A stretch of DNA of 64,000 nucleotides, taken from NCBI GenBank assembly GCA_030613025.1, contig JAUWMT010000008.1, positions 3,318 through 67,317 on the forward strand. Direction: 5' to 3'. The notes beneath the pieces are model-generated. The model searched no databases, was not told the DNA's origin, and saw only the letters and a list, made by a program, of their open reading frames with translations. Positions within the stretch are counted from its first letter, which is position 1. Each line of letters opens with the position of its first letter. This document shows, piece by piece, positions 1-64,000 of this stretch. The DNA comes from Candidatus Cloacimonadota bacterium (GTDB taxonomy: Bacteria; Cloacimonadota; Cloacimonadia; JGIOTU-2). The translations under genes and the position numbers were made by a program.

Positions 1-2637
1 GCAGATTATAAACTTCCTTCTTTTGATGGTATGTCTGCAATAAAAATTCAACAGAAAACCACGCCTGATATTCCACTGATTATTATTTCAGGAACAATAG
101 GTGAAGAAATTGCCATTGAGTGTTTAAAAGCCGGTGCAACAGACTATGTCCTAAAAGGCAAACTCTCCAGACTTATTCCTGTTGTGAAACGTGCCCTAAA
201 AGAAACAGAAGAACGCAGAGAACGAAAAAAAGCTGAAAAAGCACTACGAAAATCGGAAGAGCAATTCCGATTAATTGCAGAAAACACAAGTGATAATATT
301 GCTATAACTACATTTGATCTGAAAGCTACCTATCTCTATCTAAGCCCTTCATTAAAATCCATGGTCGGCTATGACCTTGAAGATCTGCTTGGTAAATCCT
401 TTTTCGATTTTATCCATCCGGAAGATAAAAAGATTTTATTACCCTTATTAAAAAAATATATTAATAATAAGATCAAGAAACTTATCTCAGGAAAAGAATC
501 CATAGTTAGTGAGACAATTGAATATCGCTTCATAAATAAAGATAGAGAATGGCGTAATTTTCAAAGTACTGTAAATATCGCTGGAAAGCAACTTATTTCA
601 GTTACACGTGATGTAACAGAGCGCAAGCAGGCGGAAGAAGAATTGATACAATCTGAAAAAAGCTATCGAGATCTTTTTAACAATGCATCTGATGCCATAT
701 ACATACAGGACAGGGAAGGTCGTTTTCTTGATGTCAATCAGGGAGCAGTGGACATGTACGGTTATTCAAAGGAGTTTTTCATAGGAAAGACACCTGAATT
801 TTTATCAGCTCCGGGAAAGAACGACATGAAAAAGATCATCGGATTTGTCGAGGATGCATTTAACGGCAAAACCAGACAATATGATTTCTGGGGTATAAGA
901 AAAAACGGCGAAGTATTTCCTAAAATTGTCCGTTCCCAACAAGGTTTTTATCTGGGTCGGAAAGTCATTATTACATATGCTTTAGACATCACCGAGCAGA
1001 AGCAAGCAGAGGAAATCCAAAAAGCATTATACAACATTTCCAATGCTCTGAATACAACCGATAAAATGCGCGACTTTTACAACAAAATAAGAGAATACCT
1101 GGGAAATATGATTGACACTACCAATTTCTATGTTGCTTTATATGATGAGAAAACTGATATGATCTCTCTTCCTTTTAATGTCGATGAAAAAGATGATTTT
1201 GAAACATTTCCTGCTGGTAAGACTATCACAAAGTATGTCATCAAAACAGGCAAGTCCCTTTTTGCTACGAAGGATGTAGTAAAAAAATTAATAAAAAAAG
1301 GATTAATTGAAACAGTTGGAACACCATCTGAAATCTGGCTCGGTGTTCCCCTGAAAATTGAAAATAAAGTAATCGGTGTTATAGCAGTTCAAAGCTATGA
1401 TGATCCAAACCTCTATACAGAAAAGGATATTGAAATTCTAACCTTTATTTCCGAAGAAATTGCTCTTGCTATCAATCGCAAACAGGCAGAGGAGACTTTA
1501 AATAAAGAACTTCGTAAGCGACAAATACTCCAAGATGTGGCTTTAAGTCTTCTTGAAACAGATTTAAAAAAATCTATTAAAACCTCTTTAAAGGCAATTA
1601 GGATTGGCTTAGATCTTCCAAAAGTAATGCTAAGAATTAGAGTTGATCCTAACAATGATTGGCAAATTGTAGATTGTAGAGAAAGTTTGCTCGGAATTGG
1701 ATCAGTTTTACCTACAAACATAAGAGGGGTAGATGCAATACTGGCTTATGAAAAAAAAGAGATTTCCGTCGTTAATGATATTCGTAAAAAATATTGGTAT
1801 GAAAAACATAAAGATATTTGGGAAAAAACAAAAACACTTGCTTATCTCAGCATACCTTGTATAGATTATTCCGGTGATGTTAAAGGAATTCTCTACCTTC
1901 ATGATGATAGGGTGCGAATATGGAGTGATGATGACAAAAACATAGGGAAAGCAGTAGCAGCAGAATTAGCTTCAATCATCGAACGTAAACAGGCAGAAGA
2001 AGAATTAAAGATCAATCGGGAACGATTAAAAACAGCAAATTCAATTTTGCGTCACGACATTGCAAATGACGTTATTGTAATAAAAAGCGCTCTTGATATC
2101 TACCGTGATGAGCAGGACGAAACTATGCTTGACGAGATCGAGAAGCGAGTCGAAAAAAGTTTAAATACGATAAAAAAACAACGTGACCAGGAACAGTTCA
2201 TAGATTCTCATACAGCTTTAGATGAATATGATATGGAAAAAGTAGCACATGATATTATTAAAAATTTTCCAAATATAAAGTTTAATGTTACTGGCACGGG
2301 CAGGGCTTATGCGGACAATGCAATTTATTCAGTATTTGAGAACATAATAAGTAATGCAATTAAGCATGGCAAAACAACCAAGATGGATATTGATATTAGT
2401 TCAGATGAAGATCATTGTGAGATCAGATTTTCAGATTATGGCATTGGCATACCGGATGAAATGAAATATAAGATATTCGATGAAGGTTTCCAATATGGTG
2501 AAACAGGGCATACCGGTATTGGATTGTATATCGTACAACAAACAGTTGATGATTATGGTGGAATAGTATTTGTTGAAGATAATAAACCGAGTGGAGCAGT
2601 ATTTGTAATTCGATTGAAGAAAATTATTGAAAGATGA
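1..2637 (+). CDS. Hybrid sensor histidine kinase, 5'-truncated by the window edge. Receiver-domain C-terminus, then PAS, GAF, HisKA and HATPase domains.
   Basis: The ORF frame stays open back to position 1 (ADYKLPSFDGM, the receiver 'MPxxDG' motif), so the gene starts upstream of the window. Also seen: repeated KQAEEEL PAS linkers, a GAF-like segment, an LRHDIANDV H-box, and C-terminal GIGLYIV / G-box ATPase motifs. Confidence 0.8.
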   Translation, partial: ADYKLPSFDGMSAIKIQQKTTPDIPLIIISGTIGEEIAIECLKAGATDYVLKGKLSRLIPVVKRALKETEERRERKKAEKALRKSEEQFRLIAENTSDNIAITTFDLKATYLYLSPSLKSMVGYDLEDLLGKSFFDFIHPEDKKILLPLLKKYINNKIKKLISGKESIVSETIEYRFINKDREWRNFQSTVNIAGKQLISVTRDVTERKQAEEELIQSEKSYRDLFNNASDAIYIQDREGRFLDVNQGAVDMYGYSKEFFIGKTPEFLSAPGKNDMKKIIGFVEDAFNGKTRQYDFWGIRKNGEVFPKIVRSQQGFYLGRKVIITYALDITEQKQAEEIQKALYNISNALNTTDKMRDFYNKIREYLGNMIDTTNFYVALYDEKTDMISLPFNVDEKDDFETFPAGKTITKYVIKTGKSLFATKDVVKKLIKKGLIETVGTPSEIWLGVPLKIENKVIGVIAVQSYDDPNLYTEKDIEILTFISEEIALAINRKQAEETLNKELRKRQILQDVALSLLETDLKKSIKTSLKAIRIGLDLPKVMLRIRVDPNNDWQIVDCRESLLGIGSVLPTNIRGVDAILAYEKKEISVVNDIRKKYWYEKHKDIWEKTKTLAYLSIPCIDYSGDVKGILYLHDDRVRIWSDDDKNIGKAVAAELASIIERKQAEEELKINRERLKTANSILRHDIANDVIVIKSALDIYRDEQDETMLDEIEKRVEKSLNTIKKQRDQEQFIDSHTALDEYDMEKVAHDIIKNFPNIKFNVTGTGRAYADNAIYSVFENIISNAIKHGKTTKMDIDISSDEDHCEIRFSDYGIGIPDEMKYKIFDEGFQYGETGHTGIGLYIVQQTVDDYGGIVFVEDNKPSGAVFVIRLKKIIER

Positions 2638-2640
2638 AAG

Positions 2641-2680
2641 AAGTCATTAAGTCATTAAGTCATTGGGTCATTAGGTCATT
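2641..2680. repeat. Five tandem copies of the octamer AAGTCATT (degenerate) directly after the stop codon of kinase 1.
   Basis: aagtcatt aagtcatt aagtcatt gggtcatt aggtcatt read directly. It is followed by the inverted repeat GGTCATT..AATGACC. Confidence 0.9.
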
Positions 2681-2694
2681 TTACAGCGCAGCGA

Positions 2695-4767
2695 ATGACC
2701 ATCTTTGAGGTTATGGAGTTAAAGTATGCAGAAGGTAGAATGTGTATTAAAAAACCAACCATTTTAGTTATAATACTTTTATTTTTTTTTCATATCTGTA
2801 CGATATTTGCAGGGGAAGTAGATTCATTAAAGAACAGATTAGAAACCGAAACAGGTGAGGGAAAGATAGAAATTTTAGACAAGTTAGCAGGAAATTATTG
2901 GGAGCTTTCTCCAAATGAAAGAATTCCATTTGCAGCACAAATGGTTGAATTATCTGAAAAACTTAAGGATCAAGGTTATAAAGCAGATGCATACAATTAT
3001 TTGGGAATAGCTTACAATCAACTTGATGAAACTCAAAAATCCATGGATTATTTCCTGAATGCATTAGATATAGCCAAACAAACTAATGATAAAGACAGAA
3101 TTGCAAAATCTTTTCTCAATCTCGGACAGGCAAATTTTTATTTGGATAATTTTGATAAAGCCCAAGAATATTTTCAAAAACTTTTGGAGATAAGAACAGA
3201 AATTGAAGATAAACAAGGTATATCCATGGCGTTAAACCAGTTAGGTACTGTTATGGCTAGAACCAAACGGTATGATGAAGCTTTAGACTATTTTTCCAAA
3301 TCCCTGATAATAAGAAAAGAGATCGATTACAAAATAGGTATTTCTCAGATATACAATAATATTGCGAATGTATATTTTGATTTAGGAGAAATGGATAACG
3401 TTCTGGAATATCGGTTACGATCATTGGAAATCGTTCGAGAATTGAATAACAAATGGGAAATGGCTATTACCACTTATAATGTTGCAGAATATTATTTATA
3501 TAATAATGAACCCGACGAAGCTTATCCGTATTTACTTGAATCACAGGAATTGGCAGAAATGCTTAATAATCAAGGATTGATCAGAGATAATACACAATTT
3601 TTTTCATGGTATTATGAATTAAAAGAGGATTATCCAAAATCGATAAAATATTTGAAAGAATATGCGAAATTAACAAAGAAGCAATTTTCCCAGGCACTAA
3701 GTGAAAAAATTGCAGAAATGCATGCAAAGTATGATGTGGACACAAAAGATAAGGAAATTGCCTTGCTTCAGAAGAATAATCAGATACATCAGCTTAACCT
3801 CTCAAAACAAAAACTTGTGATCTTCTTCTCAATATCATTCTTCATTTTGTTTATAGTTATAGGATTAATTATATTTATTAAAGACAAAAATATTGAGAAA
3901 AAACTTGAGCGAGCGGTGAGTGAGCGCACAAAGGAGCTTAAGAATGAGATTGATGAGCGAGTTCAAACTGAATTGAAATTACTACAAGCAAACGATGAAT
4001 TGACCAAGCTACAACTGAGACTGGAACAAAAGGTTGAAGACTCGATCAAACAGATACGGCAGCAGGATCACATGATAATCCGGCAGTCACGACAGGTAGC
4101 AATGGGGGAGCTCATGAACAATGTAGCCCATCATTGGAGGCAGCCGCTGGCAGCAGTTGGATTGATCGTTCAGGACATTCAGGATGCCTTTCATGCGGAT
4201 GAACTTAATGAAAAATATTTGCAGGAATCGGTTGGTGAGGCAATGAAGCAGTTGCAGCAGATGTCAAAAACAATTACGGATATTTCCGAACTTTTTATCA
4301 CAACCAAAGTTGAAAGATCTTTCAATGTAAAAGAAGAAATTGAAAGAATGATCCATGTTTTATCCCAGAATTTCAAAGCAAATAACATAAATACATATTT
4401 GGATTGCAAAGAGGATTGTACTGTTTTAGGATATCCTCATGAATTTGCGCAGGTGGTGTTCAATATCCTGACAAATGCAAAAGAAATAATCGTCCAAAGA
4501 GAATGTAAGGAAAGAAATATATTCCTGAAAGTTTCAAATGAAAATAAGATATGCAAGATCATAATTGAGGACACCGCAGGTGGAATAGATGATGAAATGA
4601 TTGACAAAATATTCGAACCATATTTTTCTACGAAAGAAAATTTAGTCGGAACAGGATTAGGTCTATATATGTCCAAAATGCTTATCGAGAAGAACATGAA
4701 AGGTTCTCTTACTGTGCAGAATACCGAAAAAGGAGCAGTGTTTACCATTGAAATCACAACCAATTAA
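2695..4767 (+). CDS. Membrane sensor histidine kinase with a periplasmic TPR-repeat sensor domain.
   Basis: TPR-like repeats (AYNYLGIAY, ALNQLGTVM, etc.), one transmembrane segment (LVIFFSISFFILFIVIGLIIFI), a coiled coil, H-box NVAHHWRQPL, and HATPase motifs (GTGLGLYMSKMLIE). A signal-peptide-like alternative start lies at 2740. Confidence 0.8.
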   Translation: MTIFEVMELKYAEGRMCIKKPTILVIILLFFFHICTIFAGEVDSLKNRLETETGEGKIEILDKLAGNYWELSPNERIPFAAQMVELSEKLKDQGYKADAYNYLGIAYNQLDETQKSMDYFLNALDIAKQTNDKDRIAKSFLNLGQANFYLDNFDKAQEYFQKLLEIRTEIEDKQGISMALNQLGTVMARTKRYDEALDYFSKSLIIRKEIDYKIGISQIYNNIANVYFDLGEMDNVLEYRLRSLEIVRELNNKWEMAITTYNVAEYYLYNNEPDEAYPYLLESQELAEMLNNQGLIRDNTQFFSWYYELKEDYPKSIKYLKEYAKLTKKQFSQALSEKIAEMHAKYDVDTKDKEIALLQKNNQIHQLNLSKQKLVIFFSISFFILFIVIGLIIFIKDKNIEKKLERAVSERTKELKNEIDERVQTELKLLQANDELTKLQLRLEQKVEDSIKQIRQQDHMIIRQSRQVAMGELMNNVAHHWRQPLAAVGLIVQDIQDAFHADELNEKYLQESVGEAMKQLQQMSKTITDISELFITTKVERSFNVKEEIERMIHVLSQNFKANNINTYLDCKEDCTVLGYPHEFAQVVFNILTNAKEIIVQRECKERNIFLKVSNENKICKIIIEDTAGGIDDEMIDKIFEPYFSTKENLVGTGLGLYMSKMLIEKNMKGSLTVQNTEKGAVFTIEITTN

Positions 4768-4801
4768 AGATACACCAAAAGCTCTTTTACCCTTATCAAT
4801 T

Positions 4802-6196
4802 ATGTATGTCGAGGATGAAGGTGTCATTCTCCGTTCGATCAATACGATGATGGAACGTAAGATCAAAGATGTTTTCACCGCACTTAATGGGGAAATTGGA
4901 CTTAAGATATTCAAAAAGCATAAGCCACAAATCGTTGTAACAGATATAAAGATGCCTGTCATGAACGGTCTGGAAATGATCGAGAAGATCAAGGAAATCG
5001 AACCTTCAACGAAATTTATCGTAGTGTCAGCTTATGGAGAAATAAACTATTTTATCAAAGCAATAGAACTTGGAGTTCAGGGTTTTATTCTCAAACCGGT
5101 TAATGTGAAACAGCTTATGGGCTTGATTCAGGAATTGGGCAACGGTATTTTACTTCAAAAGGAGATAGAAAGGAAGGAAGAGGAACGCAAGAGATCTGAC
5201 GAAGCGCTTCAGGAGCAGAAGGCATATTTCGAGCATCTTTTTGAAAGTTCGCCGGAAGCAATTGTGGTTGCTTCGATTGAGGGAAAAATAGTACAGATCA
5301 ACCGCGCATTCTCAGAAGTGTTTGGTTACACTGAGGAAGAAGCGATTGGAAAAGTGCTGGATGAGCTCATTTCTGCTGATGAACTTTTAAACGAAGCTAC
5401 TGAATACACCAAGCAAGTTGTCAGTGGAAAAGATATACGGCTTGAAACAAAGCGTAAAACCAAAAGCGGTAAATTGCTGGATGTATCCGTTCTCGGCACG
5501 CCTATCATAATAGAAGGGCAGCAGGTAGCGGTGTATGGTATCTATCGAGATATCACCGACAGGAAACGGGCTGAAGATGAGCTTAAGGCAAGTTATGAGA
5601 GATTGCAGAAGCTAATTCAGGATACGGTAAATGTGCTTGCCAATGTTGTTGAATTGCGGGATCCCTACACTGCAGGTCATCAGCATAATGTAGCTCAACT
5701 TGGGATTTCCATAGCAAAGGAAATGAAATTTCCCTCCGATATGATCGAAGGTATTCGCATTGGTGGGACTATGCACGATATTGGTAAGATAAAAATACCG
5801 ATCAGGATATTGAATAAATCGGAAATGCTAACAGATAAAGAATGGGAGCAGATCAAATTTCATCCTACAGTTGGATATGAACTTTTAAAGGACCTGGATT
5901 TCCCATGGCAGGTCGCAAAGATGGTTCATCAGCATCATGAGCGTTTTGACGGTTCGGGTTATCCAAATGGTCTGAAAAAAGATAAAATTCTTATGGAAGC
6001 AAGGATCCTTGCAGTAGCTGACGTTGTAGAAGCAATGGCAAACGACCGACCCTATCGTCAAAGTCTTGGATTGGAAATAGCCCTTGAAGAGATCGAGGAT
6101 AACAAAGGTATTCTATATGATCCTGATGTCGTTGAAAATGCTGTAAAAATTCTAAAGAATGGCGCATTTGTTTTTGGCAAAAAACATACCACATAA
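4802..6196 (+). CDS. Response regulator with receiver, PAS and HD-GYP phosphodiesterase domains.
   Basis: Receiver motifs (MYVEDEG..., TDIKMPVMNG), a PAS segment, then HD-GYP motifs (HHERFDGSGYP, LAVADVVEAMANDRPY). The track ORF starts at a TTG at 4748; the first in-frame ATG at 4802 was used. Confidence 0.8.
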   Translation: MYVEDEGVILRSINTMMERKIKDVFTALNGEIGLKIFKKHKPQIVVTDIKMPVMNGLEMIEKIKEIEPSTKFIVVSAYGEINYFIKAIELGVQGFILKPVNVKQLMGLIQELGNGILLQKEIERKEEERKRSDEALQEQKAYFEHLFESSPEAIVVASIEGKIVQINRAFSEVFGYTEEEAIGKVLDELISADELLNEATEYTKQVVSGKDIRLETKRKTKSGKLLDVSVLGTPIIIEGQQVAVYGIYRDITDRKRAEDELKASYERLQKLIQDTVNVLANVVELRDPYTAGHQHNVAQLGISIAKEMKFPSDMIEGIRIGGTMHDIGKIKIPIRILNKSEMLTDKEWEQIKFHPTVGYELLKDLDFPWQVAKMVHQHHERFDGSGYPNGLKKDKILMEARILAVADVVEAMANDRPYRQSLGLEIALEEIEDNKGILYDPDVVENAVKILKNGAFVFGKKHTT

Positions 6197-6346
6197 CGAT
6201 AAAAGATTTCTATAAAATAAAATCTGAAAATACTCCTGCAAAATTGACAAACATTTACATTCAAAAAAATTTGAATAAAATATAATTGAGTTTACTTAAC
6301 AAAAGTTATGATTATAAATATGTTAGAAAGATTTTCAAATATTCGG

Positions 6347-6480
6347 AAACCGATCCCAGTTAAATGAATAAGGATTTAACGGGACAAGTGAATCGGTTGA
6401 AAGTTACTGTCTTCTTAATTAACCACCAACTTAAGTTGGTGGTTAATGAAACAAAAAAACATTAACCGTTTTAACGGTTT
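6347..6480. repeat. Copy 1 of a ~100-130 bp three-hairpin intergenic repeat element. The second copy is at 35773-35867 in opposite orientation.
   Basis: Hairpins AACCGAT...ATCGGTT (6348-6398), TTAACCACCAAC-TTAA-GTTGGTGGTTAA (6419-6446) and AACCGTT-TT-AACGGTT (6464-6479). The second locus has the same three hairpins in the same relative order. Confidence 0.8.
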
Positions 6481-6529
6481 ATCATTTTATTAATTCTGAT
6501 TTTTTTAGAGTGGACTTATAATTCAAAAT

Positions 6530-8221
6530 ATGCATACGCAGGGAGCACGTATGAAAAAAGTAGTCTTGTTTTTCACACTCATTATATTTTTATTCTCCGC
6601 TCAATCATTACTCGCGCAGGATAATATAGCCACCGGCAGCATTCAACCTTCAGAACTTTTACCTGGTGGGAAGGGTATGATCACAGTGACCTTCACTATT
6701 CCGGAAGGAATGCATCAAAGCTTGCAGGAAGACTATTTCTATATCGAAGCTGAAGAAGTAGAAGGTATTGAATTTTCACACACTCAATATCCCGAAGGTA
6801 TCGAAGAAGACAGTTTGATAAATTATTACGAGTCCGTAATTTTGCAGCAGGAATTCACCCTCTCAAAAGATTTTCCTGCAGATGCGTATGAGCTTTTGGT
6901 CTATGCCGGCTACCAGTTCTGTGAAAACTCTGGAATGTGCTATTTTCCGGAAGAGGAGGAGCTTGTACTTACTTTTGCCGTCCAAGGTGTGCAAAGTGTG
7001 ATCTCTGCAATGGAGACGCTCCAGACAGATTCAAAAACTGAAGTAGAAACATCGCCTGAGATTGAGTTCACAGAGATCAAAAGTAAGCTTGATGGATTTG
7101 TCATGACAGACATTGCTGCCGGGTATCTGAAAAGCAAGGATTTTATCTTGTTTGCAGAAGATGCAAAAACAGCGGATGGTTCGTCCGCAAATAGATTTGC
7201 AGGAATGAGTATCTGGCTGATACTGCTTCTGATTGTTGTCGGGGGTATTGCACTTAATCTCACTCCCTGTGTTCTTCCTATGATGCCCATAACCATTGCA
7301 GTGCTTGGAGCCGGCACACAGGCGGAATCCAGAGGAAAGGGTTTTTTGATCGGTAGTGTATATGGAATCGGTATGATGCTTGCCTATGGCTGTCTCGGTT
7401 TGATCGTAGTGCTCACCGGTTCACGATTCGGTGAGATTAATTCCTCGCCCTGGTTCAATATAATAATTGCAATTATTTTTATCCTGCTTGCTCTTGCCAT
7501 GTTTGATGTGTTCCCTATAGATTTTACAAAATTCCAGTCCGGCAAGATGGCTGGTAAGAAAACAGGAAAGGGAAAATATATTACAGTATTTGTGCTGGGT
7601 ATTATCGCCGCATTGCTTGCCGGTGCATGTGTTGCTCCTGTCCTTATTTCGGTAATTCTGTATTCGGTAACTTTATATACTTCGGGAAATCCTGCCGGTT
7701 TGCTGCTTCCATTCCTGCTTGGTGCTGGTATGGCATTGCCGTGGCCCTTTGTCGGCGCCGGACTTTCGATCCTTCCCAAACCGGGAAAATGGATGCAGTG
7801 GATCAAATATATCTTTGGTGTGATCATACTGGTTATTGCGCTTCTTTATGGCTACACAGCAGTTTCAATTTTTAAAACACAATCCCAGCCGGTGGTGTAC
7901 GAGCACACAGACGAAAGTACGACCGAAGAAACCGACCTTGTCTGGATGCCTTCTTTGATAGATGGTCTTGAAAGAGCAAAAGAAGAAGACAAACCGGTTC
8001 TCATTGATTTCTGGGCAACTTGGTGCAAGAACTGTCTTGTAATGGAAGCAACTACATTTAAAGATGATAGGGTTGAAGAGGTTTTGAAAGATTTTGTTCT
8101 TGTACGGTATCAGGCAGAGGATTTGAACAAATCCCCGACAAAAGAGATACTCGATCATTTTGGTGTGCTTGGACTTCCATCTTATGTCGTACTTATACCT
8201 AACTCGGATAAACCTGAATAA
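6530..8221 (+). CDS. dsbD: Thiol:disulfide interchange protein DsbD-like: N-terminal domain, cytochrome-c-biogenesis-type transmembrane core and C-terminal thioredoxin domain.
   Basis: Signal peptide (more likely from the second ATG at 6551, MKKVVLFF), multiple TM helices with conserved Cys (LTPCVLPMMP), C-terminal WATWCKNC thioredoxin motif. Confidence 0.8.
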   Translation: MHTQGARMKKVVLFFTLIIFLFSAQSLLAQDNIATGSIQPSELLPGGKGMITVTFTIPEGMHQSLQEDYFYIEAEEVEGIEFSHTQYPEGIEEDSLINYYESVILQQEFTLSKDFPADAYELLVYAGYQFCENSGMCYFPEEEELVLTFAVQGVQSVISAMETLQTDSKTEVETSPEIEFTEIKSKLDGFVMTDIAAGYLKSKDFILFAEDAKTADGSSANRFAGMSIWLILLLIVVGGIALNLTPCVLPMMPITIAVLGAGTQAESRGKGFLIGSVYGIGMMLAYGCLGLIVVLTGSRFGEINSSPWFNIIIAIIFILLALAMFDVFPIDFTKFQSGKMAGKKTGKGKYITVFVLGIIAALLAGACVAPVLISVILYSVTLYTSGNPAGLLLPFLLGAGMALPWPFVGAGLSILPKPGKWMQWIKYIFGVIILVIALLYGYTAVSIFKTQSQPVVYEHTDESTTEETDLVWMPSLIDGLERAKEEDKPVLIDFWATWCKNCLVMEATTFKDDRVEEVLKDFVLVRYQAEDLNKSPTKEILDHFGVLGLPSYVVLIPNSDKPE

Positions 8222-8225
8222 ATAT

Positions 8226-8278
8226 AACCACGAATTAACACGAATGCACACGAAAGCACCCGAATGAAAAAATTAAGC
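8226..8278 (+). repeat. Period-10 tandem repeat (xxCACGAAx, 4 copies) followed by AAAAAATTAAG, directly after the dsbD stop codon.
   Basis: aaccacgaat taacacgaat gcacacgaaa gcacccgaat gaaaaaattaagc read directly. The same motif family recurs at 14633-14672 and 17531-17572. Confidence 0.85.
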
Positions 8279-8464
8279 ATAAAAAATTATCTTTGTGAAT
8301 CCTCTATAATAAAGAGGTTACAGAGACTTGAGGTAATATTTTGCCAAAAAAATATTCTTAATTTTTCCTTTACATCTTTGCGTCTTTGCGAGAATCTTTG
8401 TTTTCACGTCCGTCGGCTGATTGGAATCCTAAGTACCTAAATAATTTTTAAGAGGTTTAAAAAT

Positions 8465-9544
8465 ATGAAAAAAGTTTTGTTTTGCATACTTGGAATTGTC
8501 ATACTGCTTTCAATTTTTTCCTGTGACAGATTTAAACATCATTTTGATCCCATTCTTACACCCTTTGAACATTATTTAGAACGCTTTGCCGCTCATATGG
8601 AAGATGGTATTTTATTTGATGATGTTGCATCTATTATGACCTATTATTCGAACACTTATCTAAACGATGGAATGGAAAAAGCTGACATGCAAGCTCTGTA
8701 TGATTCACTCGCATTAGCATCACCGGACAGCATTTCAATCAATATAGATATTCTATCTGAGTTCGATTATAAGGTGTCGTACCGTATTATGACAGCAGGT
8801 GTTGACACTACGATAATCGACTATGCCCAAGCTCAACGTGACAGCTTTCTTTTCATAGGAAATCAGATCGCTCCTGCAGTTCCTCAAAAAGTTTTGGTCG
8901 AAATGATCACAGGGACATGGTGTTCGAACTGTCATTATGCAGAGGAAGCGCTTAAACAGCTCAAGCAGGAATACGGGAATGCCTTTTATTATATTGAATA
9001 CCACTGGGACGACGATCTGGATGTTGGTGCAATAGAGGTAATTGAATATTATAATATGAGCTATTCAGCCCCTCAATCAATGTTCCAGGGACAGGTAAAG
9101 GTAACAGGCGGTGGGGGAGACACCTATGATCAATATCATAACACTATCACCAGTTTTTTTGATCAGGACGCTCTGGCAGAACTGAAAAATTTCTCCTACA
9201 CAATTTCTGATACTTTATCCGGGCAGATCACAATTAGGAAAGACTATTCTCTTCCTATGGAAGACCTATATATCAAATATGCGCTGATTGAAAAAGTATC
9301 TTCTGTGCTCGGATATACAGGAAGACCCTGTGAACAGGTGGTTATCGCAAAAGGAATGAAAAATATTGGTGAGGAAGATTTTTCCAATCCGATTTCTTTT
9401 AAACTTGGAATGCCTTCAACCGTTCCGGATGACATTGTGCTCTATGTATGGCTGCAAACTCTTGAAGATCCCTATAATGCAGATACGTGTAAAATTTATA
9501 ATGTGATAGAAGAAGATATTTTACTTGAGAAGGGGAGCATTTAA
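8465..9544 (+). CDS. Lipoprotein with a thioredoxin-like CxxC motif.
   Basis: Lipobox (LLSIFSC) and WCSNCH motif. No further family assignment possible by eye. Confidence 0.55.
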   Translation: MKKVLFCILGIVILLSIFSCDRFKHHFDPILTPFEHYLERFAAHMEDGILFDDVASIMTYYSNTYLNDGMEKADMQALYDSLALASPDSISINIDILSEFDYKVSYRIMTAGVDTTIIDYAQAQRDSFLFIGNQIAPAVPQKVLVEMITGTWCSNCHYAEEALKQLKQEYGNAFYYIEYHWDDDLDVGAIEVIEYYNMSYSAPQSMFQGQVKVTGGGGDTYDQYHNTITSFFDQDALAELKNFSYTISDTLSGQITIRKDYSLPMEDLYIKYALIEKVSSVLGYTGRPCEQVVIAKGMKNIGEEDFSNPISFKLGMPSTVPDDIVLYVWLQTLEDPYNADTCKIYNVIEEDILLEKGSI

Positions 9545-10350
9545 TGAAAAGAACGATTTCTATTCTGATATTCAGTGTTCTCTTTTTAATTTCAACAGTA
9601 TTCGCACTGGACACCATGTCGGATTTTACTCTTGAAGACATCAACGGAGATCAGATCGATTCTGACGAACTGTTGAGTAAAAAAGCAGTGATAGTTGACT
9701 TCTGGGCAAAGTGGTGCGGTCCCTGCAAGAAAGCCCTTCCCCATCTCAGCGATCTTCAGGAAAAGTATAGGGATCTCGTTAATGTAATTTGTATCAGCAC
9801 AGATAAAGCACGTGATGCCGGTAAGGTTAGATCCTTTGTAAAATCTAAGAATTTCGAATTCATTACTCTTCTTGATCCCAATAAAAACGTAAGCAAGCTT
9901 TTCAATGTAAACACAATTCCTAGAACATTCATCATCGATGAAAATGGTGAGATCGTTTACAGGCACGAGGGCTATATACAGGGCGATGAACACGAGCTTG
10001 AGACAGAATTGAGAAAGGTCATTTATAAAGATATTACCATCGAGGAACTCAACGAATTATTCCCACCTGAAGAATTGCCTGAACCGATAAATTATGTGTC
10101 TCCAGTTTATCCTGAAAAAGCTTATGATGACAAAGTTGAAGCAGATATCATACTCGATCTTGTGATTATGGAAGATGGCACTGTTGGTCAGGTATGCCTT
10201 ATCAGCGCCTGCAAAGACACAATTTATGGCTTTGAGAAAGCTGCCATCGATGCAGCACAGCAATGGGTATTTGAGCCTATTATTGTTGACAGTGTGGCTG
10301 TAACAACTCGTGTGCTTTATCCGAGCCGGTTCAGAATAGAAAAACAATAG
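9544..10350 (+). CDS. Periplasmic TlpA/ResA-like thioredoxin domain fused through a Pro/Glu-rich linker to a TonB C-terminal domain.
   Basis: Signal peptide. Redoxin active site FWAKWCGPCKK. Linker ELFPPEELPEPINYVSPVYPE. C-terminal segment (EKAYDDKVEADIILDLVIMEDGTVGQV...) typical of the TonB_C fold. Its ATG overlaps the upstream stop (ATTTAATGA). Confidence 0.65.
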   Translation: MKRTISILIFSVLFLISTVFALDTMSDFTLEDINGDQIDSDELLSKKAVIVDFWAKWCGPCKKALPHLSDLQEKYRDLVNVICISTDKARDAGKVRSFVKSKNFEFITLLDPNKNVSKLFNVNTIPRTFIIDENGEIVYRHEGYIQGDEHELETELRKVIYKDITIEELNELFPPEELPEPINYVSPVYPEKAYDDKVEADIILDLVIMEDGTVGQVCLISACKDTIYGFEKAAIDAAQQWVFEPIIVDSVAVTTRVLYPSRFRIEKQ

Positions 10351-10358
10351 AGGTACTT

Positions 10359-11789
10359 ATGAAAAAAGTAATAATATTTATCCTGATCCTTTCTATTGCT
10401 TCATCACTTTTTGCATTGAAAGATTTTAGTGTAACCGGCTTGAATGAAGCAACATACGTCTATAAAAATGCAGTTGATTCTCTGAGGAATTATTTCTCAG
10501 ACGAGTTTAGTTTCCGCATGACCTATAAGAATTTCACCTTTGGTATGAAGTTCATTGCAAATCTTCCAAAGTATGATGAATTCGCAGCGATGCAGGAGCT
10601 TACTTCGCAGTCGATTTCCTATACCTGGGATGAACGATTCCTTGAATATAAAGTGGATGATTTCTCTGCACGAGCCGGCAACTTTGAACAGGTTTTTGGC
10701 TCAGGTATTGCACTGCGTGTTTATAGGGATAGAGATTTTGATATTGACACACGATTGAACGGTTTCTCCGCAGAAATCTTCCCTAAATCCTTTCAGATGA
10801 AAGCACTTTATGGCGCACTTCCCAATGAGGATAATGACATTAAAAACGATGTGGTTGCCGGTATTGATATGCAGAAGGATATATTTGATCCCGTTAAACT
10901 TGGCGCTTCTTTTGTGAATGTTCGAGAGTGGCAGGCAGGTGATAATTATCTGGATAGAAAGATTCTCGGCATTCGTGCTGACGTGAATGCAAGCCGGTTT
11001 GATATGAGCGCTGAGTATGGTTATCTTGATCAATCTGAAGGTATCTCAAAGATAGGGCATGCCTTTTATGGAAATCTCAATACCTATTTTGATATAATTT
11101 CTTTTTCAGTTGCCTACAATAATTACCTGAATTTTGATTCGCGCTTGAACGACCTACCGATCCTCAATCACAGTAATGAACCGTTATATGACTCTCCGAT
11201 CGGGAAAGACCAGCAGGGCGTGATGGGAGAAGTGATGTTCATGCCTAATGACTTTAATGAGTTCGTAGTCAATTATGCTGAGGAATGGAATGATGCGTGG
11301 ACAATTCGGCAGAGCGATTTGTGGGTGGAAGCGATCCACTACTTTGACACCTCGATCCTCATCGCAAGCTTTTCTCATATTGAAAGAAAGGACGAGGAGA
11401 TAAATCACTGGGAAAAAGAAGTTACACCCACGCTTATGTATGATTTCATGATCGGTGAGACGCCTATTTCCATCAAAGCGGAATACCAGTATCATGACAA
11501 ACACTATCAGCAGGAAAAAATCCATCATTGGGAACCTCTTTTACAGATCGATACGAATATATTTAATATTGACTGTTCGGTCATTGCGGAATATTCTTAT
11601 GAAAAAATGAAAGATATTGGAAAAAATCCTCTCTGGCTCGGTGCAGAGATCAGCAAAGAGATATTTGAGAACACCACAATGCGTCTCTTTATCGGTAAAG
11701 AAAAAGGCGGAAAGGTCTGCCGCAACGGCATTTGTAAATATCGCAACCAGTTTGAAGGATTACGTTTAGAATTAATAACCACTTTTTAG
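10359..11789 (+). CDS. Putative outer-membrane beta-barrel protein.
   Basis: Signal peptide, alternating amphipathic strands, C-terminal ...LELITTF with a terminal aromatic residue typical of outer-membrane proteins. In the same operon as the redoxins. Confidence 0.5.
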   Translation: MKKVIIFILILSIASSLFALKDFSVTGLNEATYVYKNAVDSLRNYFSDEFSFRMTYKNFTFGMKFIANLPKYDEFAAMQELTSQSISYTWDERFLEYKVDDFSARAGNFEQVFGSGIALRVYRDRDFDIDTRLNGFSAEIFPKSFQMKALYGALPNEDNDIKNDVVAGIDMQKDIFDPVKLGASFVNVREWQAGDNYLDRKILGIRADVNASRFDMSAEYGYLDQSEGISKIGHAFYGNLNTYFDIISFSVAYNNYLNFDSRLNDLPILNHSNEPLYDSPIGKDQQGVMGEVMFMPNDFNEFVVNYAEEWNDAWTIRQSDLWVEAIHYFDTSILIASFSHIERKDEEINHWEKEVTPTLMYDFMIGETPISIKAEYQYHDKHYQQEKIHHWEPLLQIDTNIFNIDCSVIAEYSYEKMKDIGKNPLWLGAEISKEIFENTTMRLFIGKEKGGKVCRNGICKYRNQFEGLRLELITTF

Positions 11790-11803
11790 TGGGAGGAGCA
11801 TAA

Positions 11804-12535
11804 ATGAAAAAAATGGCAATTGTGTTTTTAAGTTTAATGATATTTGGTGTCATAAGTCTGCAGGCAGATCTGGCATTTGACATTCCATTTGATCCGGATG
11901 TTGTCGGACCAGCATATAATGACTCGAGTTATATCTATGTATCCGAATATTTCAGTATTGTTAATAATGGAGTAACAGATCATTTCACCGTTGTTCTAGA
12001 ATACGGCTCAATGCCACCGGATTGGTCGATCATGTTCTGTCATATTTTGAATGGTTCTGGCGCATGTCATTTACCGGTTTATCCATGGAATTTCAATTTT
12101 GCCAGCGGAGATACCCTTTTTCTTGATTTCACGATCAATGTGAACTCAGCTGGCTCAATGGATTTCACTTATACATTTACTGCACCAAGCTTAACAACGC
12201 CTTATGTGCTTGATTTTAGTTATACTACAGGCGTTTCTGTGGATGACCCTCAATCCAACGAAAAGGTACTTTTGAAAAATTCACCTAATCCCTTTAGTGA
12301 ATCAACCTCTATCTCATTTAATCTAAAGAATTCTGCACATAGAGGTGCAGAGATCACAATATACAATCTTCAGGGGAAGTGTGTTAAAACCTATGATATC
12401 ACCCCTGATATGAACTCGATCACATGGAATGGTAAGGATGAAAAAGGCACAGCCATGCCAAGCGGTGTGTACTATTACACAATTTCTTTGGATGACGAGA
12501 TCACAAAAACAAAAAAATTATTATTACTCAAATAA
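11804..12535 (+). CDS. Secreted protein with a T9SS C-terminal sorting domain.
   Basis: Signal peptide. C-terminal LLKNSPNPFSESTSISFNL...EITIYNLQGKCVKTY...GVYYYTISLD matches Por-secretion-tail architecture. Confidence 0.7.
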   Translation: MKKMAIVFLSLMIFGVISLQADLAFDIPFDPDVVGPAYNDSSYIYVSEYFSIVNNGVTDHFTVVLEYGSMPPDWSIMFCHILNGSGACHLPVYPWNFNFASGDTLFLDFTINVNSAGSMDFTYTFTAPSLTTPYVLDFSYTTGVSVDDPQSNEKVLLKNSPNPFSESTSISFNLKNSAHRGAEITIYNLQGKCVKTYDITPDMNSITWNGKDEKGTAMPSGVYYYTISLDDEITKTKKLLLLK

Positions 12536-12543
12536 GGAGACCT

Positions 12544-14628
12544 ATGCGTTTTAAACTTGGACTATTGATATCAATGTTACTGATATTTAGCGGATTTTCA
12601 ACATTGTATGGAAATCAGAAAATATTAACCCCGCAGCTTGAGCAGAAGTTGCAAGAGAGTACTCAGGATGAATTAATACCTATCAATATAGTGATGAAGC
12701 AGCAGTATGATCATCAGGATTTGTTGCAGCAAAGTAACTTTTTACCTAGTTCGGAAAGAAGAGATTTTGTAATTCAGGAATTGAAATCCTTTACTGATAT
12801 CCATCAGCAGGATCTTCTTTATGATCTGGAGAACTTATCCTATAATGATATTGTGCAGGATATCCAGCCCTTGTGGGTTTCGAATGTCATAACCTGTAAG
12901 GCAACATCGGAGGTCATATATGATCTTATTCAAAGAAATGATATTGACTTTATTGATCATGATGAGGTCCGCAATATGCTGATGTTTGAAAAAGAAAATT
13001 CCTATAATCCAACCTCCCGTGAGATCACATGGAATGTGATCAAGGTCAATGCAGATGATGTATGGAATCTTGGCTATACTGGGAGCGGAGTAACTGTTGC
13101 TGTGATCGATACCGGCGTGAACTATAACCATGTTGATCTTGCAGATCATCTCTGGACTGATCCCGGTTACCCAAATCATGGCTGGGATTTTCGTTTCAAT
13201 GACAACAATCCTATGGATGATCACGGACATGGCACACATTGTGCGGGAACAGTTGCCGGAGACGGAACTGCCGGCTCTCAGACAGGTGTTGCTCCTGATG
13301 CGGAGATCATGTGCCTGAAAGTACTCGATAGTGGTGGAAGCGGCTCTGAGTCCGGTGTGTGGAGCGCGATCCAGTTTGCTATCGATAATGGAGCAGATAT
13401 AATGAGCATGTCCCTGGGCTGGCTTCATGCATGGGGACCGAACAGAGTAACGTGGCGGAATACCATGAATACAGCTTTGGCTGCAGGTGTCGTTGCATCT
13501 GTTGCAGCAGGCAATGAGGGAGATCAGCAGTATATGTATCAAATCCCTGATAATGTCCGTACTCCCGGAGATTGTCCTCCCCCCTGGCTTCATCCCGACC
13601 AAACACTGACAGGTGGTATAAGCTCGGTTGTTTGTGTTGGTGCCACCAACTCCGGTGATGGAATTTCGGGCTTTTCCGCTCGAGGTCCTGTCACATGGCA
13701 GAGCATTTCCGGATTCAATGATTATGCATATAGCCCCGGAATGGGTTTGATACGTCCTGATGTAGTTGCGCCCGGATCTAATATTAAATCTTTAGCCCAT
13801 TATAGTAACTACGGATATGAAAACGGCTGGAGCGGAACATCTATGGCTACACCCTGTGCTGCAGGAGTCATGGCTCTGATGCTTTCAAAAAATCCCAATA
13901 TAGCTCCTCCCCAGATCGACCAGATCCTCGAAGAAACTGCCCTTCCTCTGGCAACTTCAAAGAGCAACACTTATGGTTCGGGAAGAGTGGATGCGCTGGA
14001 AGCAATAAACCAGGTTCCATTCCCAAGTCCGGTCATGAATTTTTATCCTGACAGTCTTGATTTCGGTCCTGTACAGATCGGTTATGACTCCACCCTGCAA
14101 TTCTATATTGAAAATGTAGGCGGAGATACTCTGCGTGGAATTATCATATCACCTGAAGGATATTCCGTTGCACAGGATGGTTTAAAAGAACCCGGAAGAA
14201 ATACTGTCGAATTTGCAGTTCCATCAGGCAACACTGATACTTACAATCTTACTTTCACTCCCACAAATGTTCAATCCTATGACGGACAGGTCAGGATCAG
14301 TCAATACCCATTTTATAACTTCTTTCTTGATGTCTATGGCGAAGGATATCCTGAAGTGGGCAATGAGCCCGACCTCAACTTTAATGCGATAATTGAACAT
14401 TTTCCAAATCCTGTAAGAACTACTCTGACAATTCATTATGCTCTTGGTCAACAAAATACCGATCTGCCAATTGCGATCTATAATATTAAAGGTGAGTTCG
14501 TAACGGAAATTCAGGGAAGTAACGGCTTTGCACATCTCGACGCAACAAACATGAACGATGGTGTGTATTTATACAAAATTCAAAATAGTGAAACAACTTA
14601 TATTGATAAATTCATTATAATAAAATAA
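12544..14628 (+). CDS. Subtilisin-like (S8) serine protease with N-terminal propeptide and T9SS C-terminal sorting domain.
   Basis: Catalytic-triad motifs VAVIDTGV (Asp), HGTHCAGT (His), GTSMATPCAAG (Ser). C-terminal FPNPVRTTLTIHYAL...IAIYNIKGEFV...GVYLYKIQN. Confidence 0.85.
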   Translation: MRFKLGLLISMLLIFSGFSTLYGNQKILTPQLEQKLQESTQDELIPINIVMKQQYDHQDLLQQSNFLPSSERRDFVIQELKSFTDIHQQDLLYDLENLSYNDIVQDIQPLWVSNVITCKATSEVIYDLIQRNDIDFIDHDEVRNMLMFEKENSYNPTSREITWNVIKVNADDVWNLGYTGSGVTVAVIDTGVNYNHVDLADHLWTDPGYPNHGWDFRFNDNNPMDDHGHGTHCAGTVAGDGTAGSQTGVAPDAEIMCLKVLDSGGSGSESGVWSAIQFAIDNGADIMSMSLGWLHAWGPNRVTWRNTMNTALAAGVVASVAAGNEGDQQYMYQIPDNVRTPGDCPPPWLHPDQTLTGGISSVVCVGATNSGDGISGFSARGPVTWQSISGFNDYAYSPGMGLIRPDVVAPGSNIKSLAHYSNYGYENGWSGTSMATPCAAGVMALMLSKNPNIAPPQIDQILEETALPLATSKSNTYGSGRVDALEAINQVPFPSPVMNFYPDSLDFGPVQIGYDSTLQFYIENVGGDTLRGIIISPEGYSVAQDGLKEPGRNTVEFAVPSGNTDTYNLTFTPTNVQSYDGQVRISQYPFYNFFLDVYGEGYPEVGNEPDLNFNAIIEHFPNPVRTTLTIHYALGQQNTDLPIAIYNIKGEFVTEIQGSNGFAHLDATNMNDGVYLYKIQNSETTYIDKFIIIK

Positions 14629-14632
14629 CATG

Positions 14633-14672
14633 AACCACGAAATACACGAAAGTCACGAAAAAATTAAGAAGA
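14633..14672 (+). repeat. Period ~10 tandem CACGAA repeat (3 copies) plus AAAAAATTAAG, directly after the S8 protease stop.
   Basis: aaccacgaaa tacacgaaag tcacgaaaaa attaagaag. Confidence 0.85.
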
Positions 14673-14888
14673 AGTTTTGCAGAATATTTTTATTAAAATC
14701 AATTTTCGTGTTTTTTGTAGTTAGAAATTTTTATATGGAGGTGGCTGAATAGTCAAAACATTGATTGAGGATGATAGCAAAAGCAGTTCCATAATTAAAA
14801 GATGAAATAAAAATTACTTTGACATTTAAATTTTGACATTTTATTTGTCATTAGTAATTTGGATTTAGAAATTATTTTAAAGGTTAAT

Positions 14889-17498
14889 ATGATCATGAAG
14901 AAAAAAAGAACAAAAATATTTGCTATTGCGTTGATATGTGTTGCAATTCTAGCAGTTGTGCTCATTTCCGTTCATAAACCAGCTCTAAAAGGCAAACCTG
15001 CAGAACGCTGGGTGGAGAGACCTCACGGCGAAAAAGTAAAGAAAGAACCGGATGTGCTTCCTAATGAATGGATGGCATATCAACGTGTATATCCCTATAA
15101 TAAGATCAAGCTTGAGAACTATCTCAAAGGTATTGAAGATGCACAAAAACTGCATGAGGGGTCCTCTCAATATAGATATAACTGGGAACTTGTCGGTCCA
15201 ACTAATATCGGTGGACGGATTACCGATCTTGCTATTGACCCGACTGATCTCAATAAATACTATGTGGGAGCAGCATCAGGCGGTGTGTATAAAACCATAA
15301 ACGGCGGTGCAAGCTGGGAAAATATCTTCACGGATGTACCTGTTATCTCAATTGGAGATATTGAAGTCGATCCTAATGATGGGAATACACTTTATGTTGG
15401 AACAGGCGAAGCGAATGCTTCGAGTTATAGTTTTTTGGGAAACGGAATGTATAAATCTACAAATGGCGGATTGTCCTGGGATCATATTGGACTTGACGAA
15501 TCAGGATACGTCGGAAGAATTATTGTGGATTATAACAATTCCCAGAGAGTATTCGTTGCTGCTTGCGGAAATTTGTTTTCAGCGAATCCGGAACGTGGTG
15601 TATATCGCAGCGATGATGGGGGACAAACCTGGGTTAGAAAGCTATTTATCACAGATTCTACAGCCGCAGTTGATTTGGTTCAACATCCTACAAATCCGGA
15701 CATTTTGTACGCTGCTATGTGGGAGCGTATGAGGGGTTTGAATTACAGACGCTCATTTGGTTTGAGTTCCGGAATTTGGAAATCAGAAAATGGCGGGGAT
15801 ACTTGGACTGAGCTGACGAATGGCTTACCTACAGGAAACGATGTCGGCAGAATTGGTCTGGCAATTGCAAAATCTAATCCGAACAGACTCTATGCCTTTT
15901 ATGATAGAACGAATCAGATTGATGTCTTTAAAACAAATGATGGCGGAAACAGTTGGACTGCTACGAATGATGGTGCGCTGCAGGGAATCAACAGCACCTT
16001 TGGCTGGTATTTTGGGCAAATTCGGGTTGACCCGAATGATCAAGACCGGGCGTATGTGATGGGAGTATATCTCTACCACACGACAAATGGAGGTTCAAGC
16101 TGGAGCCAGATCGGCAGCAACATCCACGTTGATCATCATGCAATGTATATTGATGAAGTCACAGGATTTATAATTGAAGGAAATGATGGCGGTCTTTATA
16201 CAAGCTCAAATTCCGGCACATCCTGGACAAAAATCAATAATCTTCCAATGACCCAGTTCTATGCAATTGAGATCGATCAAACCTACCCATACAGAATTTA
16301 CGGCGGCACACAGGACAATAATACTATTCGAACTCTCACTGGAGCACTCAATGATTGGGAACCAATTCTGGGCGGAGACGGATTCTACTGCATTGTAGAT
16401 TACACTGATCCTAATACTATATTTGCAGAATATCAATGGGGCAATTTGTATAGATCTACAAATGGCGGTTATAGTTTTAATTATATTTCCTATCCAATGA
16501 GCGGAGACAGAACGAACTGGTCATCACCTTATGTGATGCATCCTATCAATCCTGATATTCTCTACTTTGGTACTTACCGAATTTGGAAAACTACGAATGG
16601 TGGTTCGGGCTGGAATGCGGTCAGCGGAGATCTTACTCAAGGTGATGATGGAAGCAGTTATCACACTATTTCTACAATAGCAATTTCGAAACTCAATCCA
16701 GGTCTTATTCTTGCAGGCAGCGATGATGGAAGAGTTCACATTTCTCATAATAATGGAAGTTCATGGATAGATATTTCTACAGGATTACCGGATCGCTGGA
16801 TAACCAGAGTTGCTTTTGATCATCATGATGCAAATACTATTTATGCAACTGTTTCGGGATTTCGCTGGGATGAGGAAGCTCCTCACGTCTTCAAGTCCAC
16901 CAATCTTGGAATGGACTGGTTGAATATAAGCGGAAATCTTCCTGAAATTCCTGTGAACTGCATTGCTGTTGATCCTAATATTCCGAATAAGTTATTTGTA
17001 GGAACGGACTCCGGCGTATTCTTCTCTGAAGATGGAGGACAGAACTGGTATGGACTTTCTCAAGGGCTTCCAAATGTTCCTGTTACAGATATGAAGATCT
17101 ACAATCCAGATCGATTTATGGTCATCGGAACCTACGGCTGTTCCGCTTATAAGATCGATCTTGATGACATTATTGTTAGTAATGATCCGGAACCGGAAGA
17201 GCAAGTATTTGTGAAGCTTTATCAGAATTATCCAAATCCGATTTCATTGACAGCGCATACTTCAACTCAAATCGGTTTCTCACTTGGTACAGCTGGGAAT
17301 GTAGATATTTCTATCTACAATATAAAAGGGCAGAAGATCAAAACTATTCTGAATACTCAAATGGCAGCTGGTGATCATACTGCGCAATGGAATGGCACTG
17401 ATGAGTTAGAACAATCTGTCTCCACCGGCATCTATCTCTATAAATTATCAGTAAATGGCAATGTAAAACAAATAAAACGATGTACGGTTATTAAATAG
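14889..17498 (+). CDS. BNR/Asp-box repeat protein (sortilin/Vps10- or glycosidase-like beta-propeller) with T9SS C-terminal sorting domain.
   Basis: At least 10 Asp-box motifs (STNGGLSWD, SDDGGQTWV, SENGGDTWT, TNDGGNSWT, TTNGGSSWS, etc.). C-terminal LYQNYPNPISLT...ISIYNIKGQKI...GIYLYKLSV. The track ORF starts at a TTG at 14859; the in-frame ATG at 14889 was used. Confidence 0.8.
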   Translation: MIMKKKRTKIFAIALICVAILAVVLISVHKPALKGKPAERWVERPHGEKVKKEPDVLPNEWMAYQRVYPYNKIKLENYLKGIEDAQKLHEGSSQYRYNWELVGPTNIGGRITDLAIDPTDLNKYYVGAASGGVYKTINGGASWENIFTDVPVISIGDIEVDPNDGNTLYVGTGEANASSYSFLGNGMYKSTNGGLSWDHIGLDESGYVGRIIVDYNNSQRVFVAACGNLFSANPERGVYRSDDGGQTWVRKLFITDSTAAVDLVQHPTNPDILYAAMWERMRGLNYRRSFGLSSGIWKSENGGDTWTELTNGLPTGNDVGRIGLAIAKSNPNRLYAFYDRTNQIDVFKTNDGGNSWTATNDGALQGINSTFGWYFGQIRVDPNDQDRAYVMGVYLYHTTNGGSSWSQIGSNIHVDHHAMYIDEVTGFIIEGNDGGLYTSSNSGTSWTKINNLPMTQFYAIEIDQTYPYRIYGGTQDNNTIRTLTGALNDWEPILGGDGFYCIVDYTDPNTIFAEYQWGNLYRSTNGGYSFNYISYPMSGDRTNWSSPYVMHPINPDILYFGTYRIWKTTNGGSGWNAVSGDLTQGDDGSSYHTISTIAISKLNPGLILAGSDDGRVHISHNNGSSWIDISTGLPDRWITRVAFDHHDANTIYATVSGFRWDEEAPHVFKSTNLGMDWLNISGNLPEIPVNCIAVDPNIPNKLFVGTDSGVFFSEDGGQNWYGLSQGLPNVPVTDMKIYNPDRFMVIGTYGCSAYKIDLDDIIVSNDPEPEEQVFVKLYQNYPNPISLTAHTSTQIGFSLGTAGNVDISIYNIKGQKIKTILNTQMAAGDHTAQWNGTDELEQSVSTGIYLYKLSVNGNVKQIKRCTVIK

Positions 17499-17530
17499 AT
17501 CTAAATATCTCAAATCATTTGCATATTTGA

Positions 17531-17572
17531 AAAATCGAAAAGCACGAAAAGACACAAAAAAAATTTAAAGGA
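17531..17572 (+). repeat. Degenerate CACGAA/CACAAA period-10 repeat plus AAAAAAAATTTAAAGG after the BNR gene stop.
   Basis: aatcgaaaag cacgaaaaga cacaaaaaaaatttaaagg. Confidence 0.7.
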
Positions 17573-17976
17573 AAGGGACCAGCCCGAGGGATGATCCCAA
17601 TTTGAACAATCTCAGTATTTTTGCTCATCAAGCACTGAGACTGAACAAAAGAACACCATTTTTATAAAAAAACGTATTAACGATGTCAAGAAATAGGTGG
17701 GGATAAGAAAGAATTGACAAAAAGGTGAAGAAATTAAATAAATGATTAAGCATTGAAGTGGATATTGTTTTTACTATTGAAATTGTGCGGAATATAAATG
17801 TGGAAATAATAAAAAATATTATGAAAGAAAATAAAAGCAAAATACACGAAATATTACGTATACACACCCAAATGAGAGGCATATACGAACTTTTGTGGAA
17901 ATTTAAAGTAGATATTCACGAACTTGTTCGGGGATACACATGTTAAGTGCAACAATAAATATAGACGAAGGAAAAA

Positions 17977-18321
17977 ATGAAGTGTCCAAAATGCAATGCA
18001 GATGTAATTAATGGTGTAAAATTTTGTAGTAATTGTGGATATTCTTTAGGCAAAGAGAAAAATATTAATTTTGCTGAACACAATTCTTCTTACAATTATT
18101 CAAGCTCAAACAAGAAATTAAAATCACCTGGTTTAGCATTTTTTCTTGGTTTTTTGTTTGGCCCTTTGGGTTTGTTATATATTTCAACTAAGCTAGCTTT
18201 AGGTGCATTTATATTATTAGCTTTTTTTGCATTAATTACTGGAGGGATAGGTTTATCTTTATGGTTTGCATGTGCTTTTGGTGGTTATTTTGCAGCTAAA
18301 GACTATAATAAAAAACATTAA
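17977..18321 (+). CDS. Small membrane protein: N-terminal zinc ribbon plus a TM2-like two-helix domain.
   Basis: CPKC...CSNCG ribbon, then two hydrophobic helices (LAFFLGFLFGPLGLLYI..., ILLAFFALITGGIGLSLWFACAFGGYF). Confidence 0.55.
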   Translation: MKCPKCNADVINGVKFCSNCGYSLGKEKNINFAEHNSSYNYSSSNKKLKSPGLAFFLGFLFGPLGLLYISTKLALGAFILLAFFALITGGIGLSLWFACAFGGYFAAKDYNKKH

Positions 18322-18335
18322 TATATGGAGGTAAG

Positions 18336-18917
18336 ATGAAATGTAAGAATTGTAATGCAGAAATCTTAGATGATGCTAAATTTTGCAGTAATTGTGGTTT
18401 TAAAATGGAAAGCAAAAATTTATGCCCAAATTGTGGTATTGAAATTGAACAAGGAATAAAATTCTGCGGTAGCTGTGGTGAGCAAATAAGTGGTTCATTT
18501 AGCACAAATCATCAACAATCAAAATTAAAATCAGGATCAACAAAACAAAGAGTCTATGTAAATAAAGCTTCTCAATTATCTAAAGCATCAGAAATTGTAA
18601 AAGCCCTGTTATCAAATGAAAATCTTGAGTATCAAGAGTTTCCAGATTCTAATGGTATTTTAATACAAGCAAGAAAACCACCAAAAATTTGGAAAACAGC
18701 TTTAGGACTAGAAATTGCAGCTACAATTAAATTAAATAAAGATGGTGAAGACCTTATTGTAAATATTGGTGGAGGTAAATGGTTAGATAAAGCCGCAGGT
18801 GGGACAGTATTTTGGTTTGTTTTTTGGCCAGCGATATTAACTACTGGTTGGGGAATATATATACAGCAAAAGTTATTTAAACAAATTGATAATGCATTAA
18901 TTGCAAATTTAAATTGA
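18336..18917 (+). CDS. Double zinc-ribbon protein with an uncharacterised C-terminal domain.
   Basis: CKNC..CSNCG and CPNCG..CGSCG pairs. RBS GGAGG is present. Beyond that: a C-terminal hydrophobic stretch FWFVFWPAILTTGWGIYI. Confidence 0.5.
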   Translation: MKCKNCNAEILDDAKFCSNCGFKMESKNLCPNCGIEIEQGIKFCGSCGEQISGSFSTNHQQSKLKSGSTKQRVYVNKASQLSKASEIVKALLSNENLEYQEFPDSNGILIQARKPPKIWKTALGLEIAATIKLNKDGEDLIVNIGGGKWLDKAAGGTVFWFVFWPAILTTGWGIYIQQKLFKQIDNALIANLN

Positions 18918-18940
18918 TATTACTAGTTATGGGAGAAAAA

Positions 18941-19228
18941 ATGAATATCTTTGAACAATTAGAAAGAATTGATGAAATAATTGAAAAAAAATTTGAACTT
19001 GAAGCTCAAAATATGATGCAAATATTAGAAGGAGGAAGTCTTGGAGGATTGGGATTTGCTAATTCAGGAATGCAACCTTTGAGCCGTTATCATAAAGACC
19101 CATTAGGGAATGTTATTGATCAAGATAATGATGACATACCTGATAATATGGATTATCATTGGGGACATGGACAATATGATCAAAATGATTTAAATCACAA
19201 TGGTACACCAGATTATTTAGAAGAGTAA
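18941..19228 (+). CDS. Small acidic hypothetical protein.
   Basis: Open frame with a GGGAG RBS before the ATG at 18941 (the track starts at a TTG at 18914). Asp/Asn/His-rich, no recognisable motif. Confidence 0.35.
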   Translation: MNIFEQLERIDEIIEKKFELEAQNMMQILEGGSLGGLGFANSGMQPLSRYHKDPLGNVIDQDNDDIPDNMDYHWGHGQYDQNDLNHNGTPDYLEE

Positions 19229-19229
19229 T

Positions 19230-20612
19230 ATGAAAACAAATAATTCTGATAAAATTCAATTATGCTATGTTTTTCTATCTATATGTAGAGAAAACGAGAT
19301 TAATAAACTAATCGAAATAATTTTTTCATTATTTTCGAAAGAAGAGTTTGATGAAATTATAAATAGCTTGCCAAAAAGGGATAAATTTATTAAAAAAGCA
19401 AATCCTGAAAAATTATCCAATAATCAAAAAATACTTATTCTAACATATTCACATTTATATTTTTCCTATCATGATATATCTCTTCAAAATCCTGATTTAA
19501 GTTTTCTATTAAAATCATTCAACATAAATAAGAAATTCTCCGATACTTTTCATGATTTTTTTAATGAAGAAACTATAAAAAATCTGATAGATAAAAGAAC
19601 TCCAATTGAAAATATTTTTGAACCAACAGCAAGGACATTGCATTTTGTTACAAATTTTATTTACTTCATTTTTCAAAATGGCAGTTTTATTGAAAAACAA
19701 ATTCTATATGATTTAAATAATCGTGAATATGAGCACGAATTAGATAGAAAAGCTTTGATGGCTCTTGAGGGTACGCCAGGTTTAGAAAAAGTTGTTAGAT
19801 TTTTTAATAAATACGGTTTAGAGAGGTTTATTAAAATTCAATATACAGGAAGTAATATTAAAGTTACTAAAACTAATTTTCCGATGTTACATAAAATGCT
19901 TTTAGAAGCTTGTAATGTATTAGCTATAGATAAAATTCCTGATTTGTATATTGAATTAGGTTTCATCAATGCTAAGATAATGGGAGTAGAAAAACCGATT
20001 ATTGTTTTAACTTCAGGTTGTATAGGATTACTTACATTTGACGAATTGCTTTTCATTATAGGTCATGAATTAGGTCACATTAAAAGCGAACATGTTTTAT
20101 ATCATCAGATGTCTGAAGTACTTCCTATTTTGGGTGCTGTAATTGGTAACGCTACTTTAGGAATCGGAGGACTTGTGGCAACTGGTATTCAAATTGCACT
20201 TTTAAATTGGCGTAGAAAATCAGAATTTACTGCTGATCGTGCCGGTTTATTAGTTTGCCAAAATATTGATTCTGCAATCACGGCAATGATGAAATTAGCA
20301 GGTTTACCACCTAAATATTATAAAATTGCGAATACAGATGATTTTATTCAGCAAGCAAAAGAATTTGAAGATTTTGATTTTAATCAATTTGATAAAGCTG
20401 CTAAGGTATTAAGCGTTATGGGTGCAACACATCCTTGGACGGTAATGAGAGCTGCTGAAATGAATAAATGGATAGATTCTGGAAACTATACTAACATCAT
20501 AGAAAGACATGCAAAAAAGAAATCAAATCCAGATAATATATTTTGTGTAAATTGCGGTAAAAAAATCAAGAAAGGTCAACCGTTTTGTAATTTTTGTGGA
20601 TGCAAATTATAA
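19230..20612 (+). CDS. M48-family zinc metallopeptidase with an unknown N-terminal domain and a C-terminal zinc ribbon.
   Basis: HEXXH as IIGHELGHIKSEH; downstream TADRAGLLVC motif typical of M48. C-terminal CVNCGKKIKKGQPFCNFCGC. Confidence 0.6.
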   Translation: MKTNNSDKIQLCYVFLSICRENEINKLIEIIFSLFSKEEFDEIINSLPKRDKFIKKANPEKLSNNQKILILTYSHLYFSYHDISLQNPDLSFLLKSFNINKKFSDTFHDFFNEETIKNLIDKRTPIENIFEPTARTLHFVTNFIYFIFQNGSFIEKQILYDLNNREYEHELDRKALMALEGTPGLEKVVRFFNKYGLERFIKIQYTGSNIKVTKTNFPMLHKMLLEACNVLAIDKIPDLYIELGFINAKIMGVEKPIIVLTSGCIGLLTFDELLFIIGHELGHIKSEHVLYHQMSEVLPILGAVIGNATLGIGGLVATGIQIALLNWRRKSEFTADRAGLLVCQNIDSAITAMMKLAGLPPKYYKIANTDDFIQQAKEFEDFDFNQFDKAAKVLSVMGATHPWTVMRAAEMNKWIDSGNYTNIIERHAKKKSNPDNIFCVNCGKKIKKGQPFCNFCGCKL

Positions 20613-20882
20613 GAGGTAAATTATTGGTTGGGCTGATAATTTATTAAATAGGAATTAATGTAATTTTGCATTTAATTTAAGAAGGATAATGAATATTATG
20701 TGTATAGTAGAAATAAACACAATGGTATTTATGCACCCAAATTGGCAGGCTAAACACAATGAATTTATCTACAAGTTGTGCGCCATTGTTTAGATTATTA
20801 AAATACACCAAATTAAAATGAAACACAGTGTTATAAAGAAAAATTTTAAATATAAAAAAATCAAAACATATTGGATAATATC

Positions 20883-22208
20883 ATGATAAAATATCAAGAA
20901 GCGATTGATACAATAATTTGGTCATTACCTTTTAAAAGGCTTGGAGGGAAAACACAAGTTTTTGTAAAAGGAATTCAAGATCACCATCGTGATAGACTCA
21001 CACATACTATTGAAGTAATGAATCTCTCAGAGAAACTGGCAGATGAGATTAACAAGAAAAATAAGAAGAAAAAGAAGAAAAAAATCGATATCGATTTATG
21101 TAAGGCTATTGCGCTTGCACATGATTTAGGGCATACACCTTTCGGCCATGCAGGGGAGGAAGCTTTACATATTGCACTATCAAATATTATAATTTTAGGA
21201 TGCAATAATATAAAAGGCTTACAAGGTTTTAATCATTATGAACAGGGGCTCGATGTAGTTTCATATATGTATTCAAAAGATACAACCAATAGTGGCAAGG
21301 GTTTATTTAAAAAAAATGTAAATAAAGAAATATGTAAAGGTATACTTCAGCATACATATTTTATAAATGGTTGCAAGTCAAAAGAAAATGCTGGTTTAAA
21401 TTATTTAATAAAAAACACCAAATATATAAAAATTATAACTAAAAAAGCAAAAAACCCATCTACTGAAGCCCAAATTGTAAGAATTTGTGACAAGATAGCG
21501 TTCATGATTTCCGATCTTGAAGACGGATTTATAGTAAATGCTATATCCATCTCAGATTTAAAAAAAATATCTCATAATTCTCATAATAATTTATTTAAAC
21601 AATTAAAAAAAGAAAACTTTGATTTTTCTGAACATAGAAGCTTTTTACGATGTCGAGAAAAAATTATAAAGCGATTGATTCAAGGTTGTGAAATAAGTGA
21701 TGATAAAATTAAATGTAAGCAGTCAGAGGTTATGGATGAGGTATATAAGGATATACAGGAAGGAATAATCTTTAAAAATTACTACGTTAAGAATGGTACT
21801 GAAAAAGGAAAATTAATTGTGAGTTGTTTATTCTGCCAATATTTGAGAAATCCAGAACTTATTGGGTTTCAATCATTTAGGTACAAATATCATGATCAAA
21901 GCCAGAGCTTTGATTGTAAAGAAGTTTCAAGTAAAATATCTTTTTACTCAAAATTAGAGGGTCATTATAATTTTTCTAATAATCAGGAAGTTCAAATTTA
22001 TTTATCTAAATGGTTCAAAATTAATAACTGTAGCGGCACAAACGTAGAGCAGGATTTTAAAAGGAATATTGTTGATGTTATTTGCGCTAAGGATTGGGTT
22101 GCAAGTTTAACCGATAGATATGCTGAAGAGTGTTATCATGAGCATGTTAATTGTTGGAAAAGTAAAGAGAAGTGGAAAAGATTAAATAGTACAGAAAATA
22201 TAAACTAA
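20883..22208 (+). CDS. dGTP triphosphohydrolase-like HD-domain protein with a poly-Lys insertion.
   Basis: HD motifs HDRDRLTHTIEV...ALAHDLGHTPFGHAGEE match the dGTPase family. The NKKNKKKKKKKID insertion is encoded by an A-rich tract at 21055-21090. The track ORF starts at a TTG at 20871; the ATG at 20883 was used. Confidence 0.65.
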   Translation: MIKYQEAIDTIIWSLPFKRLGGKTQVFVKGIQDHHRDRLTHTIEVMNLSEKLADEINKKNKKKKKKKIDIDLCKAIALAHDLGHTPFGHAGEEALHIALSNIIILGCNNIKGLQGFNHYEQGLDVVSYMYSKDTTNSGKGLFKKNVNKEICKGILQHTYFINGCKSKENAGLNYLIKNTKYIKIITKKAKNPSTEAQIVRICDKIAFMISDLEDGFIVNAISISDLKKISHNSHNNLFKQLKKENFDFSEHRSFLRCREKIIKRLIQGCEISDDKIKCKQSEVMDEVYKDIQEGIIFKNYYVKNGTEKGKLIVSCLFCQYLRNPELIGFQSFRYKYHDQSQSFDCKEVSSKISFYSKLEGHYNFSNNQEVQIYLSKWFKINNCSGTNVEQDFKRNIVDVICAKDWVASLTDRYAEECYHEHVNCWKSKEKWKRLNSTENIN

Positions 22209-22425
22209 AATAAAAAATTTATTAAAGAGAAGAATTTATCAATACAATTTTTATCTATTTTGATAGAAGAACAGCGCACAACAAAGCATATAAGCTGCGT
22301 CGCTTCGCTCCTTGGCCTACGGCACATTTTGCTTTCATTTCATTACAGCAAAACGTCTCATATACTAACCGTTATATGAAAAAATTAAAAATTGTATTTT
22401 GGTTGTATGTATCCTTTGATAGGTT

Positions 22426-22707
22426 GTGAGAGAGGGTGATCTGATAAATATGAAGGTGCATTTTATTGATGTGAGGGAAGGGGACGCGATATTAGTACAG
22501 TATGAGGGGGAGAATTATTTGATCGACTCGGGGCGGAATTTGAGCTCGAACCAGCTGATTACTTATGTTGATTCGGTGGGGTTGCTGCTTACAGGGGAAA
22601 GCGAAACAGAAAATAACCAGTACCTTTTAGATGAATATGATCTTGATGTGGAAGTTTTGAAGGTTTCTCATCATGGAGCTTTTTACTCGTTCCTATCCGT
22701 CAGCTGA
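22426..22707 (+). pseudogene. Remnant of a ComEC/Rec2-type metallo-beta-lactamase-fold gene (internally deleted fragment).
   Basis: MKVHFIDVREGDAILVQ...LIDSGRN resembles the first strands of the ComEC C-terminal MBL domain, and ...LKVSHHGA resembles its later HHGS motif, but about 150 aa in between are missing. No proper start codon. The ORF ends inside a 36-bp palindrome. Confidence 0.4.
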
Positions 22708-22721
22708 CGGATAGGAACGAG
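22686..22721. repeat. Perfect 36-bp palindrome CTCGTTCCTATCCGTCAG|CTGACGGATAGGAACGAG.
   Basis: Verified base by base. The centre is CAGCTG. It overlaps the stop of the MBL remnant and is not followed by a T-run. Confidence 0.95.
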
Positions 22722-22890
22722 GTGTTAAAGAATCAGAAGAAAATCTGTGGCTGATTAAGGGTAATAAGCCCTCAAAAATCATCGTTTTTCCTATTGGATT
22801 GGGTCAAATTTCGCAATAAATTAATTGCAGAAAAATTTGACAACATTTTGTAGGAATTTCGAATGAAAAAAATAAATTCAGGAGGTGCAG

Positions 22891-24813
22891 ATGAAAAAAA
22901 TAGCTGTACTCTTATTTTTCTTGCTTCTCTCAACAACTGCTTTTGCTGCTTATCAGGTAGGGGATGTTGTTTCGAATTTTAGCTGGACTGATAACACCGG
23001 AACGTCACATACGATCTACGATCTCATCGACGCTGAAAAGGCGATCGTGTTTTTCTGGGGAGGTGCTGGTTGAGGTGGCTGTGTAGCGGCGGCGCCGCAA
23101 TTAGAAACTATCTGGCAAAACTACCAGGGAACAGGTCATTGCTATATTCTATCAGAAAACAATTGGACTTCCTATGGAGCAACTTATTATTATTCTTATG
23201 ATATCGATCCATACTATGGTCAATATGGAAATGGTTACATTCCGTATTTTGCTGTTATTGGTGGTGAGTATAAAGTGTTTTATACAAGTACTGGTGTGAG
23301 CGGTGTAAGCGCTGGACTTGATGCTGCGATCGCATCTCTAGGATTATATGCAAACTTTACTGCTAATATTACCCAGGGACCTCCGGAACTTACTGTGCAA
23401 TTCACAAGTACATCTTCTGGAAGCCCCGACACGTGGGAATGGGACTTCAATAATGATGATACGATTGACAGCCATGAAGAAAATCCTGTCTGGACGTACA
23501 CAGCAGTCGGTTCTTACGATGTTTCTCTTACTGTATTTGAAGGAGCTGATAGCGATGAACTCATACAAGAGGACTTTATCACTGTGTTAAGTCCCACAAA
23601 TATCTCCGGTCAACTCGCAGGAACGTGGTCACCCATTTATGGAACGTACACTATTACAGGAGATGTAACTGTTCCTGTAGGTACAGTTCTCTCGATTGAA
23701 CCAAGTACAAACATTGTCGCGAATAATAACAGCAAGATCCAGATTAATGGAAGAATTGAGGCACAAGGCTCTGAACGTGGATTGGTAAATTTCTCAACAG
23801 ACGATCAATGGAAAGGTATCAAGATCATTGATAGCCAGGAAGATAATTTGATCGATTATTGCTATTTTACGGGCTCAACAGAAAGTGCAGTGGATATTGA
23901 TAATTCAACTGTCGATGTGCTGAACAGCACTTTTTATGAGAATACAAACACCTCTCAAAAAGGACCTGCTATCAATGTGTTGGATGCAAGTGATGTACTT
24001 ATAGAAGGCAATGTTATTGCAAATAATTACAGCTCGGTGCTCACCGGTGGTATTGGACTTGATAATTCAGCTTGTGTGATCTCACACAATATCATTGTGA
24101 ATAACGAAGCAAACTTTGCAGGTGCGATCGGCATGAAGAATGGTTCTGATACATCACTTATCAATAATACAATTGCGAATAACCTGGCTAACTATGCGTG
24201 CATTTACATGCTTTCTTCCTATCCGAATGTGCTTAACACGATCATTATTCATGACGGTTTGATCTTCACAACCTTTAGCAGTAATCCAATTGTTAACTAT
24301 TCTTGTATCTCAGGCGGATATTCCGGAACAGGTAATATCAGCGATGATCCGCAGTTTGTGGATCCCACTGCTGGAGATGGAAATGCGTATAATGGCTTGA
24401 TTGCGTACTGGAGTTTGCAGTCAACTTCCCCATGTATCGATACCGGCGATCCTTCCTCACCTCCTGATCCAGATGGAACGATTGCAGATATGGGTGCGTT
24501 GTACTATCATCAGCAGGTTTCAAATGACGATCCTCATAGTAATATGATCTATGTCATGCAGAATTCACCAAATCCATTCAAGGGTTCTACTTCAATATCT
24601 TATTCTTTGCCGAAAAATTCTGAGAATGCTATTATCACTATCTATAACATAAAGGGTGACATGATAAAAGAATTCACACTTGATGATTCTGAAGGTGAGA
24701 TCGTGTGGAACGGGTTTGATCAGAATAATAAAGCAGTCGCAAGCGGAGTTTATTTCTATAGACTACAAGGAGATTCCATTTCCCGGACCAGATCAATGGT
24801 CTTCATGAAATAA
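22891..24813 (+). CDS. Candidate selenoprotein of 640 aa: signal peptide, TlpA-like redoxin with UxxC active site, PKD-like domain, parallel beta-helix repeats and T9SS C-terminal sorting domain. The in-frame TGA at 23071-23073 is read as Sec.
   Basis: Track ORFs 22885..23073 and 23275..24813 are in the same frame. I translated the 200-nt gap by eye and found no other stop. Context AIVFFWGGAG-TGA-GGCV parallels the redoxin FWASWCxPC active site. A GC-rich hairpin lies 12 nt after the TGA. The gene is followed immediately by selC, selA and selB. C-terminal MQNSPNPFKGSTSISYSL...ITIYNIKGDMIKEF...GVYFYRLQ is a T9SS tail. Confidence 0.55.
23086..23098 (+). promoter_or_regulatory. SECIS-like hairpin GCGGC-GGC-GCCGC, 12 nt downstream of the in-frame UGA.
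   Basis: Self-complementary GC-rich 13-mer in otherwise AT-rich DNA. The spacing from the UGA matches the usual bacterial SECIS position. Confidence 0.45.
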
Positions 24814-24844
24814 CGTATTTCAAAAAAATAGAATAGCTTTCGGT

Positions 24845-24939
24845 TGAGAGGAAGGAACTGGTGTTCCAGCTGGTCTTCAAAATCAGTAGTGTGCGGATAA
24901 CACCGTTCATGGCAGGTTCGATTCCTGCCCTCTCGGCCA
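24845..24939 (+). tRNA. selC: tRNA-Sec (selC-like), anticodon UCA. Boundaries approximate (+/- 3 nt).
   Basis: Anticodon stem-loop GCTGGT-CTTCAAA-ATCAGT (24869-24887) with anticodon TCA. D-arm GGAAC-TGGT-GTTCC. Long extra arm. T-arm GCAGG-TTCGATT-CCTGC. 3' CCTCTCG-G-CCA pairs with 5' (T)GAGAGG. About 95 nt long. Sits between the selenoprotein gene and selA. Confidence 0.65.
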
Positions 24940-24966
24940 TTTTTTTATTTAAAAATAGGATATAAA

Positions 24967-26352
24967 ATGGATAAGAACGAACTTAAAAAAATTCCCGGAG
25001 TGGATACATTGATGAAGAACTCCGCAATCAAAAACCTCATTTCTGAATTTGGTGAAAATCTTACAGTTTTCTCGATCAGGCAAGTACTAAGTGATATTAG
25101 AGACTCAGTTCTTAAAGGAAAAAAAATTCCATCTGATGATAGAATGCTCACACTAATAAAGCAAAGAGTATATCATATTGGAATATGCTCATTAAAGCCA
25201 ATGATCAATGCGACGGGTGTTGTACTGCATACAAATCTTGGACGTGCCCCTTTGGGTTCTGCACTCACGGAAGAGGTTGCAAAAATAATTGGGGGGTATT
25301 CAAATCTTGAGTTCGATCTTGAAAAGGGGAAGCGGGGTCACAGAGAAGACCATATTACTGATCTTATTACTTTTATTACAGGCGCAGAAGATGCAGTTGT
25401 AGTAAATAATAATGCTGCCGGCGTTTATCTGTCGCTAAAAACCTTTTGTGAAAACAAGGAAGTAGTAATTTCACGAGGTGAGCTTATTGAGATCGGCGGC
25501 TCATTCCGAATACCGGACATCATACAGCAGAGCGGTGCAAAAATGGTGGAAGTCGGTACAACAAACAGGACACGGATCTCAAATTATGAAGCAGCGCTCA
25601 CGGAAGAAACTACGGTATTATTCAAAGCTCATAAATCCAATTATTATATTCAGGGATTTTCCGAAGAAGTAGAGATCGAAGCATTGGCTGAACTGGCTCA
25701 TGCTCATGGACTTGTTTGCATCTATGATTTGGGATCAGGACTGCTGCGTAAGCCGAAAGGGTTACCTCTGAACACAGAGCCGGATGTTATATCTGCACTA
25801 CAGTCAGGAGCGGATCTCGTGATGTTCAGTTGTGATAAACTGCTCGGCGGTCCTCAATCGGGCATTATTGCCGGAAAAAAGAAGTACATCCAAAAATTGA
25901 GGAAGTCGCCGCTTATGCGTGTGCTTCGTGTGGGTAAAATGACCCTTGCAGCACTTTCTACAGTGCTCCGCTGCTATTTGAAAGATGAAACTCTTCTTGA
26001 AAACGTACCTGTTTTTCGCATGCTGGATCAGACAAAAGATGAGCTTCGAGAAAAAGCAGAAAAATTCTCCGAACTCCTGAAAAAAGAGAAGATTTCCAAT
26101 AAGATTATTAAGAATACTGCACGTTGCGGTGGGGGAACTCTTCCGCAGGTTGAAATTTCCAGCTATGCAGTACAGCTCGGTCTTACAAAAACTAAGATTT
26201 CTCCCGAGCAGCTATATCATAAATTGCTACAATTAGATAAACCGATCCTTGGCATTCTCAGAGAAGGTTCGTTACTTTTTGATATGTTTACTCTTGGTAA
26301 AGTTCAGACAACCGAAATTGCAAAGCAGATCAAGAAAATGATCCAAACATAA
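24967..26352 (+). CDS. selA: L-seryl-tRNA(Sec) selenium transferase.
   Basis: Strong match to SelA signatures: INATGVVLHTNLGRAPL, ITGAEDAVVVNNNAAGV, SRGELIEIGGSFRIPD, KAHKSNY, FSCDKLLGGPQSGII, KMTLAAL. Confidence 0.9.
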   Translation: MDKNELKKIPGVDTLMKNSAIKNLISEFGENLTVFSIRQVLSDIRDSVLKGKKIPSDDRMLTLIKQRVYHIGICSLKPMINATGVVLHTNLGRAPLGSALTEEVAKIIGGYSNLEFDLEKGKRGHREDHITDLITFITGAEDAVVVNNNAAGVYLSLKTFCENKEVVISRGELIEIGGSFRIPDIIQQSGAKMVEVGTTNRTRISNYEAALTEETTVLFKAHKSNYYIQGFSEEVEIEALAELAHAHGLVCIYDLGSGLLRKPKGLPLNTEPDVISALQSGADLVMFSCDKLLGGPQSGIIAGKKKYIQKLRKSPLMRVLRVGKMTLAALSTVLRCYLKDETLLENVPVFRMLDQTKDELREKAEKFSELLKKEKISNKIIKNTARCGGGTLPQVEISSYAVQLGLTKTKISPEQLYHKLLQLDKPILGILREGSLLFDMFTLGKVQTTEIAKQIKKMIQT

Positions 26353-26353
26353 C

Positions 26354-28291
26354 ATGAAACATTTGATAATGGGCACAGCCGGTCATGTTGACCACGGGAA
26401 AACTGCGCTCATAAAAGCACTTACAAATTTTGATTGCGATACGCACAAAGACGAAAAGCAGCGCGGAATAACGATCCATCTCGGCTTTACACACCTCGAT
26501 CTGCCAAATGAGAACAGCATTGGCATTATCGATGTACCCGGGCATAAAGATTTTATCAATACTATGATCTCAGGCGCCAGTACCATTGATTTTGTGCTTT
26601 TTACAATTGCTGCAGACAGCAGTATCATGCCGCAAACAAGGGAGCATCTGCACATCATGGAGTTACTTGGGATCAAGAACGGCATAATTGCTCTCACAAA
26701 AAGTGATACGGTCGATGAAGAAATTTTAGAACTCGTTGAACTTGAGATAAGTGAATTCGTTTCCGGCACTTTCCTGGAAAATGCACCAATTATCAGAACT
26801 TCAGTCAAAGATAATACCGGCATCGAGGAGTTGTTGCGGGAACTGGAAAAAGTTACAGAACACATTGAGCAGCGTTCGGGCGGATGTTTTTTCAGAATGT
26901 ATATCGATAGAATATTCAGTGTGCAGGGATTTGGGACAGTGATCAACGGGTCTGTATTGCAGGGAAAAGCAACGAAAACGACTCCATTATATTTGCTTCC
27001 AGTAAACAAAGAGTTGCGGATCAGAAAGCTCGAACACCACGGGCAGGAAGTTCAAGAAATATATTCAGGACAGAGGGCTTCTCTTAACGTGGTCGGATTA
27101 GATATTCAGGATTTCACAAGGGGAATGCTGGTTTCTGAGAGGGTGATCAAGCCAACAAAAATAATCGATGCAGAACTCACTTTGTTTGAACACGAGAGAA
27201 CATTGGAGGTATGGAATCATGCACTCTTTCTTATGGGAACTTTTGAAGACCAGGCAAGAATACATCTGCTCGATAAGGACATTTTGCAGAGTGGAGAGAC
27301 CGGACTGGTACAGATCCATTTTGAAAAAGAGTGTTTTCCCATTTTTGGAGACTCTTTTATCATAAGAAGTACTTCTAGCGATATCACACTTGGTGGTGGA
27401 AAGATTCTCGATGCATATCCTCTTCATCATAAAAAGAGAACTCACAAGGTAATTCAACATCTTCAGCTTATTGCAAGCGGCGGTTTGCCTGCATTTCTGG
27501 CAGCAGAAGTGAGAAAACAACCCCACGCAGTTTCTCTTGCATACCTGGCTGAAATATCTAACAAAACCGACAAAGAGCTTCTTGAGATCATTAGAAAATC
27601 ATTTCCTGAAGATATTGAAACAAGGGAGTTTAACAAAGAATTGTTGCTCATCACACGCTGCATGATTGACCTTATACGAGCAGAAATAATTAAACTCCTT
27701 ACCGCTCATCATAAAGAAAATCCACTCATCAAAAAAGGAAAAACTTTCGATGAAATGTGCAGTATGTTGAATATGAAAAATGCCAATGACAGTACGCTAT
27801 TGGGAATACTATTAGAAGAAATGGTTCGGGATAACCAGCTTGCCAAAGTTAATGGAACTTTTGCCCTTTTAGATAGGGCAGTCACACTTTCGCATGAGGA
27901 AATGCAGAAGATTGAAAAAGTAGATCAGTACTTGCTGAATTTCGGAATGAAAGTGCCGATGATAAATGAGATAAGAGCATTTGCAGAAGGCGAGCAGATC
28001 TCGTCAAAAGAGTTGAATAATATCCTCAGCTATCTTATCGAAAATAAAAAAGTCTTAACAATTGAGGGTTCGTTCATTCATGCTGAGATCATAAAAAAAG
28101 CGGAGAAGGTTTTGTTGCAGCATTTCAAGAAAAATGACAAGCTGATCCTTGCTGATTTTCGTGACCAGTTACAAGCAAACAGAAAGATCTGCCTGCTGCT
28201 TCTCTCCTATTTTGATGATAAGGGATGGACGGTTCGTAAAGGGGATTATCGTATATTATCCGAAAAAGGAAAACAATTATTGAGCAGATAG
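26354..28291 (+). CDS. selB: Selenocysteine-specific elongation factor SelB.
   Basis: N-terminal GTPase motifs [23 protein letters not shown], then an EF-Tu-like beta-barrel and extended C-terminal winged-helix region. About 645 aa, typical of SelB. Confidence 0.9.
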   Translation: MKHLIMGTAGHVDHGKTALIKALTNFDCDTHKDEKQRGITIHLGFTHLDLPNENSIGIIDVPGHKDFINTMISGASTIDFVLFTIAADSSIMPQTREHLHIMELLGIKNGIIALTKSDTVDEEILELVELEISEFVSGTFLENAPIIRTSVKDNTGIEELLRELEKVTEHIEQRSGGCFFRMYIDRIFSVQGFGTVINGSVLQGKATKTTPLYLLPVNKELRIRKLEHHGQEVQEIYSGQRASLNVVGLDIQDFTRGMLVSERVIKPTKIIDAELTLFEHERTLEVWNHALFLMGTFEDQARIHLLDKDILQSGETGLVQIHFEKECFPIFGDSFIIRSTSSDITLGGGKILDAYPLHHKKRTHKVIQHLQLIASGGLPAFLAAEVRKQPHAVSLAYLAEISNKTDKELLEIIRKSFPEDIETREFNKELLLITRCMIDLIRAEIIKLLTAHHKENPLIKKGKTFDEMCSMLNMKNANDSTLLGILLEEMVRDNQLAKVNGTFALLDRAVTLSHEEMQKIEKVDQYLLNFGMKVPMINEIRAFAEGEQISSKELNNILSYLIENKKVLTIEGSFIHAEIIKKAEKVLLQHFKKNDKLILADFRDQLQANRKICLLLLSYFDDKGWTVRKGDYRILSEKGKQLLSR

Positions 28292-28333
28292 AAATGTGAT
28301 ACGAAATTGATTTTGAATAAAGGAAAAAAATTA

Positions 28334-29170
28334 ATGAAGCTAAAGAAACATTTAATAGATTTTAACAACCTGATAGAGTTTAGTGATCAAATTCAATCAG
28401 GAGTAAAAGAAAAAATTATTAGATATATCAATGAAAATGATGAGATTTATTTAATTACAGATAATAATCTCTATCTCGGTTTCATTCATTTAGAAATTTT
28501 TAATAAAAAAATATCAATAAAATTGTATTTAAGTTCTAATTGGAAAGGTGATTTTAATGAGCAACTATTTGATAATATTTCAGAATTGATAAAAAATAGT
28601 AATCAAAACTATTTAACATTTTTACATTGCTTCGATTCGAAGAATATTCTAAATAGACTCAAGGGGATTGATTTTATGCATCAATATGAATGCAATGAAA
28701 ATTTTCATAAACCTAATCCTAAGTTAAATTCAAATTTCACAATTTCAAAAAACATAAGTGATTATAAAGAGTTGATTGATTTTCATTATCTCTGTTATTC
28801 TGATGATAAAGATTATATGAACAGTAATTGGGAAAACATACTTCAATCGTTTCATAAAGCACCAATTCCAAAAATCATCTATATTTGTCATAATAAAGAC
28901 AATATTATTGGTTCCTGTATTGGTTATTTAATTCCAAAGAAAAATATGAAATATCTCTATTCAATCTGTGTTCATCCTGATTATAGAGGGAAATTGATTG
29001 GAGAATATTTGCTGCAATTATTTCTTTCAACCGAGCCCTTGATTTCTTGTTATTTAACAGTCTATGAATCTGCGAAACCAGCTGTAAATCTTTATGAAAA
29101 ATTTGGATTTATGAGAATAAAAACTGTTGAAGCAATAATAAGAAATGATGTTAAAATTAGTATTGAATAA
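28334..29170 (+). CDS. GNAT-family N-acetyltransferase, very AT-rich.
   Basis: C-terminal GNAT motifs ICVHPDYRGKLIGEYLL and NLYEKFGFMRI. The track ORF starts at a TTG at 28307; the ATG at 28334 was used. Confidence 0.55.
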   Translation: MKLKKHLIDFNNLIEFSDQIQSGVKEKIIRYINENDEIYLITDNNLYLGFIHLEIFNKKISIKLYLSSNWKGDFNEQLFDNISELIKNSNQNYLTFLHCFDSKNILNRLKGIDFMHQYECNENFHKPNPKLNSNFTISKNISDYKELIDFHYLCYSDDKDYMNSNWENILQSFHKAPIPKIIYICHNKDNIIGSCIGYLIPKKNMKYLYSICVHPDYRGKLIGEYLLQLFLSTEPLISCYLTVYESAKPAVNLYEKFGFMRIKTVEAIIRNDVKISIE

Positions 29171-29498
29171 TTCGTATAACAATGCCTCTGCGGTTGGCTT
29201 CGTGGTTTGTTTGGGACGTAATCCTTCTAAATTCGTAGCACGCTTAACCGTTAACACACGATCTGTCCACTCAGCGGATCGTAATTTTGAGAAGTATATT
29301 GAAATACAAAAAAGTTAATGCTATAAGTACGTTGAATCATGCAGAAGTAAAAACGCTGAATGGAAAAATTTGTTTGAAGGATGGTATGATTAAAATAAAT
29401 ATGGAGCTTATTAAATTTAGGTCATTTCCACGAAAGTGGGAATATCATAATTTAAAGATGGAAAAAGCATAATAATCTTAGAAGATCCATAAAGAATA

Positions 29499-30584
29499 AT
29501 GAAATCCGAGAAGCCCATTCGAAAGATCATTCATATAGACATGGATGCTTTCTTTGCAGCAGTGGAAGTGCGTGATCATCCTGAATATAAAGGGAAACCT
29601 CTTATAGTAGGCGGTGATCCGAACAGTAGGGGAGTTGTCGCCACGTGTTCCTATGAAGCCCGAAAATACGGCATCCATTCTGCAATGGCGAGCGCTGTGG
29701 CATACAGACTCTGTCCACATGCCATCTTCGTGCACGGCAGGCATGAGGTGTATAGTCAGGTTTCGAAGCAAATAAGAAAAATTTTTGTTGAGTATTCTCA
29801 CCTTGTCGAACCTGTCTCCATCGATGAGGCATATCTTGATGTGACCTATAATAAGAAAGGTATGAAATCAGCAACACTTATTGCAAAAGATATAAAGAAA
29901 AGGATTTATCAAGAAACAGGATTGACTGCTTCTGCAGGTGTGTCTTATAATATGTTCCTTGCAAAAATTGCTTCTGATATGGATAAGCCGGATGGGCTGG
30001 TAGTCATTCTTCCAGATAAAGCAAAAGAAGTGCTGGAAGGGCTTCCCATCGGAAAATTCTACGGTATCGGCAAAGTGACAGAAAAGAAAATGCAGATGCT
30101 GGGCATTCATACAGGAAAGGATTTGAAAGCCCAGACTCTCGAAGAATTAGTACGTCTTTTCGGAAAAGTCGGAAAATATTATTACTACATCGTAAGGGGA
30201 ATTGATAAAAGAGAAGTCACAACCGAACGGGAAATAAAATCAATTGGTCATGAGAATACCTTTGCAAAAGATATCGATGACATGCACGAAATGAAGGAAT
30301 ATTTGGAAAAATGTGCTGCGAAAATTGAAGAACGATTGAAGAAGCATAATGTCGCCGGACGAACGATAACTCTAAAAATAAGATACCCGGATTTCTATCG
30401 GGCGACAAGAAGTAGAACGATACTCAAACCGACACAAGATAAAGAGGTTATCATCAGCACAGTCAATTCTCTCTTGGAGGAAACGCTTGTGAAAAAATGC
30501 AGTATAAGATTGCTCGGGATAAGCGTTTCAAAGCTTGAGAAAGACGAGATCAATCTTCCATATCAGCTTACTTTAAAACTATAA
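29499..30584 (+). CDS. dinB: DNA polymerase IV (Y-family translesion polymerase).
   Basis: IIHIDMDAFFAAVE, PLIVGG...RGVVATCSYEARKYGI, SIDEAYLDVT, and little-finger domain motifs. Confidence 0.9.
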   Translation: MKSEKPIRKIIHIDMDAFFAAVEVRDHPEYKGKPLIVGGDPNSRGVVATCSYEARKYGIHSAMASAVAYRLCPHAIFVHGRHEVYSQVSKQIRKIFVEYSHLVEPVSIDEAYLDVTYNKKGMKSATLIAKDIKKRIYQETGLTASAGVSYNMFLAKIASDMDKPDGLVVILPDKAKEVLEGLPIGKFYGIGKVTEKKMQMLGIHTGKDLKAQTLEELVRLFGKVGKYYYYIVRGIDKREVTTEREIKSIGHENTFAKDIDDMHEMKEYLEKCAAKIEERLKKHNVAGRTITLKIRYPDFYRATRSRTILKPTQDKEVIISTVNSLLEETLVKKCSIRLLGISVSKLEKDEINLPYQLTLKL

Positions 30585-30695
30585 CAAAAAAAATACATTG
30601 AAGGATAGCTAAAAAAAGTGGCAGGTAGAATAAAAAAAATCACAGACCTTGACGTTAAAATTCTATAGAAAACCATTTTATCACACGGAGGTTCC

Positions 30696-32201
30696 ATGAA
30701 AGATAAAAAGATATCAACGCTGCATTTGCCTGTAGATCTCTCGTATTTACCGGCAGCTCAGGCATTCATAAACGAGCTGGCTCGCCTGGCAAAGTTTTCG
30801 CAGAAAGACATTACATTTTTCAATGTTGCTGTAGAAGAAGCAATTTCAAATGTGGTAAAGCATGCTTTTTTGCCCGATGAGAATGCAACATTCGATGTGA
30901 TCTGCGAATTAACACCTGTTGAATTCAAGGTGATTATACGGGACATGGGATTGCCTTTTGATCCAAGTCAGGTCGAGGATTTTTCTGCCGAAAGATCATT
31001 GGATGGAGACGAACAGGTTGGTTTAGGGTTTCGGCTTATGAAAGGCAGTGTGGATCAGTTGTCATTTCATAACATGGGATACGGAGGTAAAGAGGTACAT
31101 CTCGTAAAGTTCGTGGATCAGAAGCATGTTGAGAAATACTTTCAAAAATCTGAAATGGAAGCATTCGAGCGGCCCACGTACAAATCCAAGAAAGAACGGG
31201 TTAAGATACCTTTCCATGTGCTGCTCCTCCAAAAAAAGCAAGCAATCGAGATCTCGCAATGTGCCTATCGAACCTATGGTTATACCTACATCATGGAAAA
31301 CATATATTATCCGGAACGTCTGATCGAGATGACCAGGACTGGTGAGCTTATCTCCGCCGTAGCAGTATGCGATGAAAATGATGAAGTAATGGGACACTGC
31401 GCACTGGAGCGTTTTGGCAGAAAGTGTGATGTTCCCGAATTGGGAATGGCGTTCACAAAGCCGAAGTTCCGAGGTCAGGGATGTATGAACAGTCTGAATG
31501 AATTACTCGTAGAACAAGCCAAAGAGAAAGGTATCAAAGGCATGTTTGCTAAAGGTGTGACCACGCATCCTTTTTCTCAAAAAGCATTGCTCAGAAGCGG
31601 ATTCAAAGATTGTGCGATCCTTATTGGCTTGTCACCTCCGAAAACTTTTGAAGGCATGGAGGAACAGGGAGCTCAGAGAGAAACTCTTATAGTGTGTTAT
31701 TCTAAGCTCATTGACCAGAATCTGAAGATCTATGCTACACCTGATCACAAGGGCATGATAGAAAAGATTTATAAGAATATCGGGATTGTTGCGGAAGTGC
31801 TCATCCCTGAGAATTCTAAGGTGGGGTCAACGGGAATGGTGCAGTCTGATGTCGAAGTTGAAGTTAAAGATTTGCTCAATTTTGCGAATATTTATATCAA
31901 TGACTGCGGTGAGAATATTAAGCTGGAAATTGATCAGCGCATGCGCGAACTTTGCCAGAAGAAGACCGAGACTATTAATCTCTATCTTGACCTTTGTGAT
32001 GAAAATTCAGTGAATTATGTAGAGGATATCGAAGATTTGGGATTCTTCTTTGCAGGAGTATTCCCTAATGATAAAAAGCAGTACCTCGTGCTTCAGTACT
32101 TAAACAATGTGCCTATCGATTATAAGAGAATAGTGCTTGTTTCTGATTTTGTAAAAGAACTTGGAGAGTATGTAAAGGCGTGCGATCCGAATCAGAAGTG
32201 A
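30696..32201 (+). CDS. Fusion of an RsbW/SpoIIAB-like anti-sigma-factor kinase domain (HATPase_c_2) with a GNAT acetyltransferase domain.
   Basis: N-terminus EEAISNVVKHAF...VICELTPVEFKVIIRDMGLPFDP matches an anti-sigma serine kinase. A later region HCALERFGRKCDVPELGMAFTKPKFRGQGCMNSL...KGMFAKGVTTHPFSQKALLRSGF is GNAT-like. RBS GGAGG present. Confidence 0.5.
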   Translation: MKDKKISTLHLPVDLSYLPAAQAFINELARLAKFSQKDITFFNVAVEEAISNVVKHAFLPDENATFDVICELTPVEFKVIIRDMGLPFDPSQVEDFSAERSLDGDEQVGLGFRLMKGSVDQLSFHNMGYGGKEVHLVKFVDQKHVEKYFQKSEMEAFERPTYKSKKERVKIPFHVLLLQKKQAIEISQCAYRTYGYTYIMENIYYPERLIEMTRTGELISAVAVCDENDEVMGHCALERFGRKCDVPELGMAFTKPKFRGQGCMNSLNELLVEQAKEKGIKGMFAKGVTTHPFSQKALLRSGFKDCAILIGLSPPKTFEGMEEQGAQRETLIVCYSKLIDQNLKIYATPDHKGMIEKIYKNIGIVAEVLIPENSKVGSTGMVQSDVEVEVKDLLNFANIYINDCGENIKLEIDQRMRELCQKKTETINLYLDLCDENSVNYVEDIEDLGFFFAGVFPNDKKQYLVLQYLNNVPIDYKRIVLVSDFVKELGEYVKACDPNQK

Positions 32202-32393
32202 AAAGTTGTTGAAGCACGAATAAGCATTCAATAATATCCCAACAAAAATCGGGTAGATGCAGGTTTATCCTGCATCGGATTTCTACAATCCGAACCATTA
32301 CGACCTGTCACGTCGTAGTCCAGAAAGCATTCGGGACGAAGTCGGAAGGTTTCGAAGCTCAACCATTCGCAAGGTTCTGTCACTTAGAAAAAA

Positions 32394-33209
32394 TCAAAAC
32401 ATACCAGTGTTTCTGTCAGTTGAAGAGGTGGTTAGACTGTTCCTGAATTGATTTGAAGTTGGATATTTTTTTCGATTACTTTTACCCTCTAAATAATAAG
32501 AATCCAAAACTCTTTTGTAATTTATTTCATTCATGTCGATATTTTCAACTGTTGCACCTACCCAACCAATATTAGGCATAAAATACAATTTAATTCCCAA
32601 ATCATAATCTCTTTTAATAAGTGGTTTCAATTTTTTAAGTAAATTTAAGCGTTCTAAAATTGTTTCATCTTCATAAAAATCCCAAGTATAAACAACACAG
32701 TTATAATTACCTGAAGGCGTTTTAAATTGTTCGTTTATTGATAAACATTTGAAAGAAATTGTATCCATAATTACACCATTTTCGTCAGCATTATGAAAAA
32801 ACCATTCTTCACCTTCAGATACTGGATATTTAAAATGAATGCATCTAAAAATTATAGTATCTTGTTCTGAATTAATACTACCATAAGAATAACAACCATC
32901 ATTTTCATTACCATATAACCATTTTATATTGTAAGGTTCTTCATATTCTATAAATGCAGTATATTCTTTATCTTCTAATTGGAAATTAAATTTACCAATA
33001 ATTTCAATACTTATTGTGTCTACAATTATTGTGTCAATTGGGTTTTCTTGTGGAAATGCCACAAATATTGAATCTATATAGGTCCATAAATTACCAACAG
33101 CAAGAGGATAGATAACATTCTTTTCTGGTTTATCTTTTTCCTTACTACATGATGTAAAAGAATAAATCATTATTAATATAATGAATATGAATATTATCAA
33201 TTTTTTCAT
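32394..33209 (-). CDS. Hypothetical lipoprotein.
   Basis: Signal peptide with lipobox (IYSFTSC). No recognisable domain. Confidence 0.4.
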   Translation of the reverse strand: MKKLIIFIFIILIMIYSFTSCSKEKDKPEKNVIYPLAVGNLWTYIDSIFVAFPQENPIDTIIVDTISIEIIGKFNFQLEDKEYTAFIEYEEPYNIKWLYGNENDGCYSYGSINSEQDTIIFRCIHFKYPVSEGEEWFFHNADENGVIMDTISFKCLSINEQFKTPSGNYNCVVYTWDFYEDETILERLNLLKKLKPLIKRDYDLGIKLYFMPNIGWVGATVENIDMNEINYKRVLDSYYLEGKSNRKKYPTSNQFRNSLTTSSTDRNTGMF

Positions 33210-33384
33210 AATTTGTCTCCATGTTTATTTTTATTAGCGGTCTAACGTTACAGCTCAGGGGCGGCAAACAATGTGGTGTAACCAACCTTGGAATACCACC
33301 AGACTTCATGCGGGGCACTCACTTGGAAAAATCCCCATGCTGTTTGCCGTCCCTTGCAACCGATTGTTAGCCTTTCTAAACACG

Positions 33385-34491
33385 TTAATATAGTTCTACA
33401 AAGCCACAAAGTTTTGAAATACTTTCTTCACTATTTTCTGGTGGATTTTGAATATACAAAATGTACTTCTGAGAAAGAAGTTTATCTTTTAGCATATCCC
33501 AAAGTTGAAGAAAATCTGATTCATTATACTGTTTCTCCCATTCCGTAATAGTTGTGGCAATTATTAAGAACAAATCTTGTAATCGACGGAATATGTTTTC
33601 AATATTGTCTCGTTTGAATGGAATAAGGCGAGAGTACTGAATATTTCCATTGGCAACAATAAAAAGCAGAACAGAAGGATAAGCCATTCTGGTACGTTCT
33701 TCTCCGAAAAAATTTTTTAATAATTTTGAAAAGTAGTAAGTCCTACTACGTGAACGCGATAAGGACGCTTCAGTCAATAATTCTAGGGTACGATCTGTCT
33801 CAGTTTCACATTCTTCATCATCCTTAATAGCAAAGATTTCAAAGCGATGGCCTGATGAGGCATCAAGAGCGTCCCAGTAAATCTGATCAGAAAATAATTT
33901 TCGTATCTCTGCGGTTTTTTCATCATAAACCACAGTACCAAATATAGTTACAGGTTGTTTTCGGCATAAATCTATTAAATATGACGTAAGATGTTCAGCC
34001 TTAAGTTGTCCAAGGGGTATTCTTGGTATTTTTATTTCTGGTGGGATAACCAGTTTCTCATTATGATCAGTTATTTTTTGCACAAGTATTTCACAAACCC
34101 CTATCACTCCCTGTTTCCTTAAATCGAGATATGCTGTAGCAGTCGGCAATCCTTTTGGCCAAGAATCGTCAACCAGTATAGGCAGAAAATATTCTGATTC
34201 ACTTTCTATCATCCTATCAAAGGCAGAATGTTTTTCTACTGTTGTAAAAGCTTTTACACAATAGTTATTGGAAATTAAAGCAACGCAATACTTGCCGCGT
34301 GTACGATACGTTTCATCCAGATATTCAACTAAATTTTTCCCCCAAATTTCATGCTGTAAATCTTCGTCAAGAAATACTGTTATTCCGTTTTCTTTACATA
34401 TATCTGAAATGGCACGAGCATACACACGTTCTGTCCCAGCAAAGGAGAGTAATACATCAAATTCCCTAGTTTTTTCCATTTCGATTATCAT
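33385..34491 (-). CDS. TIR-domain protein (N-terminal TIR, ~230-aa unknown C-terminal domain).
   Basis: N-terminus EFDVLLSFAGTERVYARAISDICKENGITVFLDEDLQ...KYCVALISNNYCVKAFTTVEKHSAFD follows the TIR pattern (DVFLSF..., CxxEL-like motif). Confidence 0.65.
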   Translation of the reverse strand: MIIEMEKTREFDVLLSFAGTERVYARAISDICKENGITVFLDEDLQHEIWGKNLVEYLDETYRTRGKYCVALISNNYCVKAFTTVEKHSAFDRMIESESEYFLPILVDDSWPKGLPTATAYLDLRKQGVIGVCEILVQKITDHNEKLVIPPEIKIPRIPLGQLKAEHLTSYLIDLCRKQPVTIFGTVVYDEKTAEIRKLFSDQIYWDALDASSGHRFEIFAIKDDEECETETDRTLELLTEASLSRSRSRTYYFSKLLKNFFGEERTRMAYPSVLLFIVANGNIQYSRLIPFKRDNIENIFRRLQDLFLIIATTITEWEKQYNESDFLQLWDMLKDKLLSQKYILYIQNPPENSEESISKLCGFVELY

Positions 34492-34683
34492 CTCCTATTT
34501 CGTTTATGGCTAACATATTTATTAAGTTACTTAAATTTGTATATTTTGCTTAACTCCGTAGTATATGCCATCAGTTAATATCACCAACACAATTTATGTT
34601 TATTTGGTAAATATTTAATTTCACTGTCAATTTTAAATAATAACAGCTTAATTATGCAGAAGGTAAAATTAGGATACACTATC

Positions 34684-35700
34684 CTACCCCATAAACTCAT
34701 TTCCGACTTTACGTGCGCGTTCCGGTTTATCCAGATCAATACCGAGCGCTAAACCGATTTCAACCAACAAATTCCAACCGGCGCTCAAATATACATAAGG
34801 ATTCATCTCACCGGCATCCGGCACAAGTATTGTAGTGAAAGGTGTTTCTCTATTAGCAATCGCTACTACGTGAAGCCCGACACCTTTTACTAAAACATCC
34901 TGAAATTTTTCGATTTCATCATCGATCGGATCTATTACAAAAACAATATCACTCTTATTCATAACTTCTTCAATGCCGTGAACAGCATACGTACCTTCCA
35001 AAAAGTCAGACTTTTTGCGGGTGATTTCATTTGTTTTAAGAGTCAGCTCTTCAGCCACGCCATCGTTATAGCCGGCAAAGAAAATCGTTGGTGCTTTTGT
35101 TGCTGCTTCAATAATACTCGGATCGATCGGTAATGTTAATGCTGTTTCAATTTTCTGTGCCAAATCAGGATAAACATCAGTATTATTTTTATTGGCTATA
35201 TGCCCAAGGATCGATTCATAAAATAATGCTTGTTCAATAACACTCTTTGTTGCTGCTACTGCCTGTTCCCAGCCACATGTGAGGACAAACGTCTCAGCGC
35301 AGGCATCTTCCAGAAGTGTTCCTTTGTTGGCAGATAAACAAAAACGATATTTGTTACCCAGTTCAGTCAGTTGTTTTGCAAGCAGAACCACCTCTTTGGT
35401 TCTTCCTGAGTTGGATGCGCAAAAAACAGCAAATTTTAAAAGATCATATTGTGCTGCTTGACGAGAACCGTCAGTTGCAATGCAGAGATCCAGTCCCATT
35501 GTAAGCGCTTTGCGAATAGCATTCTTTGCAGGAAAGATCCTGCTCGAACCTTCACCTGTAAGTAGAAGCCTGCCAACAGATTTGATTTTCTCTGCTACAT
35601 CTTTTGTCTGATCCGAATTAAAATTTTTCACCACATCGATAGTATCCATCATTTCCTGAACTAATGCATACTTAGAATATTTTTCTTCTGTCAAATTCAT
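34684..35700 (-). CDS. Tandem SIS-domain sugar-phosphate isomerase/binding protein (GlmS isomerase-domain / AgaS-like).
   Basis: LLLTGEGSSRIFPAKN and a second SIS-like half (FFAGYNDGVAEELTLKTNE...). About 338 aa. Confidence 0.55.
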   Translation of the reverse strand: MNLTEEKYSKYALVQEMMDTIDVVKNFNSDQTKDVAEKIKSVGRLLLTGEGSSRIFPAKNAIRKALTMGLDLCIATDGSRQAAQYDLLKFAVFCASNSGRTKEVVLLAKQLTELGNKYRFCLSANKGTLLEDACAETFVLTCGWEQAVAATKSVIEQALFYESILGHIANKNNTDVYPDLAQKIETALTLPIDPSIIEAATKAPTIFFAGYNDGVAEELTLKTNEITRKKSDFLEGTYAVHGIEEVMNKSDIVFVIDPIDDEIEKFQDVLVKGVGLHVVAIANRETPFTTILVPDAGEMNPYVYLSAGWNLLVEIGLALGIDLDKPERARKVGNEFMG

Positions 35701-35772
35701 TTCTTAACTCCTTTCATGATTAAGTTAATCTAATTGAGTCCATTCTAAAAAGTTAAATTTAAGAAAGCGAGA

Positions 35773-35867
35773 AACCGTTGAAACGGTTAATGCATTTTTT
35801 TTCATTAACCACCAACTTAAGTTGGTGGTTAATAAGAAGATAGGAACTTCCAACCGATTCATCGGTT
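35773..35867. repeat. Copy 2 of the three-hairpin intergenic repeat, inverted relative to copy 1.
   Basis: AACCGTT-GAA-AACGGTT (35773-35788), TTAACCACCAAC-TTAA-GTTGGTGGTTAA (35805-35832), AACCGAT-TC-ATCGGTT (35852-35867). The reverse complement aligns with 6347-6480, including the spacer TTAAGAAGA.AG.AAC. Confidence 0.8.
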
Positions 35868-35951
35868 TCCAAATATTTGATACATTTTCTAACATATTTC
35901 TAATCACATACTTTTTAGAGTAAACTCATAATTGTAATTGATTTTTTTATC

Positions 35952-38156
35952 TCAACTTCTGTTTTTAATATTAGCTATTAGTTTCTTAAAATCTTCTGTT
36001 TCATTTCGAACCTGATTAATAAAACTATTATCTTCAATAGTTCCAGTTGCAGCCGTCATCTCAGCCATATTTCTGTAAGTTGCCTGGCGAAACGGATTAT
36101 CATAATCTTTTTTCCTTGAGATGTAAACCTGATCCCTGATGAATCTCTGGATTTCTACTGCTTTATCCAATGCTGATATCCATTGTTCATTTGTGGGTTT
36201 ATCTGTTTCAAGTATTTCGCAAAGTGTAGCAAATGCGTGCTTTTGTTTCTCAAACGTATATTTTTCCCAAAGTGTATCATACCTGTGATGGATTTCATCC
36301 CAATTGCTAAGTTTGCCGGAACCAATATCCGAACGAATTTGATCGACATTTTGCTCTGGAATAAGTTGTCCGCCGAGGTTTACCCAATTTTTTTCGCGTT
36401 TACTTTTTAAAGCTTCACACATTGATGAAAATCCAACTTCCGGATTTGTTTCCAAGTATTCTAATAGATTCTTAATTGCGTAATAATGGAGCATATCGCG
36501 ATATGCATGATATGCCTTGTATGCTTTGAGGATCACAACCTTTCGCTCTGATTTCTCCATGTTTTCACCGAGAATTTCTAACTCATTTATTTGCTGTTCA
36601 GTTCCCAATAAAAGCTTACGTCCAATTATGGCGAGTTCTTCATTGTTTTTATCATCAAACGGATCACCCTTACTGCGTAAACTGGCTTTTGCAGTCCATA
36701 TTTCCAATAATTTACAAGCGCTGAATATTTCTTCAATAGTGTCGGGCGCCAAAGAATCAAATTCAATATTTTGGAATTTTCCTTTACGTTTGTCACGCTT
36801 CTGAAATTTCCAAGAATTCCTTGCCAGTGCATACATATTATACAACCACCAGAATGCAGGCATAATTTCCAAATGATCCTTCGATGTATTGTTGTTGAGA
36901 AGTGAAAACGGCAATGGGATATCAAGCTCGTTTGGATAATCAGCTTTGGAAAGTAGTACGAAAGAAGCAAAACGACATGAATGTTTAATACTCGTGCATA
37001 ATCCCGGCCAGAATCCGCGACCTGCCTGGATCTCATTATCATTAGCTCTGCTATTGTGATTTGAACCGATTGTTGCACCCGCAGCCATATTGCTTTGACC
37101 CATTACAACCGCTGCAACAAGAAATGAATTATTATGATGCTGTTCGTGTGCAGGAAATATCAGACTGTAGAGCACTTCACAACATGAAATAGTTGAATTG
37201 GCTCCAAGAAATGAGTGGATAAGTCGTGCTCCATATTTTAAGCTTGAATTATCCCCTAAAATAAATCGTACTGCTTTACAGCCGTAAAAAATATGGCAGC
37301 CGTATCCAATAATGCCATTAACTAATTCAACGCCCTCGCCAATCTGTGTTCGTTCTGACTCTGAAGATTTTATTGTTAGATTCTTAAGTTTATTGATTCC
37401 CTTAATATAACAGTGTGAGCCGATTTGAACATCCTTAAGAGTACGGGAATTTTTAATTACGCACTGATCTCCGATCGTGCCATAGAAACCTCGTCGAGAA
37501 TCGCAGCTATTTTGTGTTATCTCTTTCAGTTTTTCTTGTAATGCGGTATCATCCCGATACTTTGCCCAGATATAAGCATCGGCAGGTATTATGCCGTCAA
37601 AAGGTATTATGCTTCGAGAACCGGTCTCATTTATCAGGTCAAGCCATATTCGGACATCTTCTGTTTCACCTTCTTTGATAATTCCATTGCCGAATTTTGC
37701 ATGGTTAGTTGTTTGTATTTCATCGATGCTGGATAGGATACAACGATCGCCAATAATGAAATTTGACAAATACCGAACATCATGAATTGCAACATCATCT
37801 CCTATATCACAAGCTATAATTGTGCTGTTTGTAATACCAACCGGAACCTTTAGGTCATGATGTTCAAGAATTACATTTCGTACATTTCCAATTCGGATAA
37901 GTCCGAAGAACTCATTATTTTTTATTTGAGCAGTATCAAATTGATCGGTGACGAATATTTCGTCCCAATTAACAGAAGTATTGTTGTTTTCTACAAGTTG
38001 CTCAACTTCTTTTGAGCTCAAATGACGCCAGCGGTCTTTGGTCCATGAAGTTTGTAAATTACGAAGATAATATTCATCTTTTCCATCCGGGAGGTATTCT
38101 TTGGGTATGAAATTTTTTCCAATACCGCCTGATGAAAGAATTGAGACAGTACTCAT
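35952..38156 (-). CDS. Large hexapeptide-repeat-like protein predicted to form a left-handed beta-helix, possibly a DUF4954-type family; function unknown.
   Basis: 734-aa ORF with recurring [LIV]G-x-x-x-x-I hexapeptide-like periodicity in the central region. The family assignment is from memory only. Confidence 0.4.
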   Translation of the reverse strand: MSTVSILSSGGIGKNFIPKEYLPDGKDEYYLRNLQTSWTKDRWRHLSSKEVEQLVENNNTSVNWDEIFVTDQFDTAQIKNNEFFGLIRIGNVRNVILEHHDLKVPVGITNSTIIACDIGDDVAIHDVRYLSNFIIGDRCILSSIDEIQTTNHAKFGNGIIKEGETEDVRIWLDLINETGSRSIIPFDGIIPADAYIWAKYRDDTALQEKLKEITQNSCDSRRGFYGTIGDQCVIKNSRTLKDVQIGSHCYIKGINKLKNLTIKSSESERTQIGEGVELVNGIIGYGCHIFYGCKAVRFILGDNSSLKYGARLIHSFLGANSTISCCEVLYSLIFPAHEQHHNNSFLVAAVVMGQSNMAAGATIGSNHNSRANDNEIQAGRGFWPGLCTSIKHSCRFASFVLLSKADYPNELDIPLPFSLLNNNTSKDHLEIMPAFWWLYNMYALARNSWKFQKRDKRKGKFQNIEFDSLAPDTIEEIFSACKLLEIWTAKASLRSKGDPFDDKNNEELAIIGRKLLLGTEQQINELEILGENMEKSERKVVILKAYKAYHAYRDMLHYYAIKNLLEYLETNPEVGFSSMCEALKSKREKNWVNLGGQLIPEQNVDQIRSDIGSGKLSNWDEIHHRYDTLWEKYTFEKQKHAFATLCEILETDKPTNEQWISALDKAVEIQRFIRDQVYISRKKDYDNPFRQATYRNMAEMTAATGTIEDNSFINQVRNETEDFKKLIANIKNRS

Positions 38157-38388
38157 ATTATGTACTCCTTAAATATTATAAATTTGATATTGATTTCTTT
38201 TTTCTCGTATTTTATAGTCAATAAAAAAGTGCCCGATCAAGCAATTTTGATTTAATTAATTTTCCGGCAGGTTAATAAAAAGAGAGTAACTATGGAAGTA
38301 TCCCAGAAAAAATGTGATTTAAAAAAAAGTAATGACTGTGCTTAAAATAATTCGGAGCTGCGATTGTCTCAACCGAGATTTTTGTATT

Positions 38389-39000
38389 TTACTTCACTAC
38401 CCAGCAACCTTCTACCACCAATTTTCTTTTTTCAAATATTTTTCCGTTAAACTTATCACCAGATTTAATAGGACCCACGCCTTTTGGCGTACCACTCATT
38501 ATTAAATCACCATCCTCAAATGAAAGAAAATCGGTCGCTTCTTTTAATATTTCATCTGGCTTATTCAGCATTAGATCACAGCCGCCCTTCTGTACCAAAC
38601 TGCCATTTATATAAAGCTCCATTCTCAAATCGTTAATATTACCCCTGAAAGTGATGAACTCACTAAATACAGCAGATCTATCAAAAGATTTTGCGCGTTC
38701 CCATGGCAGCCCTTTTGATCTCAATTTAGATTGGACTTCTCTCTTTGTAAGGTCCAAGCCAAATCCCACACCCTTCAGTTTATCAGAACTAATTAAAAAA
38801 GAAATTTCACCCTCATAATGAATAACGTCATATTTACTGGAATAAATATCATTTGATATGGATGAATTTGGCTTAATAAATATTATCGGTTGTTTTGGCA
38901 CTTCATTATGAAGCTCTTCAATATGATCTACATAGTTTCTTCCTATGCATACAATCTTAGACGGATAAACATCTTTGCCGTCAAATATAATTGATTTCAT
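38389..39000 (-). CDS. Fumarylacetoacetate hydrolase (FAH) family protein.
   Basis: KIVCIGRNYVDHIEE...PIIFIKP signature of FAH-family hydratases/isomerases. 203 aa. Confidence 0.65.
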   Translation of the reverse strand: MKSIIFDGKDVYPSKIVCIGRNYVDHIEELHNEVPKQPIIFIKPNSSISNDIYSSKYDVIHYEGEISFLISSDKLKGVGFGLDLTKREVQSKLRSKGLPWERAKSFDRSAVFSEFITFRGNINDLRMELYINGSLVQKGGCDLMLNKPDEILKEATDFLSFEDGDLIMSGTPKGVGPIKSGDKFNGKIFEKRKLVVEGCWVVK

Positions 39001-39278
39001 TTTGTATTCCTATTCATAGTTTCTTTTTGAAACAAAAGACACAAAATGGTGTCAATTTTTTGTTGATTTGCAGTCTTTGAATTCAATTTAGGTGTGAAGA
39101 TTTTGTAAAGATAGAATAATTTATGACAAATAGTAGTATTTTTACTTTAATGGTCGGTTTAACAGGAACCGAGCAAACGCTCGCTTAAATCAAAGAAATA
39201 ATTCCATAAACATTGCTCTTTAGAATTCATAGTATGTGTAGGAATCCTTGTATAAATCTGTGTTATATGATGATATCA

Positions 39279-41381
39279 TTAACTTTTTAAAGACTCTAAG
39301 CAACAATACTTAAGTTTTTCACCTGAACCACATAAACATTGATCATAAATATTAATTTTATTTGCATCACAATATTTGAGTAAAGTATTATAACTCCTTT
39401 TCTTCCATAATTTTAAAAATTTTGTTGAATATTCTAAATCATTCCAAACAATCGGACTTTCTCTTTCTTTATAATTTTCATTCATCAATAAACCGGCCAA
39501 ATGACCTTTAGCTTTTTCCATTATTTCCAAGTCAATAGATTCTTTTAATCCAGCATCTATCGATGCCATAAATTCCTTAGACCTGTTATTTATAAGTTGT
39601 TCAAAAATCTCCTGTCTAAACTTGATACCTAATGAGCTTTCTCGATACTTAATTAACGCCAAAAGTAATTGTGGATTCTCAATAAATCGATTACCAATAA
39701 TAGTATCAAAACTTCCACTTAATACATAACTAGTTATCTGATCTGCATTATATTTTCCATAAGGTGCTGAAAAGCCAATACTTGCTAGTGCAGATGAACC
39801 AAAATCAAGTTTAGTTGAAGCTATACCAAGTAGTTCACAAGCAAAACTAATTTTTAAAACATTTCCTAACCTCAATACTGGAAATTGTAAATATTTGGGG
39901 ATTGAATTTATAGGTGTTGCCTCACTCATGCCAATTAACTTTCTTACGGATGGGAATTGCAACAAACCCCTCACTGAATGAGCAACTGATGGTTCTTGGT
40001 GAGTATCAATAATTTCAATATTTCTCTCTAATAATTTGAATAAATCACTTGCTTCGGATTCTTTACCCGGATTTGCCTTTAAATGTTTTTTTATTATTTC
40101 GTTCAGTGAGTATTCAGTTTTATCTTTTTTATAAAGGGTAAAATTGCCAATATCACCATTAGAAATAGATTTTTTTTCTGGAAAGATAATGCCGGTTAAG
40201 CTTCTCCATTCAATAAATTTAAATGAACTACTTTTGACCATTGCCCAAAAAATATTTGCACCCAATAAATCATGTATCCGAGAGAGAGCAGATAAAGGCA
40301 TATAAATAATGTCAAAACATAAAAGACCAACAACTAAATCATGCATTGCTGTAGATTGCGTTATGGGCAATTCATTATTACTTATTCCATTCCCTACAAC
40401 CATAGAAGTACTTATCCCTTTTTCATTTTTTAACCCAAGTGTTTGAGAACTAGTCCAAGTTCCAGGCGGATATATATCGGATATTAAATGTGCACTTCTC
40501 TTTTCTGTTTCTGTATAAGAAACTAGATTACTATCAGTATCAACCCGATCTTTCTGGTTAATAGTGATTTCCTCAATAACTCTTATGGGTGTTCTATGAT
40601 CAGTGTATATGCTAGCATCATATTTAATAATATGGACATTTTCAGGTAATATAATATTCAAATTCGGAGTAATTATAAAATGTTTTGATTCGTCGAATAT
40701 TGAATTAAGTTTATTGTTCTCCTTCAAGAGGTCAAAAACATATTTATCACCTAAACTATAACCAATAAAGATTACTGTTGTAGTACTAAGGATTGTTTGT
40801 AATAATGCTAAATATTTATCATTTCTGATTAGAGCTTCATAATCTGATTTTTTAAATACTACGGATTCAATTGAACTCACACTTCCGTGCAATTTGCATA
40901 TAAACGATTCATCTCTTTTTATATTATTAACACATCGTTCAATATCAGAATTTTGTATAGTTTGGATATGAGGTATATTTTTTTCAAGTTGCTCATCAAT
41001 ATTAGTTGACACTATGTATAAAGGTGATGTTTTATTTAAAGTAGAAATAAACCTATTGTAAATTGGTGTTGTTTTTTTAACTTTGTATTCTGAAACAAGT
41101 AACCTGTTATATGACTTTGAGTTGACTTCAAAACAATACTGAAAAAAACTTGGATAATCATAACTCGCAATAATATCTGAAGCATGTTTTATGTCATATT
41201 TACTTTCATTTCTAGTATAATATTTCTTGAATGTTTTAACAATTTCGTCCCACAATTTGTAATTAGACCAAGCGCTTGCACCAGCACCGATCCAAAAACA
41301 AATTTTATTCTTAGAAACATTTACTTCGTCAATTAATAATCTTAATGCGAAGTAAGTATTTTTATCTTTACTATTTAACAT
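39279..41381 (-). CDS. SIR2-like (DSR2/ThsA-type, SIR2_2) domain protein with a large unknown middle region and a C-terminal SEC-C zinc-binding motif.
   Basis: Three SIR2_2 motifs in order: ICFWIGAGASAWS (GAGxS), LYIVSTNIDEQLE (TNxD), ICKLHGSV (KLHGS). C-terminal CLCGSGEKLKYCC matches SEC-C (CPCGSGKKYKKCC). Confidence 0.6.
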   Translation of the reverse strand: MLNSKDKNTYFALRLLIDEVNVSKNKICFWIGAGASAWSNYKLWDEIVKTFKKYYTRNESKYDIKHASDIIASYDYPSFFQYCFEVNSKSYNRLLVSEYKVKKTTPIYNRFISTLNKTSPLYIVSTNIDEQLEKNIPHIQTIQNSDIERCVNNIKRDESFICKLHGSVSSIESVVFKKSDYEALIRNDKYLALLQTILSTTTVIFIGYSLGDKYVFDLLKENNKLNSIFDESKHFIITPNLNIILPENVHIIKYDASIYTDHRTPIRVIEEITINQKDRVDTDSNLVSYTETEKRSAHLISDIYPPGTWTSSQTLGLKNEKGISTSMVVGNGISNNELPITQSTAMHDLVVGLLCFDIIYMPLSALSRIHDLLGANIFWAMVKSSSFKFIEWRSLTGIIFPEKKSISNGDIGNFTLYKKDKTEYSLNEIIKKHLKANPGKESEASDLFKLLERNIEIIDTHQEPSVAHSVRGLLQFPSVRKLIGMSEATPINSIPKYLQFPVLRLGNVLKISFACELLGIASTKLDFGSSALASIGFSAPYGKYNADQITSYVLSGSFDTIIGNRFIENPQLLLALIKYRESSLGIKFRQEIFEQLINNRSKEFMASIDAGLKESIDLEIMEKAKGHLAGLLMNENYKERESPIVWNDLEYSTKFLKLWKKRSYNTLLKYCDANKINIYDQCLCGSGEKLKYCCLESLKS

Positions 41382-41403
41382 ACCAATAGATTTAGATTAT
41401 TAT

Positions 41404-41470
41404 ATTTTTGGTACATAGTGAATTGAATTCAGCGGTCCCCGGAGGGGCAGCGAAGCCATGAAAAAACGTC
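41404..41470. other. GC-rich long inverted repeat TTCAGCGG...CCGCTGAA between the SIR2 gene start and the protease gene end.
   Basis: ttcagcggtccccggaggggcagcg...cagtccgctgaa. The outer 8-bp arms are complementary. Possible terminator for the upstream protease gene on the minus strand. Confidence 0.4.
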
Positions 41471-41518
41471 GCGCGTTTTGGCAGTCCGCTGAAATGATTA
41501 GTTATACAGAAATTTTTT

Positions 41519-42292
41519 TCATTTCTCATTTGTTGATTTTGAAAAAACTTCTTCATAGAAATCTTTATTAATTGGTGTAGCCCATTCAAAGCCAAAAGCT
41601 CTACGGGTTGGTCCAGGGCCAAACACTACACCAACAACTTGCCCTTTTTTTGCTAAAATTACGGGGCTACCACTAAAACCAGGAACACCTAAAAGATCAA
41701 GGAGCAACATCGGGCCAGATGCCCAAGTTATTTCTGAAGAAGAGATAAGACCGCTTCTAATTATAGGTATATCTACATTATCTTTGGCAAGCATTGGGTA
41801 ACCAACAATTAGAACTTCTTCCCCAACTAAAGAACTAAAATCGTTTGATTCATAAACAGGAAATTTGTGTAAATTTCCAGAATTATACGGTCTGTTTTCA
41901 ATTTCATATAATTTTAAAACTGCTAAATCTTTTTTATCATCTTGATATAATAGAGTTGCTTTTAATGTTCTAACTTTTGATAAATCTGATGGTAATTGAA
42001 AGCGTATAGCAATTCTTTCTTTGTCTATACTTTTTAGTACGTGCTTAGCTGTAATAAAAGTACATTTAGAGTCAACGAGAAAGCCGGTTCCTAACCACTT
42101 TTCAATAGTAATATTCTCTGACGTAGATTCTTGTGAGATTAAACCAATATGAGCAATACCACTTCGTATATCTTTAAATAGTATTTTATGATTTGAATCT
42201 TCATCGTTTGAAGCAAAACATATCCTTATTGGAAAAAGTAATAAAAAAATAAGAAAAAACCTATTCATTTTAATCTCTTTTCTGTATAACAC
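41519..42292 (-). CDS. Secreted trypsin-like (S1/S1C) serine protease.
   Basis: Signal peptide, GTGFLVDSKCTFITAKHV (catalytic His), DLAVLKL (Asp), GFSGSPVI (Ser). Confidence 0.7.
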   Translation of the reverse strand: MLYRKEIKMNRFFLIFLLLFPIRICFASNDEDSNHKILFKDIRSGIAHIGLISQESTSENITIEKWLGTGFLVDSKCTFITAKHVLKSIDKERIAIRFQLPSDLSKVRTLKATLLYQDDKKDLAVLKLYEIENRPYNSGNLHKFPVYESNDFSSLVGEEVLIVGYPMLAKDNVDIPIIRSGLISSSEITWASGPMLLLDLLGVPGFSGSPVILAKKGQVVGVVFGPGPTRRAFGFEWATPINKDFYEEVFSKSTNEK

Positions 42293-42536
42293 ATATTATA
42301 CTGCATAAAATGTCATATACTGCGAATTTAAGCAGTATATAAATTGCCTATCATATTTAGTAACATTTATAAAGTAAATCTTCCTCTCTTTGACAATATC
42401 ATCCTTTAAAATCCTCTTTGTGTAATTAGCAATGTTGACAGAAATAATATTCACAAATTTTTGTCAAATTATTATGAAACCTATTTATCTCGACTATAAT
42501 GCAACCACACCTCTTGCACCGGAAGTAGAAAGATTT
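42293..42536 (+). repeat. Duplicated copy X of the promoter region plus the first ~18 codons of the nifS-selD gene (truncated 5' fragment).
   Basis: atgaaacctatttatctcgactataatgcaaccacacctcttgcaccggaagt matches the start of the 47074 gene. The upstream ~180 bp is ~85% identical to copy Y (44808-45100), including the TTGACA-N21-TGTCAA inverted repeat. Confidence 0.85.
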
Positions 42537-42595
42537 CTGTCTCACTTAGCAGTTAAGATAAAGGCGCGTCGAACGGATCCAACTTCGGCGAGTGG

Positions 42596-43078
42596 TTAGG
42601 TCGACTCTCCCTTTGTCATCATATGCTCCGGCATCTGCACTGCCAATACCTGACCTCGTGCGCACACCTTCCCTTCGGCCGACACTGTAGCACTCACCAC
42701 CACCTTTCGGCCCTTAAGCTCTTTAACCCTCCCGCGGACCTCAAGGGGAACTCCAAGCGGCGTCGGACGCAAATACTCCACCTGCAATGAAGCCGTGACG
42801 AAACGCAATGGTGGGTCAGTACCCATCTCACGTCCCTCTTGCCGGTATGACGCTGCCGCAGCCGTGCCTGTGCAGTGGCAGTCAATTAACGAAGCAATCA
42901 AGCCGCCATAAACGTAACCTGGAATCGCAATGTGATATGGCTTAGGATGGAATATGGCAACTGTCTCCTCACCATCCCAATAGCTCTTGAGATGCAGACC
43001 GTGCTCATTGAGTCGACCGCAACCATAACAATAGCTTAGTTCATCCGGATAGTAGTCCTGAAATGATTTCTTATTCAT
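42596..43078 (-). CDS. Hotdog-fold thioesterase (PaaI-like), inside a GC-rich (~55% GC) segment.
   Basis: 160-aa ORF. Composition clearly higher in GC than its surroundings. Sequence pattern (...YVYGGLIASLIDCH...) is consistent with PaaI/4HBT-type thioesterases. Confidence 0.5.
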   Translation of the reverse strand: MNKKSFQDYYPDELSYCYGCGRLNEHGLHLKSYWDGEETVAIFHPKPYHIAIPGYVYGGLIASLIDCHCTGTAAAASYRQEGREMGTDPPLRFVTASLQVEYLRPTPLGVPLEVRGRVKELKGRKVVVSATVSAEGKVCARGQVLAVQMPEHMMTKGEST

Positions 43079-43300
43079 ACGTCTATCTCTCCATGGGGCG
43101 GCATAACGGAAAAGCTCACCTGCAGAAACGCAAAGGCAGATTCACCCTATGTAGTCCCGATGTATCGGGATTACTACACGGGGTAAACTATAAATTACCA
43201 TACTGACTTTTGAATGCCATCTAAACTGAAAAATTCAAATCCCGTCTGCGTTTCTGTCAGGTGAAGCGGTGGTTAGACCGCCGACAACTTCAATTAAAGA

Positions 43301-44739
43301 CTATTTTAACAATATTGCTTTCTTTGTTTCAGAAAAATTCTCCGTTTTCATTTTGTAGAAATATATTCCTGAACTCATATCTTTTGCATCCCATTCAATG
43401 GTATAATTTCCAGGTTTTTTATCCTTATTTAAAAGTGTTTTTACTAATTGACCCTTGATATTATAAATTTCAAGTTTTACATAAGATGGTTTTTTTAATG
43501 AAAAGCGAATTGAAGTTTCAGTGTTGAATGGATTGGGATAGTTAAAAAGATAGTTATTAGTTACAAAAGGCTCGTTATCTATATCCAGAAATCCATCACC
43601 ATCTGTCTTTATAAGATAGACATCATAACCGCCTGCACCGTAAGAATTTGTCTCTCCTGCTATGATATAACCTCCATCTGTTGTCTGGGCAACAGACCAA
43701 CCCCAATCATCGAGAGTGCCGCCATAGGTCCTGGTCCAAAGGGTATCTCCAAGGAGGTTGGTCTTTATAAGATATACATCAGGGCCGCCTGCACCGTAAG
43801 ACCTTGTTGTTCCTGCTATGATATAACCTCCATCTGTTGTCTGGGCAACAGAACGACCATAATCATTGCCAGTGCCGCCATAGGTTTTGGTCCATAGGGT
43901 AGCTCTCCGAGAGAGATAAGATAGACATCATAACCGCCTGCACCGTAAGACTCTGTCTCTCCTGCTATGATATAACCTCCATCTGTTGTCTGGGCAACAG
44001 ACCAACCACAATCATTGCCAATGCCATCATAGGTTTCGTCCCATAGGGTAATTCCGCTGAAGTCGGTCTTTATAACATAGACAGCATCAGAGGTTCCCGG
44101 ATAGGCAACTGTAATTCCTGCTATGATATAACCTCCATCTGTTGTCTGGGCAACAGAATAACCATAATCATGAGAAGTGCTGCCATAGACACTAGTCCAT
44201 AGGGTAGCTCCGAGAGAGTCGGTCTTTATAAGATAGACATCACGCCAGTGTGGATAGTAAGATTCTACAGTTCCTGATATGATATAACCTCTATCTGTTG
44301 TCTGGGCAACAGAATAACCATATTCATAATAGTAACCGCCGCTATAGGTCTTGGTCCAAAGGGTATCCCCTATAGAGTCGGTCTTTATAAGATAGACATC
44401 ATTCCAGATTACACCGTAAGACCTTGTAGATCCTGCTATGATATAACCTCCATCTGTTGTCTGGGCAACAGAACGACCCCAATCATCGTCAGTGCCGCCA
44501 TATGTCCTGGTCCAGATGATGTCACCAGAGGGGTTGGTCTTTATAAGATAGACATCAGTGAAGCCTGAACCGTAAGACCTTGTAGATCCTACTATGATAT
44601 AACCTCCCTCTGTTGTCTGGGCAACAGAATAACCATAATCATTGCCAGTGCCGCCATAAGTGCGCTCAAATGTTGTTTGTGCCATTACTCCGGAGGCGAT
44701 AAATAAGCTCAGAACTATTGTTAATATAGTCTTTTTCAT
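43301..44739 (-). pseudogene. T9SS-targeted protein made of at least 7 tandem ~50-aa repeats (probable beta-propeller). The frame is broken by a small deletion between the repeat region and the C-terminal sorting domain. Could be a pseudogene or an assembly error in the repeats.
   Basis: Track ORF 43816..44739 carries a signal peptide and repeats TYGG..D.G.SVAQTTDGGYIIAG.T.SYG...DVYLIKTD..GDTLWT. Its last residues (LGELPYGPKPMAAL...) are out-of-frame repeat sequence. A different frame downstream to 43301 continues the repeats and ends in a T9SS tail (NYPNPFNTETSIRFSL...LEIYNIKGQLV...GIYFYKMK). Relative to other repeat copies, the DNA at ~43895-43925 lacks ~8-10 nt. Confidence 0.5.
43560..44660. 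repeat. DNA-level tandem repeat, period ~150-159 bp, 7 copies (inside the T9SS repeat-protein gene).
   Basis: The 23-mer CCATCTGTTGTCTGGGCAACAGA recurs at ~43690, 43840, 43990, 44140, 44295, 44450 and 44610. Confidence 0.85.
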
Positions 44740-44807
44740 CTTTTCTCCTTTTTGGTTTGCTTTACCGTTATATTTATTTTATCATTTTTACTATAAAGAA
44801 GGCGGCC

Positions 44808-45100
44808 TAACATATATTATACTGCTTAAAATTTCATGTACTGCGAAGTTAAGCATTATATGATGTTCCTATCCAATAAGTAAATTTTGTTAAACTGTAA
44901 TTTTCCTGTCTTTGAAATTAACATCTCTTATCTTCTCCTTTGCTTAGATGGCAATTGTTGACATAAATTATATTAAATCTTTTTTGTCAAATATTATGAA
45001 ACCTATATATTTAGATTATAATGCAACCACACCTCTTGCACCGGAAGTGGCGGAAGCAATGAAGCCCTTTCTGGAAGAATATTTTGGTAATCCATCGAGT
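44808..45100 (+). repeat. Duplicated copy Y of the promoter region plus the first ~36 codons of the nifS-selD gene (truncated 5' fragment ending in a stop).
   Basis: atgaaacctatatatttagattataatgcaaccacacctcttgcaccggaagtggcggaagcaatgaagccctttctggaagaatattttggtaatccatcgagtgtgtag parallels 47074-47180. Upstream matches copy X. Confidence 0.85.
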
Positions 45101-45295
45101 GTGTAGCTTTAATAAAATACATAGCTAAATAATCATGAATACTATTTGAATTAATAAGCACTGTTCTGAACAACAGCGAATTAATGAAAGTTGATATGAT
45201 TAAAAAGAAAAATTTACGGATTTTACTTTTTTGTTGACATTAAGTTATCATATATATTATTTGAAATTTAATAAAAAAAATAAAGAAAAATTATC

Positions 45296-46453
45296 ATGGA
45301 AGCCATTATTTCTCCCCAAATATTAAAATGGGCTATCAGAAGGAAAGATATTTCCGAATTTGATTTGGCTCATAAAGTTAAAGTAAAACAACAACAAATT
45401 CAGGATTGGGGTGATGGTTTTTCTTATCCTACATTTAATCAAGCAAAGCAGATAGCAAGAAATCTTAATATTCCGTTTGGTTGTCTGTTTATGTCTAATA
45501 TTCCTGACGAAAAAATAGCTATCCCTGATCTGCGAAGAATTGATATTAGAGAAAATTACCCAATCAGCACAGATTTTATAGATGTATTGAATGATGTGTT
45601 ACGAAAACAATATTGGTACAAAGAGAACTTGATTCGAGAAGGAAATGAAAATCTTAAATTCGTTGGTAAATATACTATTGATGCTGATGTGAAAAAGGTT
45701 GCACAAGACATTTCCCTGCAATTTGGAATAAATAAAGAATTACGATATAATGTTACAAGTTGGAATGCATATCTTAAAAACTTAGTGGAAATTGCTGAAG
45801 ATAAAGGAATAATAATTTTAAGATCCGGGATTGTAAATAGCAATACCCACAGAAGTTTAAATATTGATGAATTTCGTGGTTTTACCATAAGTGATTCTAT
45901 TACACCGTTTGTTTTTATAAATAGTAAAGATTCTATTGCCGGAAGAATCTTTACACTGGCACATGAGATTGTTCATATTTTTATTGGCGAAAGTGGTATT
46001 TCTAATATAAGAGTGGAAGAGATTGATCCTGTTCATGAACAAAAAATTGAAGCTTTTTGTGATTTTGTTGCATCTGAATTACTTGTACCTGAGAATGAAT
46101 TTATCTCTGAATGGCATGATAGTAAAACGATTGAGGAGAATTTATATGATCTTGTGAGATGTTTTAGAGTAAGTTCTATTGTTATTCTCCGCAGAGCGTT
46201 GAGTTTAGAATTAATAAATAGAGAAGATTTTTTTGAAAACTATCACAAAGAAGTTACCAAACAAAAGAAGGATAATGATAAATCTGGTGGTGATTTTTAT
46301 AAAAGTTTCATTAATCGAAATAGCTATACATTAACTTATGCCATTATTAATGCAACTTTAGAAGGTCGTTTATTATTCAGAGATGCTTCTCAGCTTTTAA
46401 ATGTTAAGGTAAAAACATTGGAAAGGGTAACGGAAAAAATTTATGAGGTTTAA
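45296..46453 (+). CDS. XRE-family HTH domain fused to an ImmA/IrrE-family zinc metallopeptidase.
   Basis: N-terminal HTH-like segment. HEXXH as FTLAHEIVHIFIGE in a DUF955/ImmA-like context. 385 aa. Confidence 0.55.
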   Translation: MEAIISPQILKWAIRRKDISEFDLAHKVKVKQQQIQDWGDGFSYPTFNQAKQIARNLNIPFGCLFMSNIPDEKIAIPDLRRIDIRENYPISTDFIDVLNDVLRKQYWYKENLIREGNENLKFVGKYTIDADVKKVAQDISLQFGINKELRYNVTSWNAYLKNLVEIAEDKGIIILRSGIVNSNTHRSLNIDEFRGFTISDSITPFVFINSKDSIAGRIFTLAHEIVHIFIGESGISNIRVEEIDPVHEQKIEAFCDFVASELLVPENEFISEWHDSKTIEENLYDLVRCFRVSSIVILRRALSLELINREDFFENYHKEVTKQKKDNDKSGGDFYKSFINRNSYTLTYAIINATLEGRLLFRDASQLLNVKVKTLERVTEKIYEV

Positions 46454-46455
46454 TT

Positions 46456-46944
46456 TTGAAGAAATATTGTCTCGATTCTAATGTATTTATTCAGGCAAAA
46501 AACGGACCATACGGCTTTGATATTGTTCCTGCCTTTTGGGATTGGATAGACGCAAATGTGCAACAAGGGAATCTTATTACATCTTCAGAAGTTTATAAGG
46601 AAATAGTGGAAGGAGCAGACGAACTGGCAGATTGGTTCAAAGAGAGAAGAAAATCAAAATTATTCATTGCTCATACCATTGAAGTTCAAGAAATATATCA
46701 AGATATTATAGATTATGTTACAAGCAATTATGAATTTGCATATTACCAATTATTTCTGGAAAAAGCTGATCCCTGGGTAATTGCTTTAGCAAAGTATGAT
46801 GAAGCGATAGTAGTTACCCTCGAAGTATTAGTAGCCCCAAACTCTAAACAGGTAAAGATCCCAAATATATGTAGACAATTTGGCTTGAAATTCATAAATA
46901 CTTATCAGATGCTTCGTGAACTTAATGCCCGATTTACTTTGTGA
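46456..46944 (+). CDS. DUF4411-like PIN-like protein, candidate toxin partner of the ImmA/IrrE gene.
   Basis: 162-aa ORF starting 3 nt after the upstream stop (TTG start, translational coupling). MKKYCLDSNVFIQAK... is a PIN-like N-terminus. The family assignment is from memory of the typical HTH-ImmA + DUF4411 gene pair. Confidence 0.4.
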   Translation: MKKYCLDSNVFIQAKNGPYGFDIVPAFWDWIDANVQQGNLITSSEVYKEIVEGADELADWFKERRKSKLFIAHTIEVQEIYQDIIDYVTSNYEFAYYQLFLEKADPWVIALAKYDEAIVVTLEVLVAPNSKQVKIPNICRQFGLKFINTYQMLRELNARFTL

Positions 46945-47073
46945 AAATATTTCCTATATATACGACATAAACAACCAAATACTGGGAATGAATATCTATA
47001 GAATATTATATAATCAATCGAGCTACATACAAAAAACTAAATATTTACAGGATCAAGATTTTGTGGAGTAACA

Positions 47074-49272
47074 ATGAAGCCAATTTATCTCGACTATAAT
47101 GCAACGACACCTCTCGCACCGGAAGTGGCGGAAGCAATGAAGCCATATCTGGAAAATTATTTTGGCAATCCGTCGAGCGCTCACTGGTACGGAGTGCAGA
47201 CAAAAAAGGCAGTTGAAAACGCACGCAGGCAGGTTGCGGAACTTATTAATGCAAATCCAGATGAGATCATTTTTACAAGCGGGGGTTCGGAATCCAATAA
47301 TTTTGCAATAAAGGGGATCGCCTTTGTAAAGAGATCGCAGGGAAACCATATCATTACTTCGTCTGTAGAACATCCTGCAGTTATCGAAGTATGCGAGTAT
47401 CTCAAAACACAGGGATTTGAAATAAGCTATCTGCCAGTTGACGAATACGGAATGGTCGATCCAAATGATGTAGAAAAGGCGATCACTCCGCAGACAATAC
47501 TTATCACAATAATGCATGCAAATAATGAAGTTGGCACTATTCAGCCAGTAAGAGAAATTGCTGAGATCGCACATGTTCATGATATTATTATGCATACTGA
47601 CGCAGCCCAGTCCACAGGAAAAATTCCTGTTCTAATTGATGAGCTTGGCGTTGATCTGCTTTCCATTGCCGGTCATAAACTGTATGGACCGAAAGGGATA
47701 GGTGCACTCTATATTCGAAGAGGAGTGAAACTACAAAAGATCATTCACGGCGCAGATCATGAACAAAATTTACGAGCCGGCACAGAAAATATTTTATGTG
47801 ATGTCGGTCTGGGAAAAGCATGCGAAATAGCAGGTCAAAATTTACAGAAAAATATACAGCACATGAAAGAAATGAGGGATCTGCTTCATAAAAAAATTGA
47901 AGCTTCGGGGCTTGATTTCAGATTGAACGGTCACCCTGAAAAAAGATTACCGAACACACTCAGTCTTTCCTTCAGAAATGTGGAAGCAAATACTGTTCTT
48001 TCCGAGCTAACAGAGGTTGCGGCATCAGCAGGCGCGGCATGTCATTCCGACCAGATCGATGTGTCTACTGTACTGGAAGCAATGAAAGTACCTCTAGAAT
48101 ATGCAATGGGGACGATACGTTTTTCCACCGGTCGATTTACTACGAAAGCAGAGATAGAACAAGCTGCAGATAAGATCATAAAAGTTATCAGTAAATTTCA
48201 GGATAAAAAAGTAGAAATACCTCAACAGGATGATGCTGAGATCAAGCTCACACATTTTACTCACGGCATGGGCTGTGCTTGCAAGATAGAACCGGCTCTG
48301 CTGGAGGAAATTCTAAAAAAACTTCCAATTCCTGACGATCCTGATATTTTGGTTGGCACACAAACGTCTGACGATGCTGCCGTTTACCGGATAAATGATG
48401 AAACTGCGCTTGTAGTTACGTTGGATTTTTTCACACCAATTGCTGACGATCCTTATGAATTTGGTGCTATTGCTGCAGCAAATGCGCTAAGTGATGTTTA
48501 TGCAATGGGTGCAACTCCTTTATTCGGATTGAACATTGTCGGATTTCCCTCAAACAGATTACCTATGTCCGTATTGGAAAAAATTCTAAATGGAGCACAG
48601 GATAAAGCTCGGGAAGCAGGTATTTTCGTAATCGGCGGTCATACGATCGAGGATACAGAGCCCAAATATGGAATGGTTGTAGTCGGGCAAGTTCAGCCAA
48701 AAAAGATCTGGAAGAATGTCGGGTTGCAGAAAGATGATGTGCTTATTTTCACCAAACCCATTGGAACGGGCATTCTTTCAACTGCATTAAAAAGAGGTTT
48801 ACTCGATGAAACGCAAAAGGACTTGTTGATCTCATCAATGACAGAATTGAATAAAAAAGCTGCAAATGTACTTCAAAATTATCCGGTTCATGCATGTACT
48901 GACGTAACAGGTTTCGGACTTCTCGGGCATCTTATGGAGATGGTGCAGGGTAGCAAAGTTGCTGTTGAGATCAAAGCTGACAATGTTCCCATTCTTGATG
49001 GTGCTCTTGAATTTGCAGCCGGCAACGTCATACCGGGTGGAACGCTGTCCAATATGAAATTTGTCGAGGATATTGTTGAGTGGAGTTCAAATATTTCTCA
49101 GATCCAGAAAATCATACTGTGCGATGCTCAGACATCAGGAGGTTTGCTCGCTGCAGTTCCGGAAAAGGAATCGCAAAAGGTGCTGAAGTCATTGCATGAT
49201 TCCGGAATCACTCATGCATGTATGATAGGAAAAGTCATAGGAAGTGGTTCTGAGCTCATCAAAGTAACCTGA
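47074..49272 (+). CDS. selD: Fusion protein: NifS/IscS-like cysteine (selenocysteine) desulfurase joined to selenophosphate synthetase SelD.
   Basis: N-terminal class-V aminotransferase domain ([37 protein letters not shown] with PLP-Lys, AGACHSD). C-terminal SelD domain (LTHFTHGMGCACKIEP matches SelD LTQYSHGAGCGCKISP; later DAAV...D..LVVTLDFFTP, GGHT). 732 aa. Confidence 0.85.
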   Translation: MKPIYLDYNATTPLAPEVAEAMKPYLENYFGNPSSAHWYGVQTKKAVENARRQVAELINANPDEIIFTSGGSESNNFAIKGIAFVKRSQGNHIITSSVEHPAVIEVCEYLKTQGFEISYLPVDEYGMVDPNDVEKAITPQTILITIMHANNEVGTIQPVREIAEIAHVHDIIMHTDAAQSTGKIPVLIDELGVDLLSIAGHKLYGPKGIGALYIRRGVKLQKIIHGADHEQNLRAGTENILCDVGLGKACEIAGQNLQKNIQHMKEMRDLLHKKIEASGLDFRLNGHPEKRLPNTLSLSFRNVEANTVLSELTEVAASAGAACHSDQIDVSTVLEAMKVPLEYAMGTIRFSTGRFTTKAEIEQAADKIIKVISKFQDKKVEIPQQDDAEIKLTHFTHGMGCACKIEPALLEEILKKLPIPDDPDILVGTQTSDDAAVYRINDETALVVTLDFFTPIADDPYEFGAIAAANALSDVYAMGATPLFGLNIVGFPSNRLPMSVLEKILNGAQDKAREAGIFVIGGHTIEDTEPKYGMVVVGQVQPKKIWKNVGLQKDDVLIFTKPIGTGILSTALKRGLLDETQKDLLISSMTELNKKAANVLQNYPVHACTDVTGFGLLGHLMEMVQGSKVAVEIKADNVPILDGALEFAAGNVIPGGTLSNMKFVEDIVEWSSNISQIQKIILCDAQTSGGLLAAVPEKESQKVLKSLHDSGITHACMIGKVIGSGSELIKVT

Positions 49273-49363
49273 TCCGTCGTAACATAAAAATTTCTAGATT
49301 ACACCTTTTTATTATGTGGAAACATATTGCATATTATTAGTTTGAGTAATTACGTTTTCATAT

Positions 49364-49394
49364 GCCCTCAATGAATAATTTTGAGGGCTTTTTT
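49364..49394 (+). terminator. Rho-independent terminator after nifS-selD.
   Basis: GCCCTCAA-tgaataatt-TTGAGGGC followed by TTTTTT. Confidence 0.8.
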
Positions 49395-49497
49395 ATCCCA
49401 ATAATTTTGAATAAGTTATTTATATTCTGTAATTTGTATAATATTTGACAAGGAAACACTGCCTTCCAATTTTTAAACAAAATTCATGCAGTTTTTC

Positions 49498-49523
49498 GCT
49501 GGTTCTCCCGACCAGCATTTTTT
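49498..49523 (+). terminator. Terminator-like hairpin plus T-run in the rimP leader; possible attenuator of the nusA-infB operon.
   Basis: GCTGGT-tctcccg-ACCAGC then TTTTTT, 19 nt before the rimP ATG. Confidence 0.5.
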
Positions 49524-49541
49524 ATATTTAGAAATGAGAGT

Positions 49542-50030
49542 ATGATCGATAAAAATGAACTAAAGAAAAGTATTGATCGCATCTGCGGTGAAACTGGTTT
49601 TCAGCTTTATGACTGGAAACTTAAACGGAGAAAAAACGCCCATAATCTGGTTGTTTATATTACAAAGCCAGGAGGTGTTTCCTTAGAAGATTGCGGGGTT
49701 TTCAGTAGAAAACTCGGTGATGAGATCGATATGAAGGATGTTATCGAAACTCGATATTATCTTGAGGTTTCTTCTCCGGGACTGGAGCGTCCGCTTTATA
49801 CACTCGATCATTTCCAGAGTGCAGTTGGCGAATTTGTGAAAGTTACTTTTCTCAAAGACGGAAAAATGCCCGAAACGATACGTGGAAAACTCTCTGATGT
49901 AAATGGACAGATGATCACCCTCGTAAGCGAAGATGACGAAGATAGATTGATCAATATATCTGCTGTACAAAAGGCAAAAACTGTGTTTGTATGGTCGAGC
50001 GCATCTTCATCAAAAAAGAAAAAGAAATAG
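49542..50030 (+). CDS. rimP: Ribosome maturation factor RimP.
   Basis: Fits the RimP pattern (...YLEVSSPGLERPL...). Conserved position upstream of nusA. Confidence 0.8.
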   Translation: MIDKNELKKSIDRICGETGFQLYDWKLKRRKNAHNLVVYITKPGGVSLEDCGVFSRKLGDEIDMKDVIETRYYLEVSSPGLERPLYTLDHFQSAVGEFVKVTFLKDGKMPETIRGKLSDVNGQMITLVSEDDEDRLINISAVQKAKTVFVWSSASSSKKKKK

Positions 50031-50038
50031 AGGTTATT

Positions 50039-51274
50039 ATGGCATTTAATTTGATTTCTATTATTGAAGAATTTTCCCGGCTGAAGCAGATCGACAGAAA
50101 AAAAATAGCTGAGATCATCATGGAGAGTCTGGAATCCACACTTCAAAAAAAACTTTCTGAGGAGACTGAATTTATAGTTGAGATGAATTTTGATGAAAAC
50201 GAAGTAGTGGCAAAATTCGATGCCGTAGTTGTTGAAGAATCCACAGGTTTCCTCGATGAAATAATACTTGAAGAAGCCAAAAAGATCAATCATGAAGCAG
50301 AGATCGGTGATATCATTCCTCTTGAAATGCCGGTGTCTGATTTTGGACGCAAGACAATACAGTCTGCACGTCAGGCAATAATAAATAGATTCAGAGAATC
50401 AGAAACCGAAAAGGTCAAAGTGGACTATGAAAAGCAAAAAGGGGAGATCATTTCCGGCGCTGTGAAAAAGGTTGAATATAATGGTTACATTATTGATATT
50501 GGTTTTACTGACGCACTTCTGCCAACTGAAGAACAGGTGGAAACAGAATTCTATAAAGCGGGTGATTTTCTGAAAGCTTATGTTGAAAGTATTCGTCAGT
50601 CAAAAAACGGTGTGCGTGTCATCCTTTCAAGAAAACGTCCGGAATTCATTATAAAACTTTTCGAAAACGAGATACCTGAAATAGCAGATAGTATTGTAAT
50701 GATTAAGAAAATCGTTCGGGAACCTGGTTTTAGAACAAAGGTTGCCGTTGCGAGTAATGATGAAAATGTCGATCCCTATGGAAGCTGTATCGGTACAAAA
50801 GGAATCCGTATTGAAGAGATACGTAAAGAGCTTCATGGCGAAAAGGTTGATGTTGTACTCTGGAGCGATAACTCCGAAGAATTCATAAGAAATGCTGTTG
50901 GTCCCGAACTTGTGAAGCGTGTCTATCTTGCTGATAAAGGACGATTTGCCCAGATTATCGTTAACGAAGATAATAAAAATATTGCGATTGGCAAAGGTGG
51001 CAAGAATATCAAACTTGCTGCAAAATTGACCAATTACAAACTCGATGTCCTTCTTGAAGAAGAATATGAAGAGATCGCAGCAAATGAACGCCGCATAACA
51101 AGTCCCATCTTCGATCTTGATGGAGTTGCTGAAAAGGTTGGTAATATCCTTCATGAAGCCGGATACACTTCGGTACAGGATATCCATCTTGCTTCAGTAA
51201 AAGAATTGACTCATATAGAAGGTGTGGGCGTAAAAACTGCGGAAAAGATCAAAGAATCTGCAAAATATTTTTAA
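50039..51274 (+). CDS. nusA: Transcription termination/antitermination factor NusA.
   Basis: N-terminal NusA pattern (LISIIEEFSRLKQIDRKKIAEIIMESLE), S1 domain, two KH domains (IGKGGKNIKLAAKLT). The track start at 49991 overlaps rimP; the ATG at 50039 was used. Confidence 0.9.
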   Translation: MAFNLISIIEEFSRLKQIDRKKIAEIIMESLESTLQKKLSEETEFIVEMNFDENEVVAKFDAVVVEESTGFLDEIILEEAKKINHEAEIGDIIPLEMPVSDFGRKTIQSARQAIINRFRESETEKVKVDYEKQKGEIISGAVKKVEYNGYIIDIGFTDALLPTEEQVETEFYKAGDFLKAYVESIRQSKNGVRVILSRKRPEFIIKLFENEIPEIADSIVMIKKIVREPGFRTKVAVASNDENVDPYGSCIGTKGIRIEEIRKELHGEKVDVVLWSDNSEEFIRNAVGPELVKRVYLADKGRFAQIIVNEDNKNIAIGKGGKNIKLAAKLTNYKLDVLLEEEYEEIAANERRITSPIFDLDGVAEKVGNILHEAGYTSVQDIHLASVKELTHIEGVGVKTAEKIKESAKYF

Positions 51275-51495
51275 TGCCGAATAAAGCTTCGAATAAAGGT
51301 CATATACCTGTTCGAACATGTGTGATATGCAAAGAAAAAGGTTCGAAGTACTCGATGCATAGGTTCGTGATACAGAAAGGTACCATCCTCTTTGATGAGA
51401 AAAATGTGCTCGATGGAAGAGGTTATTATTACTGTGATAAGGAAAAATGCAAAGCTTCGTTAGACTCATGGTTAAAGAAAGCAAAGAAAAAGTAG
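51274..51495 (+). CDS. YlxR-family (DUF448) RNA-binding protein.
   Basis: HIPVRTCVICKEKGSKYSMHRFV...GRGYYYC. Conserved position between nusA and infB. Confidence 0.8.
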   Translation: MPNKASNKGHIPVRTCVICKEKGSKYSMHRFVIQKGTILFDEKNVLDGRGYYYCDKEKCKASLDSWLKKAKKK

Positions 51496-51500
51496 CAAAC

Positions 51501-51779
51501 ATGCTTCGGCTTGCAAGGAAAGCAAAAGCCGTTGCAATTGGCAGGATCGCTGTTGAAAGGAGCATCAAAAAGGGTGAAACCTTGCTCATTTTTGCAGGTA
51601 AGAAGGAAAATAATTTCATGAGAAGACGAGCACAGGATTGCATATCAAAAGGGATTAAAATATCTCATCTTTTTGATGACAGTGAATTGAGCAATATTTT
51701 TGGACGGCAAAAATTGACCCTTGTGGCAGTAATTGACAAGAATTTCACAAAGGGCATAAATGAGATTTTAGAAAGTTAA
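51501..51779 (+). CDS. Ribosomal L7Ae-family protein (YlxQ-like).
   Basis: KAKAVAIGRIAVERSIKKGETLLIFAG... fits an L7Ae-like fold. The track start at 51447 overlaps ylxR; the ATG at 51501 was used. Confidence 0.65.
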   Translation: MLRLARKAKAVAIGRIAVERSIKKGETLLIFAGKKENNFMRRRAQDCISKGIKISHLFDDSELSNIFGRQKLTLVAVIDKNFTKGINEILES

Positions 51780-51788
51780 AGGATATAT

Positions 51789-54134
51789 ATGGATCAAATT
51801 AGAGTGTATGAGCTGGCTCGTGAACTCAAGATCTCTCCTCAGGCGCTTATCTCAATTTTGAGGACTCTGAAGGTGAAAGTTAAAAGCCACATGAGCTATA
51901 TCGAAGATGATACTGTTGCTCAAGTAAAGCAGATGTTTCAAGAACAGATGGACGCTGCAAAAGCACGACAGAAACTGAGAAAGAATTACCAGCAACAACA
52001 GCGACAGAAACGCCTTGAAAAACTGAAAAAAGAAGAAAAGAAGCAAACTCAAAAGAGAGAAGATAAAAAAGAAGAGAAGAAAGAGCCAGCTAAAAGACCT
52101 GAAAAACGCCAGGAAAAACCAAAATATCCTCCTAAAAAATACGTCCAAAAAGATAAAGAGAAACCGAGTACTGGAACTCCTAAAACTACTACTGCTAAAG
52201 ACAAAGACAAGCAAAAATCGAAATCATATAAAGATAAAAAACAGAAAATACTTGAAGAGAAGCAGAAGAGGTTCTTTGATCAGCAAAAGATCAAAGGCAA
52301 TATAAAAGCAACTCTTACACAAGATCCCAAACGCAAGAAATATAAAAAAGAAAAAACAGAAGTTGAAGAAGAAATTACAAAGATCGTTATCGGCGAATTT
52401 ACTTCAGTATCTGAACTCGCAAAGATCATGGATAAGAATCCAACTGCGATCGTTGCAAAGTTCATGGAACTGGGGAAGATGGTTACCATCAACCAACGTT
52501 TGGATAATGAATCTCTCATTATGATCTGCGATGAATTCAATTTTGATGTTGAGTTTGAAGATCAATATGGAAAAGAAATTCTTGAAGTTGATGTAGAAGA
52601 TGAAGACAAAGCTGAAGTCAAAGACCGCTCTCCTATCGTTGTCGTTATGGGTCATGTTGATCATGGTAAGACATCCATCTTGGACTATATCCGTGAAGCG
52701 AATGTTATCGCCGGCGAGGCAGGGGGCATCACACAACATATTGGAGCGTATCAAGTTGAGTTTAATGATAAAAAAATAACTTTTATTGATACTCCCGGTC
52801 ATGAAGCTTTTACTGCAATGCGTGCAAGAGGTGCTGAAGTCACTGACATCGCAGTTATTGTTATTGCTGCTGACGATGGAGTTATGCCCCAAACTATTGA
52901 AGCTATCGATCATGCAAAAGCTGCTGGAATTCCACTTATTGTTGCTATAAATAAGATTGATAAACCTACTGCTGATATCGAAAAAGTGAAGGTTCAACTC
53001 TCTCAGAAAAATATACGTCTTCAAGGATGGGGTGGTGATGTTGAATCTGTGGAATGTTCTGCAAAGACAGGTGTAGGTATCGAAGGACTGCTGGAAACAA
53101 TATTACTTGTTTCAGAAGTTGAAGAGCTTACAGCTCAATTTAATCAGAAAGCAGAAGGTACGGTTATTGAAACCAAACTCGATAAGGGCAAGGGGCCTCT
53201 TGCTACTGTACTGATACGAAATGGAGTTCTTAAACCGGGAGATATTATCATTTGCGGAGCTCAATACGGTCGTGTTCGACTTATGCTCGATGAAAGGAAA
53301 AATGAAGTTAAGGAATGCCCTCCATCCGGAGTTGTACAAGTACTTGGTTTGAACGGTGTTCCCAAAGCGGGTGATACTCTTAATGTAGTTGCTGATGAGC
53401 GCAAAGCAAAAGACATAACTTCAAAAAGGCAGCAGGTTATAAGACAGCGACAGATCGCTACAGGAAAGGGAGTTACACTCGACAATATATTTGATAAAAT
53501 TCAGGAAAGCGAGATCACTTCTCTCAATCTGATCGTAAAAGGTGATACTGACGGCTCAGTTGAAGCACTTTGTGATACACTTCAGAAAATACGTAATGAG
53601 GAAGTTGGCGTTAATGTGGTTCATCGTGCTGTAGGTGGTATTGTTGAGGCAGATATTGACCTTGCTACCGCCTCAAAAGCTATTATTATTGGATTCCATG
53701 TTCGCCCCAATGCAGAAGCCCGATCAGCTGCTGAAGTGAACCATGTGGATATACGGTTGTATGATATTATTTATGAAGCTATTGATGAAGTGAAGAAATC
53801 TCTTGAAGGATTGCTCTCCCCGATGGTCAGAGAAGAATATCTTGGAACTGCAGAGGTGAAAGAGATCTTTAAAATTTCCAAAATCGGCACCATTGCCGGA
53901 TGTATGCTCACAAAAGGAAAGATCACAAGTGATGCATTAGTAAGACTCTTCCATGATGATATCAAAGTCTATGAGGGGACTATTAAAAGTCTGAAGCGCT
54001 TCAAGAATGAAGTTAAAGAAGTAACCGAAGGGCAGGAGTGCGGAATTTCGATCGTTGATTTCAATGATATCAAGGTCGGTGACGTCATTGAAGCATTCAT
54101 AACGATCGAGGAAAAGAAAAAATTAGAATTATAA
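51789..54134 (+). CDS. infB: Translation initiation factor IF-2.
   Basis: Lys/Glu-rich N-terminus. G-domain motifs [29 protein letters not shown]-terminal beta-barrel domains. Confidence 0.95.
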
Positions 54135-54137
54135 TTA

Positions 54138-54419
54138 ATGCCTGTAAAAAGCGTGCTTGTAAATTTGTATCTTCCTACATCCCATTCGCTTAAGAACAAA
54201 CGAAGTATCGTACAGAGTATTATCAAAAAACTAAAAAACCGTTATAATGCATCTGTTGCAGAGATCAGCGGACTGGATAAATGGCAGTATGCCGGTGTTG
54301 GTATCTCGATTATCTCAAACGATCCAATCATTATTGATAAGATCCATTCGGGGATCATAACTTTTATCGAGACTAACTACACCGATGTCCAGATAATAGG
54401 AATTCAGGATTACGAATAA
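54138..54419 (+). CDS. DUF503 (YlxP-like) protein.
   Basis: Small protein in the conserved infB-rbfA position. MPVKSVLVNLYLPTSHSLKNKRS is characteristic of DUF503. Confidence 0.7.
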   Translation: MPVKSVLVNLYLPTSHSLKNKRSIVQSIIKKLKNRYNASVAEISGLDKWQYAGVGISIISNDPIIIDKIHSGIITFIETNYTDVQIIGIQDYE

Positions 54420-54772
54420 TGCAGCAGCGTAGAATTGACCGGCTGAGTAAACTCCTCTTTCAATCAATTTCAAATATTGTGAGCTTTGAGCTTCGTGATA
54501 ATCGTCTGGAAGAGGTTAAAATTGACTATGTGATTGTTTCTCCTGACATGAGAGATGCAACAGTTTTCTTTTCTGTTTTTAATGATGAAAAAGAGATTTT
54601 GGCTTTAGCGGGTTTGAATAGTGCAAGCAAAGTGATCAGAAAAAAGCTCGCAGATATACTGGATCTGCGCTTCACGCCGAGATTGCATTTTAAATTCGAT
54701 AAACAGGAACATAAGGCGCAACATATCGAAGATACGATTGAGAAAGATAGAGAAAGAAATGAATCTGAATGA
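54419..54772 (+). CDS. rbfA: Ribosome-binding factor A.
   Basis: RbfA-like sequence (RIDRLSKLLFQSISNIV...VTVF...LRFTPRLHFKFD) and conserved position. Confidence 0.85.
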   Translation: MQQRRIDRLSKLLFQSISNIVSFELRDNRLEEVKIDYVIVSPDMRDATVFFSVFNDEKEILALAGLNSASKVIRKKLADILDLRFTPRLHFKFDKQEHKAQHIEDTIEKDRERNESE

Positions 54773-55733
54773 ATTCAAAGAAACCCTTTCAAAATTGATT
54801 GGAAGCCACGAAACTTTTATTCTTACCACTCATGAAAATTCTGATGGTGACGGTGTAGGCGCCGAATACGCACTTTATCTATACCTTGAAATGTTTGGGA
54901 AAAATGTTAGAATGATCAATAATGAAAAACCTTCATCACAATGTGAATTTCTTCATATTGGTAGCAAAGTTCACACCAGTATAGAAACTCTCGATAAAAA
55001 TGCTATTATTATCATGCTGGATTTCAACGAGATAAATAGAATTGGGAAAAGGTTAATTCCACTGCTTACATCGGGCAATCAGATTGTAAGGATCGATCAT
55101 CATAAGAAGCCGGAACCTATATCGATCTGCATTTCATATATTGATGATACAGCTTCTTCCACCTGCGAGCTTGTGTTCAATATTATTGAGGATGACCTTC
55201 CACATTTTCCTGAAGATGTGCAAAAAAAGATCGCACTTGCCCTTTACAGCGGCATTATCTTTGATACGAATAATTTTGCAAATAAGAATGTATCTCCCAG
55301 AACTTTTGAGGTGTGTGCTCATCTCAATGCTTATGGTGCTGATAATCATCTGGCGTATAAAAAGCTCTTTGAGAATAGAAAAACAAAAGAATTGCAGCTT
55401 CTCGGGCTTACTCTTAGTAGTATTGAAGAATTCCATAACGGAAAGGTCGTTATGTATTCGACAACTCAAAAAATGCTTCAGGATAGCGGTCTTCCGATCG
55501 AGGTTACAGAGGGTTTTTCTAAGGATGTCAAACCTACAAATGGAAGAGAGGTAGTAGTATATATTCGTGAAGCCGGCAAAGATATCTATCGAGTTTCTCT
55601 TCGTTCAAGCTATCGGAATGTCCAGAAGATCGCTGAATATTTTGATGGCGGGGGTCATGTTCTGGCATCGGGCTTTCGCGCAAAAATGAAATTAGCTGAC
55701 CTGAAATCTAAATTATTATCTCTGCTTAAATAA
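54759..55733 (+). CDS. nrnA: DHH-family phosphoesterase (NrnA-like bifunctional oligoribonuclease / pAp phosphatase).
   Basis: HENSDGDGVGAEYAL (DHH motif I), IDHH, and DHHA1-like C-terminus (GGGH...ASG). The track ORF starts at a TTG at 54738; the ATG at 54759 was used. Confidence 0.75.
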   Translation: MNLNEFKETLSKLIGSHETFILTTHENSDGDGVGAEYALYLYLEMFGKNVRMINNEKPSSQCEFLHIGSKVHTSIETLDKNAIIIMLDFNEINRIGKRLIPLLTSGNQIVRIDHHKKPEPISICISYIDDTASSTCELVFNIIEDDLPHFPEDVQKKIALALYSGIIFDTNNFANKNVSPRTFEVCAHLNAYGADNHLAYKKLFENRKTKELQLLGLTLSSIEEFHNGKVVMYSTTQKMLQDSGLPIEVTEGFSKDVKPTNGREVVVYIREAGKDIYRVSLRSSYRNVQKIAEYFDGGGHVLASGFRAKMKLADLKSKLLSLLK

Positions 55734-55742
55734 ATTTAAGTT

Positions 55743-56462
55743 ATGCAAGGTGTAATTTTTATTGATAAACCCGCTGGGATGACCTCTTTTGATGTGATCA
55801 AACGTTTGCGTGTTGTTACAGAAATTCGCAAGATAGGACATGCAGGTACATTGGATCCTTTTGCAACAGGTTTGTTAATAGTTTGTATCAGCAGGCAGGC
55901 AACGAAATATATTGATGAATTTACACAATTAGACAAAACATATACTGCGGTATTAAAGCTCGGCGAAAAAACGGACACCGCTGATATAGAAGGAAAGATT
56001 ATTGAAATTAAAGATGTACCGGATACTGTTGTCCAGAATATTGATAAAGTATTTTCTTCATTTTTAGGTGAAATAGACCAAGTTCCTCCTCAATTTTCAG
56101 CAATTAAGAAAAACGGAGTTCGGCTTTACAAAACTGCAAGAAAAGGGATTCAGGTTGAAGTTGAACCCAGGAAAGTTTTTATTCACACACTTTCATTCTT
56201 AAATTATCATAAACCTTATCTTAAATTCAGTTCAACTGTTTCAAAAGGCACTTATATTCGTTCCTTGGGTGAAGATATTGCTGCAAAGCTCGGCACTGTT
56301 GGGCATCTCACAGAATTGCGAAGAGATGCAATTGGTCCATTTTCTGTTGTCGATGCGCTAAGTTTGGAAGACATAACAGAAAGAGCTCTTGAAAATTCAA
56401 TAAAACCTATTGAAGAAATAATTGCATTGGTGCAGAAATACAAAAATGAAAGATATTCATAA
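55743..56462 (+). CDS. truB: tRNA pseudouridine(55) synthase.
   Basis: GVIFIDKPAGMTSFDV, GHAGTLDPFATGLL. Confidence 0.9.
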   Translation: MQGVIFIDKPAGMTSFDVIKRLRVVTEIRKIGHAGTLDPFATGLLIVCISRQATKYIDEFTQLDKTYTAVLKLGEKTDTADIEGKIIEIKDVPDTVVQNIDKVFSSFLGEIDQVPPQFSAIKKNGVRLYKTARKGIQVEVEPRKVFIHTLSFLNYHKPYLKFSSTVSKGTYIRSLGEDIAAKLGTVGHLTELRRDAIGPFSVVDALSLEDITERALENSIKPIEEIIALVQKYKNERYS

Positions 56463-57384
56463 GATACAAAAGCATCTGAAAAATCCTGTGGTTACGATTG
56501 GCACTTTTGATGGTGTGCATATCGGGCATAAAGCGCTTCTGACCAGAATGGTGGAACGTACAAAGGAGCTGAAGGGTGTTTCAATCGTAATCACTTATCA
56601 TCCTCATCCGATCGAGATTTTGAAGAAAAAAGTATATCCTTTCCTACTCACTGAAAAGATAAAGAAAGAACAGTTTTTGAAAGCAATTGGCATTGATTAC
56701 GTGCTTTGGCTGGATTTTGATGTGAATTTCGCTCACCTTACTCCGGAAGAGTTTGTAAAAAATTATTTATGCAAACAAATCGGAGCGAAAGAGATAATTG
56801 TCGGTTATGACTGGCATTTTGGAAAGAACCGATCCGGAGATTTTAATCTTCTGAAAAAAATGGAGCACGAACTTGATTTTCATGTTGAGATGGTCGATGA
56901 AGTTTTAATTGATGATGAAATTGTTTCCAGCACTGCTATTCGAAAATATCTAAGCGAAGGCAATATTCAACGAGCAAATAAAATGCTCGGGCGGAATTAT
57001 TGTATTATGGGGACTGTGGAAAAAGGTAATCAGATAGGCAGAGAGTTTGGGTATCCGACAAGTAATCTCAAACCTTTGGAGGTCAGAAAATTGTATCCTG
57101 CCATTGGAGTGTATTTTACGCAGATAAAATATGCTCATAATATGTTTTGGGGACTTACCAATGTGGGTACGAGACCAACGATTGATAAAAATAATCGACA
57201 GAAAAATGTGGAGACACATATTTTAGATTTTAATGAGCACATCTACGAACAGGAAATTGAATTGTTTTTTATTCAGAAAATTCGTGATGAAGTTGAATTT
57301 GAATCCATAGATGCCCTTGTCGAGCAGATCAGAAAAGACGAGATCTATGCTCGTAATATTATTGAGGAATTGAACAATGAGTAA
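56446..57384 (+). CDS. ribF: Bifunctional riboflavin kinase / FAD synthetase.
   Basis: N-terminal nucleotidyltransferase (TIGTFDGVHIGH) and C-terminal riboflavin-kinase domain (PTSNL..., GLTNVGTRPT, ETHILDF). The ATG at 56446 was chosen over the TTG at 56422. Confidence 0.85.
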   Translation: MKDIHKIQKHLKNPVVTIGTFDGVHIGHKALLTRMVERTKELKGVSIVITYHPHPIEILKKKVYPFLLTEKIKKEQFLKAIGIDYVLWLDFDVNFAHLTPEEFVKNYLCKQIGAKEIIVGYDWHFGKNRSGDFNLLKKMEHELDFHVEMVDEVLIDDEIVSSTAIRKYLSEGNIQRANKMLGRNYCIMGTVEKGNQIGREFGYPTSNLKPLEVRKLYPAIGVYFTQIKYAHNMFWGLTNVGTRPTIDKNNRQKNVETHILDFNEHIYEQEIELFFIQKIRDEVEFESIDALVEQIRKDEIYARNIIEELNNE

Positions 57385-58114
57385 TTCTGCGATCATAACT
57401 GCCGCGGGGAGCGGGCAACGGATGAACTCCTCGAAGAAGAAGCAATTTATTGAAATTGGAGGTAAGCCCATTCTGCTTCATACCCTTGATAAATTCATCC
57501 AAACGCAGTGTTTTGACAGCATAATCATAACATGTCCTGCATCGGATGTTGTATTTTTGGAGGATCTACTTTTTGACAAATTTGATTATGACCGAAATCA
57601 GATTTCAATAATTCCAGGTGGAAAAAGACGGCAGGATTCTGTGTATAATGCGTTAAAAATAATCGATGAGACAACAGAGATCGTGGCAATCCACGATAGT
57701 GTCCGTCCTTTTGTGAAAGTTTCAGAGATAGTTGAGAGTGTTGAATTAGCAAAAAAATATGGCGCAGTAACCCTTGCTCATCCTGTAAAAAATACGATAA
57801 AGCAAGTTGAAAACTATCAAGTTATTAAAACATTGGACAGAAAGAATTTGTGGGAAATCTATACTCCACAAACATTTAAGGTTAAGCTCATCAAAAAAGC
57901 TCATGAATTTGTAAAAACAAAAAACTTAACTGTTCGAGATGATGCAGAATTAGTAGAAATTTTCGGCAAAGATGTTTATGTTTTAGAGGGCTCATCCGAA
58001 AATATCAAAGTGACAAACCAGTTTGATTTAAAAATTGCTAATATGATCCTTAAAAACAGGAATAGGACACAGATAAACGCAGATGAACACGGATTAAGAA
58101 AATATAATGAATAA
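57377..58114 (+). CDS. ispD: 2-C-methyl-D-erythritol 4-phosphate cytidylyltransferase.
   Basis: ITAAGSGQRM, AIHDSVRPF, conserved length. Confidence 0.85.
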   Translation: MSNSAIITAAGSGQRMNSSKKKQFIEIGGKPILLHTLDKFIQTQCFDSIIITCPASDVVFLEDLLFDKFDYDRNQISIIPGGKRRQDSVYNALKIIDETTEIVAIHDSVRPFVKVSEIVESVELAKKYGAVTLAHPVKNTIKQVENYQVIKTLDRKNLWEIYTPQTFKVKLIKKAHEFVKTKNLTVRDDAELVEIFGKDVYVLEGSSENIKVTNQFDLKIANMILKNRNRTQINADEHGLRKYNE

Positions 58115-58231
58115 AAATAAATTGATTTATTTAATCAACGAAAATCAGTTCAATCTGCGTGGTTCTGCTTGCCGGGGCTTATTCCGATTTATCGGAAGAA
58201 GACGGGCGTGCTATTTCCTTAGGAGGTTAAG

Positions 58232-58711
58232 ATGAAAATCGGTTTTGGGTATGATGTTCATAAGTTAGTAGAGGGCAGACCTCTTATACTTGGTGGTGTG
58301 CACATCCCTTTTGAAAAAGGTTTGCTTGGTCATTCAGACGCAGATGCTCTTATTCATGCAATAATCGATAGTTTGCTGGGAGCCGCAAACCTTGGGGATA
58401 TTGGTACTCATTTTCCGGATAATGATGAAGCATATAGAGATATTTCCAGTATCATACTTCTTGAAAAAATACCTGAGCTTTTGAAGGAGTCAAAGTATAC
58501 AATCGTGAATATTGATGCAACTGTGGTTTTAGAAAAACCGAAGCTGATTCCATATATTGCTGATATGAAGGAAATTATTGCTGACAAACTTGACATAGAA
58601 AGCGCACAAATCTCGATAAAAGCTACTCGAGAAGAGGGGATGGGTTTTGTAGGAAAAGGCGAAGGCATAAAGGTTTTCGCTGTGTGTTTGATCGAAGATT
58701 TTAATATATGA
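58232..58711 (+). CDS. ispF: 2-C-methyl-D-erythritol 2,4-cyclodiphosphate synthase.
   Basis: [12 protein letters not shown]...[29 protein letters not shown] present. Confidence 0.9.
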
Positions 58712-59964
58712 TAAAGAATAAGCATGTAGATATTATAATAAAGAATGCAAGCCAGCTTGTAACAGCAGCTTCAGATGTACCCAAAACTGGATTAGAATTG
58801 CAGGATTTGGGTATTATCGAAGATGGTGCTATTGGTATTGTTGATGGGATGATCACTTGTATTGGAAAAACTGATGAAATTTTAGAATCCTACACAGCAA
58901 AAACAATTATCGATGCTTCTCATAAAGTTGTCATGCCAGGATTTGTGGATCCGCATACTCACCCAATATTTGTAAATACTCGTGAAAACGAATTTGAGAT
59001 GCGCCTACAGGGAAAATCGTATAAAGAGATTTCGCAAACAGGAGGGGGAATACGGGCAAGCATTAAAGATGTGAGGAATGCATCTTTAGAAGAACTTATT
59101 GAACTTGGACTCAAACGTATAAACAAAATGCTGGAGATGGGCACAACCACGATCGAGGCAAAGAGCGGGTATGGACTCACCACAGAATCTGAAATAAAAA
59201 TGCTCAAAGCGTTAAAGAAAATCAATGAAATTTCAGATATGGAGATCATCCCAACATTTCTTGGAGCTCATGAGTATCCTGAAGAATACAAAGATGACCA
59301 CGAAACATACATTGATATTCTCATAAATGAAATGCTTCCAGCAGTTAAAGAGCAGAATTTAGCTGAATATTGTGATATTTTCTGTGAAGAGCATGTTTTT
59401 ACAGTGGATGAATCCCGAAGAATTCTGAATGCTGCAAAGGAACTTGGCTTCAAAATCCGATTTCATGCAGATGAACTCGAACCAATTGGCGGAGCCGAAT
59501 TAGCAGCAGAAGTGAATGCAGTTTCTGCTGATCATCTTGTTGCAATTTCTGATGAAGGAATTCTAAAATTAAAGGAAGCGGGCGTTATACCCATTTTACT
59601 TCCTGCAACTACGTTCAGTCTTGGGCTTTCAAGATATGCTCCAGCACGAGAAATGATCGATGCAGGTTTACCGGTAGCTCTTTCTACAGATTTTAATCCA
59701 GGTTCATGCAATTGCGATTCACAGCAGTTCGTCACGAGCTTGGCTTGCCTTCAAATGAAAATGCTACCTGCTGAAGCTATCAATGCAGTAACTATCAATG
59801 CAGCTCATTCCCTGGAAAGGGGTAAACTTATTGGATCACTTGAGGTTGGTAAGCAGGCGGATGTTATTATTCTGGACATGCCGACCTATCAATATTTACC
59901 ATATCATCTAGGAAGCAACACAGTGGAAACTGTGATCAAAAAAGGTAAAATAATAAAAAATTAA
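58708..59964 (+). CDS. Amidohydrolase-superfamily enzyme, imidazolonepropionase-like.
   Basis: [37 protein letters not shown], and a C-terminal Asp. Pattern resembles HutI; assignment unverified. Confidence 0.55.
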
Positions 59965-59978
59965 ATGGATTATCGACT

Positions 59979-61598
59979 ATGAAAAAACAGATTTTTATTA
60001 TAATTTTAATCATCCTTCTTCCTTTCATTCTCTTTGCACAGTCGAAGATGAGTATTGATCAGTCATCTTATCAGATGATTCAATACAGTGTGTCTGTGGT
60101 TGGAAATGTAGTCAATCCTGGAACCTACACTTTATCACCGATCAAGAGGATTTCTGACGCCATTCAAACTGCGAATTCAGCCCCAATTGATTCTGTTACG
60201 GTTGAGATCAGAGAGCTGTTAAATAATTCTTCATCAAGAAATATTACAATCAAAAGGAAGAATGAAAGCATTCATGTGGATTTGGAGAGATTCCTGCGTT
60301 ATGGAGATGATAAGCATAATCCCTATATTCAGGATGGAGATATCATTATAGTTCCTGCAATTGAGCAAAAGGTTACAATATCAGGTTCAGTGAATAGGGG
60401 TGGCGAGTTCGAGCTCGTAAAAAATGATCGTATTATGGATATTGTAATGCTTTCGATGGGATTATCCGACAATGCATATTTGAATAAGGCGGAAGTAGTA
60501 AGATTTATTAACCAAAGTGATTCAACTGAAATTATTGAAGTTAATTTATTTGAAATACTTAATAATCCCTCAAGTGAGGAAAATTTATTTTTAGAGAATG
60601 ATGATAGAATTTTTATTAAATCAATTCCTGAATATCATAAGAGAAAACGATTAGGCGTATCTGTTTTTGGTGCTGTTATTAATGGAGGTGAATTTGATTT
60701 AACAGAAGGATATAGATTATACGATGCAATTGCTGTTGCAGGAGGATTAAGGGATGATGCCTATTTAGATAAAGCAGAGGTAGTAAGATTTATTAATGAT
60801 TCTGATTCGACAAAGATCATTAATATTAATCTTTATAAGGTTATTGAAAATCCTGAATTCCCAGATAATTTACTACTTGAGAATGATGATAGAATTTTTA
60901 TTAAATCAATTCCTGAATATCATAGACAATTTAATATTTCAATAATGGGAGAGGTAAAGTTTCCTGGAACATATGCTATTATTGATCAAAAAACAACTCT
61001 TCGTGATGTTTTGATTGAAGCTGGCGGACCAACTCAAAAAGCTGATCTTCTAAATGCCTATCTTCAAAGAAGGAGCAGAGAAGATGTTGTTGATCCGGAA
61101 TTTGAACGATTAAAATTAATGCTTGTGGAAGATATGACCCCTCTTGAATATGAATATTTCAAGACAAAATCTCGTGAATTAAGAGGGAAATTTGCAACTA
61201 ATTTTCCGAAACTTTGGCTTGAGAACGATCCCGAGTTTAATTTCTTACTTAAGACTGGTGATTACATCTATATTCCAGATAAAACTGTAACAGTTACCAT
61301 ATCAGGACAGGTAAAAAATCCGGGCTTGGTCACTTTTGTAGAAGGTAAGAATTATCTCTATTATATTAATAAAGCAGGTGGCTTTGCCTGGCGAGCTCGT
61401 AAGGGCAAGATACGTCTAATTAAAGCAAACACAGGTGAGTGGTTGAAACCTAATGAGAATACTCCAGTAGAAGTTGGCGACATGGTTTTCATTCCCGAAA
61501 AACCGGAAATTGATTATTGGGATTTGACAAAGGATATAATGACTATTGCAGCACAGATAGCAACCGTAATAATTGTGATACAAAACACAGTTAAGTAA
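59979..61598 (+). CDS. Polysaccharide export protein (Wza-like) with repeated SLBB domains.
   Basis: Signal peptide. Four internal repeats of the type VTISGSVNRGGEFEL / VSVFGAVINGGEFDL / ISIMGEVKFPGTYAI / VTISGQVKNPGLVTF, each followed by LxDAIxxAGG. Confidence 0.7.
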   Translation: MKKQIFIIILIILLPFILFAQSKMSIDQSSYQMIQYSVSVVGNVVNPGTYTLSPIKRISDAIQTANSAPIDSVTVEIRELLNNSSSRNITIKRKNESIHVDLERFLRYGDDKHNPYIQDGDIIIVPAIEQKVTISGSVNRGGEFELVKNDRIMDIVMLSMGLSDNAYLNKAEVVRFINQSDSTEIIEVNLFEILNNPSSEENLFLENDDRIFIKSIPEYHKRKRLGVSVFGAVINGGEFDLTEGYRLYDAIAVAGGLRDDAYLDKAEVVRFINDSDSTKIININLYKVIENPEFPDNLLLENDDRIFIKSIPEYHRQFNISIMGEVKFPGTYAIIDQKTTLRDVLIEAGGPTQKADLLNAYLQRRSREDVVDPEFERLKLMLVEDMTPLEYEYFKTKSRELRGKFATNFPKLWLENDPEFNFLLKTGDYIYIPDKTVTVTISGQVKNPGLVTFVEGKNYLYYINKAGGFAWRARKGKIRLIKANTGEWLKPNENTPVEVGDMVFIPEKPEIDYWDLTKDIMTIAAQIATVIIVIQNTVK

Positions 61599-61623
61599 AC
61601 TATGATAAATTATTGATTGGAAT

Positions 61624-62736
61624 ATGAATCTTGAAAAGGAACAAATGAAAAGAATAAATCTATCAGATATTATTAAAAAGATATGGAAAAGGAAAATTTT
61701 AATAATTATTATTGTGGTGATTGTAGCAATTTTGTCATCTATTATAAGTCTTTTTTTACCACAGAAGTTTGTTGCCACATCGACTATTCTCATACCCGAT
61801 AGTGAGTCTAGTACTCTAATGGGTTTAAATGCCAATTTGTCAGCTTTTGGTCTTGGAGATGTGCTGTCGGGTGATCAAGATAAAATGAAGCTATTAGCAA
61901 TTTTACACAGCAATCAACTTTATAATGCTCTTGATAAAAAATTTGACCTTCAACAAAAATATGGTACTCTTTACCGAGAATATACTTTTGACAGAATAAG
62001 GAAAAACCTAAGAATCCAAGAAGGTGATCAAGAGCAGATCATAATTTCAATGATCGATAAAGACCAAAAAATAGTTGCTGAAATGGTAAATTTTGTTGTA
62101 TATTGTTTGGACAGTCTTAATATATCTCTTACAACAAAAAAAGCAACAAATAATCGGCTCTTTATTGAGACAAGAGTTGATATCGTTAAAGATAGCTTGC
62201 GATTTGTACAAACTTTATTGTCGGATTATATGAAAAAAAATGATATTATAAGTATTCCCGATCAAGTTAAATATGGGATTGAAAATGCTTCAGCAATGAA
62301 AGCAAAAATATCAATAAAAAAAATTGAATTAGCCTTGCGATTACAAAATTATTCTGAGGATTCTCCAAATTTAATAATGTTAAAGGATGAGATTGAACTC
62401 CTTCAGCAAGAATATGATAAATATTTTTACAAAGATAATAACCTTTTTATTAGTTTTCATGATGTGCCTCAGTTGCAAATGACATATTTAGAATTAGAAA
62501 ATCGGATATTATATTTGTCAAAATTACTTGAATATGTTGGGACTCAATTTGAAAAATCAAAAATAGATGAGGCAAAAGATATCCCGACAATCCAAATTTT
62601 AGATAAAGCAGTAAAGCCAAATATAAGATATAGCCCGAAGCGAGTAAGAATAGTTATCATGTCATGTTTTATGGCATTTCTTATTATAGCGTTCTTAATA
62701 TTAATTATTGAAAATCATAATTCGAGAAATGGATAA
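61624..62736 (+). CDS. Polysaccharide chain-length determinant / co-polymerase (Wzz/GumC-like).
   Basis: N-terminal TM helix (ILIIIIVVIVAILSSIISLFL), long coiled-coil periplasmic region, C-terminal TM helix (IVIMSCFMAFLIIAFLILII). Confidence 0.55.
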   Translation: MNLEKEQMKRINLSDIIKKIWKRKILIIIIVVIVAILSSIISLFLPQKFVATSTILIPDSESSTLMGLNANLSAFGLGDVLSGDQDKMKLLAILHSNQLYNALDKKFDLQQKYGTLYREYTFDRIRKNLRIQEGDQEQIIISMIDKDQKIVAEMVNFVVYCLDSLNISLTTKKATNNRLFIETRVDIVKDSLRFVQTLLSDYMKKNDIISIPDQVKYGIENASAMKAKISIKKIELALRLQNYSEDSPNLIMLKDEIELLQQEYDKYFYKDNNLFISFHDVPQLQMTYLELENRILYLSKLLEYVGTQFEKSKIDEAKDIPTIQILDKAVKPNIRYSPKRVRIVIMSCFMAFLIIAFLILIIENHNSRNG

Positions 62737-64000
62737 TGAACACAAGTTCTCAAACCATAAAAAAAAAATTCATTTTATCAGGAATTATTGCTGCTTCCTT
62801 TCCTTTAGTAATAATCTTTTTTAACAATATTGAACTAATAAGAAGTTTTCTTTTTTTCTTTATACTTTTATATATAGTATATATAATTTCTTATAATTTT
62901 TCCGAAAAAAATAGTGATAACAACCTTTTATACATACTCATTTTTTCATTTATTTTTCGAGCTTTTATTGCTTATACTACATCAATAATTTTTAAATTAG
63001 ATGAGACCTATATGCCCGATGTACGAATGTATCATACGCAGATGACAAATATAGCTCATTCGTTTTTAAACTTTTCTCGACCAATTATAAAAATACATAG
63101 CCTTGGAGTTATGACATATTCCTATTTGGGATCATTTATATATTATATTTTTGGTTCTTCAATGCTCCTAATGAAATTATTTAACTCCTTTATCGGAATG
63201 CTATTGGTTCTGAATGTATATAGAATAACTCATTTGTTTTCAAATAAAAAAACAGCTCTCATATCATCGGCGCTTATTGCATTTTGGCCATCTGTCGCTT
63301 TCTGGGCAAGCCAGAACCTTAGAGATTCATTAATGGTTCTATCAATCTCACATGTTATATACTTTTTCATTAAAGGTAAAGTATCAAAAGAAAAAAAATA
63401 TTTTGCATTCATCGTTTTTCCTTTGATTGGTTGTTTATTATTTCGTTATTACATCGGTATTATTATCACTACAATTTTATTAATTATTTTATTGCTACAA
63501 CTTGCTAAAGTTAATAACTATTTACGAATTTTCAGTTACTTAATTCTGATAACCTTATTTGGATTTATGTTAAAAATTTTAATGGAATATATTCCTTCAA
63601 TTATTGCTCTATTCAATTTTAGGAGAAATTATTTAGCAGCTGGCGGGTCTGCTTTTTTAACAAATGTTCAATACTCAAATTTTGGTCAGATGTTACTATT
63701 TATTCCTTTTGGTCTTGTCTATTTTTTGTTTTCACCTTTTCCAGGTAGTGCGGATAATATAATGCAGTTATTTTCTTCATTAGAAAACATCATTTTTTAC
63801 ATAATTTTTCTTTTTGCAATTGGAGGGATGTATAAGTTGATTAAAGACAAGAAATTTAAGTTAACTTATTTTCTTAGTATTATAATACTTTCAATATCTT
63901 TATTTTATAGTGTCATTGAAGCGAATATAGGTACAGCTTACAGACATAAAATGCAAATTGTTCCTTTTATAATTATTTTTGCGAGTTATTATTTCAGTAA
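62736..64000 (+). CDS. Multi-pass integral membrane protein, possibly a polysaccharide polymerase or glycosyltransferase (Wzy/ArnT-like). 3'-truncated by the window edge.
   Basis: Open frame from the ATG at 62736 to the window end, not in the ORF track because no stop is reached. At least 10 hydrophobic segments. An A10 tract at 62759-62768 lies within codons 8-11. Confidence 0.45.
   Translation, partial: MNTSSQTIKKKFILSGIIAASFPLVIIFFNNIELIRSFLFFFILLYIVYIISYNFSEKNSDNNLLYILIFSFIFRAFIAYTTSIIFKLDETYMPDVRMYHTQMTNIAHSFLNFSRPIIKIHSLGVMTYSYLGSFIYYIFGSSMLLMKLFNSFIGMLLVLNVYRITHLFSNKKTALISSALIAFWPSVAFWASQNLRDSLMVLSISHVIYFFIKGKVSKEKKYFAFIVFPLIGCLLFRYYIGIIITTILLIILLLQLAKVNNYLRIFSYLILITLFGFMLKILMEYIPSIIALFNFRRNYLAAGGSAFLTNVQYSNFGQMLLFIPFGLVYFLFSPFPGSADNIMQLFSSLENIIFYIIFLFAIGGMYKLIKDKKFKLTYFLSIIILSISLFYSVIEANIGTAYRHKMQIVPFIIIFASYYFS

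Follow-up and report, generated by a model that had tools for sequence, protein, structure and literature searches.

A DsbD-associated thiol-redox gene cassette with an outer-membrane barrel, T9SS cargo and a redoxin-TonB C-terminal domain fusion in Candidatus Cloacimonadota

Described systems and the layout of the locus

In regard to described systems, the locus considered here is like the DsbD/CcdA reductive pathways (CcmG/ResA/TlpA, DsbC/DsbG, ScsBCD) in that secreted CxxC proteins of thioredoxin fold come after a complete DsbD. Its redoxin is related in sequence and fold to ResA, DsbE and TlpA and, as in Scs, several redox partners are gathered in one cluster. The locus departs from these pathways in what its redox proteins are paired with: conserved alongside them are a barrel of the outer membrane and a protein anchored by the T9SS, both of which have an invariant Cys pair, and the redoxin of this clade bears a TonB C-terminal domain (TonB_C). 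Proteins exposed at the cell surface offer a second comparison: HBP35 of P. gingivalis is T9SS cargo, and Etrx1 and Etrx2 of S. pneumoniae are lipoproteins fed by CcdA. With these and with P. gingivalis Omp28 the locus has in common that proteins of thioredoxin fold or with a CxxC motif are brought to the cell surface, be it through a T9SS tail or through lipidation; the model of its redoxin matches the Etrx1/2 structures in Foldseek, and Omp28-domain T9SS proteins neighbour related loci. The Etrx proteins, unlike those of the cassette, belong to a monoderm host with no outer membrane to cross, and we know of no description of HBP35 or Omp28 together with a barrel of their own in the outer membrane or a coupled redoxin in the periplasm.

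The window, a 64,000-nucleotide stretch of a Candidatus Cloacimonadota contig, had been given a preliminary description in which DsbD, a CxxC lipoprotein, a TlpA-like redoxin, a barrel, a small T9SS substrate and an S8 protease form one co-directional run. Open reading frame positions and domain matches confirm these six genes in this order, all on the + strand between 6530 and 14628, with gaps of 243, -1, 8, 14 and 8 nt from DsbD onward; the last four values bear out the tight packing (overlaps or less than 15 nt) claimed for 8465-14628. A scan of that interval found no terminator-like site on the + strand, and 230 nt separate the end of the S8 gene (14628) from the next gene (14859).

The first gene (6530-8221) is assigned from its sequence to DsbD, an inner-membrane thiol:disulfide electron importer with recognisable alpha, beta and gamma modules. 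It matches DsbD_TM (141.5 bits) and Thioredoxin_7 (53.6 bits) in Pfam, with DsbD_N slightly under cutoff at 23.6 bits; the NF001419 DsbD model scores 219 bits, and three Cys pairs can be read directly (FCENSGMC, TPCVLP/GACVAP and WCKNC). Its real start is probably Met8, at position 6551. The spacer to the lipoprotein gene is unusually long at 243 nt, compared with about 12-20 nt in relatives such as locus L001, and holds at 8229-8268 four tandem copies of a 10-nt unit, CACGAATGAA (TRF score 45), possibly an operator or a remnant.

The lipoprotein (8465-9544, + strand, 359 aa) has a lipobox cysteine, C20, followed by R22-F23, and an active-site-like CxNC (WCSNC; C153/C156, at 8921-8932); these five residues are among the invariant positions of 22 orthologs. 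The family profile matches thioredoxins over the CxxC region (1fo5, E 1.5e-7) as well as the DUF1223 protein 2axo and, weakly, HBP35 5y1a (E 0.009), and individual orthologs match DUF1223 (12 of 22) or Thioredoxin (7 of 22) in Pfam. Matches to the NCBIfam Omp28 models are weak and far under cutoff.

A redoxin carrying a TonB C-terminal domain

The next gene (9544-10350, + strand, 268 aa) encodes a secreted TlpA/ResA-like redoxin, a reducing type, fused to TonB_C. Behind a signal peptide (aa 1-21) that looks cleavable, as judged by eye, Pfam places a Redoxin/AhpC-TSA domain at aa 23-155 (9610-10008, 81-83 bits), with its WCGPC at 9715-9726, and a TonB_C domain at aa 186-265 (10099-10338, 41.5 bits against a gathering score of 24.6); TIGR01352 scores the C-terminal part at 31.8 against a cutoff of 27.1. 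In the AlphaFold2 model the TonB_C part has pLDDT 88-95 and a beta-alpha-beta-beta-alpha-beta topology. In Foldseek, the first half of the protein resembles DsbE/ResA/TlpA, and its second half the TonB CTD of P. aeruginosa (6fip; TM 0.74, rmsd 3.0 Å over 89 columns). The union of thioredoxin and TonB_C folds proposed earlier is thus upheld by domain search and by structure prediction alike. The "TonB-like Pro/Glu-rich spacer" fares less well: the linker (aa 161-185) does contain one PPEELPEP stretch, but at about 25 residues it falls well short of the length of a TonB spacer.

The C-terminal ~85 residues share with the TonB energy transducer both its fold and its YP motif. Unlike a transducer, the fusion has neither a His-containing N-terminal anchor nor a long Pro-rich spacer, a redoxin stands in the spacer position, and the cassette lacks exbB and exbD. 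Because the signal peptide looks cleavable and neither a His-bearing membrane anchor nor a periplasm-spanning spacer is present, the protein should be unable to work as an ExbBD-energised transducer; to judge from these sequence features, the fusion is almost certainly not energised.

Of 54 related loci, 9 carry the fusion, all in one clade. It is shared by about 27 clusters of proteins, with identities down to 56%, and a 41%-identical variant with a long linker (P0172) lies in the same cassette. Full length is kept in 18 aligned fusion homologs, with C58, C61 and the Y189-P190 "YP" motif invariant. The orthologous redoxins of most Cloacimonadota and of all Marinimicrobia loci examined are 163-173 aa long, lack TonB_C and stop a few nucleotides before the barrel gene. 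TonB_C is not intrinsic to the system and is best described as a clade-specific gain by the redoxin. It is under purifying selection, though it evolves faster than the redoxin (dN/dS 0.11-0.56 and 0.07-0.10, respectively).

As to the suggestion that such a fusion had not been described, the arrangement is rare but not unique, since a 709-aa redoxin + TonB_C + TPR protein (P0270) is another such association. NCBI/JGI annotation calls the Cloacimonadota fusion proteins "TonB family protein". FCB bacteria append TonB_C to unrelated periplasmic or membrane proteins (TonB1 and TonB7-11 of B. thetaiotaomicron, M56/BlaR1-TonB_C and multi-TonB_C proteins); the present case differs in joining a thiol reductase and TonB_C in a single polypeptide. 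Among the described B. thetaiotaomicron TonB proteins, none is a redoxin fusion and none is functionally characterised; a DsbE-like gene does lie between tonB9 and tonB10 in that species (bioRxiv 10.1101/2023.07.07.548152). Taken with P0270, this makes the pairing of redoxin and TonB_C a recurrent one outside the cassette.

It is conceivable that the domain has no specific partner in the cassette and tethers the redoxin to a generic target, such as the TonB boxes of TonB-dependent transporters (TBDTs) or peptidoglycan, only raising its concentration near the outer membrane. The breadth of TonB_C fusions in FCB bacteria would suit this idea, as would the faster change of TonB_C and the identity of its closest relatives, which are multi-domain proteins of this kind (M56 peptidases, multi-TonB_C proteins). 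We nevertheless consider it quite unlikely, given that in Cloacimonadota the fusion is seen only within this cassette, that purifying selection on TonB_C has been maintained, and that no TBDT or exbBD gene was found in the cassette.

The barrel and its T9SS-tailed neighbours

The redoxin gene lies immediately 5' of a gene for a DUF6029 barrel in 54 of 54 loci, drawn from Cloacimonadota, Marinimicrobia and a third lineage and collected with a motif centred on the barrel Cys hairpin, a set biased to barrels that retain this motif. From redoxin stop to barrel start the median distance is 8 nt, and in 47 of 52 loci it falls between -22 and +18 nt. DsbD is upstream in 37 of the 41 related loci with enough flank, the thioredoxin-fold lipoprotein is present in 46 of 50, and a gene with a T9SS C-terminal domain (CTD) stands behind the barrel in 44 of 49. 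The Marinimicrobia loci lack an adjacent DsbD and lipoprotein, and upstream there stands a gene for a 430-aa protein without cysteines; on this comparison of gene content, the universal members are just three, namely redoxin, barrel and T9SS protein. The same gene order occurs in more than 50 species-level genomes, so the linkage is not the strain-specific noise that had been considered as an alternative. The broader claim of a coherent extracytoplasmic thiol-redox unit tied to T9SS cargo stands.

The barrel (10359-11789, + strand) matches PF19494 (DUF6029) at 75.4 bits. Its AlphaFold2 model (pLDDT 93.4, pTM 0.85) has about 24 strands and no plug; strand 1 begins at residue 23, right behind the signal peptide, leaving no N-terminal extension, and the chain ends in a beta-signal (...RLELITTF). 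In the model, the final long hairpin bears Cys454-x4-Cys459 (11718-11735) at its tip, which strand parity would place outside the cell. All 80 homologs compared, Marinimicrobia included, keep C454, C459, G451 and G457. A Foldseek search with the model turned up nothing closely homologous; globally it fits best to the usher barrels of FimD/PapC (TMq up to 0.59), to MtrB (0.49) and to BtuB, at 7-13% identity. The cassette is thus like MtrCAB, LptD/LptE and the usher systems in its large plug-less barrel, whose gene is accompanied by those of a lipoprotein and a redox protein; unlike MtrCAB it has no haem motifs, and the likeness is a structural analogy only.

The preliminary description had TonB_C grip a TonB box at the N-terminus of this barrel and hand over reducing power. 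The two genes are indeed adjoining and tightly coupled, TonB_C has kept the features used in TonB-box pairing, its YP motif and terminal beta-strand, and the mature barrel N-terminus, KDFSVTGL, is beta-prone. Docking there is unsupported all the same, and we regard it as very improbable: the model offers neither plug nor free TonB-box segment, no TBDT model of Pfam or NCBIfam matches the barrel, and the N-terminal sequence xxISGLNEAxYxYK is the same in barrels paired with redoxins that lack TonB_C, so nothing there has co-evolved with the fusion.

The small T9SS protein (11804-12535, + strand, 243 aa) has a type-A CTD (TIGR04183, 35.1 bits against a cutoff of 23) with Por_Secre_tail and FlgD_ig matches. 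Its Cys pair, C79-x8-C88 (FCH...GACH, at 12038-12067), is invariant in four diverged orthologs and has an equivalent in 47 of 47 distinct post-barrel T9SS proteins; the protein is a core member of the cassette. Some of these proteins and their neighbours bear additional Omp28-like CxxC domains, so that modules of thioredoxin type are also among what is exported to the surface. The S8 subtilase (12544-14628, + strand; Peptidase_S8 187 bits, Por_Secre_tail 47 bits) had been counted as part of the run. Its gene is syntenic in L001/L002 and L009-L013 and absent from L003, L004 and the Marinimicrobia loci; because linkage is tight in the window's own clade only, it is an accessory neighbour outside the core, as is the sortilin/BNR-repeat gene (14859-17498, + strand; Sortilin-Vps10 101.8 bits plus T9SS CTD models), syntenic in L001. 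Farther downstream, the candidate T9SS selenoprotein pointed out earlier is substantiated: the reading frame 22891-24813 has a single in-frame TGA at 23071, within FFWGGAG-U-GGC, a weak N-terminal Redoxin/AhpC match (23 bits, under cutoff) and a T9SS tail; behind it come tRNA-Sec (24842-24938, Rfam 56.8 bits) and SelA.

A possible route for reducing power

Gene order might be conserved for regulatory or historical reasons, with the redoxin serving housekeeping clients and the barrel acting as a porin or polysaccharide exporter; DUF6029 has been noted to resemble the Wzi beta-barrel in HHpred, and a role in polysaccharide export has been suggested (PMC9603273). This is the account to which we give the least credence, in view of adjacency across phyla in all 54 loci, near-zero spacing, the lack of OPX or polysaccharide genes in the cassettes examined, and invariant Cys pairs precisely in the non-enzyme members: alongside C58/C61 of the redoxin and C153/C156 of the lipoprotein, C454/C459 of the barrel and the pair of the T9SS protein. 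Cytochrome-maturation, Sco/Cox, Msr and copper-resistance genes are likewise absent from the cassette.

We tentatively favour an extracytoplasmic thiol-reducing pathway that is supplied by DsbD, acts on clients from its own operon and has TonB_C as an accessory docking module, a reading to which we accord slightly less than an even chance. Electrons would pass from cytoplasmic thioredoxin to DsbD and on to the redoxin, the lipoprotein or both. The redoxin would act at the periplasmic mouth or in the lumen of the barrel, keeping its Cys pair reduced or cycling, and the surface T9SS protein would be treated likewise through the barrel pair or the lipoprotein, so that reducing power would arrive at the outer membrane and at the surface of the cell. 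Within the clade of the window, TonB_C would have been added to the redoxin on a short linker. Most likely this domain docks passively, through beta-strand augmentation, and may hold the enzyme at an outer-membrane partner or client, improving a function that sister lineages would carry out without it. If the barrel pair is extracellular, a redoxin in the periplasm would have access to it solely by way of the lumen or ahead of barrel insertion, and it is not obvious why a lone Cys pair should require a reductase of its own.

Alternatively, the redoxin and lipoprotein may serve biogenesis only, as a DsbC/DsbG-like reductase-isomerase for barrel and T9SS cysteines in periplasmic transit, with TonB_C as a dimerisation or chaperone-like strand-binding domain, for example on the barrel beta-signal next to Cx4C. 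TonB CTDs bind extended strands and can dimerise, and for a barrel of the outer membrane that depends on disulfide handling there is the precedent of LptD and DsbC. Dependence on DsbD suits a reductase or an isomerase, and, since the client pairs end outside the periplasm, transit is the stage at which the redoxin can reach them. On the other hand, one Cys pair per client cannot mis-pair intramolecularly, which makes an isomerase seem needless; the strict one-to-one, translationally coupled pairing across phyla suggests a lasting partnership over transient folding help; and CxxC thioredoxin-like domains sent to the surface point to extracellular redox chemistry. This explanation therefore seems to us rather unlikely, albeit one to be taken seriously. 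In the reductive pathway that we favour, the Cys pairs of redoxin, barrel and surface protein, together with the TonB-type domain gained by the redoxin in this clade alone, suggest an undescribed path that may bring reducing power to the outer membrane or the cell surface.

A conserved gene cassette, probably for thiol chemistry

All six plus-strand open reading frames of the preliminary description are borne out at their coordinates. They encode DsbD (6530-8221; Pfam DsbD_TM 141.5 bits, Thioredoxin_7 53.6 bits, and DsbD_N 23.6 bits, slightly below its cutoff of 25), a lipoprotein without a Pfam family (8465-9544), a redoxin-TonB_C fusion (9544-10350; Redoxin/AhpC-TSA at residues 23-155 and TonB_C at residues 186-265 by Pfam and NCBIfam), a DUF6029 barrel (10359-11789; PF19494 75.4 bits against a gathering score of 27), a 243-aa protein with a T9SS type-A sorting domain (11804-12535), and a Peptidase_S8 protease with a T9SS tail (12544-14628). 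The genes are as tightly packed as first described, with successive intergenic distances of 243, -1, 8, 14, and 8 nt; no terminator-like sites were found on the plus strand within 8465-14628, and a sigma-70 promoter scan gave a count no higher than the shuffled expectation. The DsbD sequence contains the cysteines of the alpha (Cx5C, FCENSGMC), beta (two transmembrane cysteines, TPCVLP and GACVAP), and gamma (CxxC, WCKNC) modules.

Several features of the 5' region deserve mention. The dsbD frame has its first ATG at 6530, from which it reads MHTQGARMKKVVLFF..., and because a signal-peptide-like sequence opens at Met8, a start at 6551 appears more likely than one at 6530. Between dsbD and the lipoprotein gene the spacer measures 243 nt here, versus ~12-20 nt in relatives, and at 8229-8268 it contains four tandem 10-nt repeats (CACGAATGAA), perhaps an operator or what is left of an insertion. 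Directly upstream of dsbD and on the same strand, 4748-6196 encodes a response-regulator-PAS-HD-GYP protein that might control the cassette; response-regulator/PAS proteins also lie upstream of dsbD in the syntenic loci L001 and L002.

One genome per GTDB species was scanned with an alignment of DUF6029 homologs, yielding 56 loci, nearly all from Cloacimonadota, in a set biased toward barrels that keep Cx4C because the retrieval motif was centered on the cysteine hairpin of the barrel. Every locus was annotated with HMMs built from our own alignments, and in the resulting counts, in which three threshold artifacts were corrected by hand, a redoxin gene lies directly upstream of the DUF6029 gene without exception (54/54 loci), accompanied by the lipoprotein gene (46/50), an upstream DsbD gene (37/41; two genes upstream of the redoxin in the window), and a T9SS-tailed gene after the barrel (44/49). 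The distance from redoxin stop to barrel start has a median of 8 nt and falls between -22 and +18 nt in 47 of the 52 loci. At loci whose barrels are only 36-38% identical, the same order of DsbD, ~360-aa lipoprotein, redoxin, DUF6029, and T9SS-tailed protein is found with a redoxin of 167-173 aa that lacks TonB_C and with no S8 gene. The S8 protease and the sortilin-like protein that follows it in the window (14859-17498, plus strand) were rejected as core redox members, being absent from cassettes outside the window's clade.

The redoxin-DUF6029 pairing crosses phylum boundaries. Marinimicrobia DUF6029 proteins (~570-600 aa, 25% identical) and a more distant 519-aa family member are encoded immediately downstream of a 163-170-aa redoxin, with Omp28-like or T9SS-tailed proteins alongside and TonB_C at none of these loci. 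No DsbD gene was found adjacent to the redoxin in the Marinimicrobia loci, and a 430-aa upstream protein was rejected there as a diverged thioredoxin lipoprotein because it has no cysteines. Typical Cloacimonadota cassettes (DsbD, lipoprotein, redoxin, DUF6029, and T9SS protein) also occur on contigs L028 and L033, from metagenome-assembled genomes labeled Armatimonadota; this probably reflects mis-binning rather than genuine occurrence in that phylum.

A redoxin joined to a TonB C-terminal domain

Pfam, NCBIfam, AlphaFold2, and Foldseek all agree that the redoxin of the window is fused to a TonB C-terminal domain. The domain matches PF03544 at 41.5 bits (gathering score 24.6) and TIGR01352 at 31.8 bits (27.1), and when AlphaFold2 was run on the 268-aa protein with 18 homologs (mean pLDDT 74), the domain reached pLDDT 88-95 and showed the canonical beta-alpha-beta-beta-alpha-beta order, so the possibility that the last 90 residues would not adopt a TonB_C fold was not borne out. 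Foldseek aligned this C-terminal half with the TonB C-terminal domain of Pseudomonas aeruginosa (6fip; TM 0.74, rmsd 3.0 Å) and the N-terminal half with DsbE/ResA/TlpA structures including 3gl3, 1su9, and 1jfu. The YP motif of TonB_C (Y189-P190) is invariant among fusion homologs, and the redoxin domain, which carries a WCGPC active site, scores 83.5 bits for AhpC-TSA, 81 for Redoxin, and 89 for the ResA subfamily while missing all NCBIfam equivalog cutoffs.

Known clients of TlpA/ResA/CcmG-type reductases include cytochrome c maturation, Sco/CoxB, and Msr. The redoxin shares the exported thioredoxin fold and WCxPC-type site of these proteins, but genes for such clients are absent from the cassette of the window and from every syntenic one. 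TonB energy transducers have an uncleaved N-terminal transmembrane anchor, with a conserved histidine (SHLS-type) that couples to ExbB/ExbD, and a long proline-rich spacer that spans the periplasm. Residues 1-21 of the fusion (MKRTISILIFSVLFLISTVFA) contain no histidine and end at VFA/LD, an AxA-like cleavage site conserved across homologs, which gives them the look of a cleavable signal peptide rather than of a TonB anchor. The TonB-like Pro/Glu-rich spacer of the preliminary description contains a single PPEELPEP stretch and, at ~25 residues, is short. Because the fusion lacks both anchor and long spacer, and no exbB or exbD gene was found in the cassette or its syntenic loci, its TonB_C is almost certainly not an energy transducer.

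The fusion recurs in other Cloacimonadota. A search of 5.8 billion proteins returned ~27 full-length clusters of this architecture with identities down to 56%, below which there is a sharp fall to ordinary TlpA-like proteins; the named clusters all belong to Cloacimonadota (Ca. Celaenobacter, Cloacimonas sp. 4484_140, and Cloacimonetes). At the most distant of these homologs, 56% identical, synteny holds throughout the neighborhood and extends to the S8 and sortilin-like genes. Across the DUF6029 loci, TonB_C is attached to the redoxin in 9 of 54, all from the clade with barrels at least 51% identical to the window's, and within Cloacimonadota no fusion turned up outside this cassette. When 1.84 billion representatives were scanned exhaustively with HMMER, two more proteins emerged: P0172, of 314 aa, which is 41% identical and has a longer linker, and P0270, an unrelated 709-aa protein (locus L008, on a 2.5-kb contig) in which a redoxin and two matches to TonB_C occur together with TPR repeats, an independent instance of the architecture. 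Joining a redoxin to TonB_C is therefore rare, but it has originated, or at least survived, in more than one case. The TonB_C domain is under purifying selection (dN/dS 0.11-0.56), looser than that on the redoxin domain (0.07-0.10).

Bacteria of the FCB group often append TonB_C to other proteins. Our search of the literature for TonB_C/thioredoxin fusions found only work on TonB in Bacteroides thetaiotaomicron, in which a DsbE-like gene lies between tonB9 and tonB10 (bioRxiv 10.1101/2023.07.07.548152). Because the domain is kept under selection and is confined to this cassette in Cloacimonadota, and in view of both the FCB habit and the B. thetaiotaomicron linkage, we take TonB_C for a probable accessory module for docking, one that would bind its partner through beta-strand augmentation. 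The fusion is a variant of two known kinds of protein, a DsbD-dependent reductase and accessory TonB_C proteins. It is already in databases under the wrong name, several clusters being annotated as "TonB family protein," which is misleading for these Cloacimonadota genes. A thiol reductase now joins the enzymes to which FCB bacteria have given TonB_C as a portable docking domain.

Cysteines of the barrel and its partners

Every member of the cassette contains conserved cysteines. WCxPC is invariant in the redoxin, and 22 orthologs of the lipoprotein share an invariant lipobox Cys20, R22, F23, and CxNC (C153/C156). The family profile of the lipoprotein places CxNC over the active site of true thioredoxins (1fo5, E 1.5e-7); the profile also matches DUF1223 (2axo) and, weakly, the T9SS-secreted thioredoxin-like HBP35. 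We describe the lipoprotein as thioredoxin-fold rather than Omp28-like because its match to NF033782 is local, covering only residues 138-172 around the CxxC, and at 25.4 bits lies far below the cutoff of 150; none of the 22 orthologs matches PF11551 (Omp28).

The 243-aa protein and the S8 protease are predicted T9SS type-A cargo, scoring 35.1 and 40.2 bits for the TIGR04183/PF18962 sorting domain (cutoff 23). All 47 distinct T9SS proteins encoded after the barrel (47/47) have a closely spaced cysteine pair at an equivalent position, and the longer ones have an additional N-terminal CxxC domain. Barrel-adjacent T9SS-tailed proteins with Omp28-like CxxC domains occur at L003 (8470-9834 of that locus), L005 (9147-10577), and L067 (2461-4557); thus, thioredoxin-like modules are themselves T9SS cargo in these phyla.

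PF19494, an uncharacterized family, is carried by all 93 barrel homologs. C454 and C459 are invariant across 80 homologs, Marinimicrobia included, within GGKVCRNGxC just before the C-terminal beta-signal (11718-11735 in the window). An AlphaFold2 model built on 80 sequences (pLDDT 93.4, pTM 0.85) has ~24 strands by manual count of the DSSP strand list, with short turns alternating with long loops. The last hairpin (439-455/458-475) is unusually long, and at its tip is an Asn-Gly turn with one of the two cysteines on either side; from strand parity and the pattern of loop lengths this tip would be extracellular.

In TonB-dependent transporters, a 22-strand barrel encloses an N-terminal plug that bears a TonB box. 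The DUF6029 protein was rejected as a member of this class, since it has no Plug or TonB_dep_Rec Pfam match and, in the model, ~24 strands of which the first starts at residue 23, immediately C-terminal to the signal peptide, with neither a plug nor a free N-terminal peptide. The suggestion that TonB_C grips a TonB box at the N-terminus of the adjacent barrel is unsupported, because the model has no such segment, the N-terminal sequence does not differ between barrels that accompany a fused redoxin and those that do not, and TonB_C is missing from the cassettes of most lineages. The only literature that we found on DUF6029 reports HHpred similarity to Wzi-like barrels near polysaccharide-export genes and suggests a polysaccharide porin (PMC9603273); no polysaccharide-export genes occur in the cassettes examined.

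Proposed delivery of reducing power to the outer membrane and cell surface

From these parts, their folds, their cysteines, and the coupling of their genes, we infer, tentatively and with a little less than even confidence, a DsbD-fed reductive pathway that extends to the outer membrane and cell surface through a redoxin acting on the cysteine pairs of the barrel and T9SS proteins. DsbD would import electrons, which the secreted redoxin, and possibly the thioredoxin lipoprotein, would accept; the redoxin would then act on the cysteine pair of the translationally coupled barrel and, directly or through the barrel, on the T9SS-anchored protein. DsbD-type pathways are thought to end in the periplasm. 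The main rival explanation, which we consider unlikely, is that the redoxins handle these same cysteines only during periplasmic transit, in biogenesis or quality control.

Foldseek found no specific relative of the barrel (matches were 7-13% identical), and its best global fits were the FimD/PapC ushers (TMq up to 0.59), MtrB of the MtrCAB conduit, and BtuB. In these other very large barrels the lumen normally holds a partner or plug. A third reading, which strikes us as quite improbable, would fill the DUF6029 lumen with the redoxin and/or the thioredoxin-fold lipoprotein to form a trans-outer-membrane thiol-disulfide relay, running from the periplasm through the barrel Cx4C to T9SS-anchored surface proteins, with TonB_C locking the donor onto the conduit in the window's clade. 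Recipients would include the Cys-pair protein, Omp28-like CxxC domains, and perhaps a UxxC selenoprotein encoded 8 kb downstream. Such a relay would be an outer membrane counterpart of DsbD and a thiol analog ("porin-thioredoxin") of the MtrCAB porin-cytochrome system and, if true, a new kind of system.

The proposed T9SS selenoprotein was itself upheld as a candidate. The frame at 22891-24813 has a single in-frame TGA at 23071, within FFWGGAG-U-GGC. Its product combines a signal peptide and an N-terminus weakly matching Redoxin/AhpC with a PKD domain, a stretch resembling a beta-helix, and a T9SS tail, and immediately downstream lie tRNA-Sec (24842-24938; Rfam 56.8 bits) and then selA (24967-26352). 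From these features the organism very probably exports a selenocysteine redoxin to its surface, which fits the surface-redox theme of the cassette. Between the two regions, a possibly acquired island at 18000-22000 stands out by its low GC (0.27-0.30, versus ~0.36-0.45 around it). Its products are two membrane proteins with zinc ribbons (17977-18917), an M48-like peptidase (19230-20612) that has an HExxH motif and a zinc ribbon at its C-terminus, and a dGTPase-like protein of the HD-domain type (20871-22208); a truncated metallo-beta-lactamase-like fragment comes next (22426-22707).

To our knowledge, redox control of cysteines or selenocysteines on proteins outside the diderm outer membrane is essentially unknown. 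In their main text, the Cloacimonadota genomics papers that we examined are silent on DsbD, thioredoxin, TonB, and T9SS alike, and a search for Omp28 with thioredoxin found nothing relevant. The literature searched seems to hold no description of the module that redoxin, DUF6029, and the T9SS Cys-pair protein form; it is of more interest than the fusion, and it gives DUF6029 its first functional context. With about five proteins in strict synteny across phyla, the cassette offers a concrete set for asking whether reducing power reaches or crosses the outer membrane, and a clear, testable lead on redox control at the cell surface.

Follow-up and report, generated by a model that had tools for sequence, protein, structure and literature searches.

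A conserved UGA codon in the redoxin domain of predicted Cloacimonadota surface proteins: a candidate selenoprotein family with Type IX sorting domains

Introduction

Selenoproteins are nearly always regarded as cytoplasmic or periplasmic redox enzymes, with periplasmic formate dehydrogenase and [NiFeSe] hydrogenase among the envelope or extracellular representatives in bacteria. Two further ones, an FCYXU-type TonB-dependent receptor and a selenobacteriocin, are listed in Table 1 of PMC13188914. These four show that selenocysteine (Sec) proteins can be exported beyond the cytoplasm; they differ from the candidate described here in fold, in chemistry (metal ligands or peptide) and in export route (Tat, BAM), and none of the four is a surface-displayed thiol oxidoreductase.

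Closer in the active site are the UxxC selenoproteins, for which the same table lists a Prx-like thiol:disulfide oxidoreductase (PF00578), a thiol-disulfide isomerase-like/TlpA family (cd02966) and Redoxin (PF08534). With these families, the protein studied here shares Sec in place of the N-terminal Cys of CxxC, a predicted TlpA/ResA/redoxin-like fold, a SECIS hairpin right downstream, the existence of Cys homologues and a presumed redox function. Unlike them, as far as the listed descriptions set the two apart, its redoxin would stand at the N-terminus of a multidomain protein that is probably secreted, with a PKD domain, a beta-helix and a Type IX secretion system (T9SS) domain or dockerin.

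Classical TlpA/ResA/CcmG proteins (PDB 4nmu, 3c71; 3hcz of Cytophaga hutchinsonii) are small, periplasmic or membrane-anchored, and use Cys. The Cloacimonadota family resembles them in its predicted signal peptide, its predicted thioredoxin fold, an active site of the F/W-W-x-x-W-C-x-x-C type with a conserved Pro four residues past the second Cys, the cis-Pro loop GY[IV]P and the genomic association with DsbD-type electron transporters, and departs from them in Sec, in a G-rich spacer of 3 residues before it and in the fused surface-display modules. Cargo of T9SS type A (TIGR04183; gingipains, surface enzymes of Bacteroidota and Fibrobacter) likewise has a Sec-pathway signal peptide, a sorting domain of ~75 residues with canonical motifs and modular PKD, Ig and beta-helix passengers; unlike other such cargo, the present protein comes from a phylum with a putative T9SS, and its export is deduced from its C-terminal domain and the literature. 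Cloacimonadota belong to the FCB phyla for which a T9SS is considered possible (PMC11285876), and dockerin enzymes together with a scaffoldin bearing a T9SS-type C-terminal domain were described for Ca. Stygibacter (PMC8542988). The literature searches yielded no report of a T9SS cargo containing selenocysteine, nothing relevant on selenoproteins or selenocysteine with dockerin, Cloacimonadota or Cloacimonas, and no paper or curated model describing the present redoxin selenoprotein family.

The DNA analysed, referred to as the window, was a stretch of 64,000 nucleotides (64 kb) from a Candidatus Cloacimonadota bacterium (GCA_030613025.1, contig JAUWMT010000008.1, positions 3,318 to 67,317). 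We consider it probable that one of its genes encodes a secreted surface selenoprotein, in which SECIS-driven Sec insertion, a UxxC disulfide oxidoreductase and Type IX export would be combined.

Results and discussion

Reading frame and annotation

Two ORFs of a mechanical ORF list (22885..23073 and 23275..24813) share one frame, and had been taken in an earlier reading of the sequence only as one 640-codon ORF split by a single TGA. Translation of 22891-24813 (+) bore this out, with 640 sense codons, TGA 23071-23073 as sole internal stop and a terminal TAA (Table 1). The start codon was assigned to ATG 22891, which is preceded by AGGAGG; this Shine-Dalgarno sequence is also kept in the close orthologues L007 and L008. 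Around the TGA, the translation reads IVFFWGGAG-U-GGC-VAAAPQL. GenBank and gene callers split the gene into a 60-residue "hypothetical protein" and a "PKD domain-containing protein". No other credible read-through candidate was seen in the 64-kb window, and scanning of 22200-25100 for promoters and terminators gave matches at chance level only.

Table 1 Features of the selenoprotein candidate locus and of associated genes in the window
Feature	Position	Strand	Basis
Shine-Dalgarno AGGAGG	22880..22885	+	5 nt upstream of ATG 22891; sequence inspection
Predicted selenoprotein gene	22891..24813	+	One Sec codon among 640, followed by TAA; full-length frame also in at least 30 related loci
Predicted signal peptide MKKIAVLLFFLLLSTTAFA	22891..22947	+	Inspection: KK n-region, hydrophobic core, A-x-A; predicted signal peptidase I site AFA/AY
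Predicted thioredoxin-fold (TlpA/ResA-like) redoxin domain, U-G-G-C active site	22948..23340	+	Pfam and PDB profile matches
Predicted UGA Sec codon, residue 61	23071..23073	+	TGA in 28 distinct aligned sequences, L031b and L042; TGC in L031 and L045
Putative SECIS core hairpin GCGGC-GGC-GCCGC	23086..23098	+	5-bp stem and GGC triloop; invariant core, compensatory pairs
PKD domain, residues 156-232	23356..23586	+	Pfam PKD_4 E = 1.6e-8, PKD E = 8.5e-8; both above cut-offs
Right-handed parallel beta-helix, residues 303-447	23797..24231	+	Pfam Beta_helix PF13229, E = 1.7e-8, 34.7 bits vs 25.9
T9SS type A C-terminal sorting domain	24568..24810	+	TIGR04183 29 bits vs 23; PF18962 (Por_Secre_tail) 29.1 vs 27
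tRNA-Sec (selC), anticodon UCA	24842..24939	+	ARAGORN 24845-24939; Rfam RF01852 24842-24938, 56.8 bits vs gathering 47
selA (selenocysteine synthase)	24967..26352	+	TIGR00474, E = 2.2e-163
selB (Sec-specific elongation factor, SECIS-binding winged-helix domains)	26354..28291	+	TIGR00475, E = 1e-99
NifS-like aminotransferase-SelD fusion	47074..49272	+	Pfam Aminotran_5, AIRS and AIRS_C; Cys type, GMGCACK
DsbD-like membrane thiol-disulfide transporter with thioredoxin domain	6530..8221	+	Pfam DsbD_TM and Thioredoxin_7

Conservation of the TGA and its cysteine forms

The family is widespread in Cloacimonadota, and TGA was found at the same codon in all fetched orthologues except two (~30 distinct sequences, to ~40% identity). 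These ~30 sequences came from independent assemblies of Cloacimonadota and, in one case, of Ca. Delongbacteria. Counted by locus, TGA was retained in 9/9 genome loci and 23/24 metagenome loci, and L007, L008, the second gene of L031 and the Ca. Delongbacteria sequence also carry it. Conservation at the protein level extends to both sides of the TGA, down to ~40% identity, and 90% of the codons for invariant amino acids vary synonymously among 15 close orthologues, from which purifying selection on the encoded protein follows for both gene halves. Comparison with orthologues, which had been proposed beforehand as a check, thus gave a TGA that is kept, with no frameshift or gene split there, and Cys in two rare homologues. 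In the protein database, 94/103 clusters of the family are fragments of ~60 residues ending right before the TGA.

Both Cys forms are full-length and have TGC within a CGGC motif (L031, 660 aa; P0113 of locus L045, 523 aa). As judged from the alignments, the TGA forms and these two rare TGC relatives are a classical Sec/Cys pair, in which Sec forms far outnumber Cys forms (~100 clusters vs 2). Full-length Cys homologues were absent from a word-indexed protein search with the Sec-to-Cys N-terminal domain as query, which returned three C-terminal fragments only, and from a protein search with the L031 Cys form, which returned one fragment. That Sec is used almost to the exclusion of Cys suggests a functional requirement for selenium in this redoxin family, beyond mere tolerance.

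The opposite reading, in which the gene encodes no selenoprotein and the TGA either is a real stop or a sequencing error, leaving a gene for a 60-residue peptide and a separate downstream gene or a pseudogene, or is read as Trp, Gly or Cys without Sec, is effectively refuted by the comparative data and was considered exceedingly improbable. The split annotation by gene callers and GenBank would agree with it, as would a frameshift in one paralogue, that of Ca. Celaenobacter, which has a 1-nt insertion and may be decaying; yet TGA recurs in the ~30 distinct sequences from independent assemblies, neither a start codon nor a ribosome-binding site lies directly past it, the predicted thioredoxin fold spans it, Cys homologues exist, a covarying hairpin occurs only alongside TGA, complete Sec machinery adjoins the gene, and TGA terminates other ORFs of the window. 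Pseudogene and sequencing error were rejected on the 9/9 genome and 23/24 metagenome loci given above, and genome-wide reassignment of UGA was rejected on its ordinary use as terminator by 7/38 ORFs in the window. By the comparative evidence, the in-frame TGA at 23071-23073 is a true Sec codon that has been conserved within the predicted active site of the redoxin.

Selenocysteine machinery

A tRNA-Sec-like gene, selA and selB had been read directly after the gene, and ARAGORN, Rfam, TIGR00474 and TIGR00475 identified all three. The tRNA-Sec begins 29 nt past the stop codon of the selenoprotein gene, in the same position as in ~20 related loci. The order gene-selC-selA-selB is conserved in ~20 loci, down to ~58% SelA identity, so that the main UxxC family has a genetic link to the operon for Sec insertion. 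Within selB, SelB-wing_3 scored above the Pfam cut-off and SelB-wing_2 was weak and below it. The NifS-like/SelD fusion (selenophosphate synthetase) is the predicted supplier of the selenium donor, and selC, selA, selB and selD are all four located within the 64-kb window.

SECIS hairpin

Exactly 12 nt past the TGA, positions 23086-23098 are taken up by the 13-mer GCGGCGGCGCCGC, and a weaker lower stem lengthens the hairpin to about 23079-23104. The hairpin core CGGCGGCGCCG has a single site in the 64-kb window, at a chance expectation of 0.04 matches; being palindromic, the core also matches the other strand at this site, with one mismatch. The hairpin lies in a peak of 65% G+C in a window of 36% G+C. 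The core alone was computed at -8.6 kcal/mol, and inclusion of the lower stem brought this to -9.9 kcal/mol. With a 3-nt apical loop starting with GG, a 5-bp stem, a UGA-loop spacing of 17 nt and -9.9 kcal/mol, the hairpin fits the bacterial SECIS model as laid down in the Fig. 2 legend of PMC13188914.

In the aligned TGA sequences the core CGGC-GGC-GCCG is invariant, against 90% synonymous turnover elsewhere in the gene; the GCG-GCG-CCG codons of the hairpin never vary, GCG accounting for only 11% of Ala codons. Compensatory change was observed at pair 17-27 (C-G, A-U in L041, U-A in L042), covariation being drawn from few events because the hairpin core never varies. Of the two TGC forms, one has a degraded hairpin and the other none, with energies at the hairpin position of -2.8 and 0.0 kcal/mol vs -8.6 in the window gene; L045 encodes A-A-P as GCT GCT CCT.

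Single-sequence folding was not better than shuffled controls (z = -1.16; ~0 to -1.5; 23060-23135 and six 38-nt variants); the folding energy is not significant alone, and the evidence for the hairpin is comparative. A competing 5-bp helix, GCUGU/GCGGC, was preferred by RNAalifold, without covariation; it was rejected since only the palindromic hairpin has compensatory changes and is lost in Cys forms. Rfam at gathering thresholds returned tRNA-Sec only. The SECIS-like hairpin put forward in the sequence-only reading is accordingly conserved, covarying, in line with the model and weakened or lost with TGC, whereas its folding as a single sequence did not reach significance; that the hairpin at 23086-23098 acts as a SECIS is supported by the comparison of sequences.

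Redoxin domain and active site

Domain scans were run with U replaced by C. The whole window protein gave a weak AhpC-TSA/Redoxin match at residues 22-81, below the Pfam and NCBIfam cut-offs, and the isolated domain gave 25.4 bits vs 26.6 for Pfam Redoxin and 24.2 vs 26 for AhpC-TSA (E about 1e-5). Pfam Redoxin/AhpC-TSA matched 6/6 isolated domains of family members, and AhpC-TSA reached 31.6 bits, above cut-off, in the relative L037. Searched against the PDB, a family profile matched the thiol-disulfide oxidoreductases 3hcz (E = 3.8e-5), 4fyu and 4nmu as well as ResA (E = 6.5e-4), and the Sec column fell on the first Cys of CxxC in every alignment. Both U-x-x-C and P99 of G-Y-[IV]-P are invariant (alignment A7), the latter being aligned with the GIP loop of 4fyu. 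No NCBIfam model recognises the motif context FWG-x-x-x-U-[GPSD]-[GSA]-C-x-x-A-A-P. A TlpA-like active site, as claimed earlier, agrees with Sec on the N-terminal CxxC Cys of ResA/TlpA; the redoxin match itself stayed weak and below cut-off in the window protein.

The Cys relative P0113 was predicted with pLDDT 34.8 without alignment and with a mean pLDDT of 55.6 with an alignment of fragments, confidence being confined to a portion of the redoxin domain and to the C-terminal domain. Its model had, at low confidence, the order of strands and helices expected for a thioredoxin fold, and Foldseek against the PDB gave spurious multi-Ig matches only (TM about 0.12). Of these models, the confident C-terminal beta-sandwich alone was used for conclusions. 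By the Pfam and PDB profile matches, the thioredoxin-like fold is weakly but consistently supported, and its chemistry we infer.

In place of a disulfide oxidoreductase, the Sec-redoxin could be a peroxiredoxin-like surface peroxidase that detoxifies peroxides, which we regard as very unlikely. Although AhpC-TSA is the best Pfam family and the peroxiredoxin 5epf is among the top PDB matches, PxxxTxxC/U is absent, the spacing FWGGxG-U-x-x-C is as in TlpA, ResA and thioredoxin, and Sec sits on the first Cys of CxxC in all PDB alignments. That peroxiredoxins with Sec form an established class of selenoproteins (PMC13188914) and that the hosts are strict anaerobes would both suit a peroxidase; peroxiredoxin identity was nevertheless rejected on the missing motif, since the FFWGGAG before Sec lacks both Pro at -7 and Thr at -3.

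Export signals and architecture

The signal peptide, PKD domain, beta-helix and T9SS C-terminal domain of the earlier reading were all present, by Pfam/TIGR matches and inspection. The signal-peptide pattern is retained in all homologues. The sorting-domain match comprises residues 560-634 of 640, at the extreme C-terminus, with the motifs NSPNPF ... GVYFYRL ... MVFMK (typical of type A: NPNPF, GxYFY, K-x-x-x-K), and in P0113 the C-terminal domain was modelled as a beta-sandwich with pLDDT > 90. All family architectures, which span 400-1070 residues, have either a dockerin or a T9SS C-terminal domain at their end. The same T9SS domain is carried by three other window proteins, among them a peptidase of family S8 (subtilase) and one that resembles glycosylhydrolases.

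A true selenoprotein might instead remain periplasmic or face inward on the outer membrane, its C-terminal domain being Ig-like (FlgD_ig-type) with no functional Type IX pathway and its redoxin a classical TlpA/ResA reduced by a DsbD-like protein. We hold this to be unlikely. FlgD_ig matches the same C-terminal residues (31.1 bits vs cut-off 27) and scores as well as Por_Secre_tail, but the scores for TIGR04183 and PF18962 lie above the curated cut-offs and the type A motifs NPNPF, GxYFY and K-x-x-x-K are present. The occurrence of the same tail on the subtilase and the glycosylhydrolase-like protein speaks against this rival; in its favour, a T9SS in Cloacimonadota only "may be present" (PMC11285876) and none of the T9SS core genes (PorK/L/M/N, Sov/SprA, PorU, PorV, PorT) was found in the 64-kb window. 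In relatives, the tail gives way to a dockerin, a module of extracellular assemblies, which argues for the outside of the cell, whereas the recurrence of DsbD-like and ResA-like genes beside family members suits a periplasmic redox relay. A gene of this DsbD-like kind immediately follows paralogues in L001/L014 and lies close to L039, and the DsbD-like protein of the window is a candidate for periplasmic reductant supply. A surface-located reductase would be without an obvious electron donor, which counts against the export explanation. Surface export via a Type IX system together with a redox function is what we infer.

Proposed mechanism

For the secreted surface selenoprotein, the following course is proposed. 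At UGA 23071-23073, SelB with Sec-tRNA(Sec) would bind the GGC-triloop hairpin and insert Sec at residue 61, a step that comparative sequence evidence supports. A U-x-x-C redox centre would be formed in the TlpA/ResA-like thioredoxin fold; with Sec in the place of the attacking Cys, the domain should therefore cycle between selenol/thiol and selenenylsulfide, and would act as a thiol:disulfide oxidoreductase. The signal peptide would direct the protein through the Sec translocon to the periplasm, where it would fold, and the type A domain would direct it through the T9SS to the cell surface. There, the PKD and beta-helix modules may hold the redoxin against its substrate or the surface; in relatives, the dockerin in place of the C-terminal domain may attach the same redoxin to a complex resembling a cellulosome. 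Most likely, the enzyme would reduce or rearrange disulfide, polysulfide or similar bonds of extracellular material, and alternatively it may shield the surface of strict anaerobes against oxidants. Electrons could be supplied before export by the DsbD/ResA-like pathway of the periplasm, or outside the cell by sulfide or thiols of the surroundings.

Implications

If the enzyme is displayed on the surface by a T9SS or docked in a cellulosome-like complex, the known range of selenium chemistry would be extended, and a surface selenol raises the question of what reduces such an enzyme outside the cell. The widest reading, which we rate as distinctly unlikely, would have Cloacimonadota and at least one Delongbacteria lineage display Sec enzymes outside the cell, in at least two unrelated UxxC families with a T9SS tail or dockerin; in its boldest form, the surface selenol would be more than an antioxidant and would catalyse chalcogen chemistry outside the cell as a module of its own, serving the reduction of disulfide-locked proteins or polysulfide for feeding, or selenium capture for the adjacent Sec machinery. 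Were this true, bacteria would have in it their first secreted selenoenzyme system, and selenium acquisition a candidate for its missing high-affinity step.

For annotation, ~100 non-redundant entries are 60-residue "hypothetical proteins", the other halves being named "PKD domain-containing protein"; a family model with an active-site Sec would repair this across a phylum that dominates many anaerobic digesters. The family also offers a natural experiment in SECIS evolution, the putative element staying unchanged alongside TGA, decayed in one TGC form and missing from the other, and it defines a lineage-typical, simple SECIS of a 5-bp G/C stem and a GGC triloop. The SECIS assignment is further supported by the same GGC-triloop design in an unrelated second selenoprotein family of the same phylum.

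The in-frame TGA and its conservation

The gene reads as a single frame of 640 sense codons closed by TAA, in which TGA 23071–23073 is the sole internal stop (IVFFWGGAG-*-GGCVAAAPQLETIW), as a sequence-only reading of the region had proposed; the mechanical ORF list splits it into 22885..23073 and 23275..24813. Of the window's 38 long ORFs, 7 end in TGA; the genetic code there was accordingly taken as standard, and no other credible read-through candidate was found when read-through was allowed across the whole window.

Initial database protein matches to the region were fragments. Their contigs were fetched, and the same TGA was present on those from Candidatus Celaenobacter antarcticus and on two JGI metagenome contigs. 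A scan of one genome per species returned nine loci, all from Cloacimonadota MAGs, with TGA at this codon in 9/9, N-terminal domain identities down to 46% and a frame open through to the T9SS tail. Metagenome scanning added 24 loci (identity down to ~38–42%), 23 of which carry TGA at the same codon. The remaining locus, L031, has TGC (CGGC) and encodes a full-length protein of 660 residues, and the next gene on its contig is a Sec-form paralogue. These tandem paralogues (Ga0265594_1000173; Cys form CGGC 2890–4873, Sec form U-GAC ~4954–6402) look like a snapshot of Sec/Cys interconversion following duplication. When the part of the domain that follows the TGA was used as query in an exhaustive HMMER search, another full-length Cys form came up, P0113 (523 aa, FWGEDW-C-GGC; encoded at locus L045), along with eleven C-terminal fragments whose calls begin at internal starts. 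Against 5.8 billion proteins, a profile search yielded 103 clusters, 94 of them fragments of <100 residues that end three residues past the FWG motif, directly ahead of the Sec position; those to which a source gives a name are "hypothetical protein" entries from Cloacimonetes MAGs and one from Ca. Delongbacteria. At the Delongbacteria locus, reading through TGA (U-GSC) gives a 595-residue protein with a T9SS tail.

In 15 close orthologues, synonymous differences were found at 90% of invariant-amino-acid codons on both sides of the TGA, so both halves of the gene are under constraint as coding sequence. On this ground, and because the TGA is kept across loci, the possibilities of a pseudogene, a sequencing error or two independent genes were dismissed. 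The window gene is almost certainly a selenoprotein gene, and what the sequence-only reading had observed was correct in all details.

A second paralogue in Ca. Celaenobacter antarcticus (L014 ~4620; equivalent to L001–L006 and L029) has a 1-nt insertion in its PKD domain (GATAGTAGCAAG vs GATAGT-GCAAG), and an intact orthologue exists in L015/L032. The product of the cut copy is recorded on at least 24 contigs from different samples; this paralogue is either in decay or a place where frameshifting is needed.

Coordinates of the selenoprotein gene, its domains, neighbouring genes and the second family (locus coordinates are those of the respective contig)
Feature	Position	Strand	Remarks
Selenoprotein gene	22891–24813	+	
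Start codon ATG	22891	+	5 bases 3' of AGGAGG 22880–22885
Hairpin GCGGC GGC GCCGC	23086–23098	+	12 bases past TGA
PKD	residues 156–232		U→C scan
Beta_helix	residues 303–447		U→C scan
T9SS type A sorting domain	residues 560–634		TIGR04183 29 bits vs cut-off 23; PF18962 29.1 vs 27
tRNA-Sec	24842/24845–24938/24939	+	ARAGORN; Rfam RF01852, 56.8 bits vs gathering score 47
selA	24967–26352	+	TIGR00474, E = 2e-163
selB	26354–28291	+	TIGR00475, E = 1e-99; SECIS-binding winged-helix domains
DsbD-like	6530–8221	+	
Omp28-like CxxC protein	8465–9544	+	second family, Cys form
ResA-like + TonB_C	9544–10350	+	
DUF6029	10359–11789	+	
Second family, Sec forms	L017 464–1759; L033 528–2726		
Second family, other Cys forms	L028 5101–6411+; L017 1778–2986; L001 7302–8297+		

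SECIS hairpin

The GC-rich self-complementary 13-mer noticed 12 nt after the TGA forms a 65% G+C spike in DNA averaging 36%, and its 11-nt core occurs at a single site in the 64-kb window (0.04 matches expected by chance). The bacterial SECIS model specifies an apical loop of 3–9 nt with G in its two leading positions, a stem no shorter than 4 bp, a UGA-to-loop spacing of 16–37 nt and an MFE of −7.5 kcal/mol or lower (PMC13188914); the window element, with its GGC loop, 5 bp stem, 17 nt spacing and −9.9 kcal/mol including the lower stem, lies within all of these limits.

With a single exception, 28 distinct Sec-form sequences of the family share the eleven core bases CGGCGGCGCCG unchanged; third-codon positions around the core vary freely in them. 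The core codes Ala-Ala-Pro as GCG GCG CCG, codons that are among the very few never varying in the close-orthologue comparison; GCG makes up only 11% of window Ala codons. Pair 17–27 changes from C-G to A-U in L041 (GAGGC-GGC-GCCUC) and is U-A in the Delongbacteria gene (GUGGC-GGC-GCCAC), the outer pair changes from G-C to U-A in L017, and the L031 Sec paralogue retains CGGC-GGU-GCCG with differing residues (A-T-A-V-P). In the Cys forms the hairpin is degraded or absent. The L031 Cys copy (AUGGC-AGC-GCCGG) has lost the loop G, has a shortened stem and reaches −2.8 kcal/mol, and so keeps a decayed relic of the hairpin; P0113 encodes A-A-P as GCT GCT CCT, with no hairpin (0.0 kcal/mol vs −8.6 for the window). 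This natural Sec-versus-Cys contrast is the strongest argument for the candidate SECIS hairpin.

Single-sequence thermodynamic z-scores of the region were unremarkable, and a competing helix preferred by RNAalifold was rejected as lacking covariation. The covariation score of the hairpin was reached by 11 of 500 shuffles and its paired-cell fraction by 5 of 500, statistics that are modest overall because the core is invariant.

Close orthologues differ by very few synonymous changes in the 35–40 nt past the SECIS core (23099–23135, +), which contain a second small hairpin, CUGGCAAAACUACCAG, at 23112–23127 (+); no conservation of this stretch was seen in distant family members. It could be an extended SECIS, an mRNA structure or merely the result of recent common ancestry.

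Redoxin domain

Protein scans were performed with U replaced by C. The AhpC-TSA/Redoxin match of the window protein (residues 22–81) is weak; both Pfam matches recur in 6/6 family members tested, and the L037 member exceeds the Pfam cut-off with 31.6 bits. When a profile of twelve members was compared with all PDB sequences, the top matches were all thioredoxin-fold thiol-disulfide oxidoreductases, including 3hcz from Cytophaga hutchinsonii (E = 3.8e-5), 4fyu (E = 2.3e-4) and ResA 4nmu (E = 6.5e-4), followed by tryparedoxins and thioredoxins. The Sec column coincides with the first Cys of CxxC in every printed alignment, and that of 4fyu extends to the cis-Pro loop (GY[IV]P vs GIP). These alignments bear out the proposed placement of Sec at the active-site Cys of a TlpA-like redoxin and put the predicted Sec in the nucleophile's place within a thioredoxin-like U-x-x-C centre. 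Invariant residues include W37, G38, U42, C45, A48, A49, P50, W56 and P99 (mature-domain numbering). Peroxidase identity was set aside: the peroxiredoxin signature PxxxTxxC is absent from the family domain, which is therefore read as TlpA/ResA-like. On balance, the selenoprotein probably acts as a thiol-disulfide oxidoreductase. A predicted model of P0113 had low overall confidence, the confident parts being the C-terminal beta-sandwich (pLDDT above 90) and redoxin strands 1–3, and a fold search with it gave no meaningful match.

Sec machinery and genomic neighbourhood

The tRNA-Sec gene begins ~30 nt beyond the selenoprotein stop codon, and ARAGORN, Rfam and TIGRFAM matches agree with the earlier assignment of tRNA-Sec, selA and selB. 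This gene order is kept at ~20 loci, with SelA identity down to ~58%. Comparative evidence shows UGA 23071–23073 as a predicted Sec codon, decoded via the adjacent hairpin and machinery. Elsewhere in the window, 47074–49272 (+) encodes a protein of 732 residues in which a NifS-like class V aminotransferase, possibly a selenocysteine lyase or cysteine desulfurase, is fused with a selenophosphate synthetase SelD of Cys type (GMGCACK), not Sec type.

Paralogues elsewhere adjoin extracytoplasmic reducing-pathway genes: in Ca. Celaenobacter (L001/L014/L029) a DsbD_TM–thioredoxin gene is the immediate downstream neighbour, in L039 one is located 1.1 kb downstream, and TlpA-like redoxin and DUF6029 genes follow the L045 Cys form. 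A comparable set is located 11–16 kb upstream of the window gene, and parts of it adjoin family members in three other lineages. The recurrent DsbD-type linkage suggests that the redoxin may be charged by a DsbD-type relay while periplasmic. The envelope redox cluster itself (6530–12535, +) has a ResA-like member fused to a TonB C-terminal domain, ends with a small T9SS C-terminal-domain protein and recurs at L001 5626–8297, L039 5592+ and L045 4638–7572.

TIR-domain and SIR2-like domain proteins (33385–34491 and 39279–41381, both −) and a nearby M78 peptidase (45296–46453, +) look like an anti-phage defence islet unrelated to the selenoprotein.

Architecture and export

The architecture read from the sequence was upheld: the N-terminus (MKKIAVLLFFLLLSTTAFA↓AY) is on inspection a typical signal peptidase I signal, domain scans recovered the PKD, beta-helix and T9SS domains, and the usual type A sorting motifs are present at the C-terminus. 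The redoxin module is N-terminal in all members and the remainder varies, from the window type (PKD, beta-helix and C-terminal domain, ~640 residues) to forms of 1070 or 520–600 residues with Ig-like or CarboxypepD_reg modules and the C-terminal domain. In members of ~400 residues (L036–L038; P0015, P0112, P0122) a type I dockerin takes the place of the T9SS tail at the end of the protein (Pfam Dockerin_1, above cut-off). For Ca. Stygibacter, a Cloacimonadota genus of Ace Lake, Williams et al. described peptidases and glycosidases that bear dockerins, with a cohesin scaffoldin anchored via a T9SS-type C-terminal domain (PMC8542988), and Cloacimonadota figure in a review's list of FCB phyla with a possible T9SS (PMC11285876). 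Three further window proteins carry the same C-terminal domain (11804–12535; 12544–14628, an S8 peptidase; 14859–17498); T9SS core genes were not seen within the 64 kb. Since signal peptide and T9SS tail or dockerin all point outside the cell, the protein is quite likely extracellular cargo delivered by T9SS or dockerin.

The selenoprotein would be exported by the Sec translocon, fold in the periplasm and pass by Type IX secretion to the surface; dockerin relatives would be docked into a cohesin scaffold. There the redoxin could catalyse thiol-disulfide (selenenylsulfide) exchange on extracellular substrates, possibly disulfide-rich proteins ahead of co-secreted peptidases, or alternatively polysulfide or oxidants of sulfidic anoxic habitats. 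Sec forms account for ~100 clusters and Cys forms for 2, a preference that, speculatively, fits a reaction that has to proceed when substrate is scarce or no dedicated reductase serves it.

Relation to known selenoproteins and annotation

Thioredoxin-fold UxxC selenoproteins are the commonest predicted bacterial kind. The present family shares their catalytic idea, and a 2026 inventory includes Prx-like thiol:disulfide oxidoreductase, thiol-disulfide isomerase-like (cd02966) and Redoxin-family (PF08534) entries (PMC13188914). T9SS, sorting domains and dockerins were not found mentioned in that inventory, nor were secretion and sorting domains in the selenoprotein preprint by Haft, and a literature search pairing T9SS, type IX secretion or dockerin with selenoproteins or selenocysteine returned nothing relevant. 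The redoxin domain is matched by no NCBIfam model, and the names encountered in GenBank for the family belong to fragments. As a selenoprotein family it is new and phylum-wide, and what is novel about it is the architecture and the presumed location; large automated screens may already list it under a generic "redoxin" label. In public protein databases, ~100 non-redundant entries of ~60 residues (P0005–P0107) are N-terminal stumps of the family, and the calls for the C-terminal parts begin at internal GTG/ATG codons, one being named "PKD domain-containing protein".

A Sec/Cys pair also occurs in the N-terminal Omp28-like CxxC domain (VVGEVFTSTT-U-SFC/GYC-P-x-AR) of a second, unrelated T9SS-tailed family. 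The SECIS elements of this second family (GCUCG-GGC-CGGGC and GCCCG-GGC-CGGGU) sit 15 nt past the UGA and have the GGC triloop of the main family. At L033, the second-family gene lies directly upstream of a main-family gene and selC-selA.

Follow-up and report, generated by a model that had tools for sequence, protein, structure and literature searches.

A predicted selC gene of the 12-bp (7/5) tRNASec type upstream of selA and selB in an uncultured Cloacimonadota bacterium

Does the short gap between a candidate selenoprotein gene and selA in a Cloacimonadota genome hold a gene for tRNASec, and if it does, which nucleotides begin and end the mature molecule? The original prediction, made for the 64-kb stretch of DNA analysed here (the window), had placed a tRNA-Sec-like gene with anticodon UCA in a gap of about 150 bp; by our coordinates the gap measures 153 bp, from the upstream stop at 24813 to the selA start at 24967. 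The genes and sites concerned are as follows.

22891..24813, + strand: candidate selenoprotein gene with one in-frame TGA (translation, Pfam, and full-length alignment through the TGA with orthologues from many related contigs)
23071..23073, + strand: in-frame TGA, putative Sec codon, in the motif G-A-G-U-G-G-C
23086..23098, + strand: candidate SECIS hairpin GCGGC-GGC-GCCGC, 12 nt after the TGA, nucleotide-invariant in the window and 13 orthologues
24845..24939, + strand: predicted selC (ARAGORN, RF01852, covariation in 37 relatives)
24967..26352, + strand: selA, L-seryl-tRNA(Sec) selenium transferase (TIGR00474, 544 bits against a cut-off of 268, full profile length)
26354..28291, + strand: selB, Sec-specific elongation factor (TIGR00475, 335 bits against a cut-off of 242, profile positions 2-579 of 581)
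47074..49272, + strand: nifS-selD fusion of 732 aa (selD by TIGR00476, 398 bits against a cut-off of 125, residues 391-699; NifS/IscS-like in residues 4-375)

On the + strand, ARAGORN placed a tRNA-SeC (anticodon tca) with the very ends of the original prediction, 24845..24939, and it reported no other tRNA in the window. The Rfam model of tRNA-Sec (RF01852) matched 24842..24938 at 56.8 bits (gathering score 47, E = 7.6e-09) and was the only Rfam family in the window to reach its own gathering score; a tRNA predictor and a tRNA-Sec covariance model, both suggested at the outset as checks, therefore each returned the expected family. The minimum-energy fold of the region is a cloverleaf of -43.7 kcal/mol (z = -4.55); of 200 shuffles, not one reached this stability. 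Direct reading of the sequence agrees with ARAGORN on a length of 95 nt, the anticodon UCA and an encoded CCA. The arms and flanks of the gene are laid out as below.

24842..24844, + strand: 5' leader GGU, complementary to G73-C74-C75 (the minimum-energy fold pairs 24842-51 with 24929-38)
24845..24851, + strand: 5' acceptor strand UGAGAGG, 7 bp with 24929..24935, first pair U1:G72
24852..24868, + strand: linker base A24852, then the D arm AGGAAC-UGGU-GUUCCA, whose 4-nt loop sits on five Watson-Crick pairs closed by A.A
24869..24887, + strand: anticodon arm, 6-bp stem GCUGGU/AUCAGU, loop CUUCAAA, with UCA at 24877..24879
24888..24911, + strand: long variable (extra) arm of 24 nt, 8-position stem with one U.U mismatch in the window copy, 6-nt loop
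24912..24928, + strand: T arm GCAGG-UUCGAUU-CCUGC, 5-bp stem (sequence and covariation)
24929..24939, + strand: 3' acceptor strand CCUCUCG (24929-35), discriminator G73 (24936) and CCA (24937-39) (sequence and relatives)
24940..24946, + strand: run of seven T directly after the CCA, conserved in the clade of the window

Every arm listed by the original prediction is present in 24845..24939 as it had been described, with U:G as the first pair. Among the features by which a tRNASec is recognised, the anticodon UCA lies in the 7-nt loop C-U-UCA-A-A, the 4-nt D loop UGGU caps a long D stem whose sixth pair is non-canonical (A.A), the variable arm is very long at 24 nt, the discriminator is G73 (G24936), and the genome has selA, selB and selD together with at least one gene containing an in-frame UGA. 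The exception is the 13-bp (8/5) acceptor plus T helix, in place of which the best-supported fold has 7/5, or 12 bp. A 13-bp helix is typical of tRNASec but not obligatory, because natural 12-bp tRNASec are documented (PMC5330540); for the same reason the proposal that a tRNA lacking this helix should not count as tRNA-Sec does not stand. A simple terminator scan called no terminator after selC despite the T run at 24940..24946. Such a run is also seen directly after tRNA-Arg genes in two related contigs (L007 and L008).

Relatives of the gene were collected by a pattern scan of metagenome contigs, which yielded 37 distinct tRNA-plus-flank sequences, representing 27 distinct genes, in a gap-free alignment. 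Across the whole cloverleaf 92% of cells are paired and 16 pairs are altered on both sides, values that none of 500 shuffles reached. Arm by arm, pairing in the 37 relatives amounts to 98.5% in the 7-bp acceptor (both partners replaced in 5 of 7 pairs), 99.5% in the 5-bp T stem (2 pairs so changed), 100% in the 6-bp anticodon stem (2 pairs) and 91.6% in the extra-arm stem (3 pairs). Five pairs of the D stem form in all 37 sequences; at the position that closes the stem, columns 14:29 of the alignment give U:A in seven sequences and no pair in 30. From its public relatives the window copy differs by one or two bases, located in the extra arm. Covariation, fold, ARAGORN and RF01852 together bear out the claim of a tRNA-Sec-like gene with anticodon UCA.

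A pseudogene was rejected, the sequence being conserved with compensatory changes. The same evidence bears on the reading of 24845..24939 as a decayed or otherwise non-functional remnant of selC, a reading that could draw on the U:G first pair, the U.U mismatch in the extra arm, the A.A closing the D stem and the missing 13-bp helix. These supposed defects are common to members of the set, however, and compensatory changes extend across contigs that sample the phylum; moreover, intact selA and selB adjoin the gene, the TGA-containing gene is conserved alongside it, and a relative that is genuinely disrupted, in its 5' half, looks quite different (L056). We judge decay to be extremely improbable. 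In L056 (JFJP01020313.1, region 2786..2833) the 5' acceptor strand is replaced by an unrelated GCCTCAC, which cannot pair with the 3' strand, and this copy is probably a truncated or rearranged selC.

One relative departs from the rest in its anticodon. The tRNA at 862..956 of L011 (CAZUGB010000112.1, a Cloacimonadota MAG) belongs to the same 7/5 family and has G73, an A1.G72 mismatch and the anticodon GCA, which reads a Cys codon. Directly downstream of it come selA (959..2344) and selB (from 2356 to where the contig stops); ARAGORN labels it tRNA-Cys, and it scores 53.6 bits with the Rfam tRNA-Sec model. Sense-codon tRNASec were reportedly described by Mukai et al. in 2016.

Whether the acceptor and T helices should be read as 7/5 or 8/5 had been left ambiguous in the original prediction. 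The ambiguity is real in the sequence and in the predictors, and resolves to 7/5 with the 37 relatives and the published type. Its source is the leader GGU (24842-44), whose complementarity to G73-C74-C75 lets the precursor form a 10-bp helix: the minimum-energy fold has this 10-bp stem, and the mixed Rfam model forces 9 bp. ARAGORN begins the window tRNA at U1, yet begins that of L004, identical but for one base at another place, one base earlier, and across the family it returns lengths from 93 to 97 nt with acceptor stems of 7 bp or longer (L012, L047, L070 and L074 included). Given these inconsistent ends from ARAGORN and Rfam, the predictors alone do not fix the termini, hence the comparison with relatives.

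In that comparison, the 1:72 pair (alignment columns 6 and 96; window positions 24845 and 24935) is A:U in 20 sequences, U:G in 10 (the clade of the window), G:U in four and mismatched in three. The G:C pair is never seen at 1:72 in this 37-member family, whereas E. coli selC has G1:C72. G73 is invariant (37/37), and CCA follows it directly in 9 of the 27 distinct genes, against a rough expectation of about 1.6, which is our own estimate and not a computed control; the genes without an encoded CCA read GCAA, GCTA, GCGT or GTTT from G73 on. C74 is kept in 26 of the 27 distinct genes, although the full CCA occurs in only nine, and positions 75 and 76 are otherwise free (alignment columns 97-100, window 24936..24939). 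At position -1, a U or C able to pair with G73 is found in 33/37 relatives (23/27 distinct) and a purine (A or G) in four. The further pairs -2:74 and -3:75 form in 14/37 and 20/37 relatives, mainly in the clade of the window, and the GGU leader is conserved only within that clade. As background for the positions flanking the gene, the 417 kb of related loci contained only three non-Sec tRNAs, too few to give a frequency at -1 or at 3' ends.

These observations can be read in a second way, as the same tRNA-Sec cut by RNase P one base further upstream, so that the mature molecule would begin with U24844 (-1) paired to G24936, in the manner of G-1:C73 in tRNA-His, and would have an 8-bp acceptor and a 13-bp 8/5 helix. 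E. coli RNase P cleaves the precursors of tRNA-His and tRNA-Sec such that 8 bp remain. The prevalence of a pyrimidine at -1 fits such a cut, as do the conservation of C74 even where no CCA is encoded, the pairing of the clade-conserved leader with G73-C74-C75, and the absence of G:C at 1:72; all three sequences with a mismatched 1:72 (L011, L015 and L047) have C:G or U:G at -1:73, and ARAGORN itself chooses an 8-bp acceptor for L004 and L015. The extended acceptor would leave either no free discriminator before the CCA or C74 in that role. Against it, G73 is invariant, so that -1:73 offers no covariation; a purine, A or G, stands at -1 in four of the relatives; and the strong enrichment of a full CCA after G73 marks that base as an unpaired discriminator. 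Bacterial RNase P substrates in general prefer a pyrimidine, especially U, at -1, which also counts against the longer acceptor. Finally, G73 is reported as the tRNASec discriminator in all domains and the published class is 7/5 (PMC5330540). Weighing both sides, we think the upstream cut unlikely. If it were true, Y(-1):G73 would restore the 13 bp measured by SelA and SelB but would use up the free discriminator, which would be a new way to make a tRNASec.

In the best reading of the sequence, the acceptor thus has 7 bp, G73 is left free as the discriminator, and acceptor and T stem together make 12 bp, on the grounds of 98.5% pairing in the acceptor, covariation at 1:72, the invariant G73, the enrichment of CCA and the purine at -1 in four relatives. 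The conserved C74 is left unexplained by the 7/5 reading; the weak U:G first pair and the absence of the canonical 13-bp helix also speak against full confidence. We are nonetheless highly confident in assigning 24845..24939 as selC, a functional-looking tRNA-Sec gene of an uncultured Cloacimonadota bacterium with a 7/5 fold, whose mature product most likely runs from U24845 to the CCA that ends at 24939.

How does this tRNA compare with those already known? For E. coli selC we used a sequence confirmed against 5,425 E. coli genomes, in which it is annotated as tRNA-Sec. The two genes agree in length (95 nt) and in the loop CUUCAAA. In both, G:U closes a 6-bp anticodon stem, the D stem is long and its loop has 4 nt, and the extra arm is long; both have the T stem GCAGG..., with most of the T arm in common, and both encode a CCA after G73. 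They differ in the acceptor (7 bp in the window, 8 in E. coli), the acceptor/T helix (12 bp against 13), the linker (one base against two), the extra arm (24 nt against 21), the first pair (U:G against G:C) and the D stem, which is closed by A.A in the window. E. coli selC was taken as the 8/5 control because the minimum-energy folds of proteobacterial selC gave only seven acceptor pairs. The selC genes in question lie beside distant SelA homologues (L020, L021, L025, L028, L034 and L035) and are given 96 nt by ARAGORN; their seven-pair folds are consistent with the published 12-bp types that have an extra linker nucleotide (position 7a).

Mukai et al. (2016) described the closest match, the Cloacimonetes-type tRNASec; as summarised in PMC5330540, this type has 12 bp (7 + 5) and one linker nucleotide fewer. 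All three of its marks recur here: the 7/5 helix, with G73 and the anticodon UCA; the linker one nucleotide short, with the single base A24852 before a 6-position D stem, where E. coli has GU (leaving A.A out of the count of pairs gives a linker of 2 nt and a D stem of 5 bp); and the host phylum, SelA of the window being 86-88% identical to that of Cloacimonadota MAGs and of a single-cell genome. We see no difference of substance, with the qualification that identity with the published Cloacimonetes-type sequences rests on the secondary description in PMC5330540. Santesmasses, Mariotti and Guigo (2017) added 47 bacterial 7/5 candidates with a conserved G73, a base that Secmarker had initially misplaced in such candidates, and found these selC genes, with few exceptions, close to selA and selB (PMC5330540). 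The existence of 12-bp bacterial tRNASec was confirmed by Mukai et al. in 2017 (PMC5389517). Other natural 12-bp tRNASec, which lie in selABC operons (PMC5330540), resemble the gene of the window in helix length, G73 and proximity to selA/selB (PMC5330540; PMC5389517); they comprise 7/5 forms in Gammaproteobacteria, Clostridiales, Spirochaetes and others, a form with a bulge in Epsilonproteobacteria, and 8/4 forms in Actinobacteria and Chloroflexi. Those types compensate in other ways, for example by a bulge in the acceptor or the anticodon stem, by a position 7a or by an 8/4 layout; in the window tRNA the 7/5 helix is uninterrupted and has no bulge. A selC with a 7/5 fold and linkage to selAB is therefore an already described type and an ordinary find.

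The 12-bp helix also raises the matter of identity. For the SelA of E. coli, a helix of 13 bp serves as an identity element, and SelB recognises this helix efficiently; the SelA of A. salmonicida recognises the branch structure of a 12-bp tRNA (reviewed in 2023, PMC10778597). Since 12 bp is also the canonical length compatible with EF-Tu (PMC10778597), and tRNASec-like tRNAs of other identity exist (PMC5389517), the gene might be imagined to encode a UGA suppressor, either serylated and left unconverted in the manner of a tRNA-Ser or allo-tRNA, or cysteinylated like selC* tRNACys, with UGA then read as Ser or Cys. The selC* tRNACys and the allo-tRNAs do resemble our gene in general tRNASec-like shape, with an extra arm and an anticodon stem that are both long, and some of them have UCA. 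By definition, though, selC* tRNACys has U73 and Cys identity, and allo-tRNAs have 8/4 or 9/3 helices (PMC5389517). The former was ruled out by G73, present in the window and in all relatives, and the latter by a T stem of 5 bp (99.5% paired) with an acceptor of 7 bp. The same two features weigh against a suppressor of either kind, as do the RF01852 score above threshold, the intact selA and selB immediately downstream and the presence of selD. We regard a suppressor as very unlikely, and keep to the assignment as tRNA-Sec.

The neighbourhood agrees with that assignment. SelA, SelB and SelD all score above their NCBIfam equivalog cut-offs; selA starts 27 nt after the tRNA and selB 1 nt after the end of selA. 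Coordinates and profiles uphold the statement that four Sec elements (selenoprotein gene, selC, selA and selB) fall within 5.4 kb, and also the description of selD as a nifS fusion, which starts 18.8 kb past the end of selB and has the 398-bit match to TIGR00476 given above. Its SelD domain (selenide, water dikinase) is the Cys form, with the motif GCACK, and its N-terminal part is cysteine-desulfurase-like. What could not be sustained is the view that the arrangement is unusually compact: selC beside selA/selB is usual (PMC5330540) and recurs in Cloacimonadota loci, a Sec-type tRNA adjoining selA in L001-L004, L006, L011, L012 and L015. The closest SelA proteins (79-88% identity) come from Cloacimonadota MAGs and the single-cell genome SCGC AAA252-N17, and a near-identical tRNA-Sec occupies the same place in five of the six closest SelA loci, the sixth (L005) having too little upstream sequence. 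More distant Cloacimonadota SelA homologues (L007, L008, L009 and L010, at 55-57% identity) have neither a tRNA-Sec upstream nor selB within the fetched flanks, and in L007 and L008 a tRNA-Arg(ACG) lies upstream of the gene for the SelA homologue.

On the other side of selC, the candidate selenoprotein gene that had been proposed there indeed has one in-frame TGA, kept in 13 orthologues. Its frame is open from 22885, and translation probably begins with the ATG at 22891, which has AGGAGG ahead of it. With Cys substituted for Sec, the product of 22891..24813 has a signal-peptide-like N-terminus and Pfam matches to PKD, right-handed beta-helix and a T9SS C-terminal sorting domain; its N-terminal domain, of thioredoxin fold, gives weak AhpC/Redoxin matches around the U-G-G-C motif. 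From this architecture the product looks exported, and may be a cell-surface or secreted Sec protein. In 13/13 orthologous loci the aligned position has TGA and the motif is U-x-x-C each time, whereas the codons next to it vary. The 12 nt ahead of the candidate hairpin at 23086..23098 also vary among orthologues, and the hairpin itself does not change in any of them. In folding energy, the 55 nt after the TGA are no more stable than shuffles; because this energy is unremarkable, the putative SECIS assignment rests on nucleotide conservation. There is good evidence, taking these comparisons together, that TGA 23071 is a Sec codon with a SECIS-like hairpin. A scan of the 64-kb window for further single-TGA read-through genes returned only 22891..24813, two other hits having been discarded as antisense artefacts within selB and within a DNA polymerase IV-like (IMS/impB family) gene.

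By analogy with the established bacterial pathway, SerRS would charge the tRNA with serine, recognising the long extra arm and G73, and SelA would convert the serine to Sec with selenophosphate from the NifS-SelD fusion, in which the NifS-like domain plausibly supplies selenide to the SelD domain. SelB would then bring the Sec-tRNA to those UGA codons that have a hairpin behind them, of which UGA 23071 would be one.

The main value of the finding lies in annotation. Natural 12-bp tRNASec break the 13-bp rule, and the ends given by predictors are inconsistent, so the predicted coordinates of a 12-bp tRNASec are not to be trusted to the base. For the organism, the assignment of selC means that this Cloacimonadota genome would have a complete Sec system, in which selC, selA, selB and nifS-selD are joined by one or more genes containing UGA, and with such a system TGA 23071 should be read as Sec and not as a stop.

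Follow-up and report, generated by a model that had tools for sequence, protein, structure and literature searches.

In the stretch of Candidatus Cloacimonadota DNA analyzed here (64,000 nucleotides, termed "the window"), the start of the nifS-selD fusion gene occurs three times; the two extra copies, X and Y, are diverged but true duplicates of the start of the intact gene. In our preferred reading, to which we assign a probability of about 0.6, X and Y were displaced from nifS-selD and are now 5′ stubs in decay, in each of which an attC-like site (L) precedes the native promoter and the initial codons; they lie in an integron-type cassette array that adjoins nifS-selD across a Cloacimonadota clade. 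The probability also covers their proposed origin, given below. The features concerned are collected in Table 1.

Table 1. Features around the nifS-selD gene starts, numbered from the first letter of the window
Feature	Position	Strand	Basis and details
FAH gene (FAA_hydrolase; fumarylacetoacetate hydrolase family)	38389..39000	-	Pfam; tblastn synteny
SIR2_2 + SEC-C protein	39279..41381	-	700 aa; Pfam; PADLOC LmuA/ThsA-like SIR2 matches
attC-like site, protease cassette	41409..41507	-	R″ GTATAAC; arms TAATCATTTCAGCGGACTGCC / GGGGACCGCTGAATTCAATTCA; R′ degenerate
Trypsin-like protease cassette ORF	41519..42268	-	Pfam Trypsin_2; ATG at 42268, 15 nt past the L_X R box
L_X, 50-bp attC-like site	42284..42333	.	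Left R box GTATAAC; right box TTTAAGC (G>T)
P_X, native-type nifS-selD promoter region, type A	42334..42473	+	Contains TTGACA-N21-TGTCAA
Stub X	42474..42532	+	First 19 codons of nifS-selD, ~59 nt of the gene
Truncated attC, thioesterase cassette	42533..42601	-	Alignment with the complete L002 site
4HBT thioesterase cassette ORF, GC-rich	42596..43078	-	Pfam; stretch of 52-58% GC
Classical attC of T9SS cassette, 178 nt	43101..43278	-	R″ GTCTAAC; long imperfect palindrome; R′ GTTATGC
T9SS-tailed repeat protein cassette	43301..44739	-	Frameshift near 43900; 156-159-nt tandem units
L_Y, attC-like site	44805..44854	.	Left R box GCCTAAC; right R box GTTAAGC
P_Y, native-type promoter, type B	44855..44995	+	Nearest: L002c/L012b stubs and Ca. 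C. polaris working promoter
Stub Y	44996..45106	+	35 nifS-selD codons, then Val and stop; junction kept in L016-L019
ImmA/IrrE + DUF4411 pair with own promoter	45296..46944	+	Pfam; PADLOC
Non-native spacer 5′ of working gene	46945..47073	+	
Intact nifS-selD fusion, conserved right-hand anchor	47074..49272	+	732 aa; Aminotran_5 + AIRS + AIRS_C (Pfam); then rimP-nusA-infB

Gene starts and their upstream regions

The initial annotation had placed gene starts at 42474 (X), 44996 (Y) and 47074 (intact gene) and had proposed that they be aligned pairwise. The alignments recover all three at these coordinates: X matches the intact gene at 92% over nt 1–53, with homology ending at ~42531–42532, and Y matches it at 86.5% over nt 1–104 (E = 1e-30), beyond which it diverges and meets a stop codon at 45104–45106. 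Homology between X and Y also extends upstream, spanning 42287 and 44808, respectively, to the ATG. A common upstream segment had been described, and it is present at ~190 bp per copy, but the accompanying figure of ~85% identity is slightly high: blastn returned 79% over 243 nt (E = 3e-50), with 81–85% in the best blocks. The TTGACA-N21-TGTCAA inverted repeat reported for this segment occurs in both copies.

Sequence of the X/Y type stands in front of 12 of 12 intact genes from relatives (Cloacimonadota; Ca. Cloacimonas, Ca. Celaenobacter). Because all of these genes share it, it is the native promoter. As had been claimed, the region upstream of the window's own working gene is unrelated to it: local alignment of 46945–47073 against the native promoter gave no significant similarity (p = 0.36–0.92, 500 shuffles). 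In this spacer, the last ~17 nt alone (GATTTTGTGGAGTAACA, with the RBS) are common to other TA-bearing lineages. The native promoter of the working gene has been lost to the inserted block. The two displaced promoters differ in their affinities. P_X is nearest to the L001 promoter (87% over 161 nt), and the working gene is L001-like throughout, from nt 1, whereas P_Y is 86% identical to Celaenobacter stubs and promoters; this contrast, along with the close match of the thioesterase to L002 (see below), suggests that Y is of foreign origin.

The left edge of the native promoter falls exactly at the integron crossover point, G/TTARGC (the slash marks the crossover). Homology to the Ca. Celaenobacter polaris promoter begins precisely at 44848 (GTTAAGC) by blastn, and that between loci L002 and L012 breaks exactly at ..CTAAC; breakpoints fall at both R boxes of L. 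The L_X hairpin (ATATACTGC-N8-GCAGTATAT) has a fold z of about −2.9, and the site is positionally homologous to R′ in the classical Ca. C. polaris attCs. L is nonetheless a poor attC, with a z of only −0.7 to −1.7 for L_Y and a mutated GTT in L_X, and it was found solely attached to promoter copies.

On the right, the anchor nifS-selD-rimP-nusA is kept in all loci compared for synteny. On the left, the trypsin-like protease had been put forward as the possible neighbor of nifS-selD in an "empty" site; relatives show FAH in that place, and the protease is itself a cassette. FAH is the conserved left-hand neighbor of nifS-selD in relatives, separated from it in L013 and L021 by 0.3–0.8 kb or by the TA pair alone, and the promoter region of FAH itself is conserved. 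From this gene order, FAH is the likely "empty-site" partner.

Cassettes, attC sites and the integrase

The cargo originally listed, namely a GC-rich thioesterase, a frameshifted T9SS protein and an ImmA/IrrE + DUF4411 pair, was borne out by Pfam, GC content and the sequence itself. Each of the three minus-strand cassettes (T9SS, thioesterase and protease) starts a few nucleotides past an R box and has an attC behind it. The T9SS attC (fold −34.2 kcal/mol, z −4.9) received the top score in our attC heuristic, which yields 0–2 matches per shuffled 64 kb; the attC calls rest on this heuristic of our own and on sequence reading, not on the covariance model of IntegronFinder. The protease site (DNA fold −16.2 kcal/mol, z −3.1) is a weaker call because it lies below the threshold of the heuristic. 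Downstream of the protease cassette, the SIR2_2 + SEC-C gene constitutes defense-like cargo.

The thioesterase cassette is 91.5% identical at the nucleotide level to L002:3208-3734, with homology beginning at the R′ box GTTA. In the window it comes after the classical attC R′ GTTATGC, and in L002 after the L002a R box GTTAGGA. Its own attC, which abuts stub X, has lost the L′ and R′ halves and retains an R″ (ACCTAAC) that overlaps with the stop codon. With an ORF just past G/TTRRRY, an attC of its own and upstream sites that differ between genomes, this unit has the makeup of an integron cassette.

No integrase or recombinase was found within the 64 kb, either by tblastn with the IntI of L015 (best E = 6) or by Pfam searches of large ORFs; the earlier remark that no integrase is visible therefore holds over the entire window. 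A search of the inserted blocks for recombinase remnants, which had been suggested, was also negative by tblastn and Pfam. A complete integron is accordingly absent from the window, which has no IntI; the sister species Ca. C. polaris does have the integrase at this locus. The array in the window qualifies as a CALIN, i.e., at least two close attC sites lacking IntI, with 43101–43278 a strong site and 41409–41507 a weaker one; the count also takes in the truncated attC at 42533–42601 and the attC-like L_X and L_Y. Since the window has no integrase, we describe the array as a CALIN-like relic.

In Ca. C. polaris (L015/L026), the integron integrase scores 459.8 bits against TIGR02249 (cut-off 265) and is labeled by NCBI as "integron integrase [Ca. 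Celaenobacter polaris]". Its genes run in the order IntI, a TauE cassette, nifS-selD, rimP and nusA; IntI lies 1.4 kb 5′ of nifS-selD, and cassettes bearing classical attC sites directly precede that gene. Four contigs carry four different last cassettes and attCs, all ending at G/TTAGGCAGTATAGGATGTTCC (G/TTAGGC), the left edge of the promoter. Judging by this gene order and these boundaries, the missing recombinase is most likely an integron integrase. An island-type integrase, which the comparison with integrative elements in the initial annotation would call for, does not suit a constant recombination point that is an integron-type R box 5′ of the promoter, in a group whose relatives carry IntI.

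In the block between stub Y and the working gene, the ImmA/IrrE protein (Peptidase_M78, 385 aa; PF06114 at 5.8e-17) is encoded 2 nt from a PIN-like DUF4411 protein (162 aa; PF14367 at 7.4e-49); a Peptidase_M78 regulator directly followed by a DUF4411/PIN-like gene corresponds to a putative two-gene TA-like module. The arrangement recurs in L016–L019 (92%) and in L020/L021/L023 (73%), and the order of stub Y, the ImmA/IrrE-DUF4411 pair and the gene start is stable in three lineages. Because the block is common to lineages only 73–78% identical in nifS-selD and the TA pair, it is an old insertion directly 5′ of nifS-selD. The proposal that each incoming element supplied a replacement promoter can apply to this block at most, as X and Y both carry a native-type promoter.

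Origin of the stubs

Stubs accompanied by differing cargo were found in at least four integrase-less relatives (three in L002, one in L012, one in L013 and four in L021); L021 also has a 3′ stub of FAH. They are seen solely in integrase-less loci and are absent from the 12 kb upstream in L026 and the 7.6 kb upstream in L009. Cargo, spacing and stub lengths vary among relatives, which marks the copies as scars and not as a conserved leader, and the idea of a recurrent insertion hotspot with defense-like and secreted-protein cargo stands. A fixed insertion site inside the gene does not: stub lengths of 8, 10, 18, 31, 59, 104 and 196 nt were recorded, no common motif emerged among the gene-side junctions compared, and the X junction cuts the thioesterase attC in half. 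Such scattered, motif-free junctions, together with the halved attC, are therefore read as illegitimate joins, formed while the recombining DNA was anchored in the conserved gene, rather than as site-specific insertion into the gene, and the leftover gene starts imply that the array edge repeatedly took up new DNA. Decay is also evident (ATG>ACG, TTGACA>TTGGTA), and L002b retains gene nt 1–23 and 111–196 with an internal deletion between them.

How might such stubs arise? In the preferred reading, DNA from a related strain, bearing its own L, promoter and gene start along with cassettes, would recombine with the resident locus. On the conserved side (nifS-selD or the TA pair, then rimP-nusA), the crossover would be homologous; the second join, an illegitimate one, would fall no more than ~200 nt into the resident copy of the gene. 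The old promoter and gene start would stay on as a stub, later decaying by point mutation and deletion, and stubs could afterwards act as portable homology for the exchange of neighboring cassettes. The ImmA/DUF4411 pair would have been inserted earlier, behind stub Y, and nifS-selD may now be transcribed from P_Y through that pair. As regards homology-facilitated illegitimate recombination (HFIR), the candidate process, the anchor is conserved in all loci, and the junctions are motif-free, one of them halving an attC. Counting against this explanation, classical HFIR usually replaces resident DNA and leaves no duplicated stub. Also, all stubs retain L, promoter and ATG and lack the 3′ part, a bias not expected of purely random joining, save where selection or anchor geometry dictates it.

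An integron integrase could itself have made or moved the stubs, such that the unit running from TTAAGC through promoter, stub and cargo to the next L is a true cassette: recombination between an attC and a genomic site close by would have enclosed chromosomal DNA from the flank, to be re-inserted at L. Every stub unit is indeed bounded on its left by an R box and closed by the next L, a relative has IntI adjoining the same gene, and IntI is known to insert at genomic 5′-GWT and to excise at nearby genomic sites (10.1101/2022.09.11.507474). Nevertheless, we hold this to be unlikely, given that the gene-side stub ends are not at GWT/GTT sites, that the attC beside stub X is truncated and not joined via R′, that integrase-bearing loci are without stubs, and that no promoter-stub-cargo unit turned up twice in the arrays, at separate positions bounded by R boxes. 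A related notion strikes us as quite improbable: IntI, acting where the array meets the chromosome, would have packaged a promoter and gene start beside an attC, and the resulting L-promoter-stub would have spread much as a cassette does. If true, it would offer a natural snapshot of the birth of new cassettes or attI/Pc-like platforms, and the nifS-selD promoter region could double as the array's insertion platform. About equally doubtful is the scheme of successive integrative elements entering nifS-selD by site-specific insertion at its 5′ end, each bringing a new 5′ end and promoter, with the integrase lost or acting in trans, as with SXT at prfC or islands at tRNA 3′ ends. Such elements do make an architecture of stub, cargo and restored gene start; upstream of the working gene lie foreign sequence and a TA pair, a kind of cargo typical of such elements; and the stable order of stub Y, TA pair and gene in three lineages agrees with it. 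Yet a gene-end-targeting element should have its own integrase and a fixed att core at both ends, and neither was observed: blocks and window alike lack an integrase or remnant, and stub ends range from +8 to +196 with no shared core. Moreover, X and Y share the native promoter and ~190 bp of upstream homology, far above an att core, the X junction lies in mid-attC, and block 1 consists of integron cassettes and is no island.

The copies might instead have been retained for a function, as extra promoters, as operator decoys (via TTGACA-N21-TGTCAA) or as antisense regulators of the minus-strand cassettes; in a further form of this proposal, a leftward Pc-like promoter and an attI-like site would drive and capture cassettes. 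X, Y, L002b and L002c all retain an undamaged −35-like box and inverted repeat, and one compensatory change preserves the L hairpin in L002c. P_X and P_Y contain leftward promoter-like hexamers, the minus-strand cassettes begin 15–65 nt from L without obvious promoters of their own, and P_Y is a candidate driver of nifS-selD through the TA pair. However, several copies are decaying by the point changes given above and by internal deletions, the promoter scan did not exceed chance (22 found vs. 18.9 expected), and neither spacing nor cargo is conserved; a retained function is thus a decidedly weak contender. It had also been asked whether the duplication was an artefact of assembly or binning: the window probably comes from a metagenome assembly, and the GC-rich block looks foreign. 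An artefact is very unlikely, to the point of being negligible, because the copies are 13–21% diverged, because an independent MAG (L002) has the GC-rich thioesterase cassette within AT-rich surroundings, and because four independent assemblies (L016–L019, 92% identical) reproduce the succession of stub Y, TA pair and gene start.

Comparison with known systems

The SXT/R391 ICE, according to Hochhut and Waldor in 1999, reportedly enters the 5′ end of prfC and supplies a new promoter and 5′ coding sequence. As there, an inserted block at nifS-selD parts the native promoter and start from the gene body, and a substitute upstream region and start are used. The present locus differs in having no integrase and no core of the 17-bp type, in its varying stub lengths, and in a duplicated segment that takes in ~190 bp of promoter.

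Displacement arrays at Rhs/CDI/T6SS effector-immunity loci, which have been explained by HFIR (Kirchberger et al. 2017, PMC5361080, citing Jackson et al. 2009), would share with our locus the mode of recombination, in which a conserved anchor serves one flank and illegitimate joining the opposite one, as well as strings of orphan fragments of earlier occupants and later swapping of arrays by homologous recombination. The orphans there are 3′ toxin tips and immunity genes, whereas here they are 5′ ends of a metabolic gene with promoters, interleaved with integron cassettes. Genomic attG sites and SALINs (Loot et al., bioRxiv 10.1101/2022.09.11.507474; single cassettes and deletions, E. coli) likewise place cassettes beside a chromosomal promoter outside the classical platform, and nearby-site excision can remodel the chromosome; repeated duplication of a flanking gene start is not described in that work.

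Sedentary chromosomal integrons and CALINs (Cury et al. 2016, PMC4889954) resemble the locus in several respects: promoterless ORFs, an imperfect-palindrome attC (boxes RYYYAAC...GTTRRRY) behind each of them, cassette boundaries at G/TT, content that differs between close relatives, cargo with a TA-type pair and defense-like genes, and an IntI present at the same locus in the sister species and absent from the window. They differ in that here a housekeeping-gene promoter and first codons are repeated, each fused to a short attC-like site. Cassette orientation also differs among relatives: the cassettes point away from nifS-selD in integrase-less lineages and towards it in Ca. C. polaris.

Probable displaced gene starts upstream of nifS-selD

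The intact NifS-SelD fusion of the window (732 aa; Aminotran_5, AIRS and AIRS_C domains) has no exact-sequence match on record. The three gene starts of the initial annotation are all present where it had placed them, and its cargo annotations hold, including the ImmA/IrrE (Peptidase_M78) and DUF4411 genes (the TA pair) between copy Y and the gene. Copy X retains 19 codons of nifS-selD (92% identical to the intact start over 53 nt; divergence near 42532), and Y matches the gene for 104 nt at 86.5% before its stop.

Upstream of X and Y lies a common segment of ~190 bp. It had been described as ~180 bp at ~85% identity; the sharing stands, but blastn gives 79% over 243 nt (E 3e-50), with 81–85% reached only in the best blocks. 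Two further claims were borne out by the sequence and by shuffled controls: TTGACA-N21-TGTCAA occurs in both upstream segments, and the intact gene has an unrelated upstream region, the 129 bp 5' of it bearing no similarity to the X/Y segment above the controls. An apparent AATATTTACAGGA / AATATTGACAGAA match, considered as a degenerate native promoter in 46945–47073, was no better than those of shuffles. Rfam searches (gathering threshold over the whole window, E ≤ 1 over 41300–47200) matched only tRNA-Sec; thus, the hairpins are not a curated RNA family. Might the repeats be an assembly duplication? The X, Y and intact copies diverge from one another by 13–21%, and the order of stub Y, TA pair and gene start was found again in four independent metagenome assemblies; an artefact is therefore excluded for practical purposes.

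Features of the window and their positions
Feature	Position	Strand	Remark
Heuristic attC match	14591–14716		AAACAAC...GTTTTTT
tRNA-Sec, selA, selB	24842–28291		
HATPase_c_2/GNAT gene	30696–32201		also in L013
Three ORFs	32394–35700	minus	before DUF4954
TIR_2-domain protein	33385–34491	minus	one of the three ORFs
SIR2_2 gene and protease	39279–42268		
Weaker attC	41507 to 41409		after protease ORF
L_X	42284–42333		ends GTATAAC...TTTAAGC, R-box-like
Common upstream, X	42287–42473		
Copy X, ATG	42474		
T9SS cassette attC	43278 to 43101	minus	178 nt
T9SS-tailed cassette ORF	44739 to 43301	minus	frameshifted
T9SS repeat units	43602–44661		
L_Y	44805–44854		ends GCCTAAC...GTTAAGC, R-box-like
Common upstream, Y	44808–44995		
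Copy Y, ATG	44996		stop at 45104–45106
TA pair	45296–46944		
Intact nifS-selD, start	47074		

The closest relatives of nifS-selD reside in Cloacimonadota MAGs: Ca. Cloacimonas sp. 4484_140 (locus L001; 92% aa), Ca. Celaenobacter antarcticus (L002; 88%) and a third MAG (L003; 87%). Scanning metagenomes for a DNA pattern gave nine further loci. In 12 of the 12 intact relatives, the ATG is directly preceded by upstream sequence of the X/Y type, TTGACA-N21-23-TGTCAA included; it is therefore the native nifS-selD promoter, which the window's working copy has lost.

Using sensitive blastn, we sought further copies of the promoter and gene start upstream of nifS-selD in the relatives. Three extra copies were found in L002/L008, one each in L012 and L013, and four in L021/L022, retaining 8, 10, 18, 31 and 23(+86) nt of the gene; the last, L002b, keeps nt 1–23 and 111–196 around an internal deletion of 87 nt. 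Several carry ATG>ACG and TTGACA>TTGGTA changes; the copies are decaying pseudo-starts. Decay of several copies argues against the proposal that the stubs were kept because they still serve as promoters, as decoys or as an attI/Pc-like platform, and we consider it improbable. Cargo and spacing differ in every genome; the conserved leader or regulatory arrangement that the initial annotation had named as the alternative to insertion scars is therefore ruled out, and the hotspot is confirmed.

A cassette array ending at the promoter

In Ca. Celaenobacter polaris (GCA_030765445.1; L015 and L026), an integron integrase (IntI; TIGR02249, 459.8 bits against a cut-off of 265) is encoded by a 322–326-aa ORF located 1.4 kb upstream of nifS-selD, and the identical protein had already been named “integron integrase” by the NCBI pipeline. 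L009, L011, L014 and L015 carry plus-strand ORFs with a classical attC behind each one (..TAAC box, imperfect palindrome of 55–135 nt, GTTAGGC/GTTATGS box). The last cassette and its attC are different in each of these contigs, and all four converge exactly on G|TTAGGCAGTATAGGATGTTCCTATC, the left edge of the native promoter.

Directly upstream of the IntI gene, three contigs carry a conserved attC-like palindrome of ~130 nt (CGATAAC...GTTATCG; L015 220–349, L026 9830–9959, L030 194–325). Cassettes with attC flank IntI on both sides in L026; the gene seems to lie within the array, oriented like the cassettes. L026 also encodes a second tyrosine recombinase (4996–5886; 296 aa; Phage_int_SAM_4, Phage_integrase, MrpR_C_cat) 4 kb upstream of IntI. 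In L030 (1538–5933), the cassette-array cargo downstream of an 89%-identical IntI has defence-like contents: an AAA_15/DUF4435 pair and an ORF with a reverse-transcriptase domain.

In the window, attC sites were called with our own heuristic and by reading the sequence; the shuffled window gives 0–2 matches. The heuristic superseded two overly stringent scanners (strict stem score; constrained folding). Homology of Y to the promoters of L009, L011, L014 and L015 begins by blastn at 44848, the G of GTTAAGC, and that of X at 42328; thus, the left ~50 bp of the repeat (L_X and L_Y) occupy the position of an attC. A hairpin is conserved among the L sites; L002c, a stub of L002, has one compensatory change in it.

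The cargo of the window is built of cassettes that run on the minus strand. The attC of the T9SS-tailed cassette (R'' GTCTAAC, a long stem, R' GTTATGC; fold -34.2 kcal/mol, z -4.9) has the top score of all sites in the heuristic. The thioesterase ORF (4HBT), in a patch of 52–58% GC, starts 22 nt past its R' and has its stop codon inside the next R'' (ACCTAAC). A cassette with 91.5% nucleotide identity occurs in L002, but behind the left R box of an L element, where homology begins at GTTA. The thioesterase attC is complete in L002; in the window its distal half is absent, and it runs directly into the end of stub X. On the far side of L_X, 15 nt separate the R box from the start of the protease ORF, which is followed by a weaker attC and a SIR2-like gene. 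Neither 42540–47073 nor the rest of the 64 kb contains integrase or recombinase remnants, so the earlier remark that no integrase is visible holds throughout. Cassettes with attC and no integrase are what lead us to regard the window as holding a probable CALIN-type relic (a cluster of attC sites lacking integron integrase), not a complete integron. Stubs are so far confined to integrase-less loci (about 5 lineages, with 2 integrase-bearing): none was found over 12 kb upstream in L026 or 7.6 kb in L009.

Several minor features were recorded. The T9SS repeat gene has five 156–159-nt (52–53-aa) units (YGG..D.G.SV.QT.DGGYII.G; 62–87% identity), one of which is disrupted near 43900, hence the frameshift. 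Leftward sigma-70-like hexamers (TTTACT-N17/18-TATAAT/TATGAT; minus strand, 44855–44884 and 42350–42378) lie in both promoter copies and point via L into the minus-strand cassettes; the scan overall was not above chance. The sole other heuristic match (score 12.5), between subtilase and sortilin-like genes, is probably a chance palindrome or terminator. Variation extends to the region from the nifS-selD stop to the conserved terminator/rimP promoter: L001 carries TTCCCAAGCAGGGGCTTGGGAA palindromes in an insertion there (3690–4060), and L002 (10750–12090) and L020 have T9SS-tail ORFs 3' of nifS-selD. Directly after the stop codon, the window (49273–49330) and L001 share a short AAC...palindrome...GTG that might be a degenerate attC; with conservation in L001 alone, 49273–49320 is too weak to claim.

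Conserved genes flank the locus: on the left a fumarylacetoacetate hydrolase family gene (FAH), with DUF4954 in some genomes, and on the right nifS-selD-rimP-nusA-infB. FAH is the near neighbour in L013 and L021, so the protease is not the “empty-site” partner of nifS-selD that had been envisaged. FAH as a cassette is unsupported: its homology boundary lies ~15 nt from the nearest GTT, which the relatives lack. In L021 (1014–1075, 3759–3800), promoter copy 1 leads into the same short stub and a ~35-nt FAH 3'-end remnant that also follows copy 3, where FAH is complete; this segment was thus duplicated or imported and interrupted later, and FAH leaves stubs too.

Origin of the stubs

On their left side, the repeat units are bounded by R boxes in three independent comparisons. 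The stub ends, by contrast, are scattered from +8 to +196, one cuts an attC in the middle, and GWT/GTT is absent from the gene-side junctions, which rules these out as secondary IntI sites. The left boundaries are thus site-specific and the right ones are not. L002 and L012 are 99–100% identical to the right of stub c, ~85% identical within L and the promoter, and unrelated to the left of ..CTAAC. A module of cassettes, L and promoter was therefore exchanged, its right crossover lying within the final ~25 nt of promoter or stub, and the stubs would thus act as portable homology.

By promoter type, X clusters with L002b and the L001 working promoter, and Y with L002c, L012b (a stub of L012) and the working promoter of Ca. 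C. polaris. The window's gene body is L001-like from nt 1 throughout, with no mosaic breakpoint inside the working gene that would mark a homologous crossover. Together, gene body and promoter types indicate that X is the resident promoter and that Y and the Celaenobacter-like thioesterase cassette were imported.

We favor, with a probability of roughly 0.6, the reading that the hotspot is where an integron-type cassette array ends and that X and Y are stubs displaced by recombination with related strains. Our confidence is highest for the integron context and for the stubs being relics; a specifically homologous-plus-illegitimate route is put forward tentatively. In that route, related-strain DNA with its own L, promoter, gene start and cassettes would recombine via the conserved gene side, and an illegitimate join within the first codons of the resident gene would leave X and Y behind as stubs. 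The stubs might instead be “promoter cassettes” made by IntI, an enzyme able to use genomic sites and to excise at sites close by (Loot et al.); however, their ends are not at GWT and the adjoining attC is truncated, making this origin unlikely. The initial annotation had each incoming element insert at a fixed site in the 5' end of the gene and supply a replacement 5' end. Scattered stub ends, one of them within an attC, disagree with a fixed site, and both stubs keep the native promoter; with the integrase missing as well, an SXT/prfC-like integrative element is quite improbable.

The TA pair lies directly 5' of nifS-selD in three settings: the window; L016–L019 (92% nt, with the same stub-Y junction); and L020/L021/L023 (73% nt; GCA_964447485.1 and a JGI lake metagenome), where the order is FAH, immediately followed by a promoter copy with 18 nt of the gene, and then the pair. 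What the three spacers have in common is confined to the final ~17 nt 5' of the start codon (GATTTTRTGGAGTAAC, RBS within). The presence of the pair at the same place in L020/L021/L023 means that the insertion predates the split of lineages with nifS-selD 76% identical and is not recent in the window. No terminator-like site was found on the plus strand from the promoter of Y to 47074; read-through from that promoter via the TA pair into nifS-selD is thus possible.

Implications and neighboring genes

Integrons, CALINs and TA cassettes are well known (PMC4889954). In the literature searched, we found no description of integrons in Cloacimonadota/Cloacimonetes, nor an earlier description of an array interspersed, in several lineages, with a series of copies of the promoter and first codons of its flanking gene, every one joined to an attC-like site. 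On the favored reading, the hotspot's “missing” recombination system would be a chromosomal integron in an uncultivated phylum, its array ending at the promoter of a selenium-metabolism gene. The stubs would be serial, dated fossils of the array boundary that allow the order and source of acquisitions (X resident-type, Y Celaenobacter-type) to be reconstructed, and they point to an interplay of integrase cassette capture with homologous/illegitimate recombination that remodels arrays after integrase loss. Were the integrase itself to make stubs, the locus would bear on how cassettes originate. Annotators should expect short nifS-selD pseudo-starts and CALIN-type defence cargo here.

The 700-aa SIR2_2 protein with a C-terminal SEC-C (PADLOC: LmuA/ThsA-like SIR2) adjoins the secreted trypsin-like protease (PADLOC: PDC-S45/RT-protease-like), a possible two-gene defence cassette pair. 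Three minus-strand ORFs, including the TIR_2 protein, lie between the conserved HATPase_c_2/GNAT gene and DUF4954; the stretch of variable, defence-like content may thus begin at ~32.2 kb and reach 47.07 kb. Neither an attC nor a promoter stub turned up in 32394–35700. Finally, tRNA-Sec (Rfam 56.8 bits; ARAGORN anticodon TCA) is directly followed by selA (PF03841, 9.6e-136) and selB, placing selenocysteine machinery 19 kb upstream of nifS-selD.
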